Source: a virus. From it: a stretch of 64,000 nt of DNA. Of the stretch, positions 1-64,000 are shown one piece after another; position 1 is the first letter of the stretch, and every line of letters begins with the position of its first letter. The stretch lies in IMG/VR virus record IMGVR_UViG_3300045988_050969; one strand, 5' to 3'. The position numbers and the translations under genes are program-made. The notes below the pieces were generated by a model. That model did not search any database and was not told where the DNA came from. It saw only the letters and a list, made by a program, of their open reading frames with translations.

Positions 1-23
1 AAGTGAAATGTCCAAAAGTGGGT

Positions 24-47
24 GCTGCGAAACATCAGCAGCTTTTG
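24..47 (+). terminator. GC hairpin plus T-run, possible terminator of a gene upstream of the window
   Basis: GCTGC (24-28) pairs with GCAGC (38-42), 9-nt loop, followed by TTTTG (43-47). Confidence 0.3.
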
Positions 48-660
48 TAAATCAGTAGTTTTAGTAACGTTTCTCAACAGAAACGACCCTCATTCGCCAA
101 GTCTATTTAAGATAAGAATGTTGTAATAGCTTATATGCCCGTAGATAGTATCGTACTATTGATGATGGAGCTCTCTACATCTTTGCATCAAATCGCGTTG
201 TAGAGTACGGCAGGGAAAAGGTAGGTGTTACGAGTCCCCTTAAGTACAATCTCGAAACCCAAAAAAATTGCAAATATTAACAGATATTAGCACACATTTA
301 GTTTTTTAGTACAAATGGTGATAAATATATGAAGGAAAATAAGCTACAGTCAAGTAGATATTTGTTATATACAAACGCTAATATGCGAAAGTTTATAACC
401 TAGTAATATATAGGATCGTATTTGAACACTTTTATCGTATAATTGCAAAAAAATATTATCAAAAACTACCAAAACGTGTGTTACTCAAGTTATTGAGTTA
501 ACCACTTTCTTTCATAGCTTTTATAAAGCGGCTCTAAGAGACAGAGCAAAGTGTATAAAAAAGAGTAACACAATAATTATGTAGTTTAAAACATTTAATA
601 TTAACATGATTAATTTCTCGCTAAAGAAATCAATCTTAAAATCAAAAAGGAGAAATAAAT

Positions 661-1227
661 ATGAATGAAATGAACGCAGTGATCAATCCTGAATTGATCG
701 GTAAAAACAGAGCTACTCTTGAGTCTTGGAACTTAATTGGTAAAAAGATTTTCGTTGTACGGCGGGAGCCAGCAGATCTTATGTTTAATGATCGTAAACG
801 GGATGGTGATCCAACTTTGACGATGAAACCAATCATGAAGTACATCATTGAAGGTACTAATATCTTCGGTGTACGGTTAGTTCCACTTCCTGATAAGACT
901 ACTCTTGTAGTAGAGTTGAACAACAATCCAACTCTGCAGTTTAAGATTGGACCTGCTAAGTTCCGTGAAGTTACTATGGAAACTATCACGGAAGCGGTAG
1001 AAAACAATGAGAAGAATTCTTCTCTTGGACGGGAACCGATTTTGTTCGACGATTTGATCTCTCTTACTGAGCAGGTTAATAAGTTGAATGCTCTAGAGAA
1101 AGCAAAAGCTGAGGCTATTGCAGAAGATATGCTTAATCAGGCTAAATTGTTAAGCGATCTTAATGACATTCATTTAACGGAGTGTGATAAGTATTATACT
1201 GAACTTGGCACTCCTATTACGAAATAA
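661..1227 (+). CDS. hypothetical early protein (188 aa)
   Basis: Intact ORF, AAAGGAG 8 nt upstream of ATG, TAA stop. No motif recognised. Confidence 0.7.
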   Translation: MNEMNAVINPELIGKNRATLESWNLIGKKIFVVRREPADLMFNDRKRDGDPTLTMKPIMKYIIEGTNIFGVRLVPLPDKTTLVVELNNNPTLQFKIGPAKFREVTMETITEAVENNEKNSSLGREPILFDDLISLTEQVNKLNALEKAKAEAIAEDMLNQAKLLSDLNDIHLTECDKYYTELGTPITK

Positions 1228-1235
1228 TTTGAGCT

Positions 1236-1769
1236 ATGTCAAAAGTAAGACTAATCTCCAAATCTCGGGAAGACTTACTAAAGCTTTTATTAAAAGATAA
1301 TCGTATTAGTAGCATTGTTCTTTTGAATAATGAGATTCCAGAATCAATTGTTATCAATGACGATGGGTCGGTAACATTTGGTAGAACACCAAAACATTGG
1401 TGGAATCAAATTTTTCGAGATTACACAACTCTGTCCTTTACAGATTTGTGTTTTAAAATGCTTAATGCATTTTCACGGTATTTACCAAAAGATAGTAATT
1501 TACCACGAATTCTGACAGAAGAAATCATTACTAACGCTATTAATAAGCAGCAGTATGATTTTGTTATTGATCGATTTGTTATGTATGCTTTTCTAGGTGT
1601 AACAGAAGGCGACTACAAATTGAGTATCCTACAGCTGATAGATGAGAACCCACAGCAACAGCAAAAAAATGATTGTGGTCGAAAAAAACGTTTCCGGGGT
1701 GAAGGTATTGCATATCTTGATCTTGGAGGAGGACAAATTCCAATTGGAGTACGTCTAGAAGAAGATTAA
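1236..1769 (+). CDS. hypothetical early protein (177 aa)
   Basis: Intact ORF starting 8 nt after the previous stop, TAA stop. No motif recognised. Confidence 0.65.
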   Translation: MSKVRLISKSREDLLKLLLKDNRISSIVLLNNEIPESIVINDDGSVTFGRTPKHWWNQIFRDYTTLSFTDLCFKMLNAFSRYLPKDSNLPRILTEEIITNAINKQQYDFVIDRFVMYAFLGVTEGDYKLSILQLIDENPQQQQKNDCGRKKRFRGEGIAYLDLGGGQIPIGVRLEED

Positions 1770-1944
1770 TTATTCATGAATAAGTATTAGCAGATGGACG
1801 CTTATTCATACTTTGGATTGAATAGATTTGTTTAATAAAGTAGTACAAAGTATAACTAAGTTAGTAGATTAGATGTAAATATCTACTTACTATAGTTATA
1901 TAGAGAATGAAAACATTAAACATTTATATATAAAACCGTAGAGC

Positions 1945-1975
1945 CCAAGACGATGGGTCGGGCATCTTGGTTTTA
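1945..1975 (+). terminator. hairpin plus TTTT directly upstream of tRNA-Leu
   Basis: CCAAGA (1945-1950) pairs with TCTTGG (1965-1970), followed by TTTTAT. Confidence 0.4.
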
Positions 1976-1976
1976 T

Positions 1977-2062
1977 GGCCTTGTGGCGAAATTGGTAAAC
2001 GCGTCGGACTTAAAATCCGATGATCAGAAATGGTCTTGAGGGTTCGATTCCCTCCTTGGCTA
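1977..2062 (+). tRNA. tRNA-Leu, anticodon TAA (class II, long variable arm)
   Basis: Anticodon stem TCGGA/TCCGA with loop CTTAAAA (anticodon TAA). D region with GG. T arm GAGGG-TTCGATT-CCCTC (2038-2054). The acceptor as drawn (GGCCTTG/CTTGGCT) has two T-T mismatches, so the ends are approximate. Confidence 0.75.
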
Positions 2063-2128
2063 CACAGGTAAGCGATTTCTAATATACGATATTTAAATCA
2101 AGTATTAACTAAATAATATCAACTATAT

Positions 2129-2650
2129 ATGAAATCAATTACAAGAACTATTAAGCCGAACATGTTAATCGATAAGCGTGATAAATTAACTAATGAAATT
2201 TCTCGTTATTGGAAAATTATAGCAACAGAGAATGTACTTAAGAAAGGTTTAACACGCAATTATGACCTAAAATCTCTATTAATTCATATTAGAGCAACAT
2301 ATGATGAATTAGTAATTGTTAAATTACGTATTCAGTGTGCAAATATGGGTATTAAGTTAAAGGATTTATCCAGTAATGCAAATATTATTAATATCTATAA
2401 GCTATCTGCTTTAAATGAGTATATGGTTAAGTTAGATGAAATGATGAAGCATCATACAATTAATCCTGTACTTAAAGCTAAACGAGGAAAGAAAGGTCTG
2501 GCAGTAAATGAAGAACTTACGTATAACTATTTACGTGCTAAGAAGAATGAATGTTCGTTACCATTAAATGAATTACGAAAGAAAATCGCAGAATTTAATG
2601 ACAATACTGATTTGAATGAGGAAGAAATTCCTTTATTCTTAGCAGCATAA
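2129..2650 (+). CDS. hypothetical early protein (173 aa, helical/basic)
   Basis: Intact ORF, TAA stop. No confident family assignment. Confidence 0.65.
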   Translation: MKSITRTIKPNMLIDKRDKLTNEISRYWKIIATENVLKKGLTRNYDLKSLLIHIRATYDELVIVKLRIQCANMGIKLKDLSSNANIINIYKLSALNEYMVKLDEMMKHHTINPVLKAKRGKKGLAVNEELTYNYLRAKKNECSLPLNELRKKIAEFNDNTDLNEEEIPLFLAA

Positions 2651-2700
2651 GAAAATCATATTTTTTAAAAATTTAAAAAAAAATAATAAAAGTAATCTTA

Positions 2701-2769
2701 AAGGGATAGATAAGTAACAATTGGCGGTAATACGTCGAATGTGAGGTGTGTCGGAGGCATCTATCCCTT
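2701..2769 (+). terminator. long-range hairpin (11-bp stem) plus T-rich tail; terminator or structured RNA
   Basis: AAGGGATAGAT (2701-2711) is the exact reverse complement of ATCTATCCCTT (2759-2769). It encloses 47 nt that include TGTGAGG (2740-2746) and is followed by AATTTTTAAT. Confidence 0.4.
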
Positions 2770-2798
2770 AATTTTTAATCTTTAAAAATAATAACATT

Positions 2799-3473
2799 AT
2801 GAATAAGACTGATCAACAGAAAAATAATAAGTATATCAATTACTGGACAAAAAATGGTGAATCTTCTAAAGAAGTTAATAGAGCAATGAAGATTGCAATT
2901 ACGACCACTTATAAAGATAGTAAAGGAAATTTACGTACTCGTACAACATATCGTCATCCTAGATTGAATGATTTAACGTTTGAATCTTTACCAGCAAAAA
3001 GTTTTGCTCTCACAAAGGAACAAAAAGAGGAAAGATTCAATAATGCTAAATATAGTGATAAACATGATAAGTTAGTATCTAATCTATATGGAAAGATAAA
3101 CAACATCTTTAAGAAGCAAGCAGAAAAAGCAGCACATGAAGATAAAATTAATAATATCATGTTCAATAAAAAAGTACGTACTTTAGTAAGTAAGCAGAGA
3201 GTTAAAGGTGAATATCCTAATTTGCTTATTATACAGAGAAAAAATAGTAAAGGTTTGCCATATGATTTTAGCATAAATCCATCTCGTAAAACATTAGAAG
3301 AACTTCGTAAAGACGGAGAAGAACTAAATAATATATTTAGTAAAACTATGCGAGATTATTGTGGTATCGAAATTTGGGAAAAGTCTCGATATAAACTAAA
3401 AGGAACAGGTGTTCCAACAAATTATCGTTATTGTATCTTTAAAAATAAAGAAATTACTAAAAGTGCAGCATAA
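2799..3473 (+). CDS. hypothetical basic protein (224 aa)
   Basis: Intact ORF. Its stop overlaps the next start (TAATG). Confidence 0.65.
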   Translation: MNKTDQQKNNKYINYWTKNGESSKEVNRAMKIAITTTYKDSKGNLRTRTTYRHPRLNDLTFESLPAKSFALTKEQKEERFNNAKYSDKHDKLVSNLYGKINNIFKKQAEKAAHEDKINNIMFNKKVRTLVSKQRVKGEYPNLLIIQRKNSKGLPYDFSINPSRKTLEELRKDGEELNNIFSKTMRDYCGIEIWEKSRYKLKGTGVPTNYRYCIFKNKEITKSAA

Positions 3474-3697
3474 TGAGAAAGATTGATAAATTAGATGTTA
3501 TACATATCAAAAAGAAAGCTGATACGTATATTAAAAAGAACACTGAAATTAGAGAAGGACAAGCTTTATTTTGTGCTTCTTATGATTTGTTCCCTAAATC
3601 AACAGATAAATTATCTGGAACACCATGTGATTGTTTTTATGAAGATAGCAGAATGCCCATTTTTTTAGAAGAATTACAAAAATTAGACGCTGAATAG
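3473..3697 (+). CDS. hypothetical small protein (74 aa), terminates at TAG
   Basis: Intact ORF coupled to the previous gene by TAATG. The stop codon is TAG (3695-3697), next to hairpin GACGCT/AGCGTC (3686-3701). Confidence 0.55.
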   Translation: MRKIDKLDVIHIKKKADTYIKKNTEIREGQALFCASYDLFPKSTDKLSGTPCDCFYEDSRMPIFLEELQKLDAE

Positions 3698-3704
3698 CGT
3701 CTTC

Positions 3705-3778
3705 GGTCCTATAGCTCAATTGGATAGAGCAACAGACTTCTAATCTGTAGGTTTTGCGTTCGAGTCGCAATAGGATCA
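3705..3778 (+). tRNA. tRNA-Arg, anticodon TCT
   Basis: Acceptor GGTCCTA/TAGGATC (one G-T pair). D arm GCTC-AATTGGATA-GAGC. Anticodon stem ACAGA/TCTGT with loop CTTCTAA (anticodon TCT). T arm TTGCG-TTCGAGT-CGCAA. Total 74 nt. Confidence 0.9.
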
Positions 3779-3797
3779 CTAACTAAACTTTAATGAT

Positions 3798-5804
3798 ATG
3801 CAAATACGTGGAAAAGCGGTATTTGTATTCGATATCGAAGTATTTCAAAATATATTTCATTGTTCTGTAAAAGATACAGAAACAAATACTATTTATAAAT
3901 TTGAAATATCAGAGAGAAAAAATCAACTAAGAGAATTAGTTAAATTCTTTAAACAAGTAGATAAGTACATTACTTGGGGAGAATATTATACTACAACTAG
4001 ACAAATAGAATCTAATATTATATTCTGTGGTTATAACAATTTACATTATGATAATCCAATAATCAATTATATAATTGAATATGAGGATACTTTAATGAAC
4101 CATAATGTATTTACTATTTGTAGTTCTATATTTAACTTAAGTAAGACTATTACTACTTCTAAGGAAGATAATATAGATACATGGAAGCGTTGGAAGTATC
4201 AGATATGGTTTGATACTTTTGATATTCTTACTATGTTATATTCTAATAAACTTAGAGTAGGTTTAAAGGAAATTCAAGTAACAATGCAATATCCTAATGT
4301 ACAGGAATTTGTATGTGATTGGACTAAACCTCTTCCTTTAGAAGATTTTGACTCTATGATAGATTACAATATTAATGATATTGAATCTACTTCAGAATTA
4401 TTAAATAGATGTAAGGATGCAGTTGATTTACGTATAGCTATTGAAGATGAATATGGAGTAAGAGTACTTAGCAAAGATGGTGTAAATATTGGAATGAAGA
4501 TTTTAACTCAGAAGTATCTTGAAAAAACGGGTTTAACCTGGTGGGATATAGAAGGTTTAAGATCTCCAATGGATTATATTCCTTTAAAGGATGTAATATT
4601 ACCATTTATTAAGTATGATAGTCCTATTCTAAATAGAGTACTAGAAGATATGAAAGATCAGATAGTATCTCCAGGTAGAAAAGGATATGAAAATAACTTT
4701 GTATTTGCAGGCTTACGTTATACTGTAGGAGTAGGAGGAATTCATTCTAAGAATGATCCTGAAATAATTATTCCTAAAGAAGATGAAATGCTTATAGACA
4801 TCGATGTCGCATCTCTATACCCAAGTATGTTAATTGAATATGGATTCTATCCTAAACATTTAGGACCTGAATTTCTAGAAGTATATTCTCAAATTAAAAA
4901 TGAGAGAATAGAAGCAAAACATAATGGAGATAAGGTAAAGAATGAGACATTAAAGTTAGCTCTAAATGGTTTATCAGGAAATCTACAAAATGAACATAAT
5001 TTTTGTTATAGTCCCGAAGCTGTAATGAAAATTAGAATTAATGGACAGTTATTATTACTTATGTTAGCTGAAAAGTTAACACAAGCAGGATGCCGAATCA
5101 TCCAAGCTAATACAGATGGTTTATTTGTATTACTTAAGAAAGATAACTATCAACAGGTTAACACTATTTGTAGAAATTGGGAACAACTTACTAAACTTAC
5201 TCTTGAAGAAGAGCGTTTTGAAGCTATGTACCAATACGCTATTAATGATTATATAGCAGTAACTACACTATATCCTGATATGAAGAAAAGATTTTTATCA
5301 GGAGAAACAATAATAAGAAAATCTACAAAGAAACCTTATACTTGTATTGAAGAAATACAAGAGGATTTCATAAAAACAAAAGGAATGTTCATTACTAAAG
5401 TATTATTAGGTAAAGGATTATCTGCAAAGATAATACCTGAAGCTATAATAAAGTACTTTGTAGATGGTACACCAGTTGAACAAACTATTAAAGAATGTAA
5501 AGATATTAAGAAATTCTTAATGTCTGAGAAAACTGGTAAACAATGGCATGTTGAATATATGAACAAAGAGCAACAGAGAACTAATCGTTTCTATGCATCC
5601 ACTAATGGTGGATATTTGTGGAAATGGAAAGATAACAATGGAGTACAAGCATATCAAAATATGCTATCTTCGTCTGGCGTTACTCTTTTAAATAAATTTG
5701 ACGATAAACCAATAGAAGAGCGCAAAATTAATTATAGATATTATCTTAGAGAAGCTCTTAAGATAATTGAAGAATTACAACCAAGACAATTAGAACTGTT
5801 TTAA
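3798..5804 (+). CDS. family-B DNA polymerase with 3'-5' exonuclease domain (668 aa)
   Basis: Exo I FVFDIEVF, Exo II YNNLHYDNPII, Exo III YNINDIES. Pol motif A DIDVASLYPS, motif B KLALNGLSGN, motif C QANTDGLFV. Confidence 0.85.
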   Translation: MQIRGKAVFVFDIEVFQNIFHCSVKDTETNTIYKFEISERKNQLRELVKFFKQVDKYITWGEYYTTTRQIESNIIFCGYNNLHYDNPIINYIIEYEDTLMNHNVFTICSSIFNLSKTITTSKEDNIDTWKRWKYQIWFDTFDILTMLYSNKLRVGLKEIQVTMQYPNVQEFVCDWTKPLPLEDFDSMIDYNINDIESTSELLNRCKDAVDLRIAIEDEYGVRVLSKDGVNIGMKILTQKYLEKTGLTWWDIEGLRSPMDYIPLKDVILPFIKYDSPILNRVLEDMKDQIVSPGRKGYENNFVFAGLRYTVGVGGIHSKNDPEIIIPKEDEMLIDIDVASLYPSMLIEYGFYPKHLGPEFLEVYSQIKNERIEAKHNGDKVKNETLKLALNGLSGNLQNEHNFCYSPEAVMKIRINGQLLLLMLAEKLTQAGCRIIQANTDGLFVLLKKDNYQQVNTICRNWEQLTKLTLEEERFEAMYQYAINDYIAVTTLYPDMKKRFLSGETIIRKSTKKPYTCIEEIQEDFIKTKGMFITKVLLGKGLSAKIIPEAIIKYFVDGTPVEQTIKECKDIKKFLMSEKTGKQWHVEYMNKEQQRTNRFYASTNGGYLWKWKDNNGVQAYQNMLSSSGVTLLNKFDDKPIEERKINYRYYLREALKIIEELQPRQLELF

Positions 5805-5852
5805 CAGAATCTAACATATTGTATCAAATTCTTATAATTGTCATAAACTTTA

Positions 5853-6419
5853 ATGCTTATGATACTAGAATTAGATACATCTCTATTAAACAAATTTAGT
5901 ATATCAATTAATCAATTAGTATTTATTAGCCTTGTATTGAATGATAATCAAATAAATAATCAAGACATTCATGAACTTCTCAGCCGAGTTAATGAAGAAG
6001 AAATACAAGACTTAGTTCAACGTAACATTATCGTAGTTACTATTTCTGACGATAATAAAATTTATAGTCCTTCAGAAGAACTACTTAGTTTCATTAAAAA
6101 AGATGAACAAAGTATGTTTGATGAATTCTATGAAGTATTTCCTATTTACGTAACAAGACCTGATGGAACTAAAGGTTTTCTTAGATCTAATGTAAATAAA
6201 TGTAGAAAAGAATATAATCGTATTATCGGTAAGTCTAAAGCTATGCATGAACATATTATATCTTGTTTAAGATATGAAATAGATGATAAGTTGCAGACAG
6301 GTAAGATAGGTTATATGAAAACTATGTGGAAATGGCTTACTCAACATGAGTGGGAATGTTACGAAGAGCAAATGAACGAACAACAAAACGCAGAATTATA
6401 TGGAACAACAGTTATTTAA
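5853..6419 (+). CDS. hypothetical protein, possibly replisome-organizer/helicase-loader-like (188 aa)
   Basis: Intact ORF immediately upstream of, and overlapping, the helicase gene. The FDEFYEVFP...K...EY segment resembles the FxxFWxxYP motif of phage replication organizers (weak). Confidence 0.5.
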   Translation: MLMILELDTSLLNKFSISINQLVFISLVLNDNQINNQDIHELLSRVNEEEIQDLVQRNIIVVTISDDNKIYSPSEELLSFIKKDEQSMFDEFYEVFPIYVTRPDGTKGFLRSNVNKCRKEYNRIIGKSKAMHEHIISCLRYEIDDKLQTGKIGYMKTMWKWLTQHEWECYEEQMNEQQNAELYGTTVI

Positions 6420-7383
6420 AACACTACCATATAAGACTATTGCTGAAGTAACTAATGAATCTGTTAGCTATATTCAAGCAAGAAAAGATAGAACTATTAT
6501 TCCTCTTAAGACAAGATGGAAAAAGTTCAATAGAGTTTGTTGTGGAGGATTAGAACCAAATATGATTTTAACGATTGCAGGAGGTTCTGGATCTGGTAAA
6601 TCAGCATTTGCAAATACACTTGAAACTGATTTAATTGATCTTAATACAGATCAAGAAATTGTAATTTTAGATTTTTCGTTTGAGATGCTTAGTTATAGAC
6701 AAATAGGTCGAAAACTGAGTAATCGATTAAGACGCACTACCTCGGAATTATATAGTGCAGAAGACAGTATAGATGATGCTACATTTACTAAAGTAAAAGA
6801 AGAAGCAGAACGTATTAAGAAGTATCAGATATATTATATAGATACTCCTAGTACTGTTGAAAATATCGAAAAAACTATAGATTATTTCCATGAAACAATA
6901 GCTAAAGACAAATGGCTAATTGTTATCCTAGACCATGCTTTATTAGTTGAAGGAGATACGGAACGTGGAACAATAGTAGATTTACAGAAAATGTTTATTC
7001 GTAAAAAGAAATTATCTAATACGAGTATTATACAGATTTCACAGATGAATCGAAATATTGAATTACCTGATCGTATAAATAACCCATCTATGCATTTTCC
7101 GTTGCGTAGTGATTTAGCTGCATCAGATGCTATATTCCAAGCAAGTGACTATGTGATAGCATTATCACGTCCAGAATTACTTAATATTCAAAGTTATGGA
7201 GTCAATCGCTTACCTGTGAAGAATAAGGTATATCTACATTTTCTTAAAGTAAGAGATGCTGGAGAACCTTGTATATTAGAGTTTGACAATGAACTTAAGT
7301 ATGGTAATCTGATAGAAACTGAAGGAAATACTACTATGCAGCAAAATGTAGTATTTAACAATAAAAATAGGCTGAAATTATGA
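6400..7383 (+). CDS. DnaB-like replicative helicase, RecA-type core (327 aa)
   Basis: Walker A AGGSGSGKS, Walker B LIVILDHALL, and SQMNRN matching the DnaB SQLxR motif. Confidence 0.75.
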   Translation: MEQQLFKTLPYKTIAEVTNESVSYIQARKDRTIIPLKTRWKKFNRVCCGGLEPNMILTIAGGSGSGKSAFANTLETDLIDLNTDQEIVILDFSFEMLSYRQIGRKLSNRLRRTTSELYSAEDSIDDATFTKVKEEAERIKKYQIYYIDTPSTVENIEKTIDYFHETIAKDKWLIVILDHALLVEGDTERGTIVDLQKMFIRKKKLSNTSIIQISQMNRNIELPDRINNPSMHFPLRSDLAASDAIFQASDYVIALSRPELLNIQSYGVNRLPVKNKVYLHFLKVRDAGEPCILEFDNELKYGNLIETEGNTTMQQNVVFNNKNRLKL

Positions 7384-7928
7384 AAAAGACTTTTACAATA
7401 ACTACTCCGAATGCAAAATGTGATCCGACTGGTGAATATAAGAATTATCTTTTGAAGCGTTTGCTTACTAGTTATCCAGAATTAGTTATTGACGGTATTG
7501 ATACTAAGGAAACTCCGTTTAGTTATCAGTACATTGGCCCAAACAACAAGATACGTTTCGGTGCTGATTTATTTTCAAAGTGTGACGTTGCTAAGTATAT
7601 GGATTGCAAATATTGCCCGTATGCTACACCATATTATCCTGCTGAAAAAGTAGAAAATTATAATTTAGCAACACAGTTTGCTCTTGCAATGAAACGTTTG
7701 GACGATTATGCAAAGGCAAAACGTAATTATAAACCTCTGTACGATTTTCGATTAGCAGATGGAACTCCTGTTAAGGAGTATGGAAATTTCATCCAGGTTG
7801 GTTATAAACTAATTCCGAAATACGATCTTAGTTATTTTAATACAATCAATGATGAAGAAAAGACTATCATTAATAACATTATTATTATGATTAATAATAC
7901 TGAAATTAATGCAGAACTTAATATCTAA
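7380..7928 (+). CDS. hypothetical protein (182 aa)
   Basis: Intact ORF with an ATGA overlap with the helicase stop. Confidence 0.6.
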   Translation: MKKTFTITTPNAKCDPTGEYKNYLLKRLLTSYPELVIDGIDTKETPFSYQYIGPNNKIRFGADLFSKCDVAKYMDCKYCPYATPYYPAEKVENYNLATQFALAMKRLDDYAKAKRNYKPLYDFRLADGTPVKEYGNFIQVGYKLIPKYDLSYFNTINDEEKTIINNIIIMINNTEINAELNI

Positions 7929-8011
7929 TAACTTTTACTTTACATAATACAAATTTTAACATAATATATCATAAACTATCATATCGAGTAAAGTAGTATA
8001 ACCTATTTAAT

Positions 8012-8752
8012 ATGTTAATACTACCAACTGAAAAAAATACGCCAAAAGTACAAAATCCTAGATTTTTAATACTTTTTGGAAAACCTAAAGCTGGTAAAAC
8101 AACATTACTTTCTATGCTTGAAGGATGTCTTATAATAGACTTAGAAGGAGGTTCAGAATTTCTTGAAGCTCTTTCTATTCAAGCAAGAAGTGTAAGTGAT
8201 TTAGGAGAAATCGCTAACTTAATACGTCAAAAGATTACTGAAACAGGTAAGAAACCTTATAAGTATATTGCAATTGATAATGCAACACGCTTAGAAGAGA
8301 TATGCTTACCATATGCTGCTACACTTTATAGGCAAACTCCTATGGGGAAAACCTTTAAAGGAGATGATGTAAGACAGCTCCCTAACGGATCTGGATATTT
8401 ATATCTTCGAGAAGCAGTAAAGAAAGTAATTTTTATGTTTAAAGAGTTATGTGATAACTTTATTCTTATTGGTCATACTAAAGATAAGATGATTAATAAG
8501 GATGGTGAAGAGCTTACAGAAATGGCAATAGATTTAGTTGGAAGACTAGGTGATATTGTTTGCGGTGAAGCAGATGCTGTAGGTTATGTCTATCGAAAAA
8601 AGAATGAAACTCATATTTCATTTGAAGGTGGAGATAACTCAGTACGTGAAGCAAGAGCCCCTCATTTAAGAGGAAAAAACATAGTAATTGCAGAAAGTAA
8701 TGAAAACAATGAGATTACTACTCATTGGGAAAGAATTTATTTACCAGAATAA
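8012..8752 (+). CDS. Sak4-like / AAA_24-type RecA-family ATPase (246 aa)
   Basis: N-terminal P-loop LILFGKPKAGKTTL, Walker-B-like YIAIDN. Size and layout are typical of phage Sak4/AAA_24 proteins. Confidence 0.6.
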   Translation: MLILPTEKNTPKVQNPRFLILFGKPKAGKTTLLSMLEGCLIIDLEGGSEFLEALSIQARSVSDLGEIANLIRQKITETGKKPYKYIAIDNATRLEEICLPYAATLYRQTPMGKTFKGDDVRQLPNGSGYLYLREAVKKVIFMFKELCDNFILIGHTKDKMINKDGEELTEMAIDLVGRLGDIVCGEADAVGYVYRKKNETHISFEGGDNSVREARAPHLRGKNIVIAESNENNEITTHWERIYLPE

Positions 8753-8764
8753 AAAGATTAAGAT

Positions 8765-9376
8765 ATGTATAGTAAAGAAAGAGCACAACAGATAACAAAG
8801 AATGACGTTAGATTTATTCCTGCAGGTATTCATGAGAATGTACAATTAAAGAGTGCACGTTTAGCAGAATCTCCTACAGGTAATAAGTTTCTTGAGATTG
8901 TCTTTGAAAAAGATGGAGCAACTTTAACTCAGACAGAGTGGAAACCTACTAAGTTTGAGGGTATGGACGAAGCAGCATTACAGAAGAAAGAAGATACTCA
9001 ATTCTCTCGTATGATGCAAATTTTGCTTTGTTTTTATAAAGATGAACAATTGATTTTCAATGGTTCTACATTTGAAGAATTTGCTACGGAGGTAGTTAAC
9101 TATTTGAATAATGCAGATAAGTCTAAACTCGTAAGAGTAAAGATTGTATATAACAATAAAGGATATACTACTTTACCTTCATACGCAAAATATACGTTTA
9201 TCGAGCCTATGGTATTGCCTGAAGGTATGACTTCTGCAATTGTCAAATTAGGTATTGACAACTTTGAAAAACCTATTGTAGCAGATGTAGAAACTCCTGT
9301 AGATACACTTGATAGTGTAATTAAGAATGAAACAACTTCATTTAATACAGGTAATTTGAACGATTTGCCATTTTAA
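8765..9376 (+). CDS. putative single-stranded DNA-binding protein (203 aa)
   Basis: Sits between recombination/replication ATPases. The C-terminus ...NLNDLPF resembles the SSB acidic tip (DDDIPF type). No further motif support. Confidence 0.4.
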   Translation: MYSKERAQQITKNDVRFIPAGIHENVQLKSARLAESPTGNKFLEIVFEKDGATLTQTEWKPTKFEGMDEAALQKKEDTQFSRMMQILLCFYKDEQLIFNGSTFEEFATEVVNYLNNADKSKLVRVKIVYNNKGYTTLPSYAKYTFIEPMVLPEGMTSAIVKLGIDNFEKPIVADVETPVDTLDSVIKNETTSFNTGNLNDLPF

Positions 9377-9423
9377 TAAATAAGGTTTAAATTAAATGCC
9401 TACGCTAGGCTAATATAGCGATA

Positions 9424-9466
9424 CGAGAGTGTGAGTAGTATAACGAAAGCACTCTCGTTTGTTTTA
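9424..9466 (+). terminator. intrinsic terminator after the SSB-like gene
   Basis: CGAGAGTG (9424-9431) pairs with CACTCTCG (9450-9457), followed by TTTGTTTTA. The loop carries TGAGTAGTATAAC. Confidence 0.6.
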
Positions 9467-9490
9467 TGTCTAATTAAAAATCAATTTAAA

Positions 9491-10636
9491 ATGCGTTTAT
9501 CAAAATTCATAAACAAACATTTCTTTAATAAAGATATAGATACAGTAGATCCTAACTATACGATTGAAAATATCAATGTAGATAAAAAGCGTGACGAGCT
9601 TAAAGAAGGGGATGTAATCTATGCTGCCATTTCTACTACGATTAAAGAAAATGGTAAGAAAAAAAGATTGAATCAGCGAAAGGATCTTTATATGCTTAAA
9701 GATTCCTATGGTAAATTTACTTTCGTCGACTATCTTGGTAATGAATATAAAACCTCTCTTACAGGTATCAAAATTATTAATAGTTTAAATAAGAAACTTA
9801 AAGAACAGGAAATAAATAATTTATTAGATACTTATGAAAGAGACCTAAAAGAAGCAGAAAGACTAAAGTATCTAGAGGAAAGTAAAAGTTTAGGATTCAA
9901 TTTTACTAACCTAGAGCCAGAAGAGAAGTTACGTAGAACTGTCAAAGCTGGCATAAAGAATATATGGATGGTTGGTCCTGCTGGTTGCGGTAAGAGTACT
10001 ATGGCTAGAAATATAGCAGAAGAGATGGAAATTCCATATCTATGTATTAGCTGTGGTATAGGGACATCGGCTACTGAGTTTATTGGTTATAAGTATCCGA
10101 CGCGTGAATCTACTCGTTTTGGAGAGTATTACGCGAAACCATCTATTATATTGATTGACGAGATAACGGCATTAGATCCAGCAGTTGCGCAAATTCTTAA
10201 TGCAGCGTTAGCAAATGATGAAATTGAGACTACTACGGGCTTAGTTCATCGACATCCAAACTGTATTATTATTGCCACAAGTAATACATTTGGGTTTGGA
10301 TGTGATCGTCAATACGTGGCAAATAACCAATTAGATGCGTCGACTATAGACCGTTTCATTGGCGGTATTGTAGAAGTTACGTATTCTGCTAAATATGAAA
10401 GTCAGTATGATTCTGAAGTAGTAGATTATATAAATACTTTACGTAGATTTGCTAAAGAAACGAACTTACGTAAAGTAATATCTACTCGTATGGTTCAAGC
10501 TGGTCATACTCTTAAGTATAATCATTTTATAGATTGGAAACAAAGACTAATTATAAATTGGTCTGAAAATGAGAGAAAGACATTAGAACAATGGCTAGAG
10601 TCTGATAATGCAACACCTATAAAAAAGTCTGTTTAG
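9491..10636 (+). CDS. AAA+ ATPase, MoxR/AAA_5-like (381 aa from ATG 9491), terminates at TAG
   Basis: Walker A GPAGCGKST, Walker B IILIDEITALD, IIIATSNT sensor-like segment. The ORF-track GTG start at 9431 lies inside the terminator hairpin, so ATG 9491 is preferred. Stop is TAG (10634-10636). Confidence 0.65.
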   Translation: MRLSKFINKHFFNKDIDTVDPNYTIENINVDKKRDELKEGDVIYAAISTTIKENGKKKRLNQRKDLYMLKDSYGKFTFVDYLGNEYKTSLTGIKIINSLNKKLKEQEINNLLDTYERDLKEAERLKYLEESKSLGFNFTNLEPEEKLRRTVKAGIKNIWMVGPAGCGKSTMARNIAEEMEIPYLCISCGIGTSATEFIGYKYPTRESTRFGEYYAKPSIILIDEITALDPAVAQILNAALANDEIETTTGLVHRHPNCIIIATSNTFGFGCDRQYVANNQLDASTIDRFIGGIVEVTYSAKYESQYDSEVVDYINTLRRFAKETNLRKVISTRMVQAGHTLKYNHFIDWKQRLIINWSENERKTLEQWLESDNATPIKKSV

Positions 10637-10638
10637 TT

Positions 10639-11433
10639 ATGAAAGAATTATTATATAATTATGATAGCATTACAGATTTTTATAATGATGCAATTACTCC
10701 TACTCCAGAAGGAAATTCTAATGATCTTAATACTCATTTAAAAACTGAAGAAAAAGATTTTAGAGGGTTATCTATAGATGATATACAAAAGAGCAAGTAT
10801 TGCTATCTTAAAGGTTTAGATAGTCTTAAAGAGATAGAATTAAATGTCGATTTAGGAGGTTCTAAGCGTAGCTATGCTTATGACGAGTTTGATGGAGATG
10901 ACATGAACTATGATAGATTACTTGAAGGTTTCCCAGCAATGAGAAAACGAGTAAAAACTCATGGAATAGGAAGTGGACGTCTTATAAACGTATATGTAGT
11001 AATATCTGAAAATTGCAATATAGGCTATAAGGAAATGCTTAATAAAGCTTATACTGCTATACAAATTGTAGACATGCTTGAAAACATGGGATACAGGGTT
11101 GCAATATATGCCTGTGATTCTACTAGAGATGCTTATGGTAGCTGGAGAGAAGAAACAGGTGTGATATATGAAGTACGTGTATGTTTAAAGAAACATGAAG
11201 ATTCTATGAATAAAGGACTAATATTAAATGGTATTAGTCCTTGGTTTTTTCGTTATTATATGTTTGCTCATCAAAAAGGCCATTACAAAAATGGCTGGGG
11301 AATGGGACATGCCATACCACTTAACATAGAGCAAACAAAGGAAAATATAGTAATTAATCATGGGCAGTGTCTATCTAAAGAATCTGCTGATGCAAAATTA
11401 AAACAAATTGAAGAATTATTCAAGGTAGATTAG
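10639..11433 (+). CDS. hypothetical protein, partner of the AAA+ ATPase (264 aa), terminates at TAG
   Basis: Intact ORF 2 nt after the ATPase gene. No MIDAS or other motif recognised. Stop is TAG (11431-11433). Confidence 0.6.
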   Translation: MKELLYNYDSITDFYNDAITPTPEGNSNDLNTHLKTEEKDFRGLSIDDIQKSKYCYLKGLDSLKEIELNVDLGGSKRSYAYDEFDGDDMNYDRLLEGFPAMRKRVKTHGIGSGRLINVYVVISENCNIGYKEMLNKAYTAIQIVDMLENMGYRVAIYACDSTRDAYGSWREETGVIYEVRVCLKKHEDSMNKGLILNGISPWFFRYYMFAHQKGHYKNGWGMGHAIPLNIEQTKENIVINHGQCLSKESADAKLKQIEELFKVD

Positions 11434-11497
11434 AAACGTTAAGCCATAAAGAGCTATTATACTATTCCTAAAGTATAATGATGAGATGTAATGAATA

Positions 11498-11514
11498 ATA
11501 GGTGTGAGTCCTAT
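11498..11514 (+). other. small hairpin with TGTGAGT loop
   Basis: ATAGG (11498-11502) pairs with CCTAT (11510-11514). The loop is TGTGAGT. Confidence 0.35.
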
Positions 11515-11730
11515 GATACATATTTATCTTGACAGTTTGGAGAAAATTATAGTCTTTATATCTTTAAAGAATTTTATTGTTCTCTACTTAACTATATAAG
11601 AATTCGAGCCTGAGTTGATGGTCAAGTCGCTCTTGAATATAGAACCAAGGGTTTCTTTATTTTAGTTAATCTATGCAAACATAGAGCTGTAAAAAATAAT
11701 TTATTATATTAACAAACAATAACAAATTTT

Positions 11731-11757
11731 ATCCTATAGTGTGAGAGCCTATAGGAT
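11731..11757 (+). other. 9-bp hairpin with TGTGAGAGC loop, immediately 5' of the tRNA-like element
   Basis: ATCCTATAG (11731-11739) is the exact reverse complement of CTATAGGAT (11749-11757). Confidence 0.45.
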
Positions 11758-11761
11758 ATAC

Positions 11762-11821
11762 GGAATGTTCTTTAAAAGAGGAAAGATACTAATGTAGTGG
11801 GTTCGATTCCCACACATTCCA
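11762..11821 (+). ncRNA. truncated tRNA-like element (about 60 nt, no canonical anticodon arm)
   Basis: Perfect 7-bp acceptor GGAATGT (11762-11768) / ACATTCC (11814-11820). Canonical T arm GTGGG-TTCGATT-CCCAC. D-like arm CTTT-AAAAGAGG-AAAG. Only 11 nt (ATACTAATGTA) lie where the anticodon arm and variable region belong. Confidence 0.4.
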
Positions 11822-11839
11822 CAACAAAAATCATATATT

Positions 11840-12847
11840 ATGTATGACAAAAGAAGGGTTAAAACCCCTACTAATATTACTTTAGATTATATATTATCTA
11901 AAGTAACAGAGTATGATATATATACTCACTATCTTGGACAATTTAAAGTAGGCGCTATTTATAATAGTCCATTCCGTAAGGATAAGAATCCTTCTTTTGG
12001 AATATATTATAGTAAGCGTACAAAACAACTTTTGTTCAAAGATCATGGAACAGGAGAATGTGGTAATATAGTTAAATTTGTATCATTATATACAGGTTTA
12101 ACAAATTATAACGATATACTACAAGATATAGTAAATAAGTTAAATATTACTACTTCAACTAAGCTCGATAGCTCTAAGCAATACATACCTTCTTCTGAGA
12201 CTGTAATTGGTGTAGTAAGGCAAAACTTTACTCAAACAGACATCAATTACTGGTCTCAGTTTCATATTTCTAAGGAAACATTAAAGAGATATAACGTTAA
12301 TAGTATTAAATATTATTTATGTAATGGTATAGTTAAAGGTATTTATAAACCTGAAAATCCTATGTATGCTTATAAAGTATATAATAACTTTAAAATATAT
12401 AGACCATTAGCAGATAAATATACTAAATGGAGAAATAATCTTACAGAGTATGATATACAAGGTTATGCTCAATTACCTAAAAAAGGTGATATACTCTTTA
12501 TTACTAAGAGTATGAAAGATGTAATGTGTCTTTACGAAATGGGTTATACGGCAATATCGCCTTCTTCAGAAAGTACATTTATTCCATTAGATATCTTAGA
12601 ACAGCTTAAGAAGCGTTTTAAGCGCATTATAATACTATTTGATAGAGATATAGCTGGAGTAAAAAATAGTCGTAAATTAAGCCTTAAACATGGCTTAGAA
12701 GCAATGTTTGTCCATAAGAAGTTTAATGCAAAAGATATATCTGATGCGGTTAAATTAAATGGATTTGATAAAGTTAAAAAGTGGTTAGATGAAACGATCA
12801 ACAAAGAAAAAAGGTTAGAAGAAAGTACGAAATGCAACTCCAAATGA
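11840..12847 (+). CDS. DnaG-type primase with Toprim domain (335 aa)
   Basis: SPFRKDKNPSFGIYY...GECGNIVKFV resembles a degenerate DnaG CHC2 zinc-finger region. Toprim-like ITKSMKDVM and IILFDRDIAG (DxD). TGA stop. Confidence 0.75.
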   Translation: MYDKRRVKTPTNITLDYILSKVTEYDIYTHYLGQFKVGAIYNSPFRKDKNPSFGIYYSKRTKQLLFKDHGTGECGNIVKFVSLYTGLTNYNDILQDIVNKLNITTSTKLDSSKQYIPSSETVIGVVRQNFTQTDINYWSQFHISKETLKRYNVNSIKYYLCNGIVKGIYKPENPMYAYKVYNNFKIYRPLADKYTKWRNNLTEYDIQGYAQLPKKGDILFITKSMKDVMCLYEMGYTAISPSSESTFIPLDILEQLKKRFKRIIILFDRDIAGVKNSRKLSLKHGLEAMFVHKKFNAKDISDAVKLNGFDKVKKWLDETINKEKRLEESTKCNSK

Positions 12848-12989
12848 ATATGATGGAATTAAATTTCGTAGTAAACTCGAAACCTATACATATAAAAAGC
12901 TGAAAGAAGCTAATATTCCAGCACAATATGAAGCAATACATTTTGAACTTATACCTAAGTTTGAATATAATGGAGAAAAGGTAAGAGCT

Positions 12990-13184
12990 ATGACTTACTT
13001 ACCTGACTTTGTTGGTAAAAATTTCATAATTGAATGTAAAGGACTAATGGGTGACTCATTTCCATTACGCTGGAAGATTTTTAAATATACTCTTATGAAG
13101 AGTAAAGCGAATTATAAGTTATACTTAGTTCGTAACCAAAAGCAAGTCGATTCTATGATCGATGAATTAAAAACTAAAAAATAA
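12990..13184 (+). CDS. DUF1064-like PD-(D/E)xK nuclease; the first ATG is given, but the homologous frame is open from 12819
   Basis: YLPDF...IIECKG catalytic-core pattern. The conserved N-terminal YDGIKFRSKLE motif lies upstream of the first ATG in the same frame (see findings). Confidence 0.6.
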   Translation: MTYLPDFVGKNFIIECKGLMGDSFPLRWKIFKYTLMKSKANYKLYLVRNQKQVDSMIDELKTKK

Positions 13185-13190
13185 CAGATT

Positions 13191-14096
13191 ATGTCAGAAT
13201 TTATAAAAGCAGGTAATAAGATCCTTAATAAGCCTAATGGCTTTGATTATGATTTAATTAATGGAAAAGTTTATAATCTTAAGTATGAACGATATGGAGT
13301 TGGTTCATATTTTGAAGAAGATGGATCTTTAAATTTACCAAAAAAAATATATACTACAAAAGATGATGATATTTTCATCAAACGAGTAAATACTTACTTT
13401 GAAAAGACATCAAAGCTGTCCACTGGAGTTATGCTTAGTGGTGTTAAAGGTACTGGTAAAACAGTTATGGCAAAAGTAATTGCTAAAAATTCTAATTTGC
13501 CAGTCATTGTAGTAGATGAAGATTTCCCTACTAGTCAGATTAATGATTTCTTCCGTAAGTTTACTACTCCCGTAGCGGTTATTTTCGATGAGGTAGATAA
13601 ACATTGGGATACAGAAGACCTATTAGGTTGGCTTGACGGAGTACAGACAAATGCTAAGAAATTAGTATTATTTACATGTAACAACGAAGATCGAGTTAAC
13701 GAATATCTTAAAGATCGTTGTTCTCGTGTACGTTATACTCGTCATTTTGAAGCAAATGATAATGCTCGATTCCTGAAAGAGATTCTTAAGGATAAGGGCA
13801 TTGCTGAAGATGAAATAGAATCTACCTATACATTCATTGTAAATAACTTTAATTTATTATCTATTGATAATATTTTATCGTTTATCGATGAAAAGTTAAT
13901 GTTCCCTGGATTATCTAACGAACATCTTCTTAAAGACATGAATATTAGTTCAGATTCTGAACTAAGTGTTAATGAGGAACCTGAAGGATATGAATCTGAA
14001 GAGGATGAAGATGAAGATGATGAAGACGGTAATAATACTGAATATAATAATGAAGACGGATGGTTACAATTAGTAGCTAATACGTTTTTAAACTAA
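13191..14096 (+). CDS. AAA-type ATPase with acidic C-terminal tail (301 aa)
   Basis: Walker A GVKGTGKTV, Walker B VAVIFDEVDK, and a C-terminal run of E/D (ESEEDEDEDDEDG). Confidence 0.6.
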   Translation: MSEFIKAGNKILNKPNGFDYDLINGKVYNLKYERYGVGSYFEEDGSLNLPKKIYTTKDDDIFIKRVNTYFEKTSKLSTGVMLSGVKGTGKTVMAKVIAKNSNLPVIVVDEDFPTSQINDFFRKFTTPVAVIFDEVDKHWDTEDLLGWLDGVQTNAKKLVLFTCNNEDRVNEYLKDRCSRVRYTRHFEANDNARFLKEILKDKGIAEDEIESTYTFIVNNFNLLSIDNILSFIDEKLMFPGLSNEHLLKDMNISSDSELSVNEEPEGYESEEDEDEDDEDGNNTEYNNEDGWLQLVANTFLN

Positions 14097-14100
14097 AAAA

Positions 14101-14126
14101 TAGGCTAGCAGAAATGCTAGCCTTTA
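14101..14126 (+). terminator. 9-bp hairpin after the ATPase gene
   Basis: AGGCTAGCA (14102-14110) pairs with TGCTAGCCT (14115-14123), GAAA loop, weak T tail. Confidence 0.45.
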
Positions 14127-14133
14127 CTATACT

Positions 14134-15033
14134 ATGAAAATATGTGGATTAAGCGATATACATGGACAATTTAGAGATATACCTGAATGTGATGTACTAT
14201 GTATTACTGGAGATATAGTTGGTTTGAATGATCAAAGGTCTATAGATGCATCGCGACATTGGTGGTATACTAGGTTCACTAAATGGGTAAATAGATTACC
14301 TTGTAAGAAAGTAATAATTACTCCAGGTAATCATGATTTCTTTTTAGAAGATGCTTATAATAATGGTTATTATAGTAATTTAAAACAAGATTTATCAGTA
14401 AGAACTAATAATAAATTAGTTATATTAATAAACGAACAATGTGAGTATGAAGGTATAAAGTTTTATGGTTGTCCCTATATCAATCCGATAATGTTTCAAG
14501 AAGGAAGATGGGCATTTGAAGATAAAGGTATAATGCCAGGAGAAATAGATCCTGATACTGGAGAAGAAAACCAAACAGGAGAAATAATAAGCCATTACAA
14601 TAAAATACCTCAAGATATAGATATATTACTTACTCATGATAATCCATTTAAAAATGGATTATTAAGTAATGCTCCAAGACCTAAGTTAGCTCATCTATAT
14701 GGACACTGGCATGATGGAAGAGATTTACGAGAGGTAGGGTATTATAATTGTTCATTACTAGATGATAATTATAATGTTAAAAAGAATTTTAAACCCGTAA
14801 TAATAGACATAATGAAAGAGCAAGAAAAGATAAGTTTTTTAGATTCTCTATCTTTATTAATTGAACCTTTCTATAAATTAAAAGGAGAAAAACCTTTATC
14901 CTTAGAAGAAATAAAGGAATTCTTTAATATACAAAAGGAATTTTATAAAACGCAATTAGAAGATATAACTGCTGAAGATGAAATTCCTTGGGATACTAAC
15001 TTAGAAATAGAAGAAGAAAATGATGAAAATTGA
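14134..15033 (+). CDS. calcineurin-like metallophosphoesterase (299 aa)
   Basis: Motifs LSDIHG, TGDIVG, PGNHDF, LLTHDNP and GHWH in canonical order. Confidence 0.8.
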   Translation: MKICGLSDIHGQFRDIPECDVLCITGDIVGLNDQRSIDASRHWWYTRFTKWVNRLPCKKVIITPGNHDFFLEDAYNNGYYSNLKQDLSVRTNNKLVILINEQCEYEGIKFYGCPYINPIMFQEGRWAFEDKGIMPGEIDPDTGEENQTGEIISHYNKIPQDIDILLTHDNPFKNGLLSNAPRPKLAHLYGHWHDGRDLREVGYYNCSLLDDNYNVKKNFKPVIIDIMKEQEKISFLDSLSLLIEPFYKLKGEKPLSLEEIKEFFNIQKEFYKTQLEDITAEDEIPWDTNLEIEEENDEN

Positions 15034-16009
15034 TATTCCATATTATGAAGATAATACAAGAATATCAAATTCTGCTATTGGTTGGTTTCTAAAAAAAGGC
15101 CCTAAGTACTTACGAGATATGCTAGATGGTAAGGAAAAAGGACTAGAATTACCTCAATTAGAAAGAGGTACTATGATACATGAATATATACTTCAACCAG
15201 AAGAATTCTGGAAAGACTATGAAATATTAGATTTTGAAATACCTAAAGTAAAACAACAGAAAGATTTATGTGAGAGATATTCTCAACTAAAATTAACTGA
15301 TCCTTTAGAAAATGAAGTATCTATTCTACTAAGATCTTATAGATCTGCTTATAGTAATAATAAGGGAGCAGCTCAGCAAATAACTGAGGCTAGAGGTATC
15401 GTAGATAAATATAATAGTTATATTAAATATCTGCAAATAGGAAGTACAAAGAAAGTAATATCATTTGCAGATTTACATATGTTAGAAACTATAAAGAAAA
15501 ATATTGAGGATCATATTGCAGCTAATAGATTGCTGTACGATGTTCCTACTACATATACCTGTTATAATGAATTTCATATTAATTGGGAACTTTATGGAAT
15601 AAAGTGTAAATCTTTATTGGATAGAGTAATGTTTGACCATGTTAATAAGAAAATCATTCTGATAGACTTAAAGACAACGAGTGATGTCTATAATTTTGCT
15701 CATTCTGTAGAAACGTTTGATTACTACAGACAGATAGCTTTTTACCTTTGTGCTATTACTTGGTATATGATAGAAGAGCTAAATCTAAATCCTGACGATT
15801 ATGATTTAGAAGCCTATATTATTGCAGTACAAACAAATGGTAATAATGAAGTTAGAGTATTTAATATGTTTAACGAAGAGGAGTTACTCAATCGAAAAAA
15901 TATTATTGCAAAAACATTAACAGAAATATCATATCATATCAATTCCGGTAATTGGGAACATACTCGTAAATATTACGAAAATGATGGAATTGAAGAACTT
16001 AGAACCTAA
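15020..16009 (+). CDS. PD-(D/E)xK nuclease, RecB/Cas4-like exonuclease family (329 aa)
   Basis: D...LIDLKT core followed by YYRQIAFY (QxxxY), typical of the PDDEXK_1 exonuclease fold. Confidence 0.6.
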   Translation: MMKIDIPYYEDNTRISNSAIGWFLKKGPKYLRDMLDGKEKGLELPQLERGTMIHEYILQPEEFWKDYEILDFEIPKVKQQKDLCERYSQLKLTDPLENEVSILLRSYRSAYSNNKGAAQQITEARGIVDKYNSYIKYLQIGSTKKVISFADLHMLETIKKNIEDHIAANRLLYDVPTTYTCYNEFHINWELYGIKCKSLLDRVMFDHVNKKIILIDLKTTSDVYNFAHSVETFDYYRQIAFYLCAITWYMIEELNLNPDDYDLEAYIIAVQTNGNNEVRVFNMFNEEELLNRKNIIAKTLTEISYHINSGNWEHTRKYYENDGIEELRT

Positions 16010-16089
16010 GACATTAAATGATTTTTTAATTGCAATAGCTATGGATTCATGTGAAGAAGTATTTGAAGTAGATGAAAACATAGTTTGCA

Positions 16090-16467
16090 ATGAAGAAGTT
16101 GAACTTTGATAAATACAACAAAGGGTTGCGTTATTATGCAACCCTATTTAAAATAAATCCAATAGTATTTACTTCAGATTTATTTATAGATATTACTATA
16201 GATAAAGAGTTTTTAATACTTCAATATAAAACATATCCTAAGTATTATATAGTAAAAAGAATCCAAGAAAATGAGTTTTTCTACAATGATATAATAAAGG
16301 ATAATATAGTTTGCTATAGATTTAAGTTAAAAACTAATGACCAAAAAGCTGATTTTAGCGTAATGCAAACTAATGGTACACAATTTTGTACTAAAGAGTT
16401 TATATTAAGTATGGCAATACTTTGGAAAGATTATTTAGATAGTTCATTTTATGATACTATATTTTAA
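16090..16467 (+). CDS. hypothetical protein (125 aa), last gene of the plus-strand module
   Basis: Intact ORF, TAA stop, followed by the bidirectional terminator. Confidence 0.5.
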   Translation: MKKLNFDKYNKGLRYYATLFKINPIVFTSDLFIDITIDKEFLILQYKTYPKYYIVKRIQENEFFYNDIIKDNIVCYRFKLKTNDQKADFSVMQTNGTQFCTKEFILSMAILWKDYLDSSFYDTIF

Positions 16468-16478
16468 GAATTACTCTA

Positions 16479-16522
16479 CACAAAAAAGGCAGGCTTTGTG
16501 AAAAGCTTGCCTTTAATTTTTT
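16479..16522. terminator. bidirectional intrinsic terminator between the convergent modules
   Basis: 12-bp stem, 16485-16496 with 16503-16514 (one G-T pair), loop TGTGAA. Flanked by A6 upstream and T6 downstream, so both strands read hairpin plus U-run. Confidence 0.75.
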
Positions 16523-19500
16523 AATCACCAATAATCTAAGTATCATAGTATCTACGTTTACTTGGAATATCATTTAATTCGATTAGATTTTTGAATGGAG
16601 TTATTTTCCATACATTTCTTTCTAATTGAGTTTTACCTCTATAAGCACCTCTAGTTATTGTTTTACCCTATTTACTCTTTTCTCCTCTTACATTTGATAA
16701 TATTAAATCGTAAGGATAAGAAATTACAGACCCAACGTTATCCAATAATGAGTATAGCGGGGTAGGTGTTTTAATAGTGCTATATATATCTACTAGGTTA
16801 TACGGAGCAGTAGTTTCAAAAGCAGTCCTAGCCATTACATAAGCAAATAGATTAAGAAGTATATTTCTCTTATCTTTATCTGCTTCCTCTTTCAGAACAT
16901 TTCTTATTAAAGGATATAAACACATACACAATGCTGCTTCTATCTTTAACTTCTTAATGTTAGTTCTATCTAACTCACTTGAAAAACCTTTATTAAGAAA
17001 AGTCTATTTTAAAACAGTAGTAAGAAGATCAGCTCCTGATTTGTCTTTCCAAGTTTGAGCAAATACTCTAAATGGAGTTTTAAGTATAGCTTCTACTTCT
17101 CTTTGAGTTTGATAATCCCATTGTCTATCCATAGTAAAACTCTATTGAAGAATAATAGGAATATATTGTCTATGCATCATACACATTGCACCAAATACAT
17201 TAGCACTCATTTGAGCTTTCTGTAAAGGACTTAATTGACCATCTGCAGAACCAGCTAACTATCTAGCAGCATTACCAATAGTAAATTTAGCTTTATCCAC
17301 TGCTTGTTGATACTCTGGAGAAATAGCAACTATTTTGCCAGCACTAAATTTAGTTAAAGCTTTAAATGATTTAGCTTTCTTCCATCTCTACTAAGTCTCA
17401 TCTGTTCTACCATATTTATTATAAAACATTTCATGATGCATAAACTATCCATCAACATATTTATAATCGTACATTACACTATTTAATATCTAACCCTTTA
17501 TAAGATAATCAGACACTGAGTATAATCCAAAAGCCCACTGATTCTAAATAACATTAATAAATTTAGGTCTATTAGTATTAATAAATAAGCTATCCATAGT
17601 AGAACCAACTTCAAAGTAGTCCATATAAGCCATCTATTCACTCTTATACGTTCTACTACCAACGCTTAAGCCATGTCTAAATAAATCAAATACTACATCT
17701 TTAAACGCACTTACTGCATTGCCAAAAGTATAGTATCTACCTGTTAAAGAATTAACAAGATGAGCGTGAGCAGCAGTAAAGAAACCAGTAAATGCACAAG
17801 CAAAGTTTAAACCAAGATTTCGTAATGTACCATAACCAGTAATAGTCTTTAATAACTTAGTTATACTTATCTATCTATCTTTAATAGATATAGATAAAGC
17901 ATTAGTCTTAACGTCATACAAATTCATATTAATAAACTACTCTGCAAACTTATATATATTAGTATCAGTTCCAAGCTTAGGTTCTTGTTTGCCAGTAAAT
18001 ATTCTTTTAATAGAACCTATTGTACTAGTACCAGTATACTTTCTCTATGCTAAGAATGATTTTATATTCTCTACTTTACCTTTTACTTCATTCTTCTGTT
18101 TGAAGTTTTCTGCCATTTTAAAATATTGAATAACAGAACCTACCATATCTGCTGATATAGTAGCAGGATCATCTAACTATTTAGTAAAGTATTGAGGAAT
18201 AAGAGCTAAAGAAGTACCATCTGGAGAAGTTAGAACTTTCTTATTTATACCAACATCATCGTTCTTTACAGTGGCAGCATCTAATAAATAATTACCTATA
18301 GCAGCAAATGGATTAAATCCAGATGCTTTAAGATGTTTATATAAGCTACCAGATATTTGAGGTAGTCTATACTTATTCAAATACTCTAGATTATTTAATT
18401 TACTGTTAGATTCCTCCATTGTATCTATTAAAGCTTTTCTAAGTTCAGATAATGCTTTATTAGACATTACTTCATTATACGCTTTACTGTTATCATATAT
18501 CGACCTCTTAGGCTGATAATATTCGTCATTGTCCTATTTATAATTCTTATTAACAAATGGAGACTCTGATGATAATTCAGATAAGTTAGAAGAAGGAATA
18601 ACCTGTATATATTTACTATCTTTAGGAGCAATCTTTGTATACCAAGATTTGGGAGCAGTACCAGTAGATGTATTATAAGTATTAGTTAAATAGAATACCT
18701 CTGAACTACCAGGAACTTCTTGGTCTTTAGCTAATGCGGCAGCTTCGTCTCTCTTATAAGCTTCAGTAGCTACTACTCTAGCTATCTTACTAAATTCAGT
18801 CTTTGATCTCTTTTTTTTAGATGACTTTCTTATGTTATTCATCTTAACCTCTAACTAATCTAGTAATCTTTTAGTAGAATTAGGCATTAACTTAGGATTT
18901 ACTTCACCAGTACGATTGTCTCTGAACATATTTAAGATAGCTCTCTTCTACTTATTATATTCAGCATATACTTCTCCATAGTCAGCTCTATCTAAATTAG
19001 CTAATTGTTCGTAAAACTCCTCAGTATATACAACTCTAGTATTACGATCCATCCATTTTTTAAATTCATGCTTACTTAGACTATTTCTTTTTTCTTCAAT
19101 TAATTCCTAGAATTTCTATTGATTATAGTTCTTATTAAGATTTTTTGATAATTTATTATTTAGTTCAGTAAGTTCATCAGCTATTCTTCTTTCTACAGAA
19201 CCTTCTGGCTTTTCATTGCCATATATATCATAAATACTAGCTAATTCCTTTTTATCTAATTCATACTGTTGTAGAGTATTCCATTCCTCATCTGTCATTG
19301 ATTCATAATGAATTACTCCATTATTATCTCTATACTTATTAGATAAAGTTCTTATCTTAGACATTATCATTTCTCTTGCTGAAGCTGCTTCAGGGCTAAG
19401 AGAATTCATTAAATCATAGAATTCGTTAGTATATTTACGTTCACAGTGTTCTGATAACCATTTATTAAGTCTTTTATTATATTCTGTTCTAGTAGCTATA

Positions 19501-21434
19501 TTCTCAGGTAATTGAAGAGTTTGATGGTCTACACCAAATTCTTTCTATAACTATTCTTTAAACTATTTTAAATCTTTATAAAATCTACCGTAGTTTAGAT
19601 CTCTAATTATATAACCAGTAGTATTGCCATTCTCGTCTACTTCAAATAATAACTTCTAATTTCTATTTCCTGCTACCTTTAATAGTTTATTTAGTTCGTT
19701 AGCTTTTTGGAATACCACTTCATTTATACTATTCTCAGTATCCTACAATATATTAAATAAACTTTTAATAGCTTCATCATTAATTCTATCTCCAGAACCT
19801 AACACTCTAGTAATATAGCTAATATCAAAATCTGTTTTTCTAGTATTTTCAGATATATAGTTATATATAGTAGGGCTATTTACTTTCATGCCTTCCTTCA
19901 ACATAATTCTCTAGGCATTAACTACTTGCATACGCTTAACTGCATCATAACTCTAATCTAATATACTCTTACATAATTGTAGTTCTGTCATTAACTTATT
20001 ATAATTTGCTTCTCCTACAATTTGTTTATAAGTATTCATGTTTACTAAAGAATTATATATATCTTTAGCCTGTTCACAGTAAAAAGCAAAATAGTTCTTA
20101 TTTAATGCTACGAGTTCTTCATCTGTTAAAGCATCAGCCTGACCTTTATAAGCTTCTACTACTCTATTACCTACATCTCTTACATCTAACTTTAAATCTG
20201 TAATAAAAGAAGCAATAACATCAAAATCATTTATAGCATTATTCTATAAATTAGCTATCTGATATTTTATATTCTCTATTACTTCTGTTCTTTTAGATAT
20301 ATCAGAGATGTCTATACTACGTAATCTAGATTGTAAACCAGAGAGTAAGTTCTATCTTATATCAGATAACCTCTTATCTAACTCTTCTTTAGTATCAAAG
20401 TCATATTTTTCTGCTTCATGTATATTTGTTTCAAGCTGCTTAACTTTATTGTTTAATAACTTCTCAAATCTAACATTAGCAGATCCATTATTATCTTCTA
20501 GGTTAAAAGATAACAATTCCATTAGTATGTCTCTAGTATTCTCTGTATTTCTTACATGTTCTTTTCCGGTAAGTAAATCAACAATTGCAGACCATACTTC
20601 TCTTATCTTACTTATAGCTTCTTTAAATAATCCTCTCTATCTGGCATCATCTACTATATTATTTACAAATTCTTCATTAGTAAGAAATTCAGCTATAAAT
20701 TCAAATTCATCTTTTAAACCGTATAATCCACCAGTCTATTTGCCTTTTTCATCATGTATACTCTAATATAAAGATCTATTAAATTCTAGTAAGTCTTTTA
20801 CTTTATTATATACTTTTATTTCTAAATCAGTACCTATACCGCTTTTAACATTTTCAAAAGATCTTGAAGTAAATGCATGAACCATTTCATGTACAATACT
20901 CTTTGCATTGTACTCCATATTTGTTTCTTCAAATATCTCTTTATTAATCCATATAGTGTGAGTATTATCACTATACCACATGTAATCCCCATTAGCTAAT
21001 TGATCTTTTTCTTCTGTTATACCAATATATACATCAGTATCAGAGAATAAATCAAGTATCTAGTATGCTATAGAATCTTTTGGTATATACTATTTTAATC
21101 GTTCAACTACTTGTCCTGATGTGGTACTCATATGAGGAGAACCATCTGACCAAGTACCAGTAACACTACCTATACTTGAAAAGAAGTCAGAAGGTCGTTC
21201 CTAAGACGGTATAAACGTTTTAGCCATCTGTCTAATAGCTTGATCACGATCTCCATCAAAACGTTTTAAAAGGTCTGAAAACAGCTCAGACTAAGACCCA
21301 TCTGGGCCCTAGTCTATAGCATAACCATTGTTTTCAGATATGATATAATAAGCAGCATCTTCACTGCCTAACACTTTAGCAACTTCATCAACAGCTGCTT
21401 TTACTTCTTTGTTATTTAAATTTAAACACTGCAT
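16521..21434 (-). CDS. large virion-associated protein with N-terminal zincin metalloprotease motif (1637 codons, TAG read as sense)
   Basis: One frame is open from ATG 21434 to TAA 16521 if TAG is sense. ORF-track fragments 16668, 18177, 18534, 19116 and 20763 share the phase and all end in TAG. HEMVH lies at 20877-20891. Confidence 0.65.
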
Positions 21435-21436
21435 AA

Positions 21437-24400
21437 TTATTCACATTCTTTTTTACGTTTCTTACCCATTTCAACAAGATAAGTCATATCTACCACATCT
21501 TCAGTAACATCCATATTGAAAGCTTCATTTGCAATAGAGGAAGTATCTACATTTGCAAAAGGATCTTCTGTTTCTTGTGAGAATTGTTCTTGCATATTTG
21601 AGAATATATCTAACTATTCGTTTATGATGTCCATAGATTCAGATCCGTCAAATGGATTATCTAGACTAAGATTAACGAAATCTGATACATCTGTTTCATC
21701 ATATACTACATTATCTTCAGATAACGGGTCTATATTAAAGGTAGTATCTACTACTTGCGTATCAGATACATCACCTTCCATTTGCTTCTATGTTCCGTTT
21801 ATTTTTACCTAAATATTATCTGAACTAAGAGGTATAAACTGTTTAGTAAATTTACTTCCGTCCTTTAATTTAGGTAATTTAACTCTAGACATTGCAGTTT
21901 CTGCTATAACGCTATCATCAGTTAATACATTTTCATCAAATGCATTCTGATCAAAAGCTGATATATCCAAACCGCCTTTTGCAAACTCGTTAACTCTAAA
22001 TCCATTTTCTTTAATACCTAATTTAGGTATTCTCTTATAGATTAGTTTAGCCCCTCTCTTACTCTTCTTACCTTCATCACTTACATAAGCTATTTCACCA
22101 ATTAATTGATATAACTAAATTGATGTATTATATCCAGAACCGTTATTTACAGTTATGAATTCTGCTCTTCTAGTTCTATAATGAGGAACAGCGAAGCTGT
22201 CATACATAGTAATAGATTTACCTCCAATACTACTTCTAGATTTAGATAATATAATATCATAATCACTACTCTTAGAACGGTCTTCCTATTGTTGTTGGAA
22301 AGGATCGTTACTATTAGGCTTAAGATTGATATTATATTTAGGAACTATATTAGGATCATCCCACATATTTCTAGCTATAGTCAATCTAATAGAAGGGAAA
22401 CTCATAGATTGAGGATCATCACCAGTTTGAGCTATAGAACTATATCCAGATACATCTCCTCCATTTTTAAATTGGTCTAATACTTCTTTAATATTAGATA
22501 CATAACCATTATCTATCTTGTATTGAATAGGAACTAAATGGAAGAATGCATTTACTCCTCTTTCATCATAAGAAGTATAGTATGCATATTTAACCAGATC
22601 TTCTGCAAATTCTCTAACTACATCATCAGTATCTTCAAGTAATTGAGCGAAAGCAGATATTAACTGATTCTCTCTATCATAGTCATTATTCATTGAAGAC
22701 TCAGATAGAATAATTCTGTCTACATTCTAACCTTCTAAGCCATCTGCTGGATATTCCTATAAGTAATTTAATAATTCATTCTTTATAGTTCCATCTTGAT
22801 TAATAAGATGTGGGAAAGCATCTTTGTTAAGTAACAGATATCTTTTGAGTTTGGTTAATCTAGAACACATAGTATTCTTACCTACAAACATTCCTCTAAA
22901 TTGATCATCTGCCATTTTAAGGAAGTCAGTATTAGAAGTAGCTCTAGCTCTAATTATACTGTCAATCATTCTATTTATATTCTGAACAAACTTCTTATCG
23001 CCTTGATGTTTATAGGATATTAAATCATTACCATCTGTGCCTTTAATGATATCTCCTCCTACAATATTACCCATTACTGAATTAAATATATTCTAGTAAG
23101 TCCAAGTTGCGGGGAACGTTTGACTCTTAAGAATCTTTCTAGCTATAGTAGTAGCATTATATAACTTCTTACTTAAGAACGTATTACTAAAGTAGTATTT
23201 CAAAGCATCATCTACTTCCTTACCTTTTATTTCAAATACTCCAGAATTATCATATATAAACGTCTGATATGAATTTACAAAGTTTAACTGCAATGCTAGA
23301 TTGTTACCAAACTTCTTAGTATCAATCTGAGATCTATGTACTAATTCACTAAGTGTTTTAGCATCCATGCTTAATTCTTTATAAGCATGCAATACAATAA
23401 TCTGTTGATATAAGAATGGTAAATTATCCTGTTTTTTATTCTTTAAAGCGTATATAAGACTAGATTCATCAAATACCTGTGTCTTATCTATTACTTCACT
23501 CTTTATTCCAGGATATGCAGAGTACCCAATTTCTTCAGCTAAACCATTATATTTAGCTTTCCAATTTTGTTTACTTTCACCTTCTGGCATAGCGTCTATA
23601 GCTTCCTTAAGTAACTTACCATATACATTGTATAATCCAGTGATTATCTAGTTTTCCTATAGATTTTCAGCTCCATATACTCCCTTACTATTGATAACTC
23701 TATTAGATAACTCTTTTAATATAGGTTGAGCTAAGAAATAGAAAGTATTCTTACCTTTACCACCTCTAAGTAATAGGTTAGTCATATTATAAGTAACCTG
23801 ATTAACATTTAAAGCAATAATATAAGGATCTTTAGCAACGTCTACGTGGGCATTAATCATAGCAGATAACCAGTCAAGGATTCTAAATCCATCTTGACCT
23901 TTAATAGCATCTAAGTCTCCTAACTAATACACATTACTATGACTATATATCATATTAAGATGCATCAACTATGTTAATACATGGTTAGTAGAGTTAAGAG
24001 CAAAAGGAGCAATACCAGCTTTACCACTAGTATACTCTTCTTTTCTAGATTCCTAGAACGAAGGCAATAATTCATAGAAAGGATCTGCTTCTTGTTTACT
24101 AGAACTTGATATTAACGGTAGTACATCATCTTGTAGCATACCAGTAAGAGTATCAATAGATGCTCTAGTCTCAGCCATATTCTTAGTATCTGATACTACT
24201 AATTGATAATTCTGTATTATCATATTCTGCAACGCTTCAGGACTTTGCTCGCTTACTTTATCATTAGTATATTGAACTATATTTCCATCTGTATCGTAAT
24301 TCAGCATAGCAATATATAGTTTATCAACGTCAAAGTCAGAACCCGTCATGGCTGTAAATTCATCCGGAACTACGATAGTATCACTGAATCTATCAGGAAG

Positions 24401-27400
24401 TACATCTACTACTTTAAATGAGAAAGTAGAAGACAAACCCTGAGTAGGGATACGATAACCAATACCTTGTGGAGTAGAATTAGTACCAATTACATTATGG
24501 TCGGTTAACCATTTTTTCATAGCTCCGTAAGAAGTTTGATACTCTTTTGGTACTATATGTCTAAAAAAGTTAGTACTCAAGATAACATCCATACTTCCAT
24601 CTTTATTCAAGAATCTAAGTTTATTACCGCCATTAAACGCACCATTTAACTATGATTCTTTCATTCTAGCATCAGTTGCTTTTAAACCAAATGAAGACAT
24701 CTGAATAGCAGAACCACCAGGAGTATTAATATCTACTACTTCTTTATTTATAAATGATATAATTCTACTTTCAATCCATTGTCTACTACTCTGAGCTGCT
24801 AACGGAACAAGTATATTGCCATCCTAATCAAGAGTAAGACCTTTAACAAACTCATCAGACATACCAGAACTAACAGCCTAACTAACTAAGTAGTCTGATA
24901 AAGCCTTATTATTCAGTTTACCTTTATGGAAGAATCTCTTAATTATTCTCTTATAACCTATATCGGATAACTGATTAATGGCATCCATTGTCTGAGTCTT
25001 AATCTATTGACCAGTTTTAGTAGCAGCTTTATTAGTACCGTACACTCGATCGTCTATAAGATTACCTAAACATATTTTAACAGCCTAGGTACCAAACGAA
25101 CGGTCAATATGCTCATGTGGATCTGTATTCAACTGTAAACGTAAATTACGAATATCTTGAACAAATACAGGCAAATCTCCTTCTTTCTTAGTAAGATTGA
25201 AGGATTTTTTATTTAAACCGTCAACATTAAAGTGTTCGTTTTTAGGACCTTCATAAGCTTCAAATTTAGTTCTACCACCAACTTTAACAGCAGATTCAAA
25301 AGTAACCATGTCAATTACTCCTAATTTATCATTATTCATACGATTATATAAGACTCTATTATCAGCCTTAGCTATTACTTTGAATAATGGGAACATAGCC
25401 ATCTTATCAAATACAGGAACATTCAGATTTATATCACTTTCCCTATGGTCTCCAAAGTATACCATCTTTAACGGTTTAACTACGAGAGCTAAAGTTTTCT
25501 GATATAACTCTGGTTTATTCATCCATGACTCATCTTCTCCTTCCATTATTTGATAAGCTTCTTCGATAGCATCACTCCATTGTCCTAATGCTTTCATAAT
25601 ACGTCTATACATAGCAGGGCGAATATATACAGCAGCATCAGATTGATTGATATTACCACCTACGATATTTCCTTTATCATCTCTTCTGAAGTCATACGGT
25701 CTAGCACTAGCATTAGTATAGCTATCTACAAACTCTTTCTAATTCTGCGTAAGAGAATTATAGAAAGCATCTTCCTTCTATTTAGTAGATAAAGCCTATA
25801 TAACCTCATTGTCACTTAAATTAGGATGAGCTTCGCTGTATAAATCACGTAGAATAGAGTTTCTGAATATACTTTTTAATTCGTCATAATAATCAGAACC
25901 AAGCATATTGTCAGCAAGATGCATTACTGTTACTTTAGTATCATTCTCAGCTGGATTATCCCAGATAGTTCTAAGATTAGTACCAGTAGATAATACAGAT
26001 GATAAACGTTTAATTTTATCCACATCCTTACCGGTTATTATATCATAGGTTTCATTAAAGTGCCCTTTTCTATTAATTTTATATGTTTTCTTTTTCTTAC
26101 GTTTCCATTTATAATAAGCAGGATCTCCTGTAAAACATTTCTCTACTTCCATGATAGAAATAGCCTAATTAGCTACATGAGAACCAATTACAGAGAATAA
26201 TATATCTTGATTCTTAAGACCAGATTCTTCAGATGTATACATTGAATTATTTAGTTCTGATTTATAGTAATCAAATATGTTACTAGGTATTAACTTATTA
26301 ACATATTCACCATTTGAATATCCAAGTATACCTCTTTTTACAAGAGCTCGCATTTCTCTTTGAGTAGCGTGCAGTAACAAATGATTTATTGCAGAGAATA
26401 TAGGAGCAGAAGGTTCAATAACTTCTTTAGAATTAGGTTTAGATGTACCTAACAGTAATACTTTTAAATCTGATAAATACTTCTGAACCTCTTCTGTAGT
26501 ACCATATTGTTCCAATCTAGCTAATTCTTGATTGACATTTAGAACATCTTCACCAAGTCTTAATCTAGTAAAGTATCTGAATCTACCTCCATTACCAGTA
26601 TGATCCATCTTACCATTTTTAATCTTACCGTGGTAATTGTCTACTCTTAATGTAGGATGCTGTGCAATATAATCTTTCTTCTAGAAGTAATCCCATACTG
26701 CATTAAATTCATCTAACCAATAATTAGCAAATATATTAAGAGTACCTTGACTAAATCTTCTTTCTCCTACATAAGTAGAATTTTCAGCTGTTAAATCTTC
26801 TCCAATAATAGCTGCATAATTAGCATCTCCTTCATCAATATATTTACTAGTAAGAACATCTTTTACCATTTTGATACCTGATATACTATACCAAGTCTTT
26901 TTATCAGACATAGTAGGTAATATCATTCTATCATTAAAAGTAAGAGTAAGCTTAGCAATATAATCTTCAACAGGAGTAATACCAAAATAATCTCTACTAG
27001 ATTCATCTATATTCAGTGCTAAGAAAGTGTGCAATTTGAATTTAGTATTCTTAGCATTAGCTATCAAACTATGTGCAGAGAATGGAGTACTTAATATCTG
27101 TTGTTTCTTACCATTAGCATCTTGATTAATGTTACGCACTTGGTCTGTCATATAGTTATTTTCACTGATAGGATAAATCAGCGCACCATCTGCTCCAACA
27201 ACACTAAACTCTTGAGGAGAAGGATGAACCTTACCGTAAGATATTGCCATTACAGCTATCTAACTATTAGAATTTCTACCAAATGTAAACATTCTATCCA
27301 AAGTTCTAGAGTATCCACCACCTGATGTAGATTTTACACCTATGTCTTTAGTTTCAGCTAGTTTAATCAAAGTAGCCAAAGTACCTTCATTAAATCTCTC

Positions 27401-30400
27401 TGTTTTACCAGCTCCAGTGCCTTTCCAGAAATTATATAGCTTATCAAATTCAGTAGCTCCAACATAGAAATTATTAAGCATATAATCTAATGCTAAGTTA
27501 TCCATAGGAATAGACAAAGCATTAAATACATCCAATAAAGTATCCTTTATTTCCTATATCTTAGTATCATCTACCGGTTTACCTTTCTTTATTCTGTCAC
27601 TTACTATTTTAAAAGTAGAACTTAATTTACCTCTTCTATCTTTTAAGAACTTAGCAAACTCTGGTTTAATAAAAGGTCTACCACTATCTGTTCTGTCTAT
27701 AGCATCAGATGCAAAGAACATACCTGACCATCTAGCAGGAAGTCTACCTACTTTACGTAAGTTATCACTATCTTCTACAACCCAATTAAATTTACTTAAG
27801 CTAGATTGTATTTCACTAGCTATTTCATCTTCAGACTTACCTCTTGTATTTATTTTAGGATGCTTAGTAGTAATAGTGTCTAACTGTACTTTAGAACTCT
27901 TTATAGTTATCTCTAACTAAGTTTTAGTATTGTCAGATATAGGTGCTTCTTCCGAAGTAAGAATATCATATAAAGATTTAAAGAAAGGAATAGTATTACC
28001 TAAATTAGCACTTCTATCTATTATATCCTGATACTTATCTATATCCCATAAGTTCTCCATAATCTGATTCCATACAAAATTGAAATCTTCAGTTACAGGA
28101 AGTTGGAACATATCATCATGTACAGGAAATAATTCTTTAGTAATAACGCCGGTTTCTTCATCTTCAACAAATTGGTATTCATACTTAGGTATAGAGTAGA
28201 AGAACAGTTTAGCTCTAAAGCTAACGTTATCTTTCTTACTTACTTCACCTTGATTCTTATCCCAATTGTTTTCAGATTGTTCACCAGTCTCTACTTTTAA
28301 TCTAGACTCTTCCTCATTATCTACTTTTTCTACTTCTCTAATTCCTAATTGTTCTATCTTCTTACGAACATATCTAGTAAATATATCTTTGTTATTTACT
28401 ATATCCTGAGCAATATCTACATATTCGTCAGATATCCAACCAAAGTCTATATTCTACTGTAATCTGTCAAATAACAAAGAAGTATTAAGATTATGAACAT
28501 CCTCTATGGTTCTAATATTAAATATAGATAACGCTCCACTAGTAAGAGAATTAACAGCATGATAGAATACATCTGGATCAGTTATATGAGGTAATTTAGC
28601 TTCTTCTTCCTTTGATAAACCAGGTATATAATAAGATAAACCTTCTGGTTTACGGCTATAGAAATCTTCTAATGCTTGCTTAGAGGCTTTATAATCCTTA
28701 AACTAACCGTCATTTATACTCTTGAAAAAAGCTCTGATTATATTTCTGTGAGAATTCCAGAAGTACAAGGTATTATATATCTTCTTAAAGATTCTAATGA
28801 CATTATATAATAAACCTTTACCGTTTTGATCCTTAGCGTAATTACGGAATTCTTCAGCAAGCGCTTCCTCTGCTTCATCTTGAGTAAGATTTCTAGCACT
28901 TCTTTTAGATTTAGAATATTCTTGATATAACTTAGTTCTCTATTGTTCACTCAATAGCATTTGAGTTACATAGTGGAATGCTTCGTGATATTCTACACCT
29001 GCACCAGATTGTCTAGATAAAGATATACGAGGTATTAATTCGTTAGAAAGTGCATCCATTACTACACTGAACAAACCGTACGCCTCTTCATTAGCTCCAA
29101 ACTTAATCATTTGGTCTGTTACTAATATCTGATCGCTATCTATACCTAACTTATCAAATAACCATTTCTTAGCAGAATCTTCATTAAACTTACCTCTACC
29201 TTTAATAGTTGATTTAAGACCACCTAAGAACTTAATTGGAGTAAGAGTAACTTCTCTTTTACCAGTCTTAGGATTGAGAACAATACCCCATTTAAGGTAT
29301 TGACTTTCTTTCATTCCATTATCTGGTATACTTAATCCATATTTCTCAAGATTCTCAGGAGTAGCTCTTTCTGCAATTACAACTTTCTTACCACTAGCTG
29401 TCTTAGCTTGAGAAGGTTTGCTTACATCTTCTATTACTTTATCTTGAGTATTAACAGTAGGTTTAGGTTTGTCTTGTTGTTTCTATAATTCTTCTCTATT
29501 TATTGTAGCATCATCTGCATATATAAATGGAGCATAAAATGCATGTTCACCTAAATCTGTCTTTAATATTCCATTATTAATAGCCCATGTAATTACTAGA
29601 GGAGAATCAGACACCTTTACAGCCTTACCGTCTTTAAAAGTATAACCTATTTCTTTTAAAGAAAATGTTAAGTCTTTAGAGAATATAGGTATTCTACTGT
29701 TTTCGTCTTTTACTAGATTAGGAGAACTATTAGCTATAGACACTAGTAAGTCTATAAATTCTTGAGGGAATTCAGACATTAATACATCCTTATCAGTATT
29801 CCAGTGTATATTCTATGAAATCTAGAATACTATTCTTCTCTTTTCAAAATCTGTTAAAGTAGCTAAGTTAGTAAATTGTGTACTGAATCTCTTTTCGGTT
29901 CTAGGACCTTCTTGAGTATATACAGTAGCATCTTCACTATAGTATCCATTAACAAAGAATCTATTACCTTTATCATCAGTATATATACCTAATTGCTTTC
30001 TTACTAAGAAATTATACTTAACTCTTTCTACTCCTTCTAAACCATTAGTAAATGTATTAGAGCCACTATTAGCTAATAATGACAATAAGAAAGAATCAAT
30101 TACCTTAGCATTAGAACCTCTTACTGATGTCTGACCAGTAATAATATTAAATATTAACTCAGCAGTAGAAGGAGTAATGGGCTTTCCTTGCTCATCTACA
30201 TTTTGAGTGCCGTCCGCATTGAAGGCTAATTTAACCTGCTCTGGATTGTTTACTCCAGATATTCTATGCAATTCCTCAGATAACATAATAGGCAATGTAG
30301 CAGTACCAGAAGGAGTATTCTCAGGTTTAGGTATAAAGTATATTTTACCAGCATAACCTATACCTTGTGTTTCAGTCTTATCTCTAGTAAACATATCATC

Positions 30401-33400
30401 TATAGAGAAAGGATCAACACCAAATGGACCCGTACCATATCCAAACTGGATATCTCCACTAGTTATTTGTTCAGACATAGCAATAGCATCTTCTGTTATA
30501 CCAAAATCACTTACTTCAGTTAGCTTTCTAAACTTTGGTAATCCTGCCTCATCTAATTGATTATCAAGCTGACCGTTACTTATTCTTATTCCTACAGGTT
30601 TAACATGCTTCCTAGCAGTTAATGGTAATGTTTTAGTAGTAGAATATTCTGGAGCGTAAGCCTTAATTATCTTAGCTCTCAATTCTCTTAACTTCTATAT
30701 CTACTCATCTATTTCATCCTAAGTCATTTCCGTATCTCTCATACGGTCATACAGACTCTAATTGATTGCTCTAACAGATGCATTATACAGTTTACCATCC
30801 TTCTCTATCATCACGTGAATAGCTAAATTATCTATAGCACTATCAAATGACATGTCATGTTTAAAGGATGTAACTACAAAGTATATATCATCAGCTGTTG
30901 ATAACCATCCCGGAATAGCTAAATTATCAGCTAATTCTCTACCTGGTCTTCTATCAACTTTACCACCATCTTTACCTACAAACTTTACAGATTTACCAGC
31001 TACAGTAATAGGCATAACTTCATCTGTATTAGGCTGGAAGAAGAAAGTATTAGCTATATGTAATCTTCTGAATTTCTTTCTAGCAGCTACCCAACCATTA
31101 GTAGACCTATTATAATATGAAGAAGGACCCTACAATCTGGAATCAAAATCGTATGATTCTTCAAATGCAGATTGTTCTAATATATCTTGGTCATTTACAG
31201 GTATTCCGTTTTCAGGATTACCATCAGGCATGTATACTAGCTAATCGTTCTAAGCATCATAAAAAATTTCATCAGATTTTGGAGTGTCCTCTATTTCTGT
31301 AACATTTACTGGATTCTCTACTTGAGGAGCAATATCTGAAGCTGCAGGAGTATCCTCTACTTCTGTTACTGTAGGCTATTCTGCAGATCCTTCTTCCTTG
31401 TCCTGTAGTGATTCCTCAGCAGGAGAAAATTGAGCATCGTCTACTTCCTCCTGTTGCCCCTAAGATTCTTCAGTAGTAGAATCATCTGTTTGCTATTCTT
31501 CTACCTCTTCAGCAATATCTGTAGGTTCTACTGATGTAACTTCTTCAGCTGGATTCTGCATCTATACTTCATCTTCTATATCTTGATTAGTATTAGTAAC
31601 GTCATCCATTTCTACATCAGCTTCTACTTCATCTACACTTACTCTATCTTGTAGAGGAGAACCTTCTATAGCTTCCTCTAACATGTTTAGTTGATCTTCT
31701 AGACTACTTATTTCCTATTCAGCTATCTATACATCTGGTATAGTAACCTCTTCTACTTCATCCATAGGAGCAACCTCTGGAGCTTTTGTTTCAGTATTGG
31801 GAGTTCCTTGTTCTATATTTGTTAAATTACCAGTATCTTCAGCTATCTCCTCTCTACTTACTTGCTCTTGATCTTTTTTACGCTGTAAATCTTTCTGGAT
31901 AACAGACATAGCTCTTTTACGCTGTACTAAATCCTGGTCGGCAAGTTTATCGTCTTTGCTCCATTCTTCATTTACAGAGTTATCATAATCCTATATAATC
32001 TAATCAGAAGTTCTAGTCTTACCGTTTATCTTGTCTGCCTACATCTCATTAGTAAGTATTTGCTTCTGCTGTTCTTCGGTAAGATTATTATAAGTAGGTT
32101 TATACAATCTAGTATCACCTACATATTTTCCAGTAGTATATGCTAAAGCATGAGCGAATAAATCAGCTCTTGCCCCATCATTAACATACTTGCTTATGGT
32201 AGCTACAGATAATTGATCTGCAAAAGGAACAGATAATCCAAGATCCATTACCTGTTCTCCTACTTCTTCTCCTAAGAATCGCTGTATAACTGGTTTACGT
32301 TCTTCTATTTGAGATTCTACATACTTTATAATACCAGATATACCATCTACATTTACATCTAAATTCTTATCCTCTTTTAGTCTTTGTAAATCCTGTTTTC
32401 TTGAATTAAGTTCATCTCTAAGAGTAAGTAAGTCATTGTAATCTTGAACAGCAACCATTCTGCCCATGAATTCATTAGCATACTCTTCTTCAGACAGTAC
32501 ATTTCTTTCACCCAGTAATTGGTCTACGTATTCGGATAATTCCTTTTTACTTCTAGAAGTAATATCAGATGCAGGTAAATCATTAACTATCTGTCTTCTT
32601 CTATCACTACGTTTTTTATCATAGCGAGCTAAATAATCAGAATAATGTTGCTTTATTTCTTCTTTTAAATCAGCATCTTCTCTTATTTTCTGAATAACAC
32701 TTTCTATTTCTCTAGTAGAAGCTTCAGATGCTTCACTAGCATCTTTTAATCTATCTTGAATATATACAGCATTTTTTACTACAGATATAAAGTCATCATT
32801 ATTTATTCCTAGTTCATCAGTTATACTACGTAAAGACTTATTATTAGATAATCTTTCTATGTTATTTACTAATCTTATGTCTTCATCAATCATTTCATTA
32901 GTAACACCTTCAGGTTTAAATTTATCCTTAAGAGTTTCTAAATTATTGATTATTCTAGAATAACCTTTTCTTCCATCAGAACTAGCAGCATTCATGAACT
33001 GCTCTACCTTATTCTGCTTTTCAGCATTACCATATCCGTCAGCAATATAACCTCTCAGATTACTATCTGTAAGGTATTGAGCAGTAGCACTATATACATC
33101 CGGTGAACTAAATACTCCAGACATAAATAATCCAGTAAATCCACCTATATCCATAGATTTACGTAAATCAGCATCACCATTTAGATTCTCATCAGGATGA
33201 ATACCATAGTATGCCATATGAGCTTCTCCTGCTAATTTTAATGCATTAGCAGCTCCCTACAATAGACTATAATCTCCAGCATTATCATACTTACCAGTTC
33301 TATAGTAATTACTTACTACTCCCTGTTGGCCTTCTTCTGTCTTTTCCATGAAGTAAGAAACGCCTAATTTCTTACCAATGTTAGTGAGATTACTTATAGC

Positions 33401-35242
33401 ATTGTATGCTCTAGTTTTACCTCCAGGAGTTTTCCATGCTTTATCTACAGCTCTAGCAATAGTACGATCTATAATACCATCAGCTGCTGCATATAAATCA
33501 TCTTTACGTAATCTATCAATTACAGTAGTTTCTAGTCCAGAGGATATATTACGATTACCTACAGCTCTTTTAGCAGCTTTCTATAATCCAAAGTAGTTCT
33601 TCATATATGAACCACCAAACATAAACATACCTTGAGCTAAGTCAGATAACATTAAAGCTTGATTAGTCTATCTAACTACATCTAGACCTTTTTGAGAATC
33701 ATTTACTAGCTAATTAAAATTAGCGTCGGGAGTGATTATATTCTGTGATAAAGCGTTTTCTAATACTTCATAATCTGTCATTTCAGAAGTATCAAATCCT
33801 CTGGCTTTTAGCTACTCATCGGCAGATTGTATTACACTGGGAAGATTAATTCTCATCTAATCTGCGCCTTCTAATACTCTCTACTTAAATGAATCAAATA
33901 CTTCAGCTTGAGTTTCTGAATTACGAGTGTAATTAGTAATAGCAGCTTGAGTAGCTAATTCTGCAGCACCAATTAATAAAGGAGCAGTACCACCAGAACC
34001 TGCAGCCATAACTGCTTTAGATGCCCATTTGGCAGCCATGCTAGTACCAAATTGTCCTAACATAGCTCCAAATTCAGAATAACTAGTACCTAACTCTGGT
34101 AATGCATAAATCCAAGATTCTGGATTAAATGCAGATATTTGATTATTCTCTTGTTTTTCTCTAAACTCAGCAGATATTTTACTTGGGTCATACAACCAAT
34201 TACCGTGCTTTAAAGTATGTATCATACTTTGTATCTACTGATTTTTATCAGCTAAACGAGAACTTACAACCTTTTCAGCATTATTAAGCTATTCAATCTG
34301 TTTTGCTAAATTGCTGCCTTGGTTTTTACTACTCCACATATATTCTATTTGATCTGGAGATAATTGATGAGTTCTCCCAAAGATTGCATCGTTTATACCG
34401 TCATTAGCTAATAAGTGCTTAAAGTTATTACCAGGATTAAGATCACCAATATAATCTTCTGCTAGCCAGTCAAAACTATAGTATTTCCATAAGTCTGTTA
34501 CAGAACCAAATTTATCAGTACTGAATAATTTACCAGGTCTAGTCTCATAGAATATATCCTGTAAATACGGATTAGTTCTAGCTAGCTCTTTTAAACCAGG
34601 TTGATGATATATGATGTTACCGTTCTAATCTAATTGGTTTACACCATTTTCTATATTCTTAATATTATCTTCTAGTTCAATTATTCTATTCTGAGCTGAT
34701 TGAATTTGCGTAGGTGTCCAATCTGTTGCAGAATCAATCTATCTTTGTAAATCAATTAATTCTTGTTTACTTGTAAGATAATCTTTAGCTAGATTAATAG
34801 AATTTAAATAGTTAGCTTCACCCTCTCTAACTTCATTCTATAATCTACTTAATTTAGATTGATCCTTCTTTTCCATAAAACTACGATATACATCTAAAGC
34901 TTTTATGTCTCCAGACTTCTCAGCTTCATCGTACATATAGTCTAGGACAGTGATATTCTTATCCTTATCATCTGCGTCTTCACTAGACTGAAGTAATTCA
35001 GGCATACTTCTAGATGTCCACCAATTAGATATTCTACTTTTACTATCTTTTGTAGAATCTTCATTAGTAGTTTTATTATCGTAGTTTATATCGTTCTCTC
35101 TATCTTCTAATCTTCTTTGGTAATAATCTGATCTAGAATCGTATGAATACCCATAATCACCTTGTAAGGTATAATTAGGGTATTCACTAGCGATATTATT
35201 ATCTGTATTTTTACCTAGAGTATAGTTCTATTGTCTACTCAT
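21437..35242 (-). CDS. giant virion protein (4601 codons, TAG as sense) containing a crAss-type two-barrel RNA polymerase DxDxD motif
   Basis: 18 ORF-track fragments (22286 through 33881) share one phase and each ends in TAG. Start is ATG 35242, stop is TAA 21437. DFDVD lies at 24323-24337, and an acidic low-complexity linker at about 31260-31730. Internal gene boundaries cannot be excluded. Confidence 0.6.
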
Positions 35243-35251
35243 AATATTATA

Positions 35252-36826
35252 TTAAAATAGTCTGTTACTTTCAGATTGAGCTTGCATTACATCTCTAATG
35301 TCTTGTCCTATGTTTCTACTCTTAGCATGTAACGCATCATTCTCAACTGCTTCTAAACCGCGTCTGGGTACAACCGTACTTACTGGAATTCTTAAATAAG
35401 TACCTTGTTTAAGAGCGGTATTAATCGAAGTTCTAGTTTCACCATAATCATTTGTAGATTCAGTTACTCTTACCTGATCTTCGTCGAGATTTACCCAATC
35501 TCCTTGTACTTCTGCTAGATCTCTAGCTGTATATTTACCTTTATCTATTTCTGATTTAGGAATAAAAATGTATTTATTATGGAATATGTTTGAACCATCT
35601 GTAGTAATATTCGGAGTTCCAGCTACTAAGAAATTCTTAAACTGCCCCTTTTCAAAATCATCTTGTAACTTACTACTACTACCAATCTTTCTATCCATTA
35701 AATTCTCAGCAAGACGTTTTCTAAGTAAGAACTCAGAAGAAGAATTACCTACTCTCCAACCTTGAGAAGTCATCTTACCCGTCTGAGTTCCTTGAGCAGT
35801 TAATACTTCGTTTGCCTCAGCACCTATACCACTACTTAAAGTTCCAATAACATCGTTAATTGCACTATTTAAACTGTTATTAGTTTTAGCACTAAGAGTA
35901 AACATATCATTGAGTTTCTTTCTAGCATCTTGAACTGTAGGTGCATCTTTTAAAGCTGAAGCAAAAGTATCTCTTGCTGTTAACTCTAATTGGTCAGTTA
36001 GATTAAGTAAACGATTCTGTTGACTTCCTGCGCCTGCTCTTCTAGCTAATGCTACAGCCATTGGATCACGTTCTGCTTGGTCATAAGCAAATTCTCTACC
36101 TGCTGTAATAAGTGTTCTATTAAGTTGCTCTTCAGCATCCTGTCTACTAAGACCTTGTCTTTGTAATACTTCTAAATGCTTTTGATATTCTGGGGTATTC
36201 TGTATACTAGATAAGTTTCTTTGTATTTCATAATCTGTTCTATCAGTAGAAACTCCTTGATGAATCCATCCATCTTTAACTCCCATGAAACTAGCTTTCA
36301 GATTATCTACATATGGTCTCACTAAGTCTACTTCAGATTTATAAGCTAAAGGAGCTACGTCATTAAATATTCCACTATCTACTGTGTTATAGTTAGTGAA
36401 ATCCACATCATGCCAAAGAGGATTATACATCCCCTTTATCATTAATTCCTAATTAGCCTTTTGTCTTGCTAGCATTCCTTCTCTACTTTGCTTTAAATTA
36501 CTAAGAGTAGCATAATCAAGATTAGCAATACGAGAATTTAATCTAGCTCTAAAGTTAGCATCTTTCATAGCATCTGGATTAGTAGCAGCTTCATCTATTA
36601 AGTCTCTTATCTTTCCTAAAGAGTTCTCATAGTATCTCTAAGTATCTACAGCAGAAGGAGATTGAAATTCTCCAAACTTACTAACGGTATTAGTAAATTC
36701 ATTAGCAGCTTGTTCAACAGCTTGTCTTTGTGCCTAACCTATTCTATACAATTCACCAAAATTAATTGGTACATAGGTATTCATTATAGGAGCTTCTGCA
36801 GCTCTATCATATCTATTAGCTTGCAT
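35252..36826 (-). CDS. virion structural/cargo-like protein (524 aa, TAG as sense)
   Basis: ATG 36826 overlaps the upstream stop (TAATG). In-frame TAGs occur in the N-terminal 130 codons. TAA stop at 35252. Function not recognised. Confidence 0.6.
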
Positions 36827-38691
36827 TATTTACCTCCTTTTCTACTTATTGTATTACGATTAGAATTCATCAGAGCCTTGAGATCATCTTCAGTAAAACC
36901 AGCTTGCAAGAATCTTTGATATAGAGGCCACATTTCCATATCTCTAGCTTTCTGATTACGCATCAATTCTCTATTCTGAGCCCATTGACTTAACTGACTT
37001 AAACCAGTCCTACGTATATTTCTAGCAGTAGCTCTATTCTGAGCATTAGCTTCATTAGCCATATTCGTAGCATTAACCCATTGCTGTCCTAAACTATTCA
37101 TAGTATTAGCATAATCACCTAAGTACTGATTGTTAACATTACTTTCTTGAGATCTTAAACTAGCTATAGCTCTGTCAGTATTAACAGCTGACTGTAATCT
37201 ATAAGCTAAATTAGCTCCAGTACTAGTATTAATCTGACTAGCATTATAATTACTAGTAGCTCTATTACGGTTTAAATCTTCAATAGCAGGACTAATATCA
37301 TATCTACGTCTACGCATCGTATTACTAATACTAGTAGCATAAGGATTATATACTGCATCAACTGTTTCAGGTCTACCAGTAAATAGATTAGACATAACAG
37401 GAGTTAAAGAAGCTATCCCTGACAAAGCAGAACCCCAATTAAATTTATTATTATCAGGCTCAGGTTTACTATAAGCATTACTTTTAGGTAAAGTAGTAAC
37501 CTTATCTGCTTGAGAAGTAAGGGCGTCTCCTAAACCTACCATTTCACTATTAGTAGCAGTTAGTAACTCTGGATGTTTTGGTTTCAGCGGATTAACTGTA
37601 CCATACCAAGTAAACGGTAATTCTGGTTTACCTTCATCAATTAATCCTGTATTCGTAGAAGTAGAAGTTGCTTTACGTCTACGTGTTGGAGTACTAGTAC
37701 TTGCTGTAGCTGTATTTGATGCAGTTGGCACATGATACCATTGATTATTACCAGTTCCCCACTGTACACTAGCTCCCCATTTACGATTAGGGTTATAGAT
37801 AGCATCTACTATTCTATCTCCTAAACCAGGTTTAATCTCATCACCTAAAGCAGCTGCTTGTATCTACTTAGTCTTAGGTTTAATACCTTTACTTTGTTTA
37901 ACAGATTCCTACATAGCAAATAACTAATCATGAATCATATTATTATTCATTTCATTTAGTTTTGCTGCATTCTCTGCAAATCTGTCATTATATTTACTTT
38001 TCTTCTTTGCCATCATTTTCTCACCAAGTTGTGCAAATGTTTCTTTTCTACCAGGTACTTTAAGCTTATCACTTAATACTCTACTACCTTCAGGTAAACT
38101 AACTAAATTACTGTCAGTAGGTTTATTATTCTCTGGTACTTTACTTATACTTCCATCGGGAGTCTATATTAATTCACCATCATCTACATACGCTAGAGAA
38201 GAGGACATTCCTCCATTAGCCATAGTATCTGTATTCATCCCTATCATATCTTCATATGCTTCACTTTGTAGGTAATTAGTACCTTGTACAGCGGCTCTAT
38301 TACCATAAGCATTCTTCTTAATTGCTGCTCTTTTCCTACGAAGTTTTCTATTACTAAATGCTCCAATTAGACCACTACCAAGACTACCTTCATCATAATC
38401 AGTAAAAGAAGTCATTCTAGCCTCTTCACCGGATCTACCTATTAGCCCTATACCTGCTCCTACTGCAGCACCAATTGGACCAGCAACTTGGAAACCAGTA
38501 GCTGCACCACTGGCTATGTCACTTACAGATTGTGCAGCAGCTTGCCCTCCTGTAGTAGCGTTAGATTTCTAAAAAGGAGTAGTTAAAGTATTTAATATAT
38601 CAGGAGCATTTTCAAGCATGTTATTCCCAATTTCTTTGAATTGAGTTCCAAATGCATATGCTGGTACTTTTGTTTTCTTTTTACTTTTCAT
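36826..38691 (-). CDS. internal virion/cargo-like protein with Gly-zipper segment (621 aa, TAG as sense)
   Basis: Fragments 36826 and 38164 share a phase. Features: N-terminal MKSKKKTK, the Gly/Ala-rich hydrophobic stretch GAATGFQVAGPIGAAVGAGIGLIG, and a T/S/R-rich region. Confidence 0.55.
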
Positions 38692-38692
38692 A

Positions 38693-41600
38693 TTAAATTA
38701 ATGAATTTCTGTATGTTGTTGTAATCTATGGTATTTCAAAAGTATGATCTATATCAGAATCTAACTCATAATCGCATATCATATACTTACCTCTTAACCT
38801 AGCAGGTAACGATAACGCATCTTCATTCTTATCTGCTCTAGGTATAGGGAATCTAAATGTATCTTCTCTATAATCAGTTATTATATGTTGTTCAGGAGTA
38901 ATAACATTACCTTCTTCATCAAGTTCTTCTTCAGTATGCTCTCTAATAGCTTCTTGATGTTTGGTACTGAATTTCATATAATCTATGATATCGTCCTTAA
39001 TAGACTCTTGATTACCATCTCTAAACTCTCCTTGTAATCTAACATTATCAAATACTTTAGTATAAGGAGCATTCTTATTAATAACTATTTCTAATTTAGC
39101 TTTTCTATCTAAAGGAGTTAACCCTATTACTCCAGTATCATGTATAGTATGCAATTCATTGTCTTTTATTGCTACTACTCTATCAGAAATAGGTAACGAC
39201 CATTTAGGATTAAATGTATAGAAAGATGTAAATCTACCTAACTACTCATTAAATACTAGTGGTTTATTTAGTACATTAAACCATACCTCATTATACTTCT
39301 TATCAAATAAAGACATAGCTTTAGCTCTATCTTCTTTAATGTTTTTATTAAAGTAAGATTGTACCTGCTTTTCTTTAGATAACTAACTTACTTGACCTGT
39401 ATAAGAACATATTTCGTTCTTATCATAATCGTACCAATAAAGCACATTATCTGAATTAATTATACTCTTGTCATTCTTAATAGACGAACCATTAGTAGTA
39501 GTTACGTAGTCGAATCTACTTAATATACCACCAGTACCTAATACTAGTTGATTTACATTATCGTCAGTAATAAGTGATCTTTCATTGACAGAAGCTACTC
39601 CTACTCCAGTATCTTGGAAATAGAATAGTCTATCTTTGAATACTTTTAGATTGGTTATGTCTCCCCACTGATTATCTACATCTAAGTAATCAGCTACTTT
39701 GAATTTAGACCACTAATCTATTACTTCATTATTAGTCTTAGCCTATGAAGTTAATATTCTATTAGTATACCTTACGTCTTTATCAGCATACATAGAATTA
39801 GGTACATACAATTTACCAGTATTCTATACTGAGTAAACAGAATTATATACAAAGTAAGGAAGATCCTGTACGTGTATATCTTGCATCTGTGTAGGTTCTA
39901 ACTATAACCAAGAGTCTGCAAAGTTTGAACTAGTTACGGTTCTATGAATCTAATCACCGTGGAATAAATTCATATTAACAGTACTCTCAAATGGTATATA
40001 AGATCCTATGTAGTTTTTCATACCATCCCATTCCTTAGCATCAGGCAATTGGAACAACATAGTATTAGGATAATCTAACAGGCTTAGATAAGTATCCCCT
40101 CCGAATACATATTTACTATCGTGTGCAGATATACTTATATATACTGAATTCTATCTAGATGAAAACGTATTACCACCATATATGGAATTACCATCACGTT
40201 TAATATTAAATACAGGAATAGCATTAGTAGCATCAAAAGGATGAAGTTCAGAATACTTATTAGTAGGTACACTATTAAAACCTGTAAATGTATTACTTAA
40301 TTCAGGCACATGAGCTATGATACATGGACCAGCTGGACCTTGTAATGACTGATTGTCGTTATGAATAAAGTCAGACATAGAATAATTAGTATAAGTTCTA
40401 TTACCAACATTTATTCTTTTAGCTACAACATCAGGAGCTCCATACATATTATAATCTATATTAGGCGGATATTTAGCGTCTTCTATATATGATATATCTT
40501 GAGACTGACCAAAGGTTGGAATAAAATATTTAGCTATAGATGCTCCGCGATATACCTTCTTGCCTCTACTATCCTAATAAGGAAATCCTACTGCTAATAC
40601 GTTAAGATCCCATCTTCTACCATAACCTACGTATGGTACAGTATCTTGTTGTAATACTTCTCCGTTTACCTAGGTAACATAATCTGCTGCAGCGAATATA
40701 CTACGGCTTACACTATTACCTATAGTATTACCATTAGTGTAGTTGTCTTTAAAATCATCAAATTTGCTATCGTTTACTTTTCCACCAACGAATGGGGAAT
40801 AGTATGAACCAATTCCATCTAAGTACACACTACCTTCAAATAGTCTAGTTGCATCATCTCCTTGTACACATATCTCTGGAGATACTAGGCGTATATAATC
40901 ATTTGCCCTCATATTAAGAGAAAAGTTACCAACGTCTTCAGCTGTACCTGTCGATATTGCTAACTGTTCACCAATTAGACTACAGAAAAAAGGAGTAGGT
41001 CTCATCTCAACGCTGCTATCCAATTCAGTACCTTGTCCTACATACTTATCCTACTCTTGAATTCTATACTCGTACACGTAACTACCTACAGTTTGCATAA
41101 GTACAGTTCTATCACGTTCAGTTCTATCACAACGAACTATTTCATAACTTACTGCGCCAACCGGCATTTTCTTTACTTTAAATTCTATACCTAAAGCATT
41201 ACCTATAAGAGTATTGTTCTCATATCTAAATGGAGGCATTTGAGAAGCATGAGGCATTCTAATGTCGCCTATCCAGAGTACAGGAGAAGCTACAGATTTA
41301 TCATTATAGAATATTATACCAAATCTATATACTTCATCTCTCTAGTATCCTCTATAATTAGCAGCTATATACGGATCAGCGTAATTAGGTATATATGGAT
41401 TATTCTTCTGCTCTTCAGTAGGCTGTACTATTTCAGGCATTTTATTATCACCCCTGTTTATATACCTAGTATTATTTCTAACAGTAGGTACATCCATACT
41501 ACAGGATTGATCCAATCTAAACTTATCTTGTTTACTACTTAGATTTATATCTGTAGTTACAAAGGAATACTCTATATTAATACCGTAACCACCTAATTCA

Positions 41601-42865
41601 CCATCTTTATTGTATATATATGTATTCTAAGAATTAGATGCATCTTTTGTATACTTTACATTATTAAATGGATTTATACAATCGTGAGTAGTAGGAACAC
41701 GTTTAATAGCTTCATCATCTGTTATAGACAGACGAATATTATTACTATCTAAACTAGATAACAGCTATACACTTCCTTCTGAGTTAGCTCTATATGCTCT
41801 AGCATCATAGTCATTACCATCTTCATCTTCTGGTATCCAAGTATTCTCTGTTACGTTAGCAGCGAATAATCTATTTTGCATTTTAGCAAGAGTCTACGCT
41901 ATAAACTAATAACCAGTCATAGCATTAAACTCATCTATAGATATATCGCTTAATGTAGAACCATAATCTACATACTGAATATCTGTTTGACCATCTGGAA
42001 TATCTATTTCATCTACTATACTAATAACAGGAGTAGAGTTATTCTGTTCATAAAATAGGCGTATTACTCTTAACTTATTGAAGTCCTAAAGAGATAGCTC
42101 AGTAGATAACATTACTGATTTGTTAGATGATTTATTCAAGCCAGTACCTTTATATTCAGAACTACCTTGGCTAGTTACACTATTTGTTAAGTGAATTAAC
42201 TCACTCATTGGAGAAGTAACAGTTTCAGTACCATGCACATTAAATAATTGATAACAATATGTTACCATTCCAGCTTTAAGATTACCTTCAGATAACCAAC
42301 GGAATTTAAACGGCAATAAACTTACTACTGGAGTTATTTCTAATGAACCAGGATTGATTATATTCCCATTCTCATCTATAAGATTAGAATTGTCTATATA
42401 CTCATTACTCATTATGTTAACAATCTTAATAGGACTGTTTCCATCAGTAAAGTATATCTTTATGTTAGTATCTGATTCATAGTTACCTACAATACTTAGT
42501 GTGGGATTCTTAGATAAATCTTCACACAACCCTAGAGCTCCTTTACATACTAATTTGATTTGAGGCATATTACTATCAAACCCCATTAATCTGTATATCT
42601 TATTAATGTTATCAGATGTTTTAGTTATTACTACTGCAATATCATTTATAGTAGTAGTACCTATTATAGTCTCATCTTTAGGTATAATAGTATCGTATCT
42701 TCTAGGGTTCTCTATACTTTGTAATACTCCTGTAGTTCCTCCATCATTAGTGATAACACGAACATCCTCAGCATATCTATACTGAGTATCCGGTATCAAA
42801 TTTACGTCCTAGTCCATATTAAGACCACCCGTAAATGTATTAACTTGTGCAGTATTACTTATCAT
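38693..42865 (-). CDS. large tail-associated structural protein (1390 aa, TAG as sense)
   Basis: Fragments 38726, 40151, 40670, 41051 and 42086 share a phase, and all breaks are TAG. True stop is TAA 38693. Its size and its position upstream of the cargo/RNAP genes resemble the crAss tail muzzle region (inference only). Confidence 0.55.
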
Positions 42866-43791
42866 AATCTATTCTAATTATAAATATTTTGTTCATCTCC
42901 ACTAGTAGAAAAGAACATACTATGATCATTAATTTCAGGGTATAATTTAGTATAGATATTACTAATAGTTTCTAAATCGTCTACAGTGGGCATCATCGCT
43001 TCTGCATATGCCTACTTACGATAGAAGTTATAAGAGTTACGTATATCATAGTAATCTCCTTGACTTATCTGACCTTTTAACTTTTTAGGATACATTAACT
43101 TCATAGTAACATACCAGTATATAGCTTCTTTATAAGATTCTAAATCTGGTATCATTGGCATACTATCTTCATCAGTATATATAGCATAGTAGGATATTTT
43201 AACAAATCCTCTAGGCATGCATGTATTAATATAACCAGGTTTAGTAGTATATTGTAATTCATTACTAAACATGGTGCCATCTCTATGATCTACTACTCCA
43301 GGAACAAATTTACCATTTACTGTACCTACTGTCCATTGATTAAGTAATATACTTAATGTTTGCCGTAAGTTAGTGTCTTCATTTAACTTTTCTAATGCTT
43401 CTCTATCAGTATTTAAATTGAACATATTCTTTACTAATGGAAACATTGCAGTATCTGGAATTAACATACAAGGTTCATTACTGCATTCACGGTCATGGAA
43501 TACACCAAAACTAGAAGTAGCTTTCCTCATAGGTAACCATCCTCCTCCATTACAGAATGAAAATGCTACTTGACCTAATTTATATAAATCACAAGGTAAA
43601 GCAACCTAATGGCATTCTATTGGTAGTATAGCTACCTTATGCTCATACTATTGTATAGCTCCTATCTTAAGAATGGCTTCCATGCACCACTCGCGCATAT
43701 CTGTAATTCGTATATCAGATTCTTGTAATTGCAAATCCGCGATCACTTTAGCAATAACTGTGTTTGAGGATATCATTCTATTATTTATCAT
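42862..43791 (-). CDS. virion structural protein (309 aa, TAG as sense)
   Basis: ATG 43791 overlaps the upstream TGA (ATGA). In-frame TAGs at 43648, 43606, 43012 and 42874. TGA stop overlaps the next ATG. Confidence 0.55.
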
Positions 43792-44249
43792 TTCTCAGGA
43801 TAATCTCTTAATCGGTTAAAAATCACTTGTGCCAACTCTCTTTTGCAATCTCTACATGCTATAAATTGATATTTACCTTTATTAGTTAGTAAGCATCCTT
43901 GTTTAGACCAGAAGAATCTGTACTTATAATAATTACTGTGTTCATTAAGTAAGTACACGGGCTTACCAGTTTCTCTTGTGGCTTTCCAATCCCATCTAAG
44001 ACTCTTATTATCAAATGATTTAGGTAAATGTTTAATTATACTCAAAGTACCTAACCTACATGGTAACTTTACTTCTTTACATTCATACATTATTTCGTTT
44101 TTAATGTATTTAAAGTAATCAGTAACTATAGCTTTAAAAGTCTTTAAATCTACATCGTACTAAGTATTAGGTTCTATGTACTCCTTATAGCTTATATAAT
44201 AATCGGCAATAGTATAGCACTTTCTCTAATATTTTAATCTCTCTCTCAT
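43788..44249 (-). CDS. hypothetical protein (153 aa, 2 in-frame TAG)
   Basis: ATG 44249 overlaps the upstream TGA. Ends at TGA 43788. Extends ORF-track fragment 43788..44090. Confidence 0.5.
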
Positions 44250-44890
44250 TTATTATTAACTCTATTCTGCGTATCATCATGTGCATCATTACTATCATCA
44301 CTAGGCATAGTAATCATAACAGATAATTCTCTTTGCATTATCATTTGTGTTATTACTGGTATCATTGCAGATGGTATAGGAAATTCACTATCTGGATCAA
44401 AACAAGCGTTGAGTTCTGTGGGGTCTTCGGCTATTACATCTACGCTGATATACTCTAGCTGATTAGAATCTCCATCTACATATATTCTATTGTTTTTAAC
44501 CCATGCGATGTAATCTTTACATGTAGCCTTTCTATACTTCTATAATTTAGCTTTAGTACGACTACCTATCTAAATTATATTACCAAACATATCACGTACA
44601 TTTATTACTCCAGGTCTATAGTTAAAGTCTATTAACTTAGGGAGTTCTTTATCTCCTACATAAGTAAAGTAACCTGGTACAGTTTCTTCACGATCTAAGT
44701 GGATAGGTTCTATAGTAGTAAGATACATATCATTTATATCTCTGTCTTTATCTATGTCTTGCTTTATTAACATAGCTCTGTAACCTATAATCCACTTTTC
44801 AATTTGTGCTCTACTTAAATGCTCAGACTCTGCAATATTATTATTGCGAGCAATAAGTAGAATATTATCAATTAACTAGTTAAGTGTCAT
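44246..44890 (-). CDS. hypothetical structural protein (214 aa, TAG as sense)
   Basis: ATG 44890 is the first gene after the intergenic gap. Contains fragment 44570..44773. Stop is TGA 44246. Confidence 0.55.
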
Positions 44891-45010
44891 ATCTTATTTC
44901 TAATAATGTTATAAAGCTTAAAACGCATTTTAAGGCCTTTAGAGACACTTTACGTATTGTAGCTTACAATCCCTTACCTTAACTAATAGCGTTTCTTACA
45001 CGAGCTTAAA

Positions 45011-45042
45011 ACAAAAAAAGGTTGATCTTATTGACCAACCTT
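45011..45042 (-). terminator. intrinsic terminator on the minus strand
   Basis: AGGTTG (45019-45024) pairs with CAACCT (45036-45041). The minus strand then reads TTTTTTTG. The stop codon of the upstream gene lies inside the hairpin. Confidence 0.65.
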
Positions 45043-45591
45043 ATCCATTGCATTCTTCATATCCTAAGGAAGCATTTCCTTCATAGGTGGTGGCACCATC
45101 TAATTAGCTTTCCTTATTATATTTTTTAATTCGTTAACTTCTTTCTATAACTCTATTATCTTATCATTCTCTTTAGCTGGTTCATTATCTACTCCAAGCT
45201 TATCTAACAGAGTCTAACACTTAGCCATTTCTTCATCGCATTTAGCAATGGCTTCTTTTCTTTGTTTGTAAGTATTATATTGATTACGTACTATACTTAT
45301 AATTTCCTATTTATCTGTAGCTATAGTAAGTCCTATAGCATTGTCTGTTATAACTGATTTGTTCTCAGGTATAGTAAATTTCTTAGTTTCTCCATTACAC
45401 TAGATAGTTATATCTACTACTTTCTTTCTAGGTTGATTAGGCATAGGAAATTGCCCAGGTGGTAGTGGCTCATCATATACTGCACTTACTTGAGTAACAG
45501 AACCTTCATTATACTCAGTAGTCTTTTTGAATGTCCCAACCACTTCTATTATATATACTTTATCACCTATATTTAATTGATTGAATAACAT
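45028..45591 (-). CDS. hypothetical coiled-coil protein (187 aa, about 6 in-frame TAG)
   Basis: Extends fragment 45400..45591 in the same phase to TAA 45028. Confidence 0.5.
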
Positions 45592-45607
45592 AATAAGTTA
45601 GTTTTAA

Positions 45608-45626
45608 GGGGCTCATTTAGAGCCCC
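45608..45626 (-). other. GC-rich hairpin after gene 45635..46075
   Basis: GGGGCTC (45608-45614) pairs with GAGCCCC (45620-45626). No clear U-run on the minus strand. Confidence 0.35.
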
Positions 45627-45634
45627 AATTTGTA

Positions 45635-46075
45635 TTAAGCTGCCGGTGTAGCCGGTACTACTATATGATTAATTACTTGGAAGATTCCGTCACATTTGTT
45701 ATAGTATATAAGATATCTGTTACCAGTTGTAATTTCATTATTTGTCATTTGAGCTCCGGAACCATTTAATAGAGCTTTTGCTCCAGTAGATGTAATAACT
45801 GTAGTTGTATTATCAATCTATCTATTAGTAAAGCTAGTAGGATCTAAGAATACTAAATCCGTAGGAGTAGCTGCACTAGCAGGAGTAGATGTTACATGCA
45901 GTATAAATAAACCTTGGCATGGGAGTTGTCTCCACAGTTTAGGACATATACCATAAGTAACTGAAGTAGTCGTAGTATCGGTAGTAACATAGTTAGTTCT
46001 CAATACTGGAATACCAAAATTATCTACAGTTCTTACTCTACCTCTATTAAAGTAGTTTAAAAAAGGATAAAACAT
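45635..46075 (-). CDS. hypothetical small structural protein (146 aa, 1 in-frame TAG) with strong Shine-Dalgarno
   Basis: AAAGGAGG lies 5 nt upstream of ATG 46075. Fragment 45818 continues in phase to TAA 45635. Confidence 0.55.
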
Positions 46076-46092
46076 AGCTGCCTCCTTTCTTA

Positions 46093-47010
46093 TTAGCAAC
46101 CGCATCCGCAACCGTTATTATAACCGTAGCCGTAGCCGTAGCCATAATCATTCAAGCCACCCTGACAACCAAAAGGATTGCAAGTTAAGTAAGCAGGAAC
46201 AGGACACGGACGAATTTGATTAACGATGTTTGCAGTTTGAGCTTGCTGAGAAGCAGACAATTGTAAAGCTTGTTTATCTTCACGCAAAGCATCGATCTTA
46301 TTCTGCATTTCTCTCATTTCGAGTTGACAGAACTTATCATTGATAATTTGAGTCTGTGCATCTATCTTAGCACCTACAATATTAAACTTAGATGCATTAT
46401 CAGCCATTAAAGAATTGAATCCATTAGTAATAGCGTTCTGCAGTGTGTTAGTCTGATTGCATACAGACAGCTGATTTTCATAACCCATCTTAGTGATGTT
46501 GTTATTTACACCGCTAATAGATTCTCTAACATTGCAGCAGCAGCTAGCTAACTGAGAAGCCAAGCTTGCATTACCAGAAGTAATAGCATTAATTACTTCA
46601 CAGCTAGACAATTTAGTATCGCAAGAAATCTGGCTTACTCCAGAATTGATAGTGTTAAGAGCTGTCTGAACAGAGTTAATATCACAATTCAAAGTATTAG
46701 CCAAGTTATTGATGGCATCTTTATTACCATTAATAGCCTGCATCAACAGATTAGTGTTAGCGTCACTGTTCAGTTCAGAAGCAAGAGCACCAGCGTTACG
46801 TCCGCCGAAACCATTACCACCGAAACCACCCCAGCAGAAGAAGATCAAAATGATCCAAATCCACCACCAACCGCCGTTTCCACCGAAACCACCGTTGTTC
46901 ATCATAGCCATCAAAGCAGCCGGATCCATACCTTTATTAGCGTTTTGCATTAGAGCAGCAAGACCAGCGTCAATACCGCGATCCTGCACAATAATTCTAT
47001 CTTCTAACAT
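46093..47010 (-). CDS. Gly/Cys-rich membrane protein of unknown function (305 aa, no TAG)
   Basis: Intact in the standard code. Features: hydrophobic WWWIWIILIFFCW flanked by GGFGGNGG repeats, a Cys-containing coiled region, and the C-terminus YGYGYGYGYNNGCGCGC. Locally higher G+C. Confidence 0.65.
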   Translation of the reverse strand: MLEDRIIVQDRGIDAGLAALMQNANKGMDPAALMAMMNNGGFGGNGGWWWIWIILIFFCWGGFGGNGFGGRNAGALASELNSDANTNLLMQAINGNKDAINNLANTLNCDINSVQTALNTINSGVSQISCDTKLSSCEVINAITSGNASLASQLASCCCNVRESISGVNNNITKMGYENQLSVCNQTNTLQNAITNGFNSLMADNASKFNIVGAKIDAQTQIINDKFCQLEMREMQNKIDALREDKQALQLSASQQAQTANIVNQIRPCPVPAYLTCNPFGCQGGLNDYGYGYGYGYNNGCGCGC

Positions 47011-47039
47011 AATTGATTTAATTTAAAAATTGATTTTTA

Positions 47040-47675
47040 TTAATATCTAACGTAGCGAACTGCTTTGCCACGTCCATATTCTGAATAAGGTTCGTACTCT
47101 TTTTCTCTTTCGAGCATACGTTCATAATCGTCTTCATAGTCTCTAGCTCTGCTAGTAGAATATACTCTACGACCACCACGCATCATACCACCTCTTCTAC
47201 CACCTCTACGGAATAAGCCTATGCGTTCAAATTCGTCGTCATCATCATCTTCGTATTTTTCACGCTTTTCAACTTCTTCCTCATAGCATTCCATTTCAGC
47301 TTGTCTGATCTTATCACACATAACGTAAATATAGTAATACCACATCTTACCTTCATCAATGTCTTTGTCATTGATCCAAGCTTTTGCCAATTCAACAAAA
47401 TGTTTAGTGCTATTAGAATTAGTCATACTTATAATTACCTTATAGTAATCAGAATAAACCATGTTAAGTGCTACGAACCAATCATAACGATTAAATCTGC
47501 TACCCAGATTTATTCCGTATTGACTAGCTAATGCGGTAGTTTCTTCTACAGACCAATGTGGTCCACGAGTACCATCCTCATTTTCCATTTTACTTACAGC
47601 TTTACGGGCATGTTCCTCATTGAAGTGAGGACCGTGTTCTGCTTCGTAAGCCTTTACACGAAATATTCTATGCAT
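47040..47675 (-). CDS. hypothetical protein with acidic and RGG-rich C-terminus (211 aa, no TAG)
   Basis: Intact in the standard code, locally higher G+C, TAA stop. Confidence 0.65.
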   Translation of the reverse strand: MHRIFRVKAYEAEHGPHFNEEHARKAVSKMENEDGTRGPHWSVEETTALASQYGINLGSRFNRYDWFVALNMVYSDYYKVIISMTNSNSTKHFVELAKAWINDKDIDEGKMWYYYIYVMCDKIRQAEMECYEEEVEKREKYEDDDDDEFERIGLFRRGGRRGGMMRGGRRVYSTSRARDYEDDYERMLEREKEYEPYSEYGRGKAVRYVRY

Positions 47676-47708
47676 ATTATTATTGATTAATATTATTGAA
47701 TATATTGA

Positions 47709-48350
47709 TTATTGTTTAGGTAACTCGATTACACGAGTATCAGTTACCTTGATTATTGGGTTACTGTTAACTATCTGATATTTTTTGGTACGTATACGTT
47801 TCCAATCAAAGTGCCAGAACCTAACCCAGCCATTCTTATACTTATTACGATATTCTTTCTTTTCTTCTACAAACAGAATCTGTTGATTCTTAATATCTAA
47901 TGTGGCTTTAAGGATTGAGTCCTTCCTACTAACTATGATAGTTGTTAATGGATTAATTTTAAGTTCTTCGTCAAAATCTATTAACTTGTGTTTTATAATA
48001 GTTCTGACTGAATCTTTAATCTCAGTATTGATTACATTTATATTAGTTAGGTTCTTGTCTTTGATTTTGAGCTTTTTCTAAGCATCCTTGGTTTCTTTTA
48101 ATAAACTATCATTACTAGTATTTAGTTCTTCTATAGTAAGCTATAACACTCTGTTTAACTATTCTTTCTAGGATGCTAATTGCTCGTAAGCTCTAACATT
48201 GTTAGTTATTCTGTCAATCTCTTTATTCTTCTTTTGTAGCTAATGGTTCTAAACAAAAACAGTCGCAATAAGTAAACTAACTAAACCTACTGCGACTGCT
48301 CTGAAATTCCTTGTAAACCAATTAACTAACTAATTCAGTATTGGAATCAT
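47709..48350 (-). CDS. membrane-anchored coiled-coil protein, i-spanin-like (213 aa, about 8 in-frame TAG)
   Basis: ATG 48350 overlaps the holin-like gene's 3' end by 29 nt. N-terminal TM AVAVGLVSLLIATVFV is followed by K/E/L-rich coiled coil. TAA stop at 47709. Confidence 0.4.
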
Positions 48351-48831
48351 CTGGTAATTCTTTATCTAATGATATATCTAAATATTTCTCTCCTTTTGCT
48401 TTTATAACCTTTTTGAGGATTTTCCATATTTTCCATTTAGGATATAAGTCGCTAAATGATTCTAGTAACGACCAAAACTCAACTAAGGCTATCATTCCTG
48501 CTACTATTTCTACAGCGTGCAAGTTAATAGAGGTTACTACCAGCTAATCTATTATTGATGCACTAGTTATTGCTACTGCTGCATCTCTAGTCTTCCATAT
48601 AGTTTTCCATGCTTTATGTGATTCAATCTTAGGATGCCCATATTTTTTAGAGACTTTATAACCATAGATAGCATCAAGTAGTATCAATATACCGACAGCA
48701 GTGATAGGAACCCATACAGGTGCGAATATAGAAAGTAGCCCAGTTATAACAGAAGCTACGCATTTATTCGCACTACTGAACATGTTCTTAAATATTGACA
48801 TAGTATGTTCTCCTAATTGTTGGTAATTCAT
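48322..48831 (-). CDS. holin-like three-TM membrane protein (169 aa, 1 in-frame TAG)
   Basis: Fragments 48544..48831 and 48322..48522 are joined in phase by TAG 48544. Hydrophobic segments VASVITGLLSIFAPVWVPITAVGILILL and AVEIVAGMIALVEFWSLLES. Charged C-terminus. Confidence 0.5.
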
Positions 48832-48844
48832 AGATAGTAGCTGA

Positions 48845-48901
48845 TAATAAAAATCAAATAAGCCCTGACAGATTAAAAGGGGAGTAAAATCTGAGAGGGC
48901 T
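48845..48901 (-). terminator. hairpin plus U-rich tail downstream of the RT gene
   Basis: AGCCCT/AGGGCT (48861-66 / 48896-901) and CAGATT/AATCTG (48869-74 / 48888-93) with a 2x2 internal loop. The minus strand then reads TATTTGATTTTTATTAT. Confidence 0.5.
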
Positions 48902-48945
48902 CGAAATTCCGTTTGAGATTATAATTATATAACGATAAGGTTTAT

Positions 48946-49968
48946 TTAAGGTTTCCGTTTTGAAAATCTTCTTGCATAAACTAATAGCTCTTTATAGCGT
49001 AATATTTTCTTTAGTAAGTTGATGCCATTACAATGTTTAAGCCAACCTATATGACTACACATTTCTTGTTTGTAATCTTCTACTGTAATGTTTTTCTTTC
49101 TGCCTAATCTAGCAGCTTTCCTACACATGCTACGCTTAATATTTTTTCTTACTAAAGTATAGTCATGCCTTATTACATAACCTACAAAAGATATACCTCT
49201 GTCTTCTACTTTAAATATCTAATAGTTATCTTTGAAAGTTAATTTTAAAGTATCTAAATACTATTTCATTTCTTCAAACAGTTCTCGTAAATACTCTTTA
49301 TCCTTATGTAGTATTACTATATCATCTGCATATCTGAAGTAATATTTAACCTATTTATCTTCTTTAAGCCAGTGGTCAAAGTAAGTAAGATACAGATTAG
49401 CAAAGAACTAAGATAAGTAATTACCAATAGGTACACCTTCTGCTGAATCTATTATCTCATCTAATAGCTATAATAACTTCTAATCCTTTATCTTCTTTCT
49501 TATTATGCTCTTTAATACTTCATGGTCTATACTAGGATAGAACTTTCTGATATCTAACTTAAGACAATAAGTAGTATTATCTACATCTTTTAAAGCTTCT
49601 TTAACATTATGTAATGCTTCGTGAATACCTCTGTGTTTAATGCAACTATAAGTATCTTTAATAAAGATAGATACCCATATAGGTTCCATTATATTCATTA
49701 CAGCATGATGTACTATTCTATCTGGATAATAAGGTAATCTAAATATTAATCTTTCTTTAGGTTCTCTAATTATAAATGTATTATATTCAGAAGTTTTATA
49801 CGTACCGTTAATTAAATTCTGCTATAGTTTTTTAAGTAATTCTTCTTTATTCTAGTCAAACTCTTTGATATCTTTTCTACTAGATTTATTTCTTCTAGCT
49901 TTCTTATCTGCTAAATATAAATTGTCTAAGCTAACAATCTTATCGAATAAATTATTATATCTCTTCAT
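48946..49968 (-). CDS. DGR-type reverse transcriptase (340 aa, 8 in-frame TAG)
   Basis: RT motifs DIRKFYPSIDH, IGNYLS(TAG)FFANLYL and YADD (49321-49332). In-frame TAGs start at 49852, 49822, 49480, 49468, 49408, 49351, 49261 and 49219. TAA stop at 48946. Confidence 0.85.
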
Positions 49969-50105
49969 AAATAATATTTTCTGAAATACCTTCACGCATC
50001 TTCACTTTCGTTACCAATGCGTTCAAGAAGCATGTCATATTTTACCAAGAGGTAAGGTTCAGCCCTTGATTTTTTGTCAGTTTATAATTTTTTTTACGTA
50101 TTTCA

Positions 50106-50201
50106 GTGTCCTGACATTAGCATTGGAATTGTCTAACTCATTGTTAGAATTCAAATTGAACAAACCTGCATTAGACTCATTGTCTGAGTTACTGCTGATT
50201 T
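50106..50201 (-). repeat. DGR template repeat (TR)
   Basis: 96 nt aligning without gaps to 50344-50439 (offset 238). It carries 35 adenines on the minus strand and 10 AAY codons in the VR reading frame. Confidence 0.85.
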
Positions 50202-50230
50202 ACTCACGACTGCAACCTTTTATTGGTTAA

Positions 50231-52792
50231 TTAAAACCAGTTTTCTTCAGATTCTATAGAATCCAATTGTTCATAATCCTCATCATTTAACTCTAATGTA
50301 GCTGGAGCAGCTGGCAATGCCGGTTCACCATAGAAGGTAATTCGAGTCCCGACACCAGCATCGGAATGGCCCAACCCAGAGTTAGAATCCAAAGAGAACA
50401 AACCCGCAGTAGACCCATTGCCCGAGCAACCGCCGATCAGAAGCGTCCTAGGTGTAGCTGTAGCACTAGTCCAGTGATAATCACAATAATAAGTTGTAGC
50501 ACTAGCTCCATTTCCTACTACAGTTGGGAATAGATCTGCCTAATTATTATTAACGAGTTTTTTTACATATTGACCAGTAATTGTACTTTCTTTAAAGTCT
50601 TGTAATTCATAACCTGCTGCAATTAATTGCTCTGCAGTAGGATTAGTTCCTCCTTCAAATGTACCAAACTTAGTATAATCTTTGCAGATGTATACACTAT
50701 TATCAGTACCAGCAACTACTACATCAATTACATTCTTCCACACATGACCAAATGGATTCTCAATACCACGGTATCTAGGAACATTAACTACCTTAGTACC
50801 AGTAGACGTACCCTCTGCATTAGTATTAGTATGTGTATATTCGATTATACCAGTACCATTACCTAATGAATTAGTAGTACCGCAAGGTACAAATGAATAA
50901 GTAGTAGCTCCATTTACAGTTACAGTTCCTGAAGTTACTCCATCACCCAAACCACCTTGATGATAACCTTCTGCAGTTAAATTAGCATTAAATGCTTTCT
51001 GACTATTCAATGTAGCATATTCTACTACGAATAACCAAGTAAGGTCTCTGTGAGCATCATAAGTATAAATATTCCAGTTGTTAGTTCTATTGTTATTTCT
51101 AGCCATAGTCTGGAATTCTGTTCTAGTTTTGCTTATTATAGGAGCAGTATTACGAACTTGAGTTCTTAATGAATTATTATGACTTGAACTATCTAGATTT
51201 ACACTTCCCTCGTATGCACCGATATATTTCTTCTCTACTTTAGTGTAACCAGGAAGATTGTATTCACTCATACGGATTTCAACTGTATTATCTGGAGTAG
51301 CTATAAGTAATCTATAATGTTCTGGAATTTCTACAAAAGCTTCTACACCAACCCCACTACTATCTTGAGATGAGGTAGTACCGTCTTCCCACTTAGTCCA
51401 GTCGTTTGCTTTTAAGTATTTCTTAGTATTATCCGTATTGCTGATAGTACACCCTCTCATCTTACTCTGGATAGGAAGTGTTTTATGCATTTCCATATTA
51501 CCAGTACGTACACCATCAGGACTAGAGCTATTAGCTAAGTCAAACTTAACTCCATACCACAGTTCATTTTCATTTCTACTAAGCTTACCAATCTCTTCAT
51601 CAAGAGTAACAGCTGCACTTATAGCACTAGGACTATCAGCTAAGTAATTAGTACTTGATAAGTCAGGCATTTCATTAGCTTCAGTTAAACCTACCTTATC
51701 ATTTACTTTAAGTATAGTACTTCTAAGCTCTGTAATATCTTGATTTAAAGCTGTCTCTAAACTGTCAATATTGCCTTGAAGTTCTGTATCCTTAGCTTTG
51801 AGTTCTTTCACTGCATTCTCTCTTGCAACCTTTTCATCATTAATTGCATCAGGAAGAGTTTCATTAATGGCTAACTTTTCAGCACCAGTCATTAAACCAG
51901 CAACAGTATTAGTAGCAGGAGTAATAGTAATATTAGATAAAGTAGACTGTACATATTTACCGCCGCTCTTTTCTACTCCAGTAAGACTGATAGTAATGTT
52001 ATTAACATCTGTCTGATCTAACTGGAATGTACTTAATAAATTATCTGGCATAGAGTTAACTACATTCTCCATAGCTTTACCCTTACCGCCATCATAAGCA
52101 GTACCAGTAATATCGCCAATGATAATGGCATTAGAATCAATGTGTACCCATTGTGAACCAGACCATCTAAATTGATAGCTTACTTCACCAGGAGTTACAT
52201 TAACATATATTTTATCTCTTTCACCTACTATAGGAGTTTCGTGTTCAGCATCTGCATATAACTGTATATTCTAAAGTACTCCAGTAGGAGATACAGTATA
52301 AGTAGCATATGCATCCATCACATCATCAACATATGAAGGCAATTGACTAGCAGGTACTTTACCATTACCATCAAGTTCAGCAAGACCATTAGGTTGACCT
52401 TTTAATGCTTTGAAGTCCTGTAAGTCTTCATTCACATCATCAATCTTAGTATCCAGTCTATCTACTTGAGCTTTTACAGCAGCATCACCTTTATTAATAG
52501 CATCTACTATACTAGTACCTTTAAAGTAGTTATTACTACTATTATCAGGTAAAGATATAATATCACTATTCTTATCATAGTTTAAACCAACAGATTGTAC
52601 AATCTCTTTAATATGAGTCCATTGGTCTACATTAGCATCTCTGTTTAACGGTATCCACTTCTTAAGATCAGGACTATATGACTTAATAACATTACCAGTA
52701 CTATCTGTTGCTAAGTCAATCCAGTAAGAAACCTCTTTAGGATTTGGAGCATACTTAGATGCTATGAAATTAGGATTTTCTTGTTTAACCAT
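50231..52792 (-). CDS. tail fibre / receptor-binding protein, DGR target (853 aa, 2 in-frame TAG)
   Basis: Fragments 52271..52792 and 50540..52072 share a phase and read through TAG 50540 to TAA 50231. Fibre motif LAELDGNGKVPASQLPSYVDDV. The C-terminus ...YYCDYHW...LLIGGCSGNGSTAGLFSLDSNSGLGHSDAGVGTR contains the VR. Confidence 0.75.
50344..50439 (-). repeat. DGR variable repeat (VR) inside the tail-fibre C-terminus
   Basis: 25 mismatches to the TR, all at TR adenine positions (minus strand). There are no mismatches at the 61 non-adenine positions. Confidence 0.85.
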
Positions 52793-52890
52793 ATTTGCAA
52801 ATATTTAATAATTAAATAATCTCCTGTTCTGGAGTATCGTATTCTTTCTATCTCGTATATTCATCATTGAAATATACAATATTGTTTTCA

Positions 52891-53985
52891 TTATGTTATT
52901 GGATTTAATGCTACAACTTGACCAGCTTCAGTCTTATCAAAGTAATTAACTACAGCAAATTCCTCATCTGCTGCCTAACCGTCTCTACTGCTTACATAAC
53001 TCCTAATAAACTGCTGACCTCTCTTTTCACTATTACCTGCTACGTATCCGTATCGAAATGCAGTATCTATAGTAGGATGATATATGGTTCCGTCTTCATT
53101 CATAGCGATTACTTTAATCTATCCTTCTTCAGCCATAGTATTAGTATTAAGACACCTAACAGAACCTGTTATTATATTCCCATCTATGTTTGTCTAATTA
53201 TTCCATGTCTTATACTACTTACCGTTGAATGTAACATAACCATTAACCGAAGTACTTAAAGTGCCTTTAAACGTAAAATCTCTTTGTATAGTTAGATTGG
53301 GCATACCTTCCACACTATCGTCTACAGGATTAATTTTATAATATCTATTAGTATTTGTTCCATCCACGTGTATGACCGTTTCTCCAACCCATATTTTATT
53401 AGGCATACCTTCTTCATACACCCAACCATCTTTATCAGCGAATACAAATGATTGACCTGTTACTCCCATATCACTACCCTTCATTTGATACGCTTTTACT
53501 ATAACTCCTCCTTTATAAGCAGTACATTCAACAGTCACAATACCGTCATTTTTATTTCCAAACCAGTTTCCTCTAAGCTATACAATTAACTATTCCGGCA
53601 TAGTTAAACTAGGATCATTAGTATATACATCTTGTATGGATTTAATGTCTACCATTACACACTCTGCTCCAGATTGAGTGTTATCGCCTCCCCAGTATAA
53701 AAACGGTTGAGTTCTATTTTCAGACGAACCCCAATTCCATCCTACTATTTCACTAGGGATACTAGGAGCGTTAGTGATGTTAGTACCGGTATCAAAATCT
53801 CTACCGTTAGAATCAGTCCATATGAATCTCAACTATATACTATTGAAATCATAGAAGTAAGCTACATCATCCCTAGTAGGCCATATGTGACTCTAACCAT
53901 CAAATACATCAGATATATTAGTATTGCCTACGGTTCTCTTTTGTAGGGGAACTGCTCGTCCCCCTGCTATACCTAACTCTAACAT
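52891..53985 (-). CDS. tail-fibre-associated structural protein (364 aa, TAG as sense)
   Basis: ATG 53985 overlaps the upstream TAA (TAATG). Fragments 53590 and 53215 share a phase. TAA stop at 52891. Confidence 0.55.
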
Positions 53986-54605
53986 TATTCACTCTCCTCA
54001 TCAATAATATTATAAGTCATACCTGCTACTTTAGTAAGCTGATTATATTCAGCTTCAGTACCAGTCCATATAGGTAATGATATCTTACCATTATTAGCAC
54101 TAGGTAACGCTAAAACAACGCCAGTACCTTTGTTCATTGCCTGTTGTACTGGATCTAATACAGATATCTTATTCTCACGAATCAGTTTATTTATTAACTG
54201 AGTAATGTACTCTTCATCAAGCAGCTCACCAACATTACCAAGATTATTTTCAATACTAGTAATCTTATTGTTAATGCTAGTTATGTTCTGCTCAATATCA
54301 TTTATACTAGATTCAAGATTAGTAATTCTATTATTAACAGTAGTTATCTTACTATCTAAGTTATTTATCTTATTAGTAAGTTCTGATATACTTTGGTTAA
54401 CTTCATTCTTGAAATCCCCTACTGAAGATTCTATAGTAGCATCTATATAGTCTTTAATTCTATCATCATTAATTACTAAATCAACAATCTAGTTTATAGG
54501 AGCTTTATAGTTATGTTCCTTTTCAGCTACAACCATGTATTCACTACCTTCAAGATTGCGCTTAGGATCTAGCTCCAATATCTTTATGCCATCACATTTA
54601 TTCAT
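53985..54605 (-). CDS. coiled-coil fibre protein (206 aa, 1 in-frame TAG)
   Basis: Heptad-like N/I/L-rich repeats (NKINNLDSKITTVNNRITNLESSINDIEQNITSINNKITSIENNL). ATG 54605, TAA 53985. Confidence 0.55.
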
Positions 54606-54610
54606 AACTA

Positions 54611-55516
54611 TTACTCTTTAAAGAATCCACTAGGAGCACTTACTTTATTAAATACTACACTATCAGTAGTAGCTAATGATAATTGAGCTCTAGTAACTAC
54701 ATGAGGATTATCTCTTCTAGCTGCATGGGTATCAATAGCATTTTGTGCATTAGTAATCAATTGTTTAAGCTCATTAATTTGGGATTGCAGATTATTATCT
54801 GCATTAGTTCTATTTTCAATCTCTTGATTAATTAACTCAGTAAGATCGGTAACTTTACTATCTACGTAAGTCTTAAGTTCATTCTTAGCCTTAGTAATCT
54901 CACTATTTATATAGCTTCTTAAATCACCAATCTATTGGTCTATTTTACTATCTAACTCTTGTATATTCTGAGTTAATTCAGTAATCTTTTGTTGAATAGA
55001 ACTTAAATCCCCACCTATTACTTCAGTTATATCTTGACGTATCTCTTCAATATTAGAATTGATATTAGTAATATCTTGATTTATATCATCAATGTTATTA
55101 TTGATATCTGTAATATCCTACTTGATATTATTAACATCACCTTTGATGTCATTAATCTCATTTCTAATATTACTAATCTAAGTAGTTAACTCTTCTACTT
55201 TCTGATTAATATACTACCACAGTTTATTAACTTCCTCTTTCAGTTCATCTTTAAATTCAGCTAATTCATTTCTGATTTCAGTTATAGCTTCATTAATAAA
55301 CTGTTCTATCTAATCAAGAGCTCTATTAATATAATCAATGATAGCATCTACTTGCTTATCATTCAGATCTAGCATCTCCCATGTATTAGTATCATTACGA
55401 TAATACCTAATACAACCACCATAGTAATTAGATGTAACGTCAATCCAATAATCTACTTCTAGAGGATTAGGCTACGTATCTGATGCTCTAAATCTAACTA
55501 TCTCTCTCTGTAACAT
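54611..55516 (-). CDS. coiled-coil fibre protein (301 aa, TAG as sense)
   Basis: N-terminal PNPLEVDYWIDV, shared with the DGR target's PNPKEVSYWIDL. Long N/I/D-rich coiled coil. ATG 55516, TAA 54611. Confidence 0.55.
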
Positions 55517-55519
55517 ATA

Positions 55520-55966
55520 TTATGCTTTAAATGTTGTTATTTTGTCTTCTGTACCATCATCATATACATCGATATGAACCCAGTTACACTATTCCTCTAA
55601 ACGTACTTTACATGGCAACAATAAAGGTTTAGCCTTTATTATCTCTCTTATTTCTTCTGCAGTCTTATCGTCACAAGTAAAATCAATGGCGTTACCTGTA
55701 ATGTGAGCACTAACATATACTCCTTTCTTACTCTTTACTAAAGGGCACAGGTTACAACGCATACCTCTTTGATGCATATTACCAATATTAATATGCATTG
55801 GCATTCGTAAAATATCAGTACGTAGACATAGTAATACATGTAGTAACTAAGTACTTAAGAACATCCACGACTATTCTCCAAATCTACTATATATGTGATT
55901 ACATACTAATTCCTTTACGTTAAAGTAAGGCTTAAGCTGTTTAATTATTTCTTCTCTCGGCATCAT
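55520..55966 (-). CDS. peptidase M15-family endolysin (148 aa, 3 in-frame TAG)
   Basis: Zn-ligand pattern SAHITGNAIDF (HxxxxxxD) plus C-terminal WVHIDV. Size is typical of phage M15 peptidoglycan peptidases. Confidence 0.7.
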
Positions 55967-56132
55967 TGTTATTTGCAATTAGAGCCTCACCAACTAGATT
56001 GGCTGCTACGTTCATACCAAATTGTTTAGTATCGTTATCTATCTCACTTACCTTCACGTTGATTTGAAGGAGCAGAAGATATATCTGCTCCAACAATTCT
56101 CTATCTGTCATATGTGCTAAGTATGGATTCAT
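55941..56132 (-). CDS. small hypothetical protein (63 aa) overlapping the endolysin start
   Basis: Intact ORF. Its ATG overlaps the upstream TAA (TAATG). TAA stop. Function unknown. Confidence 0.4.
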   Translation of the reverse strand: MNPYLAHMTDRELLEQIYLLLLQINVKVSEIDNDTKQFGMNVAANLVGEALIANNNDAERRNN

Positions 56133-58402
56133 TATCTTACAAATATTACTGTAGCTGTTATTTCTTTGTATGAAGGGAATGTTCTAGTTATAGTAGCCTA
56201 TACTTCCTGATACGAAGAGGTAGTGTCACTTATTGTTATAGTAGTCTGACCTGCACTTCCGCTAGTTGGAGATACAGTACTATAGTTAGTACCTTGTCCA
56301 ATACGTGCTGTCCACGGTGAGGAACTATTTACTACTGCAGTAGCACTATTGCCACTGACCGTCTAACTAGAAGGTGTTACTGTAAATGTATCAGTTACCC
56401 CCCCCTAGCCCGCCGCTTGAGTTACTGTAACAATACCTTTACTTTTTCCTCCTACTTGTGTAAGAGTAAATGTAGCACTTCTCTATGAAGTTGTTATATT
56501 AGAAGTTATAACTATGCCAGTAGTATTAGTAGTATTACCATAACAAGTAAACCATTTAGAGTCGGTAGAGAATGTATAATCTACAGATTCTTCAGTTTCA
56601 CTACCATCGGAGTGTAGTACTGTTTTGTAAGAATCAACGCTAAAATTAACATTCTATGCTGAACTAGATACATGTATAGAAGAAGGAGAAATTCTCATTC
56701 CATGTGTAGGAATATATTCCTGTTGATATATATTAATATAACATTTTAAACCAGATTCGCCCTAGGTCAATGTAATAGTACCCTGTCTAGGTAAACCACT
56801 TGTATTATGCGCTACAGTGTAACCACCATTACTATCAACTGTTATCCAGCTTACGTTAGCCGAGAAGCTCACATTATCAAAAAATACTCCATTCTTCCTA
56901 CTTACATAAGTATAATCTCCTGACCAGTTAGTAGTCTTTGCTGGTACGTTATTAAACGTAATGCTCTCATATGAGGATGTTTCACCAGATTTTCTGACTC
57001 CTAAATAGTATTCATCTGTAGCTTTAGCATCCTGACTAACATTAACAGTAAGCGTTTTACCAGAACCGCTCTGAGTTAATACTACTTCTCCACTTCTTGC
57101 AGATCCGCTATTATCAGATGCACTGATAGTCACTTTACTACTAGTAGTAGAAGTAGTTATCCAGCTAGGTTTACTAGACACACTCCAAGATTGACTACTA
57201 CCATTCTTAGTAGATATTACAGGTATATTAGCAGCAGTTCCATTAGCAGAAAAATCCCACGGGAAGCTTGCGCTAACATCTGAGGTACTACCATCTTCCC
57301 AAGTAAATACATAATTATCTGCAGGTGGTACGTAACCACTTTGTGATATTGTAGCATAATCTCTCTTACCAGATTCTTCCTATGTAAAGTATACATTTGC
57401 AGATCTAGAAGATGTAGATGAGTTAGAACTTATAGTAAATCTACCATTACTATATGTTGCCCACGAAGGTAATGTACTACTATCTATACTATATCCTAAA
57501 CTGATCTGATTACCATTTACCAACTTATATGAAGTAAAGCCTATATCTCCTGTACCACCACTAGCTCCAACATTAACTTGCCATGGACTAATTGTAAATA
57601 CATACTCAATAGTAGGTTCAGCACCAGCTTGAGTAACTGTACAAGTAGCTGACTTACCACTATAAGATGCAGTAATAGTTGCAGTTCTACTAGATGTAGA
57701 TGTATTCTCTCCCAATGTTAAAGTACTAGGTGAAGAAGTACTGCTAAGACTACCTAAGTTAGTAGACAGTGTAGGATTGCCTGTTTCTTCAGTAACATCT
57801 CCACTAACCCAATATACAGTTCTCTTAGCACTAGCTGTAATACGTGAAGTACCACCATCACTAGATACACTGGTAGGATTAGCTGATACAGATATAGTCC
57901 ATTCTCCATATGAGCTAATAGTATCTCCACTCTGTGATAGACTAATAGTAGCTGTCTTATTAGACTCATTCTGAGTTATAGTAACTGTACCTGTTCTATT
58001 TGAAGTGATTTCATTAGCAGAAGCACTTACTGTAGTTCCACTTAAAGAGAACCCACTACCAGATATAGTAGTAGACTTTAGAGATACATTAGTATTACCG
58101 CTCTATTCTACTCCATCTAATACCTTTCTCTTATAAGAACTAACAGTGAAAGATTTACTACCACCACCAGCTCCAAATGACATGCTAGTAGGAGATACTG
58201 TCAAATAGTAATTCCAAGTCTCTACCTTCTTACGTATATCATCTATCTTTACACATTCGTTAGCTCCATAAGTAGAAGCATTATCAATAACGATTAATGA
58301 ATTAATAGCTAAAATCTAGGTCTTAGTAGGACATTCTGTCCCACTCTTACCTAGACTAAGCTTACTTAATATCATAGAATATGTTGCTATTTCATTACTC
58401 AT
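56132..58402 (-). CDS. BACON-like repeat protein (756 aa, about 9 in-frame TAG)
   Basis: At least five repeats end in the R-x-[GA]-x-[IV]-x-[LIV]-T-Q pattern: NRTGTVTITQ, SSRTATITAS..TVTQAG, SARSGEVVLTQSG, LPRQGTITLT and RSATFTLTQ. S/T-rich. Fragments 56762 and 57380 share a phase. Confidence 0.6.
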
Positions 58403-61400
58403 GTTGCTTATTCTTTAAAGTTTCTATTTCAGCTTTAAGCTTTTCAATCTCATCTTTAAGCATCTTAACTCCTTCAATAGCTAATACACCTAACATCTCA
58501 TACTCTACCTTCTTGACCTTAACATACTCTTCACCATCTTTAGTGAATGATTCAAACTGTTCAGGATTCTTTACTTCAGATTTAAGAGTATCACCTTCAG
58601 TTACTATATCTTCAAAACCTAATTCCTCTAAGTTCTATGCTATAGTACCTATTTGCTTCTAATCATTCATTATAAATGATACAGTAGGTATAGAGCATAT
58701 CTAGTCTAAAGTATAATCTAATGGTTTAATATCTGATTTTAAACGAGCATCAGATTCTTTGAAGAAACCACCGGCTGCGTATATTTTTTCAGTAGATGAA
58801 ATACCACCTAACACATGTAGTTTTTGAGGTGGTGTAGTAGTACCACCTATTACAACTCCTCCGCCATTACCACACATTATAATATTTTTGGTTCCATCCA
58901 TATTTCTATGGTTTAAATATAGATGACCAGAGTATGAATTTATTTCATTTGTATGTTCTATATTTATACTACCTGCAGCCTTAATAATATCATCTCCAGC
59001 ATATATAGCCTATTTAGGAGTTATAGTTACTTCTCTAGTTACTCCAGAAGTAGGCATAGCAGCATTGGTTATACTTTGAACTAGATTATCTTTTGAAGCA
59101 CTGGTATACGCATGAACATGGAATGTCTAACATGTTCTTGTCTATTTAAACCACAAATGAACATACCCTTGATGTATAAATGCTTTTATATCACCGAAGC
59201 TAGTTCCGTTGTTGACTCCAGTAGGTTGTAAAATCTCATTATTGTCGTCATAGTTATAAAACTATATTACTGTATCAAATGGAGGTTTACTATCATAAGA
59301 ATTACCAAAAATTCTTACTGTTACCATTGTGTTACCATTAGATGATATTCTTAGTTTTACTAAACAACCCTTATCGTAATTATATGCAGTATATGGGGAG
59401 TATCTTTTATCTAACTCATTAGCATAATTACCTTTATGGAGTAATTTATAATGAGTACCTCCATAATAGAAAGTTGCTCCTTCATCTAAACTATCTACTC
59501 TACCTAATGATATACATGGATGAGTTGTCAGTTTATCATTGTATAAATATGCTCCTAATGAATTTGTATACCCTACTTCTGCAGTTTCTACTTCGTTATT
59601 AACAAACTAGATAAGACCCGTAGTATTAGTACCGCGCAAAGTTAAAGGCTAGCCAGATGAAGTTTGATTTATTGATAATACTCCCGTCATAGTATCCCCA
59701 GCTTTTTTTACAAAAGCAGATGGACTAATACCACCAACTGTGTCAGCATTGCCAGCATTAGCTGGCTTACCAACGCTTACAGTCTATGCACTACCTCCAG
59801 ATGGAGTTACTGTGAAATTACCAGCAGAACCATTAGCAAATGTATAAGTAGTATTAGTATTCTATGCAGGTATACCTAAAGCAGTTATATCAGCTTTAGT
59901 TACAGCAGTAACACTAGCTACATGACTAGTAGAGTCAGTAGAGAACTTATAGAATCCAGATGATTTACTAGGTGCAGAACCAGCAGGATGTACATAGTTA
60001 TTATATGTAGCTCCTTTAGTTAGAGTAAGAGTATCGCCACTAATAGATGCAGTAGTAACAGCATTACCAGAACCAGCTACAGTTACTTTACCAACCTTCT
60101 TAGCTAATTCTGTATTCATAGTAGACTACAGATTGTTGATGTTAGTCTGTAACTGATTATCACCATCTTTTCTAGCTTGAATCTCTACATTCAAATCATT
60201 GATAATATCGTTTGAACTATTCTCAATAAGCTCTTCTATCCTATTTACCTCAGTAGTTACTCTATTATCTAGATTAGTAATTCTATTAGGTATATTAACG
60301 TCTAAGTTCTATTTATCAGTAGCAGTCATTACACCGGCTGCAGATTGTGTAGCAGCAGGTATAGTCTATGACTTAGTAATAGGATTCGCATATGAATTAC
60401 TAGCTGCAGATAAATCAGATTGCTTATAGTTAATAGTTACACTAGTTGCATTTCTAGACGTTGCATCTACACCAGTAACTAGGTTATTAGGTAGTGAATC
60501 AAGCTTATCACCAGGATTCTGTATACTACCAAATTCATTATATAAGTCATCTAATCTGCCTTTATCTATTGCAGACATAGCACCTGCATTAGTAGTTGTA
60601 GCTGATGGTATATCTATATTATCATCCTGTAATGGACCATAATTTAAACCATCTTTAGCTGCATACTTATAGTTAATCTTAACTAATTCACCAGTACTAG
60701 TAGTAGGAGTAAGGTATGAAGTAATCTTAGTAGGCATACTATTTAAAGCATCTCTATTGGCTTTACCTTTATCTCCAGGATATGCAGTACTAGGAGTTTC
60801 ACCTAATGCCAAACTCTAACTAATCTCTAAGTATTGAGTACCAGTCCATCTATATGTTAAGTTAGTATCCTTAGATACATATATCTTACCAGTTTCACCA
60901 ATCTGAGGGAATTGAGCTTTAGTAGAGAACTCTAATACATCATCTACATAAGATGGTAATTGAGCTGCAGGAACCTTACCAGTTGAGTCTAACTCAGCTA
61001 ATCCACCAGGCTGACCTTTAGTACTAATAAAAGCATTTAAACTATTAGTAATAGTAGTATCGCCTGCTTTCCTATCTTCAATTTCTTTCTGTAAAGCATC
61101 TTCTAGTTTATCAGTAACTCCATCAAACTTATTCTCTATACGGTCTATCTCTGCTTCTCTATCTGCAATCTCCTTATCAATCTTATCATCAAGATTATCT
61201 ATTCTATCACTTAGATTAGAGTCAGCTTCCTTTAGGTCTTCAATCTACCCAGGAATAGTAGTATTAAGTTCTACATAATCTTCCTTACTCATAAGACCGT
61301 CCATAGAAGCAGTAGCATTAGCTATACGTATATCCATATAGATATTGTTACCACTCTTAATAGTATTCCAAGATACACAAGGAGTAGCATTCTATCTGAA

Positions 61401-61961
61401 AGTGATGCCATTAGTTACTAAGTCATAAGTAGATGTATTAGTACCATCTTTAAACTTAATATTAGTTAATGCTAAATTACCTATATATACGTACTGTCCA
61501 TTGTCTGTAAGTACTTTAGTACCATCTCCAGTAGTCTTAATTACTGTAGTAGTATATTGTTCTTTACTATAGTTTAATGAACCATCTACAGTAATAGTAT
61601 CAAATACTACTTGAGATATATTATCTGTACCTTCTTCTTTAATAAAATCAGGAGATTCAATGTATATAGTACCACCAACTATAGCTACTTCAGTTGCTAA
61701 GTCTAATCCATTTCTACTAGAATTAATAGTATAGATAAGCTTACCTTCCTCTATAGCTTGCTTTAATGCGTCATAATCTTCTTGACTTACTTTACCATCA
61801 ACGATAGTAGGATCAAAGATATACATAGTCATATCTTTAAACTCTATCATTCGAATCTTACCATTTCTTTCACCATCTTGGAATGGAATCATTTCCTATC
61901 CTGTGACAGCAGTACGTTCTGAAGCTTGACTAATCTTTAAACCTTTAATTCTTGCTATCAT
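58395..61961 (-). CDS. long tail fibre/spike with C-terminal S74 intramolecular-chaperone domain (1188 aa, TAG as sense)
   Basis: Fragments 58701, 59862, 60366 and 61392 share a phase. Fibre motif LAELDSTGKVPAAQLPSYVDDV. C-terminal SDARLKSDIKPL...IAQNLEE... plus a terminal coiled coil, typical of Peptidase_S74. Confidence 0.7.
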
Positions 61962-62349
61962 TGTCAATCAAATTATTTTCTTTCTACTATTCTAACAGTA
62001 CTACACCGTTATCTTCCCATAACCAAGGATCTGCATCCTCTGTTAACAATGCTAATACATAAGGATCATACAATCCTCTAAAGTATCCATTACCACAACC
62101 ACACTTAATACAATACGGTTTGAGTTTCATAGGTATACCGCTATATAATTGTGGTTTAACCTAATGTAAGTATCTCTTTAGTATTTCAGAATCTATAGGA
62201 GTAGTAACACTAGATGTATTACTAAACTCCAATAAATCTGTTAACTCATTGTATACTATGGTTGCTACAACATCTCTATTGTTCCTAAGTATATTAGTTT
62301 TAAGTATAGAGTTTGTTTTACTGTTTATATATTCTTTTGCTTTATCCAT
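61945..62349 (-). CDS. small Cys-containing protein, possible fibre assembly factor (134 aa if TAG is sense)
   Basis: Fragment 62161..62349 continues in phase. A tandem TAG-TAG at 61986-61991 is followed by TAA at 61945. Confidence 0.45.
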
Positions 62350-62359
62350 AGTAGTTTAA

Positions 62360-64000
62360 TTAAGCTTCACCAACACAAATACCTCCTACAAAACGCAAAC
62401 CATTTTTAGTACCAGTCCATCCTGTATAAGTACCACTAAGATTAGTTACTGTAATCATACTTCTCATAATATCTATATGAGTATTTACACCGTCAGATAC
62501 AGTCACTCCTAACGGAGATATATATGCCTTATTACCCTAAGAATCATAAGCGGTTACTGAAATAGCGTCTGATGCATCATCGTCTAAAGCTTTTATCTCT
62601 ATTCTAGATGAATCTATGCCAGTAGGATTCTTTAATACTATGGAAGAAGTATTATTATCATAAGTAATGACGATATTATCAAGAGTGCTATTCTTTAATG
62701 AGAAGCTGCCACTATTAATAATAGCATGCTCATCGCTTGTATTTCCTATAGTTATACTATCATTTAATTTCAAGTTACCACTAGTATCTACGCTGAACCA
62801 TTCAGTAAACGGAGACTGAGCCTAACCTAGATGCATACCAGTTGAATCTAGTTTAAACTAATAATCACCTGTAAGCTAGGATATATTATTTTTCTTTATA
62901 TATGTACCTACAGTAGACAGCCCACTAGTATTATTAATCATACTCAATCCGCTACCGTCTAACGTAAGCTTAGTGTCTGCCGTAGTTAACTGTAACTAAC
63001 TGTTCTCAGAATCAGCAGCTAAGTGTATACCTCCAGCTCCAAAGTAAGCTTCACCATTCTCAAAGTCTAACAAGAAATTAGGTCTAAATGAGTTAGAAGT
63101 GTTCATAGGATCTGAAGTATTAATCAAATGATATTCAGAACTATCACCACCACTAGAGTTCTTACCTCTTTGTGAGAACATCAAGTTATTGTTAAATACA
63201 GCTCCACCTACTAATGAGTTAGGTGCAATAAGTAAGTCGGTATATATTGCTTCATAATTCTCTAATACAGTCCATGCACCAGATGTATCTGTAGCAGGTG
63301 ATACATTATTCTATTGTGTACCAATCCAAGTCATAACTGACTTGAGGAAGTAATAATTACCATCACTGGTATCATATACATATGGAGCTTTCTCACCATC
63401 ATTAATATACGGAGTACTAACACTATATATACCCATAGGATAAGCTATTGGCTATTTACCTACTGGATCAGGAGTAATAATACCACCCATAGGATTAGGT
63501 TTAGACCATGCTGACTCTAATTCGTCATCTATTATTCTGGCTTGAGTAAACCATATATAGTTATATTCATCTCCATTAGTAAGCTCAGGTACATCCATAG
63601 ACCAACCTAAACTAGTAATATCTCTAGTCCATTTCATACTGTCATTATATGTACCAGTATAAGTAGTTTCTGTACCTTTACAGTATCTAACTTCATAACC
63701 TACTCCAGGAACACCTGAACCACCATTATCACCAGTCATACCAGTCATATAGTATGGATCGCACCAGTCTTCTATCATAGTATTATCACTACCATTGATA
63801 TAAGCAAAAGTAGCCCATAAGACTTTACCATCACTTAAAGCAGGAGCTGAAGAACTCCAACCAGAAGGATAACGAGTATCTTGGTCTAACGAAGGAGCTG
63901 AACTCCAACTATTGTTTCTAGCAAATCTGTATTCGTAGTAGTTACCATCCGTGCCTTGAACCTTACCTACATTTACCCAGTCACTACCATTCCATACCCA
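62360..64000 (-). CDS. tail fibre/spike protein, 3' part (5' end beyond the window)
   Basis: Fragments 62537, 62996 and 63452 share a phase and are joined by TAG. TAA stop at 62360. The frame is open to the window edge. Confidence 0.55.

Follow-up and report, generated by a model that had tools for sequence, protein, structure and literature searches.

A reading frame of 13,806 nt in the window (the whole stretch of 64,000 nucleotides of viral DNA analysed here) raises the question of whether it is one genuine gene and, if so, what its product is composed of. Translation of the reverse complement of positions 21437–35242 (minus strand, as for all genes and modules below unless stated otherwise) revealed an ATG start, a TAA end, and 4601 sense codons between them, 61 of which are in-frame TAG. 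The initial annotation had proposed a single open phase from the ATG at 35242 to the TAA at 21437 with TAG as sense, and the codon count confirms it, with no TAA or TGA over the full frame. A further TAA (35252–35254) lies 9 nt ahead of the ATG. With the strand's own base composition, the probability of meeting neither TAA nor TGA in 4601 codons is about 1e-125, and the two alternative frames of the same strand contain 208 and 646 of these codons. With TAG treated as sense, long ORFs cover 98% of the window instead of 49%; this reading holds for the entire minus-strand late block and not for the plus-strand genes at 1–16000. At positions facing TAG in the giant protein, Gln makes up 17.4% of the residues in relatives, compared with a background of 3.4%, a five-fold enrichment. 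Reading TAG as sense is correct, and TAG in the late genes of the window is most likely decoded as Gln, as far as the alignments indicate. The same reassignment, confined to late genes, is found in recoded members of the family Suoliviridae, and TAG as Gln has been described for late genes of the delta group (PMC7886860). A tRNA search of the 64-kb window yielded tRNA-Leu(TAA) and tRNA-Arg(TCT) but no suppressor tRNA(CUA), and we assume that the TAG-decoding agent is encoded elsewhere in the genome. With its 61 TAG codons read as Gln, the whole gene (21437..35242; 4601 codons plus TAA) would yield a protein of approximately 521 kDa with a pI of 5.0.

The giant frame might still be an artefact of reading TAG as sense, concealing shorter genes that end at TAG or a decaying pseudogene; the standard code does leave only fragments of up to 405 aa in this region, and public gene callers split the gene. 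The stop-codon counts in the three frames and the Gln enrichment speak against this, as does comparison with related phages. Sequence comparison places the window in a crAss-like gut phage of the Suoliviridae ("delta" group), with cr125_1 (Aurodevirus) as the nearest sequenced relative. Single-gene orthologues are present in RefSeq for cr125_1 (YP_010113174.1, 4502 aa, 78 in-frame TAG codons), cr60_1 (YP_010112422.1, 4494 aa, 55 in-frame TAG codons), cr118_1 (YP_010110531.1, 4946 aa), and cr50_1 (YP_010110216.1, 4774 aa), and the genes of the latter two use the standard code with no in-frame TAG. The alignment with orthologues is collinear from end to end, and the two standard-code orthologues from RefSeq are uninterrupted, so recoding is not the source of the fusion. 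Identity to cr125_1 reaches 63–74% over aa 2700–3900, and the peak of conservation coincides with the catalytic core described below. The artefact or pseudogene reading, already refuted by the standard-code orthologues, thus has hardly any probability left. We also rejected an intein or intron within this gene, as no window-specific insertion of at least 25 aa was observed in comparison with relatives. Between 15800 and 35600, 86 sigma-70-type promoter matches were found versus 110 expected from shuffles, with a consensus that leaves out Bacteroidetes promoters, and these matches give no evidence for internal promoters.

The window's protein is collinear with the cr125_1 and cr60_1 giants over its whole length, with identities of 50% and 37%, respectively. 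Its N-terminal ~130 aa cannot be aligned with cr125_1, and it belongs to a different species or genus. The RefSeq Suoliviridae giants are single ORFs of ~4500–4950 aa that occupy the same slot of the late block, between the small genes in the cargo position and a gp65-like gene, and share the order acidic stretch, YHEAFH, DFDxD. The arrangement is present in every Suoliviridae genome examined, and at least 10 metagenomic giants (4455–4649 aa) carry an acidic stretch, YHExxH, and DFDxD in the same order. The RefSeq names of the orthologues ("nuclear pore complex protein-like protein", "exonuclease V", and "DNA helicase") miss the RNA polymerase (RNAP).

The two-barrel virion RNAP part (21803..28462, aa ~2261–4480) is homologous to nearly all of phi14:2 gp66 and crAss001 gp50. 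A phmmer search against the PDB matched phi14:2 gp66 (6VR4) with an E-value of 8.4e-32 and aligned the IGYRIPxQG...TGSDFDxDK motifs, while the family profile matched gp66 aa 174–1837 (E 1.8e-74) and crAss001 gp50 aa 282–2390 (E 4.8e-34). IGYRIPTQG occupies aa 3594–3602, and the catalytic DFDVD is located at 24323..24337 (aa 3636–3640), exactly where the initial annotation had placed it. This motif lies in the GYRIPxQG...TGSDFDxDK context and aligns to the gp66 DFDID; its fourth residue is Val, typical of crAss-like RNAPs, in which this position of DFDxD is Ile or Val (bioRxiv 10.1101/2020.03.07.982082). The homology extends over the two barrels of gp66 as well as its connector, bridge helix, and trigger loop. 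The segment equivalent to the Connector that lies between the barrels in gp66 maps approximately to 24707..25159 (aa ~3362–3512) by alignment with published gp66 residue ranges (bioRxiv 10.1101/2020.03.07.982082), the bridge-helix counterpart to 23975..24067 (aa ~3726–3756; YTSGKAGIAPFALNSTNH versus gp66 YAGGKSGVGITANMLVDH), and the trigger-loop counterpart to 23768..23881 (aa ~3788–3825; SAMINAHVDVAKDPYI versus gp66 SAFLNAFVDNAKDPYI). For the fold, an AF2 model (mean pLDDT 69.5) of the relative P0003 served as a proxy for the window's own sequence, being 62% identical to aa 3147–4306; in Foldseek its sole significant match was 6VR4_A (E 6.3e-27, probability 1.00, TMq 0.54). The likeness of the DFDVD region to phi14:2 gp66, proposed at first from the motif, is thus borne out by sequence and by the fold of the proxy model, and alignments and model together indicate that aa ~2260–4300 are homologous to this virion RNAP. 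Searches of the whole protein and of eight pieces of it against Pfam and PHROGs returned nothing above any family cut-off; the PHROGs library was working, because the neighbouring muzzle-like protein and reverse transcriptase were recognised. The polymerase is of the gp66 two-barrel type, and no T7-like single-subunit core, as in the N4-like Schitoviridae, was found. The RNAP part is followed by an acidic C-terminal tail (21440..21802, aa 4481–4601; 25% D+E) ending in KKRKKECE. Similar acidic tails are present in cr60_1 and several of the metagenomic giants.

Immediately ahead of the catalytic part is a zincin-like HExxH module (28463..29362, aa ~1961–2260). It contains YHEAFH (aa 2085–2090; HEAFH at 28973–28987) and a second conserved helix, EExxAExF (28847–28870, aa 2125–2132), and neither YHEAFH..V nor EE..AE.F varies among 9 sequences comprising Suoliviridae giants and Steigviridae gp47 C-termini. 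The module matches the C-terminal region of the cargo protein gp47 of crAss001 (aa 2144–2292) with E-values of 4.7e-11 in blastp and 1e-13 in a profile comparison. Around the motif, AF2 predicted a helix, three strands, the HExxH helix, and the Glu helix, an order that fits a zincin, with a pLDDT below 50 near the motif. Profile searches of the module against PDB and Pfam gave nothing significant, one member reaching E 0.0034 against Pfam ATLF, short of the cut-off, and the AF2 model of the region (mean pLDDT 57) gave no Foldseek match with E below 0.5. A homologue search among 8000 word-filtered candidates returned 2 proteins with the HExxH region and 1 with the 9-sequence alignment. The equivalent Carjivirus protein is named "zincin protease fusion" in GenBank; the module of the giant is putatively metallopeptidase-like.

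The remainder of the N-terminal half falls into three portions. The N-terminal module (31733..35242, aa 1–1170) has no recognised fold and was found only inside giant proteins of the clade. Compared with 1.84 billion representative proteins, its longest TAG-free stretch (aa 663–1067, window 32042–33256) found 21 relatives; each of those that are full-length is itself a protein of 3553–4649 aa with the match at aa ~590–1080. An acidic low-complexity linker follows (31253..31732, aa 1171–1330; 33% D+E, 2% K+R), in which TEVEDTP begins at aa 1293 and TEIEDTP begins at aa 1315. An acidic stretch occupies the equivalent position in all five aligned Suoliviridae giants and in metagenomic giants. The initial annotation had described this stretch as acidic and repeat-containing: its acidity is real and its position conserved, but the repeat content was overstated, as Tandem Repeats Finder detected no array in it and the two 7-residue motifs are the sole repeat. 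Nor is this stretch, suggested at first as a possible domain or processing boundary, the junction between the cargo-like part and the polymerase; the true fusion boundary lies ~900 residues further downstream, at aa ~2100–2260, right after the conserved HExxH module. The middle module (29363..31252, aa 1331–1960) is conserved within Suoliviridae and matches no recognisable family. No hydrophobic membrane segment was detected in the giant protein, whose Kyte-Doolittle mean over 19 residues never exceeds 1.5.

Comparison of aa 1–1960 with the cargo proteins of other crassviruses by hhalign, using a 5-sequence Suoliviridae profile and a 6-sequence gp47 profile, gave a best E-value of 0.035, the reversed control reaching 0.073, and gp47 aa 1–2100 shows no detectable similarity to this region. 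For gp67, neither blastp nor a profile search produced a match from the N-terminal half. At the level of sequence, homology of the main body (aa 1–1960) to gp47 or gp67 was accordingly not detected, and the HExxH module is the only portion of the N-terminal half demonstrably homologous to gp47. A relaxed full-length hhalign comparison (E 3e-18) was discounted because the HExxH module alone drove the score, and acidic stretches in gp47 and gp67 relatives were dropped as an argument for collinearity because their placement is inconsistent. We equate aa 1–1960 with the "associated protein" on the basis of gene order, size, and the shared C-terminal HExxH module.

The neighbouring genes place the giant within a virion gene cluster. 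Only 2 nt past its stop codon begins a gene for a 1637-aa homologue of phi14:2 gp65 and crAss001 gp49, an RNAP-associated virion protein (16521..21434), with its own HEMVH motif at aa ~182. On the upstream side, a 524-aa protein (35252–36826) and a 621-aa protein (36826–38691) take the positions of the cargo proteins gp45 and gp46 and are putative cargo by position only; beyond them, a 1390-aa protein resembling the crAss001 muzzle protein gp44 is encoded at 38693–42865 in the same late block. The upstream virion genes of the late block span 35252..42865 on the minus strand.

Comparison of these genes with those of other crassviruses indicates that the giant gene fuses an RNAP-associated cargo protein to the catalytic subunit. 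The proposed fusion into one polyprotein-sized gene thus stands, the corresponding functions being separate elsewhere (crAss001 gp47, gp49, and gp50; phi14:2 gp67, gp66, and gp65). In phi14:2, gp66 (PDB 6VR4) is homologous to the giant over its own aa ~174–1837 with ~22–28% identity, shares DFD(I/V)D with a branched fourth residue, and likewise adjoins a gp65-like gene; it is, however, a separate protein of 2180 aa, and its upstream partner gp67 has its own gene and no HExxH motif. In crAss001, gp50 aligns with the C-terminal half of the giant, gp49 with the downstream 1637-aa gene, and the gp47 C-terminal HExxH module with aa ~2016–2200. The summed size of gp47 and gp50 (2341 + 2412 aa) is close to the 4601 aa of the giant, but the three crAss001 genes are separate and gp50 and gp49 are inverted relative to gp47. 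The Carjivirus CrAssphage LMMB encodes an "RNAP associated protein/zincin protease fusion protein" (1957 aa) and an "RNAP catalytic subunit/RNAP subunit fusion protein" (4070 aa) carrying DFDVD. The module order is the same there, and HExxH...EALEEF ends the associated protein; the fusion point is shifted, with the catalytic part joined to the gp65-like protein and apart from the zincin-bearing one. With A for the associated protein, Z for the zincin-like module, R for the RNAP, and C for the gp65-like protein, and with slashes for gene boundaries, the layouts are A/R/C in phi14:2, A-Z/R/C in crAss001, A-Z/R-C in Carjivirus, and A-Z-R/C in Suoliviridae, including the window. Crassvirus families therefore encode the same series of modules with differing gene boundaries. 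A more distant likeness exists to N4 vRNAP gp50, a giant polymerase that is packaged in the virion, is injected, and bears HExxH modules, and to other "polyvalent proteins" with zincin-like peptidase domains (Iyer et al. 2017); N4 vRNAP consists of an N-terminal domain, an RNAP core, and an HExxH-bearing C-terminal domain (PMC13434306, PMC5512222). The HEMVH...EFIAEF of the downstream gene resembles the N4 HELVH...NEFMAW, and hhalign comparisons of the giant's and the downstream HExxH modules with each other and with the N4 C-terminal domain gave E-values of 0.002–0.14, with no significant match to N4. As the N4 core is T7-like and not two-barrel, its likeness to the giant is an analogy of architecture and function and not a homology of the enzyme.

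The giant product may be a true polyprotein whose zincin-like module cleaves it in cis, either while the virion is assembled or once the protein has been injected, giving a ~250-kDa cargo protein and a ~270-kDa RNAP, and the same cut might free a cleft-blocking segment that inhibits the enzyme; we give this slightly less than an even chance. Two families carry HExxH and EExxAExF without variation, and wherever the "associated" protein has a gene of its own (crAss001 gp47; the 1957-aa protein of Carjivirus), that protein ends with the module. The module also lies ~100–250 residues ahead of the counterpart of the gp66 cleft-blocking domain. Drobysheva et al. reported that some crAss-like phages fuse these proteins into a huge polyprotein that is "likely cleaved" (bioRxiv 10.1101/2020.03.07.982082), and Iyer et al. 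(2017) proposed that zincin-like peptidases process the "polyvalent proteins" of virions (PMC5512222). The peptidase fold, however, gains no support from the PDB and Pfam profiles, the pLDDT, or Foldseek, and N4 vRNAP is packaged uncut despite its HExxH domain (PMC5512222). In a second reading, to which we assign the same probability as to cleavage in cis, the giant stays uncut and acts as an ejection protein of the beads-on-a-string kind, as the 3500-aa N4 vRNAP does. Its N-terminal modules would lead the passage through the tail and provide an anchor at the envelope, with the acidic linker as a flexible spacer, and the tethered polymerase would refold in the cytoplasm. The fixation of the fusion across the clade, an N-terminal module that is never a free-standing gene, the conserved position of the linker, and the unprocessed packaging of N4 vRNAP (PMC13434306, PMC5512222) are consistent with this; on the other hand, the same modules are separate polypeptides in three other family layouts, and no hydrophobic membrane segment was found in the giant.

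Taken together, we are highly confident that the locus is one real late gene encoding a ~521-kDa protein of four collinear parts: the N-terminal module, the acidic linker with the middle module, the zincin-like module, and the gp66-type RNAP. By analogy with phi14:2, crAss001, and N4, the gene would be expressed late and would be fully translated only once TAG is decoded as Gln; because of its 61 TAG codons, it would depend fully on the recoding switch. The product would be packed into the capsid as cargo, where RNAP-associated cargo proteins are stored (PMC10172136), and at infection would pass through the tail together with the DNA. Cleavage after the zincin-like module, as opposed to action uncut, has about an even chance. 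The polymerase part would then transcribe the early genes (the standard-code plus-strand genes at 1–16000) with no need for the host polymerase. Its packaging, injection, and Mg-dependent early transcription are expected from phi14:2 and crAss001, gp66 being virion-packaged, injected, and responsible for early-gene transcription (bioRxiv 10.1101/2020.03.07.982082).

Giant DFDxD genes, the "polyprotein" fusion, and TAG-to-Gln late genes are already established for crAss-like phages, for which giant RNAP genes, reaching ~6000 aa, count as a hallmark (PMC10136315), and the arrangement described here is not new, as orthologues of the giant gene are already in RefSeq. Standard-code gene callers nevertheless shred the gene, and the annotation of these abundant gut phages hides the polymerase. 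The four gene-boundary layouts place the conserved zincin-like module exactly at the variable junction, making it a testable candidate for the protease long suspected in processing or activation of the virion polymerase. The module sits exactly where other families split the gene, and we tentatively propose, as a possibility with the balance against it, that the invariant HExxH...E may be a cis-acting maturation protease that splits the 521-kDa product into cargo protein and polymerase and thereby helps remove the cleft-blocking self-inhibition known from the crystal structure of gp66. If so, Suoliviridae would offer a natural system for testing how the crAss virion polymerase is activated, a question left open by Drobysheva et al.

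The giant gene occupies the minus strand of the window at 21437-35242 and is 13,806 nt long, with an ATG at its start, 9 nt from the TAA of the upstream gene, and a TAA at its end. Consistent with the single open frame proposed in the initial annotation, its 4601 codons include 61 in-frame TAG codons and neither TAA nor TGA, which has a chance of ~1e-125 given the base composition of the minus strand; the remaining two minus-strand frames contain 208 and 646 TAA/TGA codons. With TAG read as sense, as the annotation also assumed, ORFs of 150 codons or more covered 98% of the window instead of 49%, whereas reading TGA as sense gave no such rise. Only the minus-strand block between 16.5 kb and the window end showed the effect, with the plus-strand genes at 1-16000 being unaffected. 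When the giant protein was aligned with four of its orthologues, Gln made up 17.4% of the residues opposite TAG against a background of 3.4%; if TAG encodes Gln, it accounts for 61 of the 236 Gln codons of the gene. This split of the code is that reported between early and late genes in delta-group crAss-like phages (PMC7886860). No suppressor tRNA with the anticodon CUA was detected within the 64-kb window, and its gene presumably lies in the genome beyond the window. The window holds just two tRNA genes, tRNA-Leu(TAA) (1977-2063, +) and tRNA-Arg(TCT) (3705-3779, +), both in the early region. Two early genes end in TAG (10636 and 11433; window 9419-11442, +), each followed 2-3 codons beyond by a back-up TGA/TAA, which would curb read-through after TAG becomes decoded. 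The early (+) and late (-) blocks converge at terminator-like hairpins facing each other (16145-16122, -, and 16485-16514, +), and a 13-bp hairpin (21287-21316) is located ~120 nt past the giant-gene stop, within the next gene. The late block also carries a diversity-generating retroelement (48946-50437, -), consisting of a 340-aa reverse transcriptase with a YADD motif (48946-50001, -; PHROG phrog_1423, E 1e-123), a 92-nt template repeat (50108-50199, -), and a variable repeat (50346-50437, -) lying 38-68 codons before the end of an 853-aa late gene (50231-52804). All 22 of the 22 mismatches between the two repeats fall at adenines of the template copy.

Among GenBank phages, tblastn matched the giant protein to crAss-like phages only, with the best match in cr125_1 (Suoliviridae, Uncouvirinae, Aurodevirus). 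In RefSeq, the orthologue is a single annotated CDS in cr125_1 (4502 aa), cr60_1 (4494 aa), cr118_1 (4946 aa), and cr50_1 (4774 aa). The orthologues in cr118_1 and cr50_1 contain no in-frame TAG, so the giant single frame is genuine and not a product of the recoding assumption. The giant protein and these orthologues align end to end (50% identity with cr125_1 over aa 131-4601), with no private insertion of at least 25 aa in the giant protein and with the highest conservation at aa 2700-3900. The RefSeq product names of the orthologues, 'nuclear pore complex protein-like protein', 'exonuclease V' or 'DNA helicase' (NC_055900, NC_055891, NC_055872, NC_055868), are misleading, as none reflects the RNA polymerase content. 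Public metagenome gene calls break the giant gene into pieces of 470-1250 aa. Public data already include part of this phage or of a very close one; over its terminal 2.2 kb, a 33-kb contig (GenBank MT835588.1) shares 94.7% identity with the 3' end of the giant gene, and two predicted proteins of 1051 aa are 97.5% identical to aa 3551-4601.

The DFDVD motif is located at aa 3636-3640 (window 24323-24337), exactly where it had been placed before, and its assignment to the type of the phi14:2 virion RNA polymerase gp66 held. A phmmer search of the whole PDB with aa 2701-4350 matched one protein, gp66 (PDB 6VR4, E 8.4e-32), with IGYRIPTQG...TGSDFDVDKLY aligned opposite IGYRIPNQG...TGSDFDIDKMY. 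A profile of five Suoliviridae giants matched gp66 aa 174-1837 (E 1.8e-74) and crAss001 gp50, an RNAP-associated cargo protein, at aa 282-2390 (E 4.8e-34). Transfer of the published gp66 residue ranges (bioRxiv 10.1101/2020.03.07.982082) located counterparts of the Connector (~aa 3362-3512), the bridge helix (aa 3726-3756), the trigger loop (aa 3788-3825), and the cleft-blocking segment (roughly aa 2300-2340). The Val at position 4 of DFDVD obeys the rule of Drobysheva et al. for this position, which covers all crAss-like RNAPs (bioRxiv 10.1101/2020.03.07.982082). Structural likeness to double-psi beta-barrel polymerases was examined with the AF2 model (mean pLDDT 69.5) of a metagenomic stand-in, P0003, which is 62% identical to aa 3147-4306. 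Foldseek against the PDB returned 6VR4 chain A as the only significant match of this model (E 6.3e-27, TM 0.54), with other two-barrel polymerases below significance. A lack of such likeness, which the initial annotation had named as grounds for refutation, was not observed with this stand-in. Two related metagenomic proteins, P0027 and P0055, carry an extra helix-hairpin-helix domain that Pfam scores as PF03118 (RNA polymerase alpha C-terminal domain) and that is inserted within the polymerase, after ...FGFKGK and before AFNDGNKL...; the site corresponds to aa ~3517-3535 of the giant protein (window about 24640-24690), which is without the insertion.

The stretch that the initial annotation described as acidic and repeat-containing is indeed acidic (aa 1171-1330; Asp+Glu 33%, Lys+Arg 2%). 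It is no repeat array, since Tandem Repeats Finder found no tandem repeat there, and TEVEDTP and TEIEDTP are merely two alike heptapeptides. The position of this linker is kept across the whole clade of Suoliviridae giants. Profile-profile comparison of aa 1-1960 with the family of crAss001 gp47, another RNAP-associated cargo protein, could not be told apart from a reversed control. When 1.84 billion representative proteins were searched by HMMER with aa 663-1067, 21 relatives emerged. All full-length ones are giants of 3553-4649 aa that match at the same position and show the same series of acidic stretch, YHExxH, and DFDxD, indicating that the N-terminal modules are clade-specific and never free-standing. 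The sole piece of the N-terminal half with relatives beyond the clade is aa ~2016-2200, which matched the C-terminus of gp47 (blastp E 4.7e-11, profile E 1e-13). In nine aligned segments, YHEAFH..V is invariant, as is EE..AE.F ~35 residues further. Judged from sequence, this is the pattern of a putative zincin-like peptidase, in which an HExxH helix is followed by a helix bearing Glu (PMC5512222). The equivalent Carjivirus protein, labeled 'RNAP associated protein/zincin protease fusion protein' in GenBank, has HESLH...EALEEF close to its end. Profile searches of the module against the PDB and Pfam gave nothing significant, and its AF2 model, of poor quality near the motif, had no Foldseek match. 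The downstream gp65-like gene (16521-21434, -) has its own motif, HEMVH...EFEFIAEF, at aa ~182, resembling HEIMH...HEFISE of phi14:2 gp65 and HELVH...NEFMAW of the phage N4 vRNAP C-terminal domain, with the hhalign comparison to N4 not significant; the HEMVH motif is present in the cr125_1 orthologue and missing in those of cr60_1, cr50_1, and crAss001.

Comparison of crassviruses revealed one constant module order, in which the associated protein (A) is followed by the zincin-like module (Z), then the polymerase (R) and last the gp65-like protein (C), with gene borders that vary. The layout comprises A, R, and C as separate genes in phi14:2; A-Z, R, and C in crAss001; A-Z and R-C in Carjivirus; and A-Z-R and C in Suoliviridae and the window, where C is a 1637-aa gene (16521-21434, -). 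The RNAP is thus fused with parts that other crassviruses encode separately, in line with the earlier proposal. The acidic stretch had been suggested as a possible domain or processing boundary; the A-Z/R junction lies at about aa 2100-2260, some 900 residues later, and the linker divides two modules within the associated part. We consider the chances that the giant protein is cleaved to be evenly balanced: the variable junction coincides exactly with a conserved candidate peptidase, and Drobysheva et al. expected cleavage of fused polyproteins (bioRxiv 10.1101/2020.03.07.982082), but the HExxH-bearing N4 vRNAP is packaged uncut (PMC5512222) and the fusion is fixed throughout the clade.

The giant gene is a known kind of gene, because the 2023 Crassvirales review (PMC10136315) names giant RNAP genes, as long as ~6000 aa, a hallmark, the transcription block and TAG recoding were described by Yutin et al. 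in 2021 (PMC7886860), fused polyproteins and a zincin-like domain were mentioned by Drobysheva et al. (bioRxiv 10.1101/2020.03.07.982082), and orthologues are in RefSeq. Only two points are modestly new, namely the misleading RefSeq names and the comparison of four boundary layouts, by which the zincin-like module falls at the junction. Given its homology with proteins of phi14:2 and crAss001, the giant protein is probably a virion cargo protein, which would be synthesized late in infection, kept in the capsid, and then threaded through the tail, and would transcribe the early genes with no need for the host polymerase. Through its 61 TAG codons, its production may depend on the switch of code in the late phase.

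Follow-up and report, generated by a model that had tools for sequence, protein, structure and literature searches.

Evidence for an Avd-less diversity-generating retroelement directed at a tail-fibre gene in a Suoliviridae gut phage

The 64-kb window (the whole stretch of DNA analysed here) very probably carries a complete diversity-generating retroelement (DGR) with the layout target gene - template repeat (TR) - reverse transcriptase (RT), which lacks Avd and resides in a Suoliviridae gut phage whose late genes read TAG as glutamine. The DGR is genuine and evidently working, its activity being judged at the level of the lineage from a comparison of separate assemblies. The variable repeat (VR) is situated near the 3' end of the protein-coding target, and the TR, close to the RT, does not encode protein (Table 1). 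The gap of 262 nt between the target and the RT holds the TR, with intergenic pieces of 29 and 137 nt at its sides. No Avd ORF exists between the VR and the RT, and the earlier note's claim to that effect holds, as this interval contains no ORF. The Avd-type Pfam families did not match any of 10 small ORFs, and a phmmer search with the Bordetella Avd returned nothing below E 0.49 in the 64-kb window, about 36 kb of the genome lying outside it. Avd is typical of DGRs and not universal, being absent from about a quarter of them, and its absence here agrees with the published description of this DGR lineage (PMC7290462).

Table 1. Features of the retroelement, with positions in the window
Feature	Position	Strand	Remarks
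DGR RT, 340 aa	48946-49968	minus	TAA stop 48946-48948; motifs IGNYLSQ, YADD; 8 in-frame TAG read as Gln
TR-RT spacer, 137 nt, putative structured 3' part of the DGR RNA	49969-50105	minus	Rfam RT-17 match, covariation
Spacer: second stem with inner GAAA hairpin	49995-50021	minus	
Spacer: hairpin 1 and A-run	50038-50055	minus	
Spacer: 3' strand of the bracketing duplex	50056-50065	minus	
Spacer: possible priming-duplex strand CUGACA	50075-50080	minus	
TR	50106-50201	minus	Non-coding; 35 adenines; AAY at 10 codons of the VR frame
5' strand of the long-range duplex around the TR, GGTTGCAGTC	50208-50217	minus	Pairs with 50056-50065 (MFE fold)
DGR target, tail (fibre) protein, 853 codons and stop	50231-52792	minus	ORF under TAG = Gln
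IMH-like VR 3' end, TGTCGGGACTCGAATTACC...	50334-50354	minus	Homologous to the TR 3' end, not diversified
VR, encodes LLIGGCSGNGSTAGLFSLDSNSGLGHSDAGVGTR	50344-50439	minus	25/96 mismatches to the TR, all on TR adenines

The ungapped alignment of TR and VR at an offset of 238 contains 25 mismatches in 96 positions, and all 25 are located at TR adenines (T on the plus strand). On the coding (minus) strand, the changes comprise 16 A>G, 5 A>T, and 4 A>C; simultaneously, 10 TR adenines are kept in the VR and the non-adenine positions are identical throughout (61/61). The probability that all 25 mismatches land on the 35 adenines among 96 sites is 2.4e-15. A search pattern in which each A of the TR was set to N matches the TR and the VR alone in the 64-kb window (0 expected, from 100 shuffles); since there is no further match, the window holds a single VR. 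In the frame of the fibre gene, the TR reads ISSNSDNESNAGLFNLNSNNELDNSNANVRT, in which 10 codons are AAY; substituting the adenines of its codons never gives TAA, TGA, or TAG. The residues YYCDYHW immediately precede the VR-encoded LLIGGCSGNGSTAGLFSLDSNSGLGHSDAGVGTR. The earlier note had described the adenine-only mismatches, the AAY codons that create no stops, the 853-codon fibre ORF with YYCDYHW ahead of the VR, and a VR about 36 codons before the fibre stop; re-alignment reproduced the first, the codon check bore out the second, the ORF and its context were found as stated, and the measured distance is 36.7 codons. All of the note's figures that could be re-examined proved correct.

At the margins of the repeat, positions 1 and 95 are fixed differences, occupied by T in 40/40 and 39/40 related VRs, and the bases opposite the TR adenines A90, A93, and A95 are fixed in 39-40/40 VRs. 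The fixed positions 1 and 95, together with the invariant A90 and A93, imply that the tract really rewritten spans approximately TR 2-85 (VR about 50355-50438). The VR 3' end departs from the TR 3' end by a fixed G for A90, a fixed T for A95, and a 1-nt indel, which is the pattern expected of an IMH/IMH* pair, and by analogy with Bordetella this end would function as the IMH. No GC-rich block is present. In DGRs, a DNA hairpin or cruciform commonly follows the IMH; here, the only inverted repeat downstream of the VR is a 7-nt palindrome 80 nt away.

Among 41 public genomes with this TR, compared as TR/VR pairs from separate assemblies and not as reads from one sample, 40 distinct VRs are present. 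The adenine-only pattern recurs in the 40 further genomes, each of which shows 0-2 non-A mismatches. Across these related genomes, the entropy of TR-A sites in the VR reaches 1.22 bits, compared with 0.04 for non-A sites and about 0.1 for the flanks. Meanwhile, the phages cr53_1 and cr115_1 have the TR unchanged (96/96), and 45 IMG/VR contigs carry it either unchanged or with 1-3 nt altered; the VRs of cr53_1 and cr115_1 show 15-17 differences in pairwise comparison, every one at TR adenines. Polymorphisms of the TR are mirrored in the cognate VR for T83G (16/16), C82G (1/1), C77T (1/2), and C89T (1/1, with one further C89T pair visible). In these alignments, the information flows one way, with the TR conserved, the VR variable, and TR changes copied to the VR. 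The almost unrepeated VRs, the variation at adenine sites, and the copied TR polymorphisms together show that the element is active in this lineage. In addition, TR adenines situated before G become G in the VR in a nearly deterministic manner, the rates being 93% and 98% for two TR families, and 91% when 61 loci of greater distance are considered.

It is improbable that the cassette is a relic here, in which the adenine differences record past retrohoming by an element that no longer works. A single assembled sequence cannot prove current activity, and the RT of a relative, cr60_1, has Asn for a catalytic Asp; however, a relic should gather random differences, and the window has 0/61 non-adenine mismatches, an intact RT ORF with the catalytic and DGR-specific residues all present, and the same TR as relatives that each have a different VR. 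Furthermore, the spacer RNA is held by compensatory changes within the lineage (CGCAU/AUGCG in the window versus UGCAU/AUGCA in the related locus L058). Less probable still is an origin of the VR diversity mainly in recombination, swapping existing VR alleles among co-circulating phages, rather than in frequent retrohoming. The crAss-like phages do recombine, and cr115_1 and cr53_1, which belong to different subfamilies, have the cassette in common at 93-97% identity, suggesting module exchange, but alleles are only reshuffled in this way and the adenine-only spectrum could not be created. Moreover, 40/41 VRs are unique, with independent adenine-site combinations and essentially no non-adenine changes, and the TR polymorphisms are mirrored in the linked VR.

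Judged by its motifs and its closest solved relative, the RT is of the DGR type, with an intact ORF that encodes both the catalytic and the DGR-specific residues. The conserved residues are R73, I181, G182, S186, Q187, and Y213-A-D-D216; the motif [I/L]GxxxSQ is present as IGNYLSQ and YxDD as YADD. The protein matches Pfam RVT_1 (E 2e-19) and also PHROG 1423. Its best relative in the PDB is the Bordetella bRT (8ub7; E 6.8e-45, 35% identity), and the group II intron and retron RT structures give E 3.8e-17 or weaker. None of the NCBIfam group II, retron, and DRT models reached its cut-off with this RT, and NCBIfam returned no DGR-specific RT match for it. The chance that the enzyme is a group II intron, retron, or defence RT beside an unrelated duplication is negligible: RefSeq labels the orthologous RT 'Intron reverse transcriptase' and the top NCBIfam match by E-value is a group II intron RT/maturase, but this match attains 131.9 bits against a cut-off of 300, no maturase/endonuclease extension or intron RNA domains are found, and such an identity is refuted by the adenine-specific differences of the repeats, by the PDB E-values, where the Bordetella DGR RT is better by 28 orders of magnitude among solved structures, and by the GxxxSQ motif.

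When TAG is treated as a sense codon, the longest ORF increases from 674 to 4605 codons, and two TAG codons of the RT are situated at invariant glutamines, Q187 and Q250. Judged on its reading frames, the phage decodes TAG as glutamine in the late genes. Such cassettes escape standard-code gene callers and DGR finders because the RT has 8 TAG codons, one of them in the diagnostic SQ motif. A 12-kb stretch of the window is 94.6% identical, at 92% coverage, to cr53_1 (NC_055889.1), with equal gene order, and cr53_1 is classified as Suoliviridae; Loutivirinae; Blohavirus americanus. On this 12-kb comparison, the host phage of the element is assigned to the Suoliviridae (delta crAss-like) of the gut. 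The crAss-like backbone and the recoded RT that the earlier note had proposed are both upheld, by the similarity to cr53_1 and the in-frame TAG codons, and its core reading of a complete DGR is borne out by all tests that could be made. By the PDB E-values, the RT groups with the Bordetella DGR enzyme; a grouping with group II intron or retron RTs was one of the outcomes that the note named as refuting its reading.

In the target gene, TAG occurs twice in frame, giving Gln at 174 and 751, and the stop codon at 50231-50233 is TAA. Its product matches PHROG 5302 'tail protein' (E 1e-84), and the cr53_1 homologue, 95% identical, bears the annotation 'tail protein; similar to sulfatase, major tropism determinant'. 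Two AlphaFold models of the variable domain have pLDDT values of 31.7 and 42.9 (low confidence), and Foldseek found no meaningful match for these low-confidence models. Comparison of the variable domain with Pfam and the PDB, by sequence and profile, gave no link to solved structures, and hhalign sets this VR onto the Mtd VR weakly (E 0.16). In the literature, this DGR architecture is assigned to CLec3 (PMC7290462). The C-type-lectin fold could not be confirmed, its basis being only the note of the RefSeq annotators and the literature on this DGR lineage.

In the spacer, an Rfam search matched RT-17 (RF03020) alone and no intron RNA domains. The match at 49977-50059 extends over the full-length model (95 positions) with E 7e-5, and its score of 33.7 bits is under the RT-17 gathering score of 40.4 bits, which is reached in 12/20 related loci (40.9-57 bits). 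By homology, the window copy is a divergent member of RT-17 below the formal cut-off. In an alignment of 30 spacer sequences, 10/11 pairs show compensatory changes, and 0/500 shuffles are as good; the window spacer aligns column for column with the related loci, and none of the 11 pairs is lost in it. Folded alone, the window RNA has an MFE z of -2.75, and the first 50 nt of the spacer are A-rich and unstructured. The motif RT-17 was published as an orphan near RT genes, a link to a DGR being drawn for RT-10 alone (Weinberg et al. 2017, PMC5737381). In this lineage, RT-17 is the DGR spacer RNA and lies between the TR and a DGR RT at every locus examined. The window RNA has the same hairpin, A-run, and UGGUA-hairpin-GAA core as the Rfam motif, directly upstream of the RT gene, but differs in an extra strand upstream of the TR, outside the model, which pairs with the 5' edge of the motif.

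This extra strand is located 6 nt upstream of the TR, within the 29-nt gap past the fibre stop. In related loci, an element of GGTTG plus 7-8 nt, covarying in sequence, shows 12/12 pairs in 27/65 versus 2/65 in the control. The bracketing duplex of the window has 9 bp and one bulge, most relatives having longer ones, and its rigid-template count is 10/12, a level which the control also attains. The proposed priming duplex comprises just 4-6 bp with little covariation. The 'cPRT Stop' of Bordetella consists of a duplex, a stem-loop, and adenosines (bioRxiv 10.1101/2023.10.23.563531), and the spacer RNA with the TR-bracketing duplex mirrors it.

A mechanism can be proposed in which the extent of the RNA, the cis-priming and its site, the end of copying, the homing, and the receptor binding are modelled on Bordetella. 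An RNA would run from just past the fibre stop through the TR and the 137-nt spacer. The duplex of GGTTGCAGUC, upstream of the TR, with GGGCUGAACC in the spacer would bracket the TR, followed directly by the hairpin with its adenosine run and then by the second stem-loop domain (Rfam RT-17). The RT encoded downstream would bind this DGR RNA, prime in cis, and copy the TR backwards between about positions 85 and 2, placing wrong bases opposite adenines, and copying would end at the bracketing duplex. The cDNA would take the place of the homologous stretch of 84 nt towards the 3' end of the fibre gene, leaving the TR unchanged, and up to 10 AAY-encoded residues and a few others would change in the presumed receptor-binding tip. 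The AAY codons alone allow about 6e11 possible variants. The C89T change mirrored in the VR is situated 3' of where copying is proposed to begin; this speaks against position 85 as the start, unless the change has some other explanation.

At fourfold-degenerate silent sites, the 81 AG adenines appear as 74 G, 6 A, and 1 C, and selection on the protein cannot act there. A tentative reading, which we consider rather doubtful, is that mutagenesis in this Avd-less RT lineage is programmed by sequence context and not uniform on adenines, AG adenines serving as cryptic guanines and AAY being randomised; for the Bordetella enzyme, a published study detected no dependence of misincorporation on primary sequence (PMC7826257). 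If true, the context bias and the RT-17 RNA, cPRT Stop-like and without Avd or an Avd-binding stem-loop, would represent an RT running a DGR on RNA alone, with a shaped spectrum.

The DGR itself is already known and adds little. A crAss-like phage with an Avd-less TG-VR-TR-RT cassette was described in 2020 (PMC7290462), Suoliviridae DGR cassettes were cited as earlier found (PMC11054128), and amber codons within crAss RT genes have been reported (PMC12386605). Since the same element exists in published phage genomes and the accessory-free layout has been described, the window provides a well-documented example, not a discovery; the earlier note overstated the case in calling the combination of crAss-like backbone, Avd-less cassette, and recoded RT the most notable, all three being published and the TR being in RefSeq. 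Of specialist interest are RT-17 as a DGR spacer RNA and the strong AG-to-GG bias. The lineage also offers a clean natural data set, with dozens of public genomes, one template, and a different VR each, in an abundant human-gut phage group, which can be used for asking how uncultured crAss-like phages tune host range and how a DGR works without Avd, and for the annotation of such cassettes.

Compared with known systems, cr53_1 and cr115_1 (NC_055898.1, Birpovirus hiberniae), both Suoliviridae, contain the same element as the window. Their 12-kb neighbourhoods are 94.6% and 92.8% identical, the RT protein is 97.4% identical, the TR matches at 96/96, and the genes follow in the same order (tail genes, 853-aa target, TR, RT, holin, and lysis genes); the differences lie only in the VR content (15-17 adenine sites) and scattered substitutions. 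In these records, the RT is annotated as an intron RT, the TR, VR, and DGR are unannotated, and the cr115_1 record is broken inside the VR. The crAssphage LMMB (Morozova et al. 2020, PMC7290462; Intestiviridae, Carjivirus) has the same TG-VR(IMH)-TR(IMH*)-RT order without avd at the end of the structural block, with a tail-fibre target carrying a C-terminal VR, an RT 51% identical to that of the window, and, common to both, the spacer hairpin CCUUACC-UCUU-GGUAAAA and a second RNA domain. However, LMMB belongs to another Crassvirales family, its RT and target are without in-frame TAG, and its target is shorter at 486 aa, whereas its RT (431 aa, extended at the C-terminus) and its spacer (173 nt) are longer than those of the window. 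The DGRs of Zeta and Epsilon crAss-like phages (PMC12386605, PMC11054128) likewise have tail-fibre targets and are mostly Avd-less; amber codons interrupt 7 Zeta RT genes, and the Zeta RTs possess GxxxSQ and are reported to be similar to Suoliviridae RTs. These phages differ in family and genome size, the Epsilon RTs have GxxxSP, and Avd together with three TR/VR pairs is present in some of the Zeta phages.

The prototype, Bordetella phage BPP-1 (mtd-avd-TR-brt), shares with the window the adenine-specific transfer from TR to VR at the C-terminus of a receptor-binding tail fibre, a homologous RT with the same fingertip and palm residues, and a last TR part that is uncopied. In both, the spacer forms a duplex with sequence upstream of the TR, then a short stem-loop and unpaired adenosines. 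In contrast, BPP-1 requires a pentameric Avd and possesses an Avd-binding stem-loop right after the TR, neither of which the window has; its spacer is Rfam RT-10, compared with RT-17 in the window, and its IMH is GC-rich. The VR of BPP-1 abuts the stop codon, whereas in the window 36 codons follow the VR.

The template repeat (TR) and the variable repeat (VR) differ at 25 of 96 positions in an ungapped comparison on the coding minus strand, and every difference lies at a TR adenine, exactly as the earlier note had claimed. Sixteen adenines become G in the VR, five T and four C, ten are unaltered, and all 61 non-adenine positions are the same; the probability of all 25 mismatches landing on the 35 adenines by chance is P = 2.4e-15. 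A TR pattern with every A masked as N matches only the TR and the VR, with zero matches expected in shuffles; hence, the window contains one TR and one VR, and no second VR. The particulars of that note on the target, a tail fibre gene, also hold: the gene has 853 codons, the VR ends 36.7 codons ahead of its stop, the TR carries 10 AAY codons, the VR peptide and its YYCDYHW context are both correct, and 29 nt separate the target stop from the TR, the earlier figure being right within one base. The AAY codons by themselves give the VR a theoretical diversity of 5.8e11 proteins, with a ceiling of 1.9e16 if every adenine-containing codon varied freely. The acidic tail that follows the VR is missing from the homologous targets of the phages cr60, cr52, cr56, cr6, and cr55 and of LMMB, a crAssphage of Intestiviridae, all of which have only a few codons after the VR.

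Positions of the cassette and of its surrounding features in the window
Feature	Position (strand)	Description
tRNA-Leu(TAA) and tRNA-Arg(TCT)	1977-2063 and 3705-3779	
1640-codon ORF	16521-21440 (-)	37 in-frame TAG; next after the 4605-codon ORF
4605-codon ORF	21437-35251 (-)	Single ORF; 61 in-frame TAG
Holin gene	48322-48831 (-)	Directly downstream of the RT; Pfam Phage_holin_4_1, E 1.7e-6
Terminator-like hairpin	48860-48902 (-)	44 nt past the RT stop, ahead of the holin gene
Reverse transcriptase (RT)	48946-49968 (-)	340 aa
Spacer between TR and RT	49969-50105 (-)	137 nt
RT-17 motif (RF03020)	49977-50059 (-)	
Bracketing duplex, downstream strand	50056-50065 (-)	RT-17 5' edge
TR	50106-50201 (-)	
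Bracketing duplex, upstream strand	50208-50217 (-)	Outside the Rfam RT-17 model
Target tail fibre gene	50231-52792 (-)	
Target tail 3' of the VR	50234-50343 (-)	36 acidic-tail residues (ITFYGEPALPAAPATLELNDEDYEQLDSIESEENWF)
VR	50344-50439 (-)	

The TR is identical at 96 of 96 positions among the window and the RefSeq Suoliviridae phages cr53_1 (NC_055889.1) and cr115_1 (NC_055898.1), and their three VRs differ pairwise at 15-17 positions, all of them TR adenines. An exact-match scan of IMG/VR with the TR core yields 45 contigs, 41 of which have a usable TR/VR pair, and these pairs contain 40 distinct VRs. The mean column entropy is 1.22 bits at the 35 TR-adenine sites, 0.04 bits at the 61 remaining repeat sites, and about 0.1 bits both in the VR-TR gap and in the 150 nt upstream of the VR. 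The adenine-site-specific variation proposed as a check of the VR is therefore present in a population of assembled genomes, derived from separate assemblies rather than from the reads of a single sample. Furthermore, non-adenine TR polymorphisms recur in the VR of the same pair (T83G, 16/16; C82G, 1/1; C77T, 1/2; and C89T, 1/1 of the tabulated pairs plus one further pair), the hallmark of one-way copying from TR to VR. Diversification ends at TR position 85; the VR bases matching A90, A93, and A95 are invariant in 39-40 of 40 cases, and position 1 is fixed too. Hence, the transferred tract spans approximately TR 2-85. At least the last 11 nt of the repeats behave like an IMH/IMH* pair, the paired 3' ends of VR and TR.

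The adenines of the AAY codons give all four bases in the VRs, while adenines directly before G follow a strong bias to G. In the TR family of the window, 282 of 304 such AG-context adenines are G in the VR; the counts are 213/218 in a second TR family and 220/243 in 61 loci with RTs 56-74% identical, so that the G share is 91-98% across three independent sets (loci L004-L048, L067-L136, and L137-L181). An exact-match scan of IMG/VR with the TR of cr52_1 gave no match, and a shorter shared pattern was used instead. In the window, 8 of the 12 non-AAY adenines of the TR are in AG context. The Bordetella enzyme has a mean misincorporation of 52%, with a preference for dA over dC over dG, and 'no obvious relationship' to the primary sequence was seen (PMC7826257). 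The AG bias may stem from a context dependence of this lineage of RTs, or from selection at the nucleotide level, and both alternatives fit the data, which are natural, post-selection sequences. Selection for glycine codons explains many AG sites and is insufficient for the bias, since silent fourfold-degenerate third positions, all in AG context, are also G (74 G, 6 A, and 1 C).

The RT contains an RVT_1 domain (Pfam), and its best relative among all solved structures is the Bordetella phage DGR RT 8ub7, aligned over the full length with E 6.8e-45, ahead of group II intron, retron, and defence RTs at E 3.8e-17 or weaker. Scores against the NCBIfam group II, retron, and DRT models all lie far under the curated cut-offs, and the RefSeq label of the orthologues, 'Intron reverse transcriptase', is a misnomer for a DGR-type enzyme. 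R74, I181, G182, Q187, and the catalytic aspartates are conserved; Bordetella work ties these residues to adenine mutagenesis and to contacts with the template and with dNTPs (bioRxiv 10.1101/2023.10.23.563531). The RT of cr60_1 (L049:4001-5026) has Asn for the first catalytic Asp (LKLNVRKF versus LKLDIRKF in all others), possibly reflecting an inactive enzyme or a sequencing error; its TR/VR pair still has 17 adenine-only differences.

The stretch from VR to RT leaves no space for an ORF, which bears out the description of the cassette as lacking the accessory variability determinant (Avd). No Avd-type Pfam match is found in 10 small ORFs of the window, and in a phmmer search with Bordetella Avd the best match among all 359 six-frame ORFs has E 0.49. 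According to the literature, cassettes of this architecture normally lack Avd (Morozova et al. 2020, PMC7290462). In nine contigs outside the crAss-like phages, whose RTs are related and whose spacers are of the RT-17 type (L083, L087, L090, L097, L103, L105, L117, L122, and L128), a conserved ORF of approximately 115 aa lies between target and TR, with the pattern ...DDGSLxFLxI...FNCxExTQQKLIN...RKFFTNSxEIKYVL...FPRKVTMRASGTRYYFE. This ORF is unlike Avd, falls in no Pfam family, and lacks a homologue in the window; its product is a candidate alternative accessory protein in these loci.

A hairpin with an A-run behind it, plus a second conserved block, is common to the spacers of the window, of LMMB, and of five further Suoliviridae phages. 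With 80 further loci gathered via their RTs, a 30-sequence spacer alignment was built, and its consensus has three helices, of which the first is hairpin 1, the second an outer stem, and the third an inner hairpin with a frequent GAAA cap. Ten of the 11 pairs carry compensatory changes. The share of paired cells is 98.5%; it falls to 79% in shuffles, none of 500 doing as well, and to 37-49% if the partners are slid. Rfam assigns this spacer to RT-17 (RF03020), whose threshold of 40.4 bits is exceeded by 12 of 20 relatives; the copy in the window stays below it at 33.7 bits (E 7e-5). The original description of RT-17 was of an orphan motif close to RT genes, RT-10 alone being tied to a DGR (PMC5737381). 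At every related locus examined, RT-17 sits between the TR and a DGR RT.

In addition, a GGTTG-led element just ahead of the TR forms a duplex with the 12 nt that adjoin hairpin 1 on its 5' side, made up of 4 bp, a bulged G, and 7-8 bp of locus-specific sequence. All 12 pairs form in 27 of 65 loci versus 2 of 65 with a reversed query; only this class beats the control. At 10/12 pairs, the rigid-template search picks chance sites, including some in crAss loci with another bulge geometry. The minimum free energy fold of the 260-nt RNA of the window contains this bracketing duplex and both RT-17 elements (z = -2.75). A duplex with an adjoining stem-loop and adenosines constitutes the 'cPRT Stop' of the Bordetella cryo-EM study, reported to be widespread (bioRxiv 10.1101/2023.10.23.563531), and the window has the same layout; because the strand upstream of the TR pairs with the 5' edge of RT-17, the RNA brackets the TR as in Bordetella. 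The Avd-binding stem-loop 3' of the Bordetella TR has no counterpart here. The same fold pairs TR 86-91 with CUGACA of the spacer over 6 bp, which would set the start of copying exactly at the end of diversification. Such TR:spacer pairings of 4-6 bp are present in Suoliviridae cassettes, with little covariation, and none was found in more distant loci; since the copied C89T also speaks against it, priming from this duplex is put forward as a hypothesis.

No search or model gave a usable fold for the variable domain. A phmmer search of the last 298 aa of the target against PDB sequences gives nothing at E<=10, a seven-family profile gives only a chance match in the PDB, and Pfam finds nothing relevant in the full protein and 7 family members. 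In hhalign against Mtd, the DGR target of Bordetella phage BPP-1, VR is aligned on VR (LLIGGCSGNGS... on ALFGGAWNGTS...) at a probability of 0.4%, without significance. AlphaFold2, run on a database homologue 96% identical to the target, reaches pLDDT 31.7 with 31 close homologues and 42.9 with 46 sequences from four families, the VR domain lying below 50; Foldseek finds no PDB match under E 0.2 for the latter model. The C-type-lectin reading of this domain could not be established, and rests on a note of the RefSeq annotators and on literature for the lineage (PMC7290462).

With TAG read as sense, the longest ORF has 4605 codons instead of 674, and the minus strand almost closes into contiguous genes. 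The target contains two in-frame TAG codons and the RT eight, in agreement with the claim of a recoded RT; when the RT is aligned with five further DGR RTs, two of these eight coincide with the invariant glutamines Q187 (in the diagnostic SQ motif) and Q250, which directly supports TAG as Gln. In-frame TAG is frequent in the minus-strand structural and late genes (16521-64000) and nearly absent from the plus-strand block (1-16467). Neither tRNA in the window is a TAG suppressor; hence, the suppressor would come from the approximately 36 kb outside the window or from the host. Promoter-like sites occur only at chance level, and a terminator consensus scan called none. That scan misses, because of its loop size, a strong hairpin behind the RT (GAGCCCU..CAGAUU / AAUCUG..AGGGCUU, 13-nt loop, -20 kcal/mol, z -3.3), which is followed by a U-rich tract and looks like a terminator.

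Over 12 kb around the cassette, the window shares 94.6% identity with cr53_1 (Blohavirus americanus; Suoliviridae, Crassvirales) and 92.8% with cr115_1 (Birpovirus hiberniae), and all three share the order of tail genes, target, RT, holin, and lysis genes, so that the proposed crAss-like backbone is specifically delta crAss-like. As the holin comes next after the RT, the DGR lies where the tail-fibre block meets the lysis cassette, an arrangement also seen in cr53_1. Both ends of the cr115_1 record (L002 and L003) lie inside the VR and overlap by approximately 55 nt; apparently, the hypervariable repeat is where assembly broke or closed into a circle, leaving the target split and unannotated at the record ends.

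The element is a DGR with every testable defining feature except Avd, which is optional, and the fold of the variable domain. For specialists, the interest may lie in the putative role of RT-17 as the RNA of the Avd-less lineage and in the AG-context bias, both drawn from comparative data. The earlier note was right in identifying a DGR, but its claim of novelty does not stand: the same element is present in cr53_1 and cr115_1, its architecture matches that of crAssphage LMMB (2020, PMC7290462), DGR cassettes in Suoliviridae are cited as found before (PMC11054128), and amber-interrupted RT genes have been described for Zeta crAss-like phages (PMC12386605); the element is therefore already known.

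Follow-up and report, generated by a model that had tools for sequence, protein, structure and literature searches.

The analyzed window, a 64,000-nt stretch of virus record IMGVR_UViG_3300045988_050969 from IMG/VR, is part of the genome of a gut Crassvirales phage (Suoliviridae, Blohavirus-like) in which TAG encodes Gln in the late genes (code 15). It carries a DGR whose reverse transcriptase (RT) gene contains eight in-frame TAG codons. Taken as a whole, the observations are best explained by a phage with code 15 in its late genes, equipped with a DGR whose RT reads TAG as Gln, including the signature Gln of motif 4, and we assign this reading a probability of about 0.88.

The ORF of the DGR reverse transcriptase is located on the minus strand at 49968..48946 and consists of 340 sense codons and a TAA stop. 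Ahead of this stop the frame possesses eight TAG codons and neither TAA nor TGA, and the count and the residues around codon 187 that the original prediction had given (VPIGNYLS-TAG-FFANLYL, within EGVPIGNYLS-TAG-FFANLYLTYFD) were both exact when the sequence was re-read. About 20 TAA or TGA codons would be expected per 340 random codons from the base composition of the strand, while TAG shows no avoidance whatever. A frame free of TAA and TGA yet bearing TAG is more than chance. The TAG codons, which constitute eight of the ten Gln codons in the gene, are all read on the minus strand and found at codons 39 (49852-49854), 49 (49822-49824), 163 (49480-49482), 167 (49468-49470), 187 (49408-49410), 206 (49351-49353), 236 (49261-49263) and 250 (49219-49221, in the context KDNY-Q-IFKV). 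The span 49219-49852 named previously thus runs from the last to the first of them. Codon 187 is the Q position of motif 4, I-G-N-Y-L-S-Q, at codons 181-187 (49408..49428, minus strand). The catalytic YADD at codons 213-216 (49321..49332, minus strand) lies downstream of six TAGs. Reading the RT gene in the standard code leaves fragments of 113 codons or fewer. It follows directly from the sequence that the RT product would end after 38 aa, at codon 39, if no suppression took place. With the first TAG at codon 39 and YADD behind six TAGs, the claim that a full-length RT needs amber suppression is borne out.

The eight TAG positions were masked as X before the protein searches, so that no amino acid was presumed. 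The masked RT matched Pfam RVT_1 with an E-value of 8e-19, and its best PDB match by phmmer was bRT of the Bordetella phage (8ub7, E 3.9e-43). The next PDB matches, at about 1e-17, were group II intron-type RTs, some of them deposited as 'retron-type reverse transcriptase'. The RT also matched PHROG 1423, reverse transcriptase, with an E-value of 7e-119. In the phmmer alignment, motif 4 was aligned to IGSLTSQ of bRT with the X of codon 187 opposite its Q, the X of codon 49 was paired with another Q of bRT, and YADD was paired with YMDD. The proposal that the TAG at 49408 encodes the Q in the SQ of motif 4 therefore stands, and in the profile-alignment check the position stayed inside motif 4. 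Group II intron RTs have P at the position of codon 187 (GGNLSP, GGILSP). A group II intron RT/maturase was rejected on account of this P at the aligned site, of the score to the NCBIfam group II RT/maturase model TIGR04416 (127.7 bits against a cut-off of 300) and of the presence of TR and VR instead of an intron RNA. The RT scored below the cut-offs of the NCBIfam Drt (defence RT) and retron models as well. The RefSeq label 'intron reverse transcriptase' is loose, because the NCBIfam scores are far below the group II cut-off. The RT is a typical DGR enzyme with all catalytic motifs intact. RTs of Epsilon-group crAss phages are reported with GxxxSP (PMC12386605), and Q is therefore not universal among DGR RTs; within the family of the present RT, the motif-4 Q is invariant.

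The meaning of TAG was read at the codon level. Proteins of close relatives in the databases show Q at every TAG site, which was set aside as circular evidence since these proteins were called with code 15. A protein search with the RT returned thousands of relatives, the close ones full length. For the codon-level reading, 160 homologous RT loci were taken as DNA, half of them (80) on viral contigs and the other 80 in genome assemblies of bacteria and archaea. They were translated with TAG as a separate symbol and aligned to a profile, and the codons were read at the eight columns. The loci comprised 102 without in-frame TAG in the RT and 56 that are recoded; the former include chromosomal scaffolds of the isolates Alistipes putredinis DSM 17216, Dyadobacter and Niastella. 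At the codon 187 column, all 102 homologs without in-frame TAG have CAA or CAG, and the 56 recoded loci have TAG (40), CAA (13) or CAG (3) and no other codon. The codon 250 column is likewise Q in 102 of 102 non-recoded homologs, with TAG in 26, CAG in 23 and CAA in 7 of the recoded ones. Only residues 187 and 250 are invariant-Gln columns in the standard-code homologs, and the window has TAG at each; eight random positions of 340 would take in the two with a chance of (8/340)(7/339), or about 5e-4. The assignment of TAG to Gln is thus confirmed by homologs of both kinds, and a search for a non-Gln residue at the codon 187 column found none among the 102 standard-code homologs.

Homologs vary at the other six TAG columns (residues such as K, R, H, A and W), which say little about the inserted residue. 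Codon 39 falls in a column with K, R or Q, and codons 163, 206 and 236 also occupy variable columns. The codon 49 column has TAG (27), CAA (20) and CAG (7) in recoded relatives and mostly H in non-recoded homologs. At codon 167, close relatives have TAG, CAG or TGG. Relatives at least 89% identical exchange TAG with CAG or CAA at five of the eight positions, codon 187 included. When the 39 columns with TAG in any recoded RT were examined in standard-code homologs, Gln was the most enriched residue (4.8-fold).

A decoding of TAG as another residue (Trp, Tyr, Lys, Glu, Leu or Ser) that is tolerated at motif 4 was also considered. Some close relatives exchange TAG with TGG at codons 163 and 167, and Trp is mildly enriched, 2.4-fold, at the TAG-bearing columns. 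The exchange is a single transition where Trp is tolerated. The tRNA with anticodon CTA of the related phage cr53_1 is named by ARAGORN from its anticodon only; RefSeq, on the other hand, calls it tRNA-Gln. Both invariant columns are 100% Gln in the 102 homologs and are swapped only with CAA or CAG in the recoded loci, no other residue comes near Gln in enrichment at the columns bearing TAG, and metaproteomics found Gln at TAG in crAss-like phages (PMC9523058). Decoding as a residue other than Gln is very improbable on this evidence.

Reading TAG as Gln agrees with the organization of the genome. The window covers about 64 of about 100 kb and is approximately 96.5% identical to cr53_1 (NC_055889.1) over the RT and target region. 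Once TAG is taken as a sense codon, ORFs of 150 codons or more hold 63.1 kb of the window, up from 31.7 kb. The early replication block on the plus strand (640-16467) has eight apparent in-frame TAGs in 4819 codons (1.7 per 1000), each of which either precedes a downstream ATG or lies no more than three codons from the end of its ORF. The late block on the minus strand has 214 in 15476 codons (13.8 per 1000), where TAG accounts for 31% of Gln codons and nearly every late gene in the window has some. The RT gene is located inside this TAG-rich late block and adjoins the lysis genes. The same pattern, early genes nearly free of TAG and late genes rich in it, is found in cr53_1.

No suppressor tRNA(CUA) was found in the 64-kb window, in which the tRNAs detected are Leu(taa) and Arg(tct); for this reason the decoder of the present genome is inferred from relatives. 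In cr53_1 a tRNA with anticodon CTA, annotated as tRNA-Gln, is encoded at 6664-6738 between small, nearly TAG-free early genes and terL, a region that falls outside the window. The anticodon arm of tRNA(CTA) was found in at least ten RT-bearing IMG/VR contigs among the matches listed (80 of 91). One incomplete IMG/VR contig of 76 kb, whose RT is 100% identical, was absent among the tRNA(CTA)-pattern matches listed (80 of 91), which carries no weight in either direction. Theta ribozymes near suppressor tRNAs have been reported in the literature; beside the suppressor tRNA of cr53_1, a search for Rfam ribozymes matched only the tRNA itself.

The genes surrounding the RT form a DGR cassette on the minus strand, in the order of target gene with a C-terminal VR, non-coding TR, structured spacer RNA, RT and lysis genes. 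The target gene (50231..52792, minus strand) encodes a tail protein of 853 aa with two in-frame TAGs and matches PHROG 5302, tail protein, with an E-value of 9e-45. Its homolog in cr53_1 is named 'tail protein; similar to sulfatase, major tropism determinant' in RefSeq. The VR is a 92-nt repeat in the C-terminal part of the target protein (50346..50437, minus strand), about 0.4 kb from the RT start. The TR, also 92 nt, lies between the target gene and the RT, 238 nt downstream of the VR (50108..50199, minus strand). TR and VR differ at 28 positions, and in 28 of 28 the TR has A and the VR another base. The homology between them stops at GTC(A/G)GGAC, beyond which the sequences diverge, and no clear GC-rich IMH could be defined. 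Searches of the target C-terminal domain against PDB, Pfam and NCBIfam gave no match and hence no assignment to a C-type lectin, the RefSeq name being the sole lead; the DGR assignment is independent of the fold. The TR uses ten AAY codons, and mutation cannot turn any codon of the repeat into TAG, TAA or TGA. The idea that the TR is adapted to code 15, so that A to T changes giving TAG are tolerated, was rejected on this ground.

A spacer of 139 nt separates the TR from the RT start codon and contains a structured RNA element similar to Rfam RT-17 (RF03020; 49977..50059, minus strand). The match in the window, 33.7 bits with an E-value of 7e-5 in a local search, is under the gathering score of 40.4, and five homologous loci have RF03020 above the gathering score directly upstream of the RT. 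The spacer RNA of BPP-1 primes cDNA synthesis, and the RT-17-like element is presumably its counterpart. No Avd gene was found, with no ORF present between the target and the RT and a Pfam scan covering five neighbouring proteins. Many phage DGRs have no recognisable Avd, most Zeta crAss cassettes among them (PMC12386605), and its absence therefore does not exclude membership in the DGRs. Directly after the RT are a holin gene and a lysis-regulator-like gene. A 41-nt repeat pair (49951-49991 and 53984-54024, 76%) was dropped as a likely chance match of AT-rich sequence. Avd aside, the cassette is a complete and active DGR.

Activity was read from 21 near-identical genomes, whose RTs are 89-100% identical and each carry five to nine in-frame TAGs. 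These close relatives share a nearly invariant TR and conserved 60-nt VR flanks, yet the 21 genomes have 21 different VR cores. Varying sites in the VR fall on 29 of the 32 TR-adenine positions compared with 4 of the 60 others (Fisher p 2e-16; 21 relatives). The DGR is thus active in the lineage, with a VR that is still diversifying, and such activity means that natural read-through of the RT TAGs does take place. On the opposite reading, TAG terminates translation and a decaying RT pseudogene is left in a DGR that is a dead relic, as the breakage of the RT into pieces of at most 113 codons under the standard code might suggest. Against it, a decaying frame would hardly be free of TAA and TGA over 340 codons where about 20 are expected, nor retain all catalytic motifs intact; the recoded ORF is kept across 56 relatives down to 60% identity, and the VRs differ in 21 of 21 near-identical genomes at TR adenines beside a conserved TR and conserved flanks. 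We regard a dead relic as next to impossible.

With an active, recoded RT as the preferred reading, its dependence on suppression can be followed further. That DGR activity is tied to the same switch that licenses late-gene translation had been proposed at the outset. The RT does lie in the TAG-rich late block by the lysis genes; the tie itself is a reasonable inference from the published model (bioRxiv 10.1101/2021.08.26.457843; PMC7886860; PMC10136315). The RT TAGs would be decoded by a phage tRNA with anticodon CUA, as judged from close relatives in which it is encoded upstream of terL. In a host using the standard code, no active RT would be made until the suppressor works, since codon 39 would end translation before then. 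The RT could consequently make adenine-mutagenic cDNA, and VRs be replaced, only late in infection, at a stage with many copies of the genome. Should suppression have to compete with release factor 1, a series of eight TAGs would also depress the yield of RT relative to that of the target, which has two TAGs in 853 codons.

Such a coupling might also be a passive by-product, in which synonymous CAG to TAG changes accumulate in a late operon by drift or by C to T bias, and we give this even odds. About equally balanced is the accompanying view that late transcription alone sets the timing and that the RT TAGs serve no regulation in their own right. TAG makes up 31% of Gln codons over the late block and nearly all late genes have some, and the switching between TAG and CAG or CAA in close relatives, at five of eight positions with codon 187 among them, is what a passive origin would give. 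In a clade of about 67% identity, the TAG share in the RT is 0.23 compared with 0.28 in the flanks. Fast-evolving genes gather in-frame TAGs according to Lou et al. (bioRxiv 10.1101/2023.08.07.552389). On the other side, the TAG share of Gln codons in the RT is the highest in the window, 8 of 10 against 206 of 689 in the other late-block genes (Fisher p 0.0017). In 52 of 57 recoded relatives, too, the RT has a larger TAG share than the late genes beside it (0.54 against 0.29 on average), a count uncorrected for shared ancestry. The TAG enrichment in the RT leans towards selection, with the loci non-independent and one clade in the opposite direction, and the passive explanation is at least as likely as the selected one. 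A stronger proposal is that the mutagenic RT, with TAG at 80% of its Gln codons and at both invariant ones, is a preferred target of recoding and more than a passenger, its ambers in series locking translation for safety and limiting the dose; this is doubtful. If true, the diversifier would stay silent up to the code switch and be scarce from then on.

In code-15 crAss-like phages, the RT that alters the receptor-binding protein could not exist before the phage changes how the cell reads TAG. As the RT needs read-through of TAG, the diversification of the tail fibre would therefore be mechanically confined to late infection. This coupling matters only if it is selected, for example to curb off-target mutagenesis or the dose of RT. 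For now, it is what one would expect when two well-described features share an operon. There are also consequences for annotation: gene callers using the standard code and DGR finders shred or miss such RTs, and a single conserved motif residue can reveal the meaning of a reassigned codon.

The novelty implied by the original prediction did not hold, as code-15 phages with recoded DGR RTs have been published before (10.1101/2023.08.07.552389; PMC12386605). An amber-recoded DGR RT is an ordinary, already described feature of crAss-like code-15 phages. DGRs are known in crAss-like phages (PMC10136315), and code 15 was proven in them by proteomics (PMC9523058). Code-15 Bacteroides phages of about 99.6 kb that persist in infants (bioRxiv 10.1101/2023.08.07.552389) have an RT which, like the present one, contains multiple in-frame TAGs. 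In these phages and in the Zeta crAss-like phages, the RT adjoins a recoded tail-protein target and the VR changes over time, as in our cassette. For the Zeta crAss-like phages, PMC12386605 notes GxxxSQ in the RTs and amber suppression for seven RT genes; they differ from the present phage in belonging to another family and in that some members have Avd. In the portions of 10.1101/2023.08.07.552389 and PMC12386605 that were available, neither a TAG at the signature Gln nor a rank of the RT with the most TAG-biased genes is remarked on. These two points are corollaries and represent no new biology.

Late-gene reassignment of TAG to Gln with suppressor tRNAs is described in Delta-group crAss-like phages (PMC7886860; reviewed in PMC10136315), and stop-codon recoding as a timer of late genes and lysis by Borges et al. 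(bioRxiv 10.1101/2021.08.26.457843). The present phage resembles these recoding-timer phages (10.1101/2021.08.26.457843; PMC7886860) in that only late structural and lysis genes use TAG as Gln, the hosts use the standard code, the suppressor tRNA is phage-encoded, for the present phage as judged from close relatives, and genes near the lysis cassette are preferentially recoded. The four preferentially recoded crAss families of Borges et al. are amidase, spanin, tail tube and one unknown; RT and DGR go unmentioned.

The DGR of BPP-1 (bRT-Avd, mtd; 8ub7) is alike in RT family, in motif 4 of the form I-G-x-x-x-S-Q and YxDD, in the copying of TR into VR with adenine-specific changes, in a tail (receptor-binding) protein that has the VR at its C-terminus and is encoded beside the RT, and in a structured spacer RNA between TR and the RT gene. 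Unlike in BPP-1, no Avd gene was detected in the present cassette and the TR directly follows the target gene. The RT ORF here needs amber suppression, with eight TAGs as Gln including the signature Q, and the phage is a virulent crAss-like podovirus, whereas BPP-1 is a temperate Bordetella phage.

The closest known system is cr53_1 (NC_055889.1; Crassvirales; Suoliviridae; Loutivirinae; Blohavirus americanus), with 96.5% identity and the same gene order. As a different strain, it has a distinct VR and differs at a few TAG/CAG sites. In its record the RT carries the name 'intron reverse transcriptase', with the DGR, TR and VR unannotated. This RT is annotated as a full-length CDS of 1023 nt, and is thus read through its TAGs.

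Eight of the ten Gln codons in the DGR reverse transcriptase (RT) gene (48946-49968, minus strand) are TAG, which is the highest share in the window and compares with an average of 31% over the late block (16521-64000, minus strand; RT versus late block, Fisher p 0.0017). A higher TAG share in the RT than in the flanking late genes was also found in 52 of 57 recoded relatives, by a plain count that is uncorrected for shared ancestry.

Within the spacer between the template repeat (TR) and the RT start codon, 49977-50059 (minus strand) matches the Rfam RT-17 RNA (RF03020) with 33.7 bits, below the gathering score of 40.4. RF03020 matches above the gathering score were found at the equivalent position in five homologous RT loci (L134, L051, L094, L050 and L037). 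The match in the spacer probably represents a DGR spacer RNA belonging to the family of this RT. The stop codon of the target gene and the TR are separated by only about 30 nt (50201-50230, minus strand), and no Avd accessory gene was found among the neighbours of the DGR cassette, including this gap. The DGR therefore seems to consist of no more than a target, TR and RT, a minimal cassette.

Two plus-strand ORFs of the early block end with '...TAG TTA TGA' (10634-10642) and '...TAG AAA CGT TAA' (11431-11442). From these codons, TAG looks like the real stop of both ORFs in standard-code mode, and the TGA or TAA two or three codons past it looks like a back-up at which ribosomes reading through TAG after the switch would terminate. 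Within the TAG-rich late block, two neighbouring minus-strand genes (46093-47022 and 47040-47708) possess no in-frame TAG, so their translation could precede the code switch. One product is rich in Gly, Cys and Asn and the other is acidic and Arg-rich; their annotations in the closely related crAssphage cr53_1 are 'spike protein/glycoprotein' and 'sigma factor/ubiquitin-like'.

The cr53_1 genome (NC_055889.1) also encodes a tRNA with anticodon CTA at 6664-6738, beyond the window; a non-coding stretch of about 350 nt separates it from terL downstream. An Rfam search of the stretch from this tRNA to terL returned no match besides the tRNA itself, whose first acceptor pair, read by eye from the sequence, is a U·U mismatch.

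Imperfect 42-nt repeats, tandem or dispersed, are located at 55025-55250 within a coiled-coil gene (54611-55519) and reflect heptad-like protein repeats of a fibre-like protein. Two giant minus-strand ORFs of the late block, with 1638 codons and 37 in-frame TAGs (16521-21440) and 4602 codons and 61 in-frame TAGs (21437-35251), have counterparts in cr53_1, gp56 and gp57, annotated only as hypothetical proteins. Crass-like phages typically have large virion proteins or large proteins that contain an RNA polymerase, and these are presumably what both giant ORFs encode.
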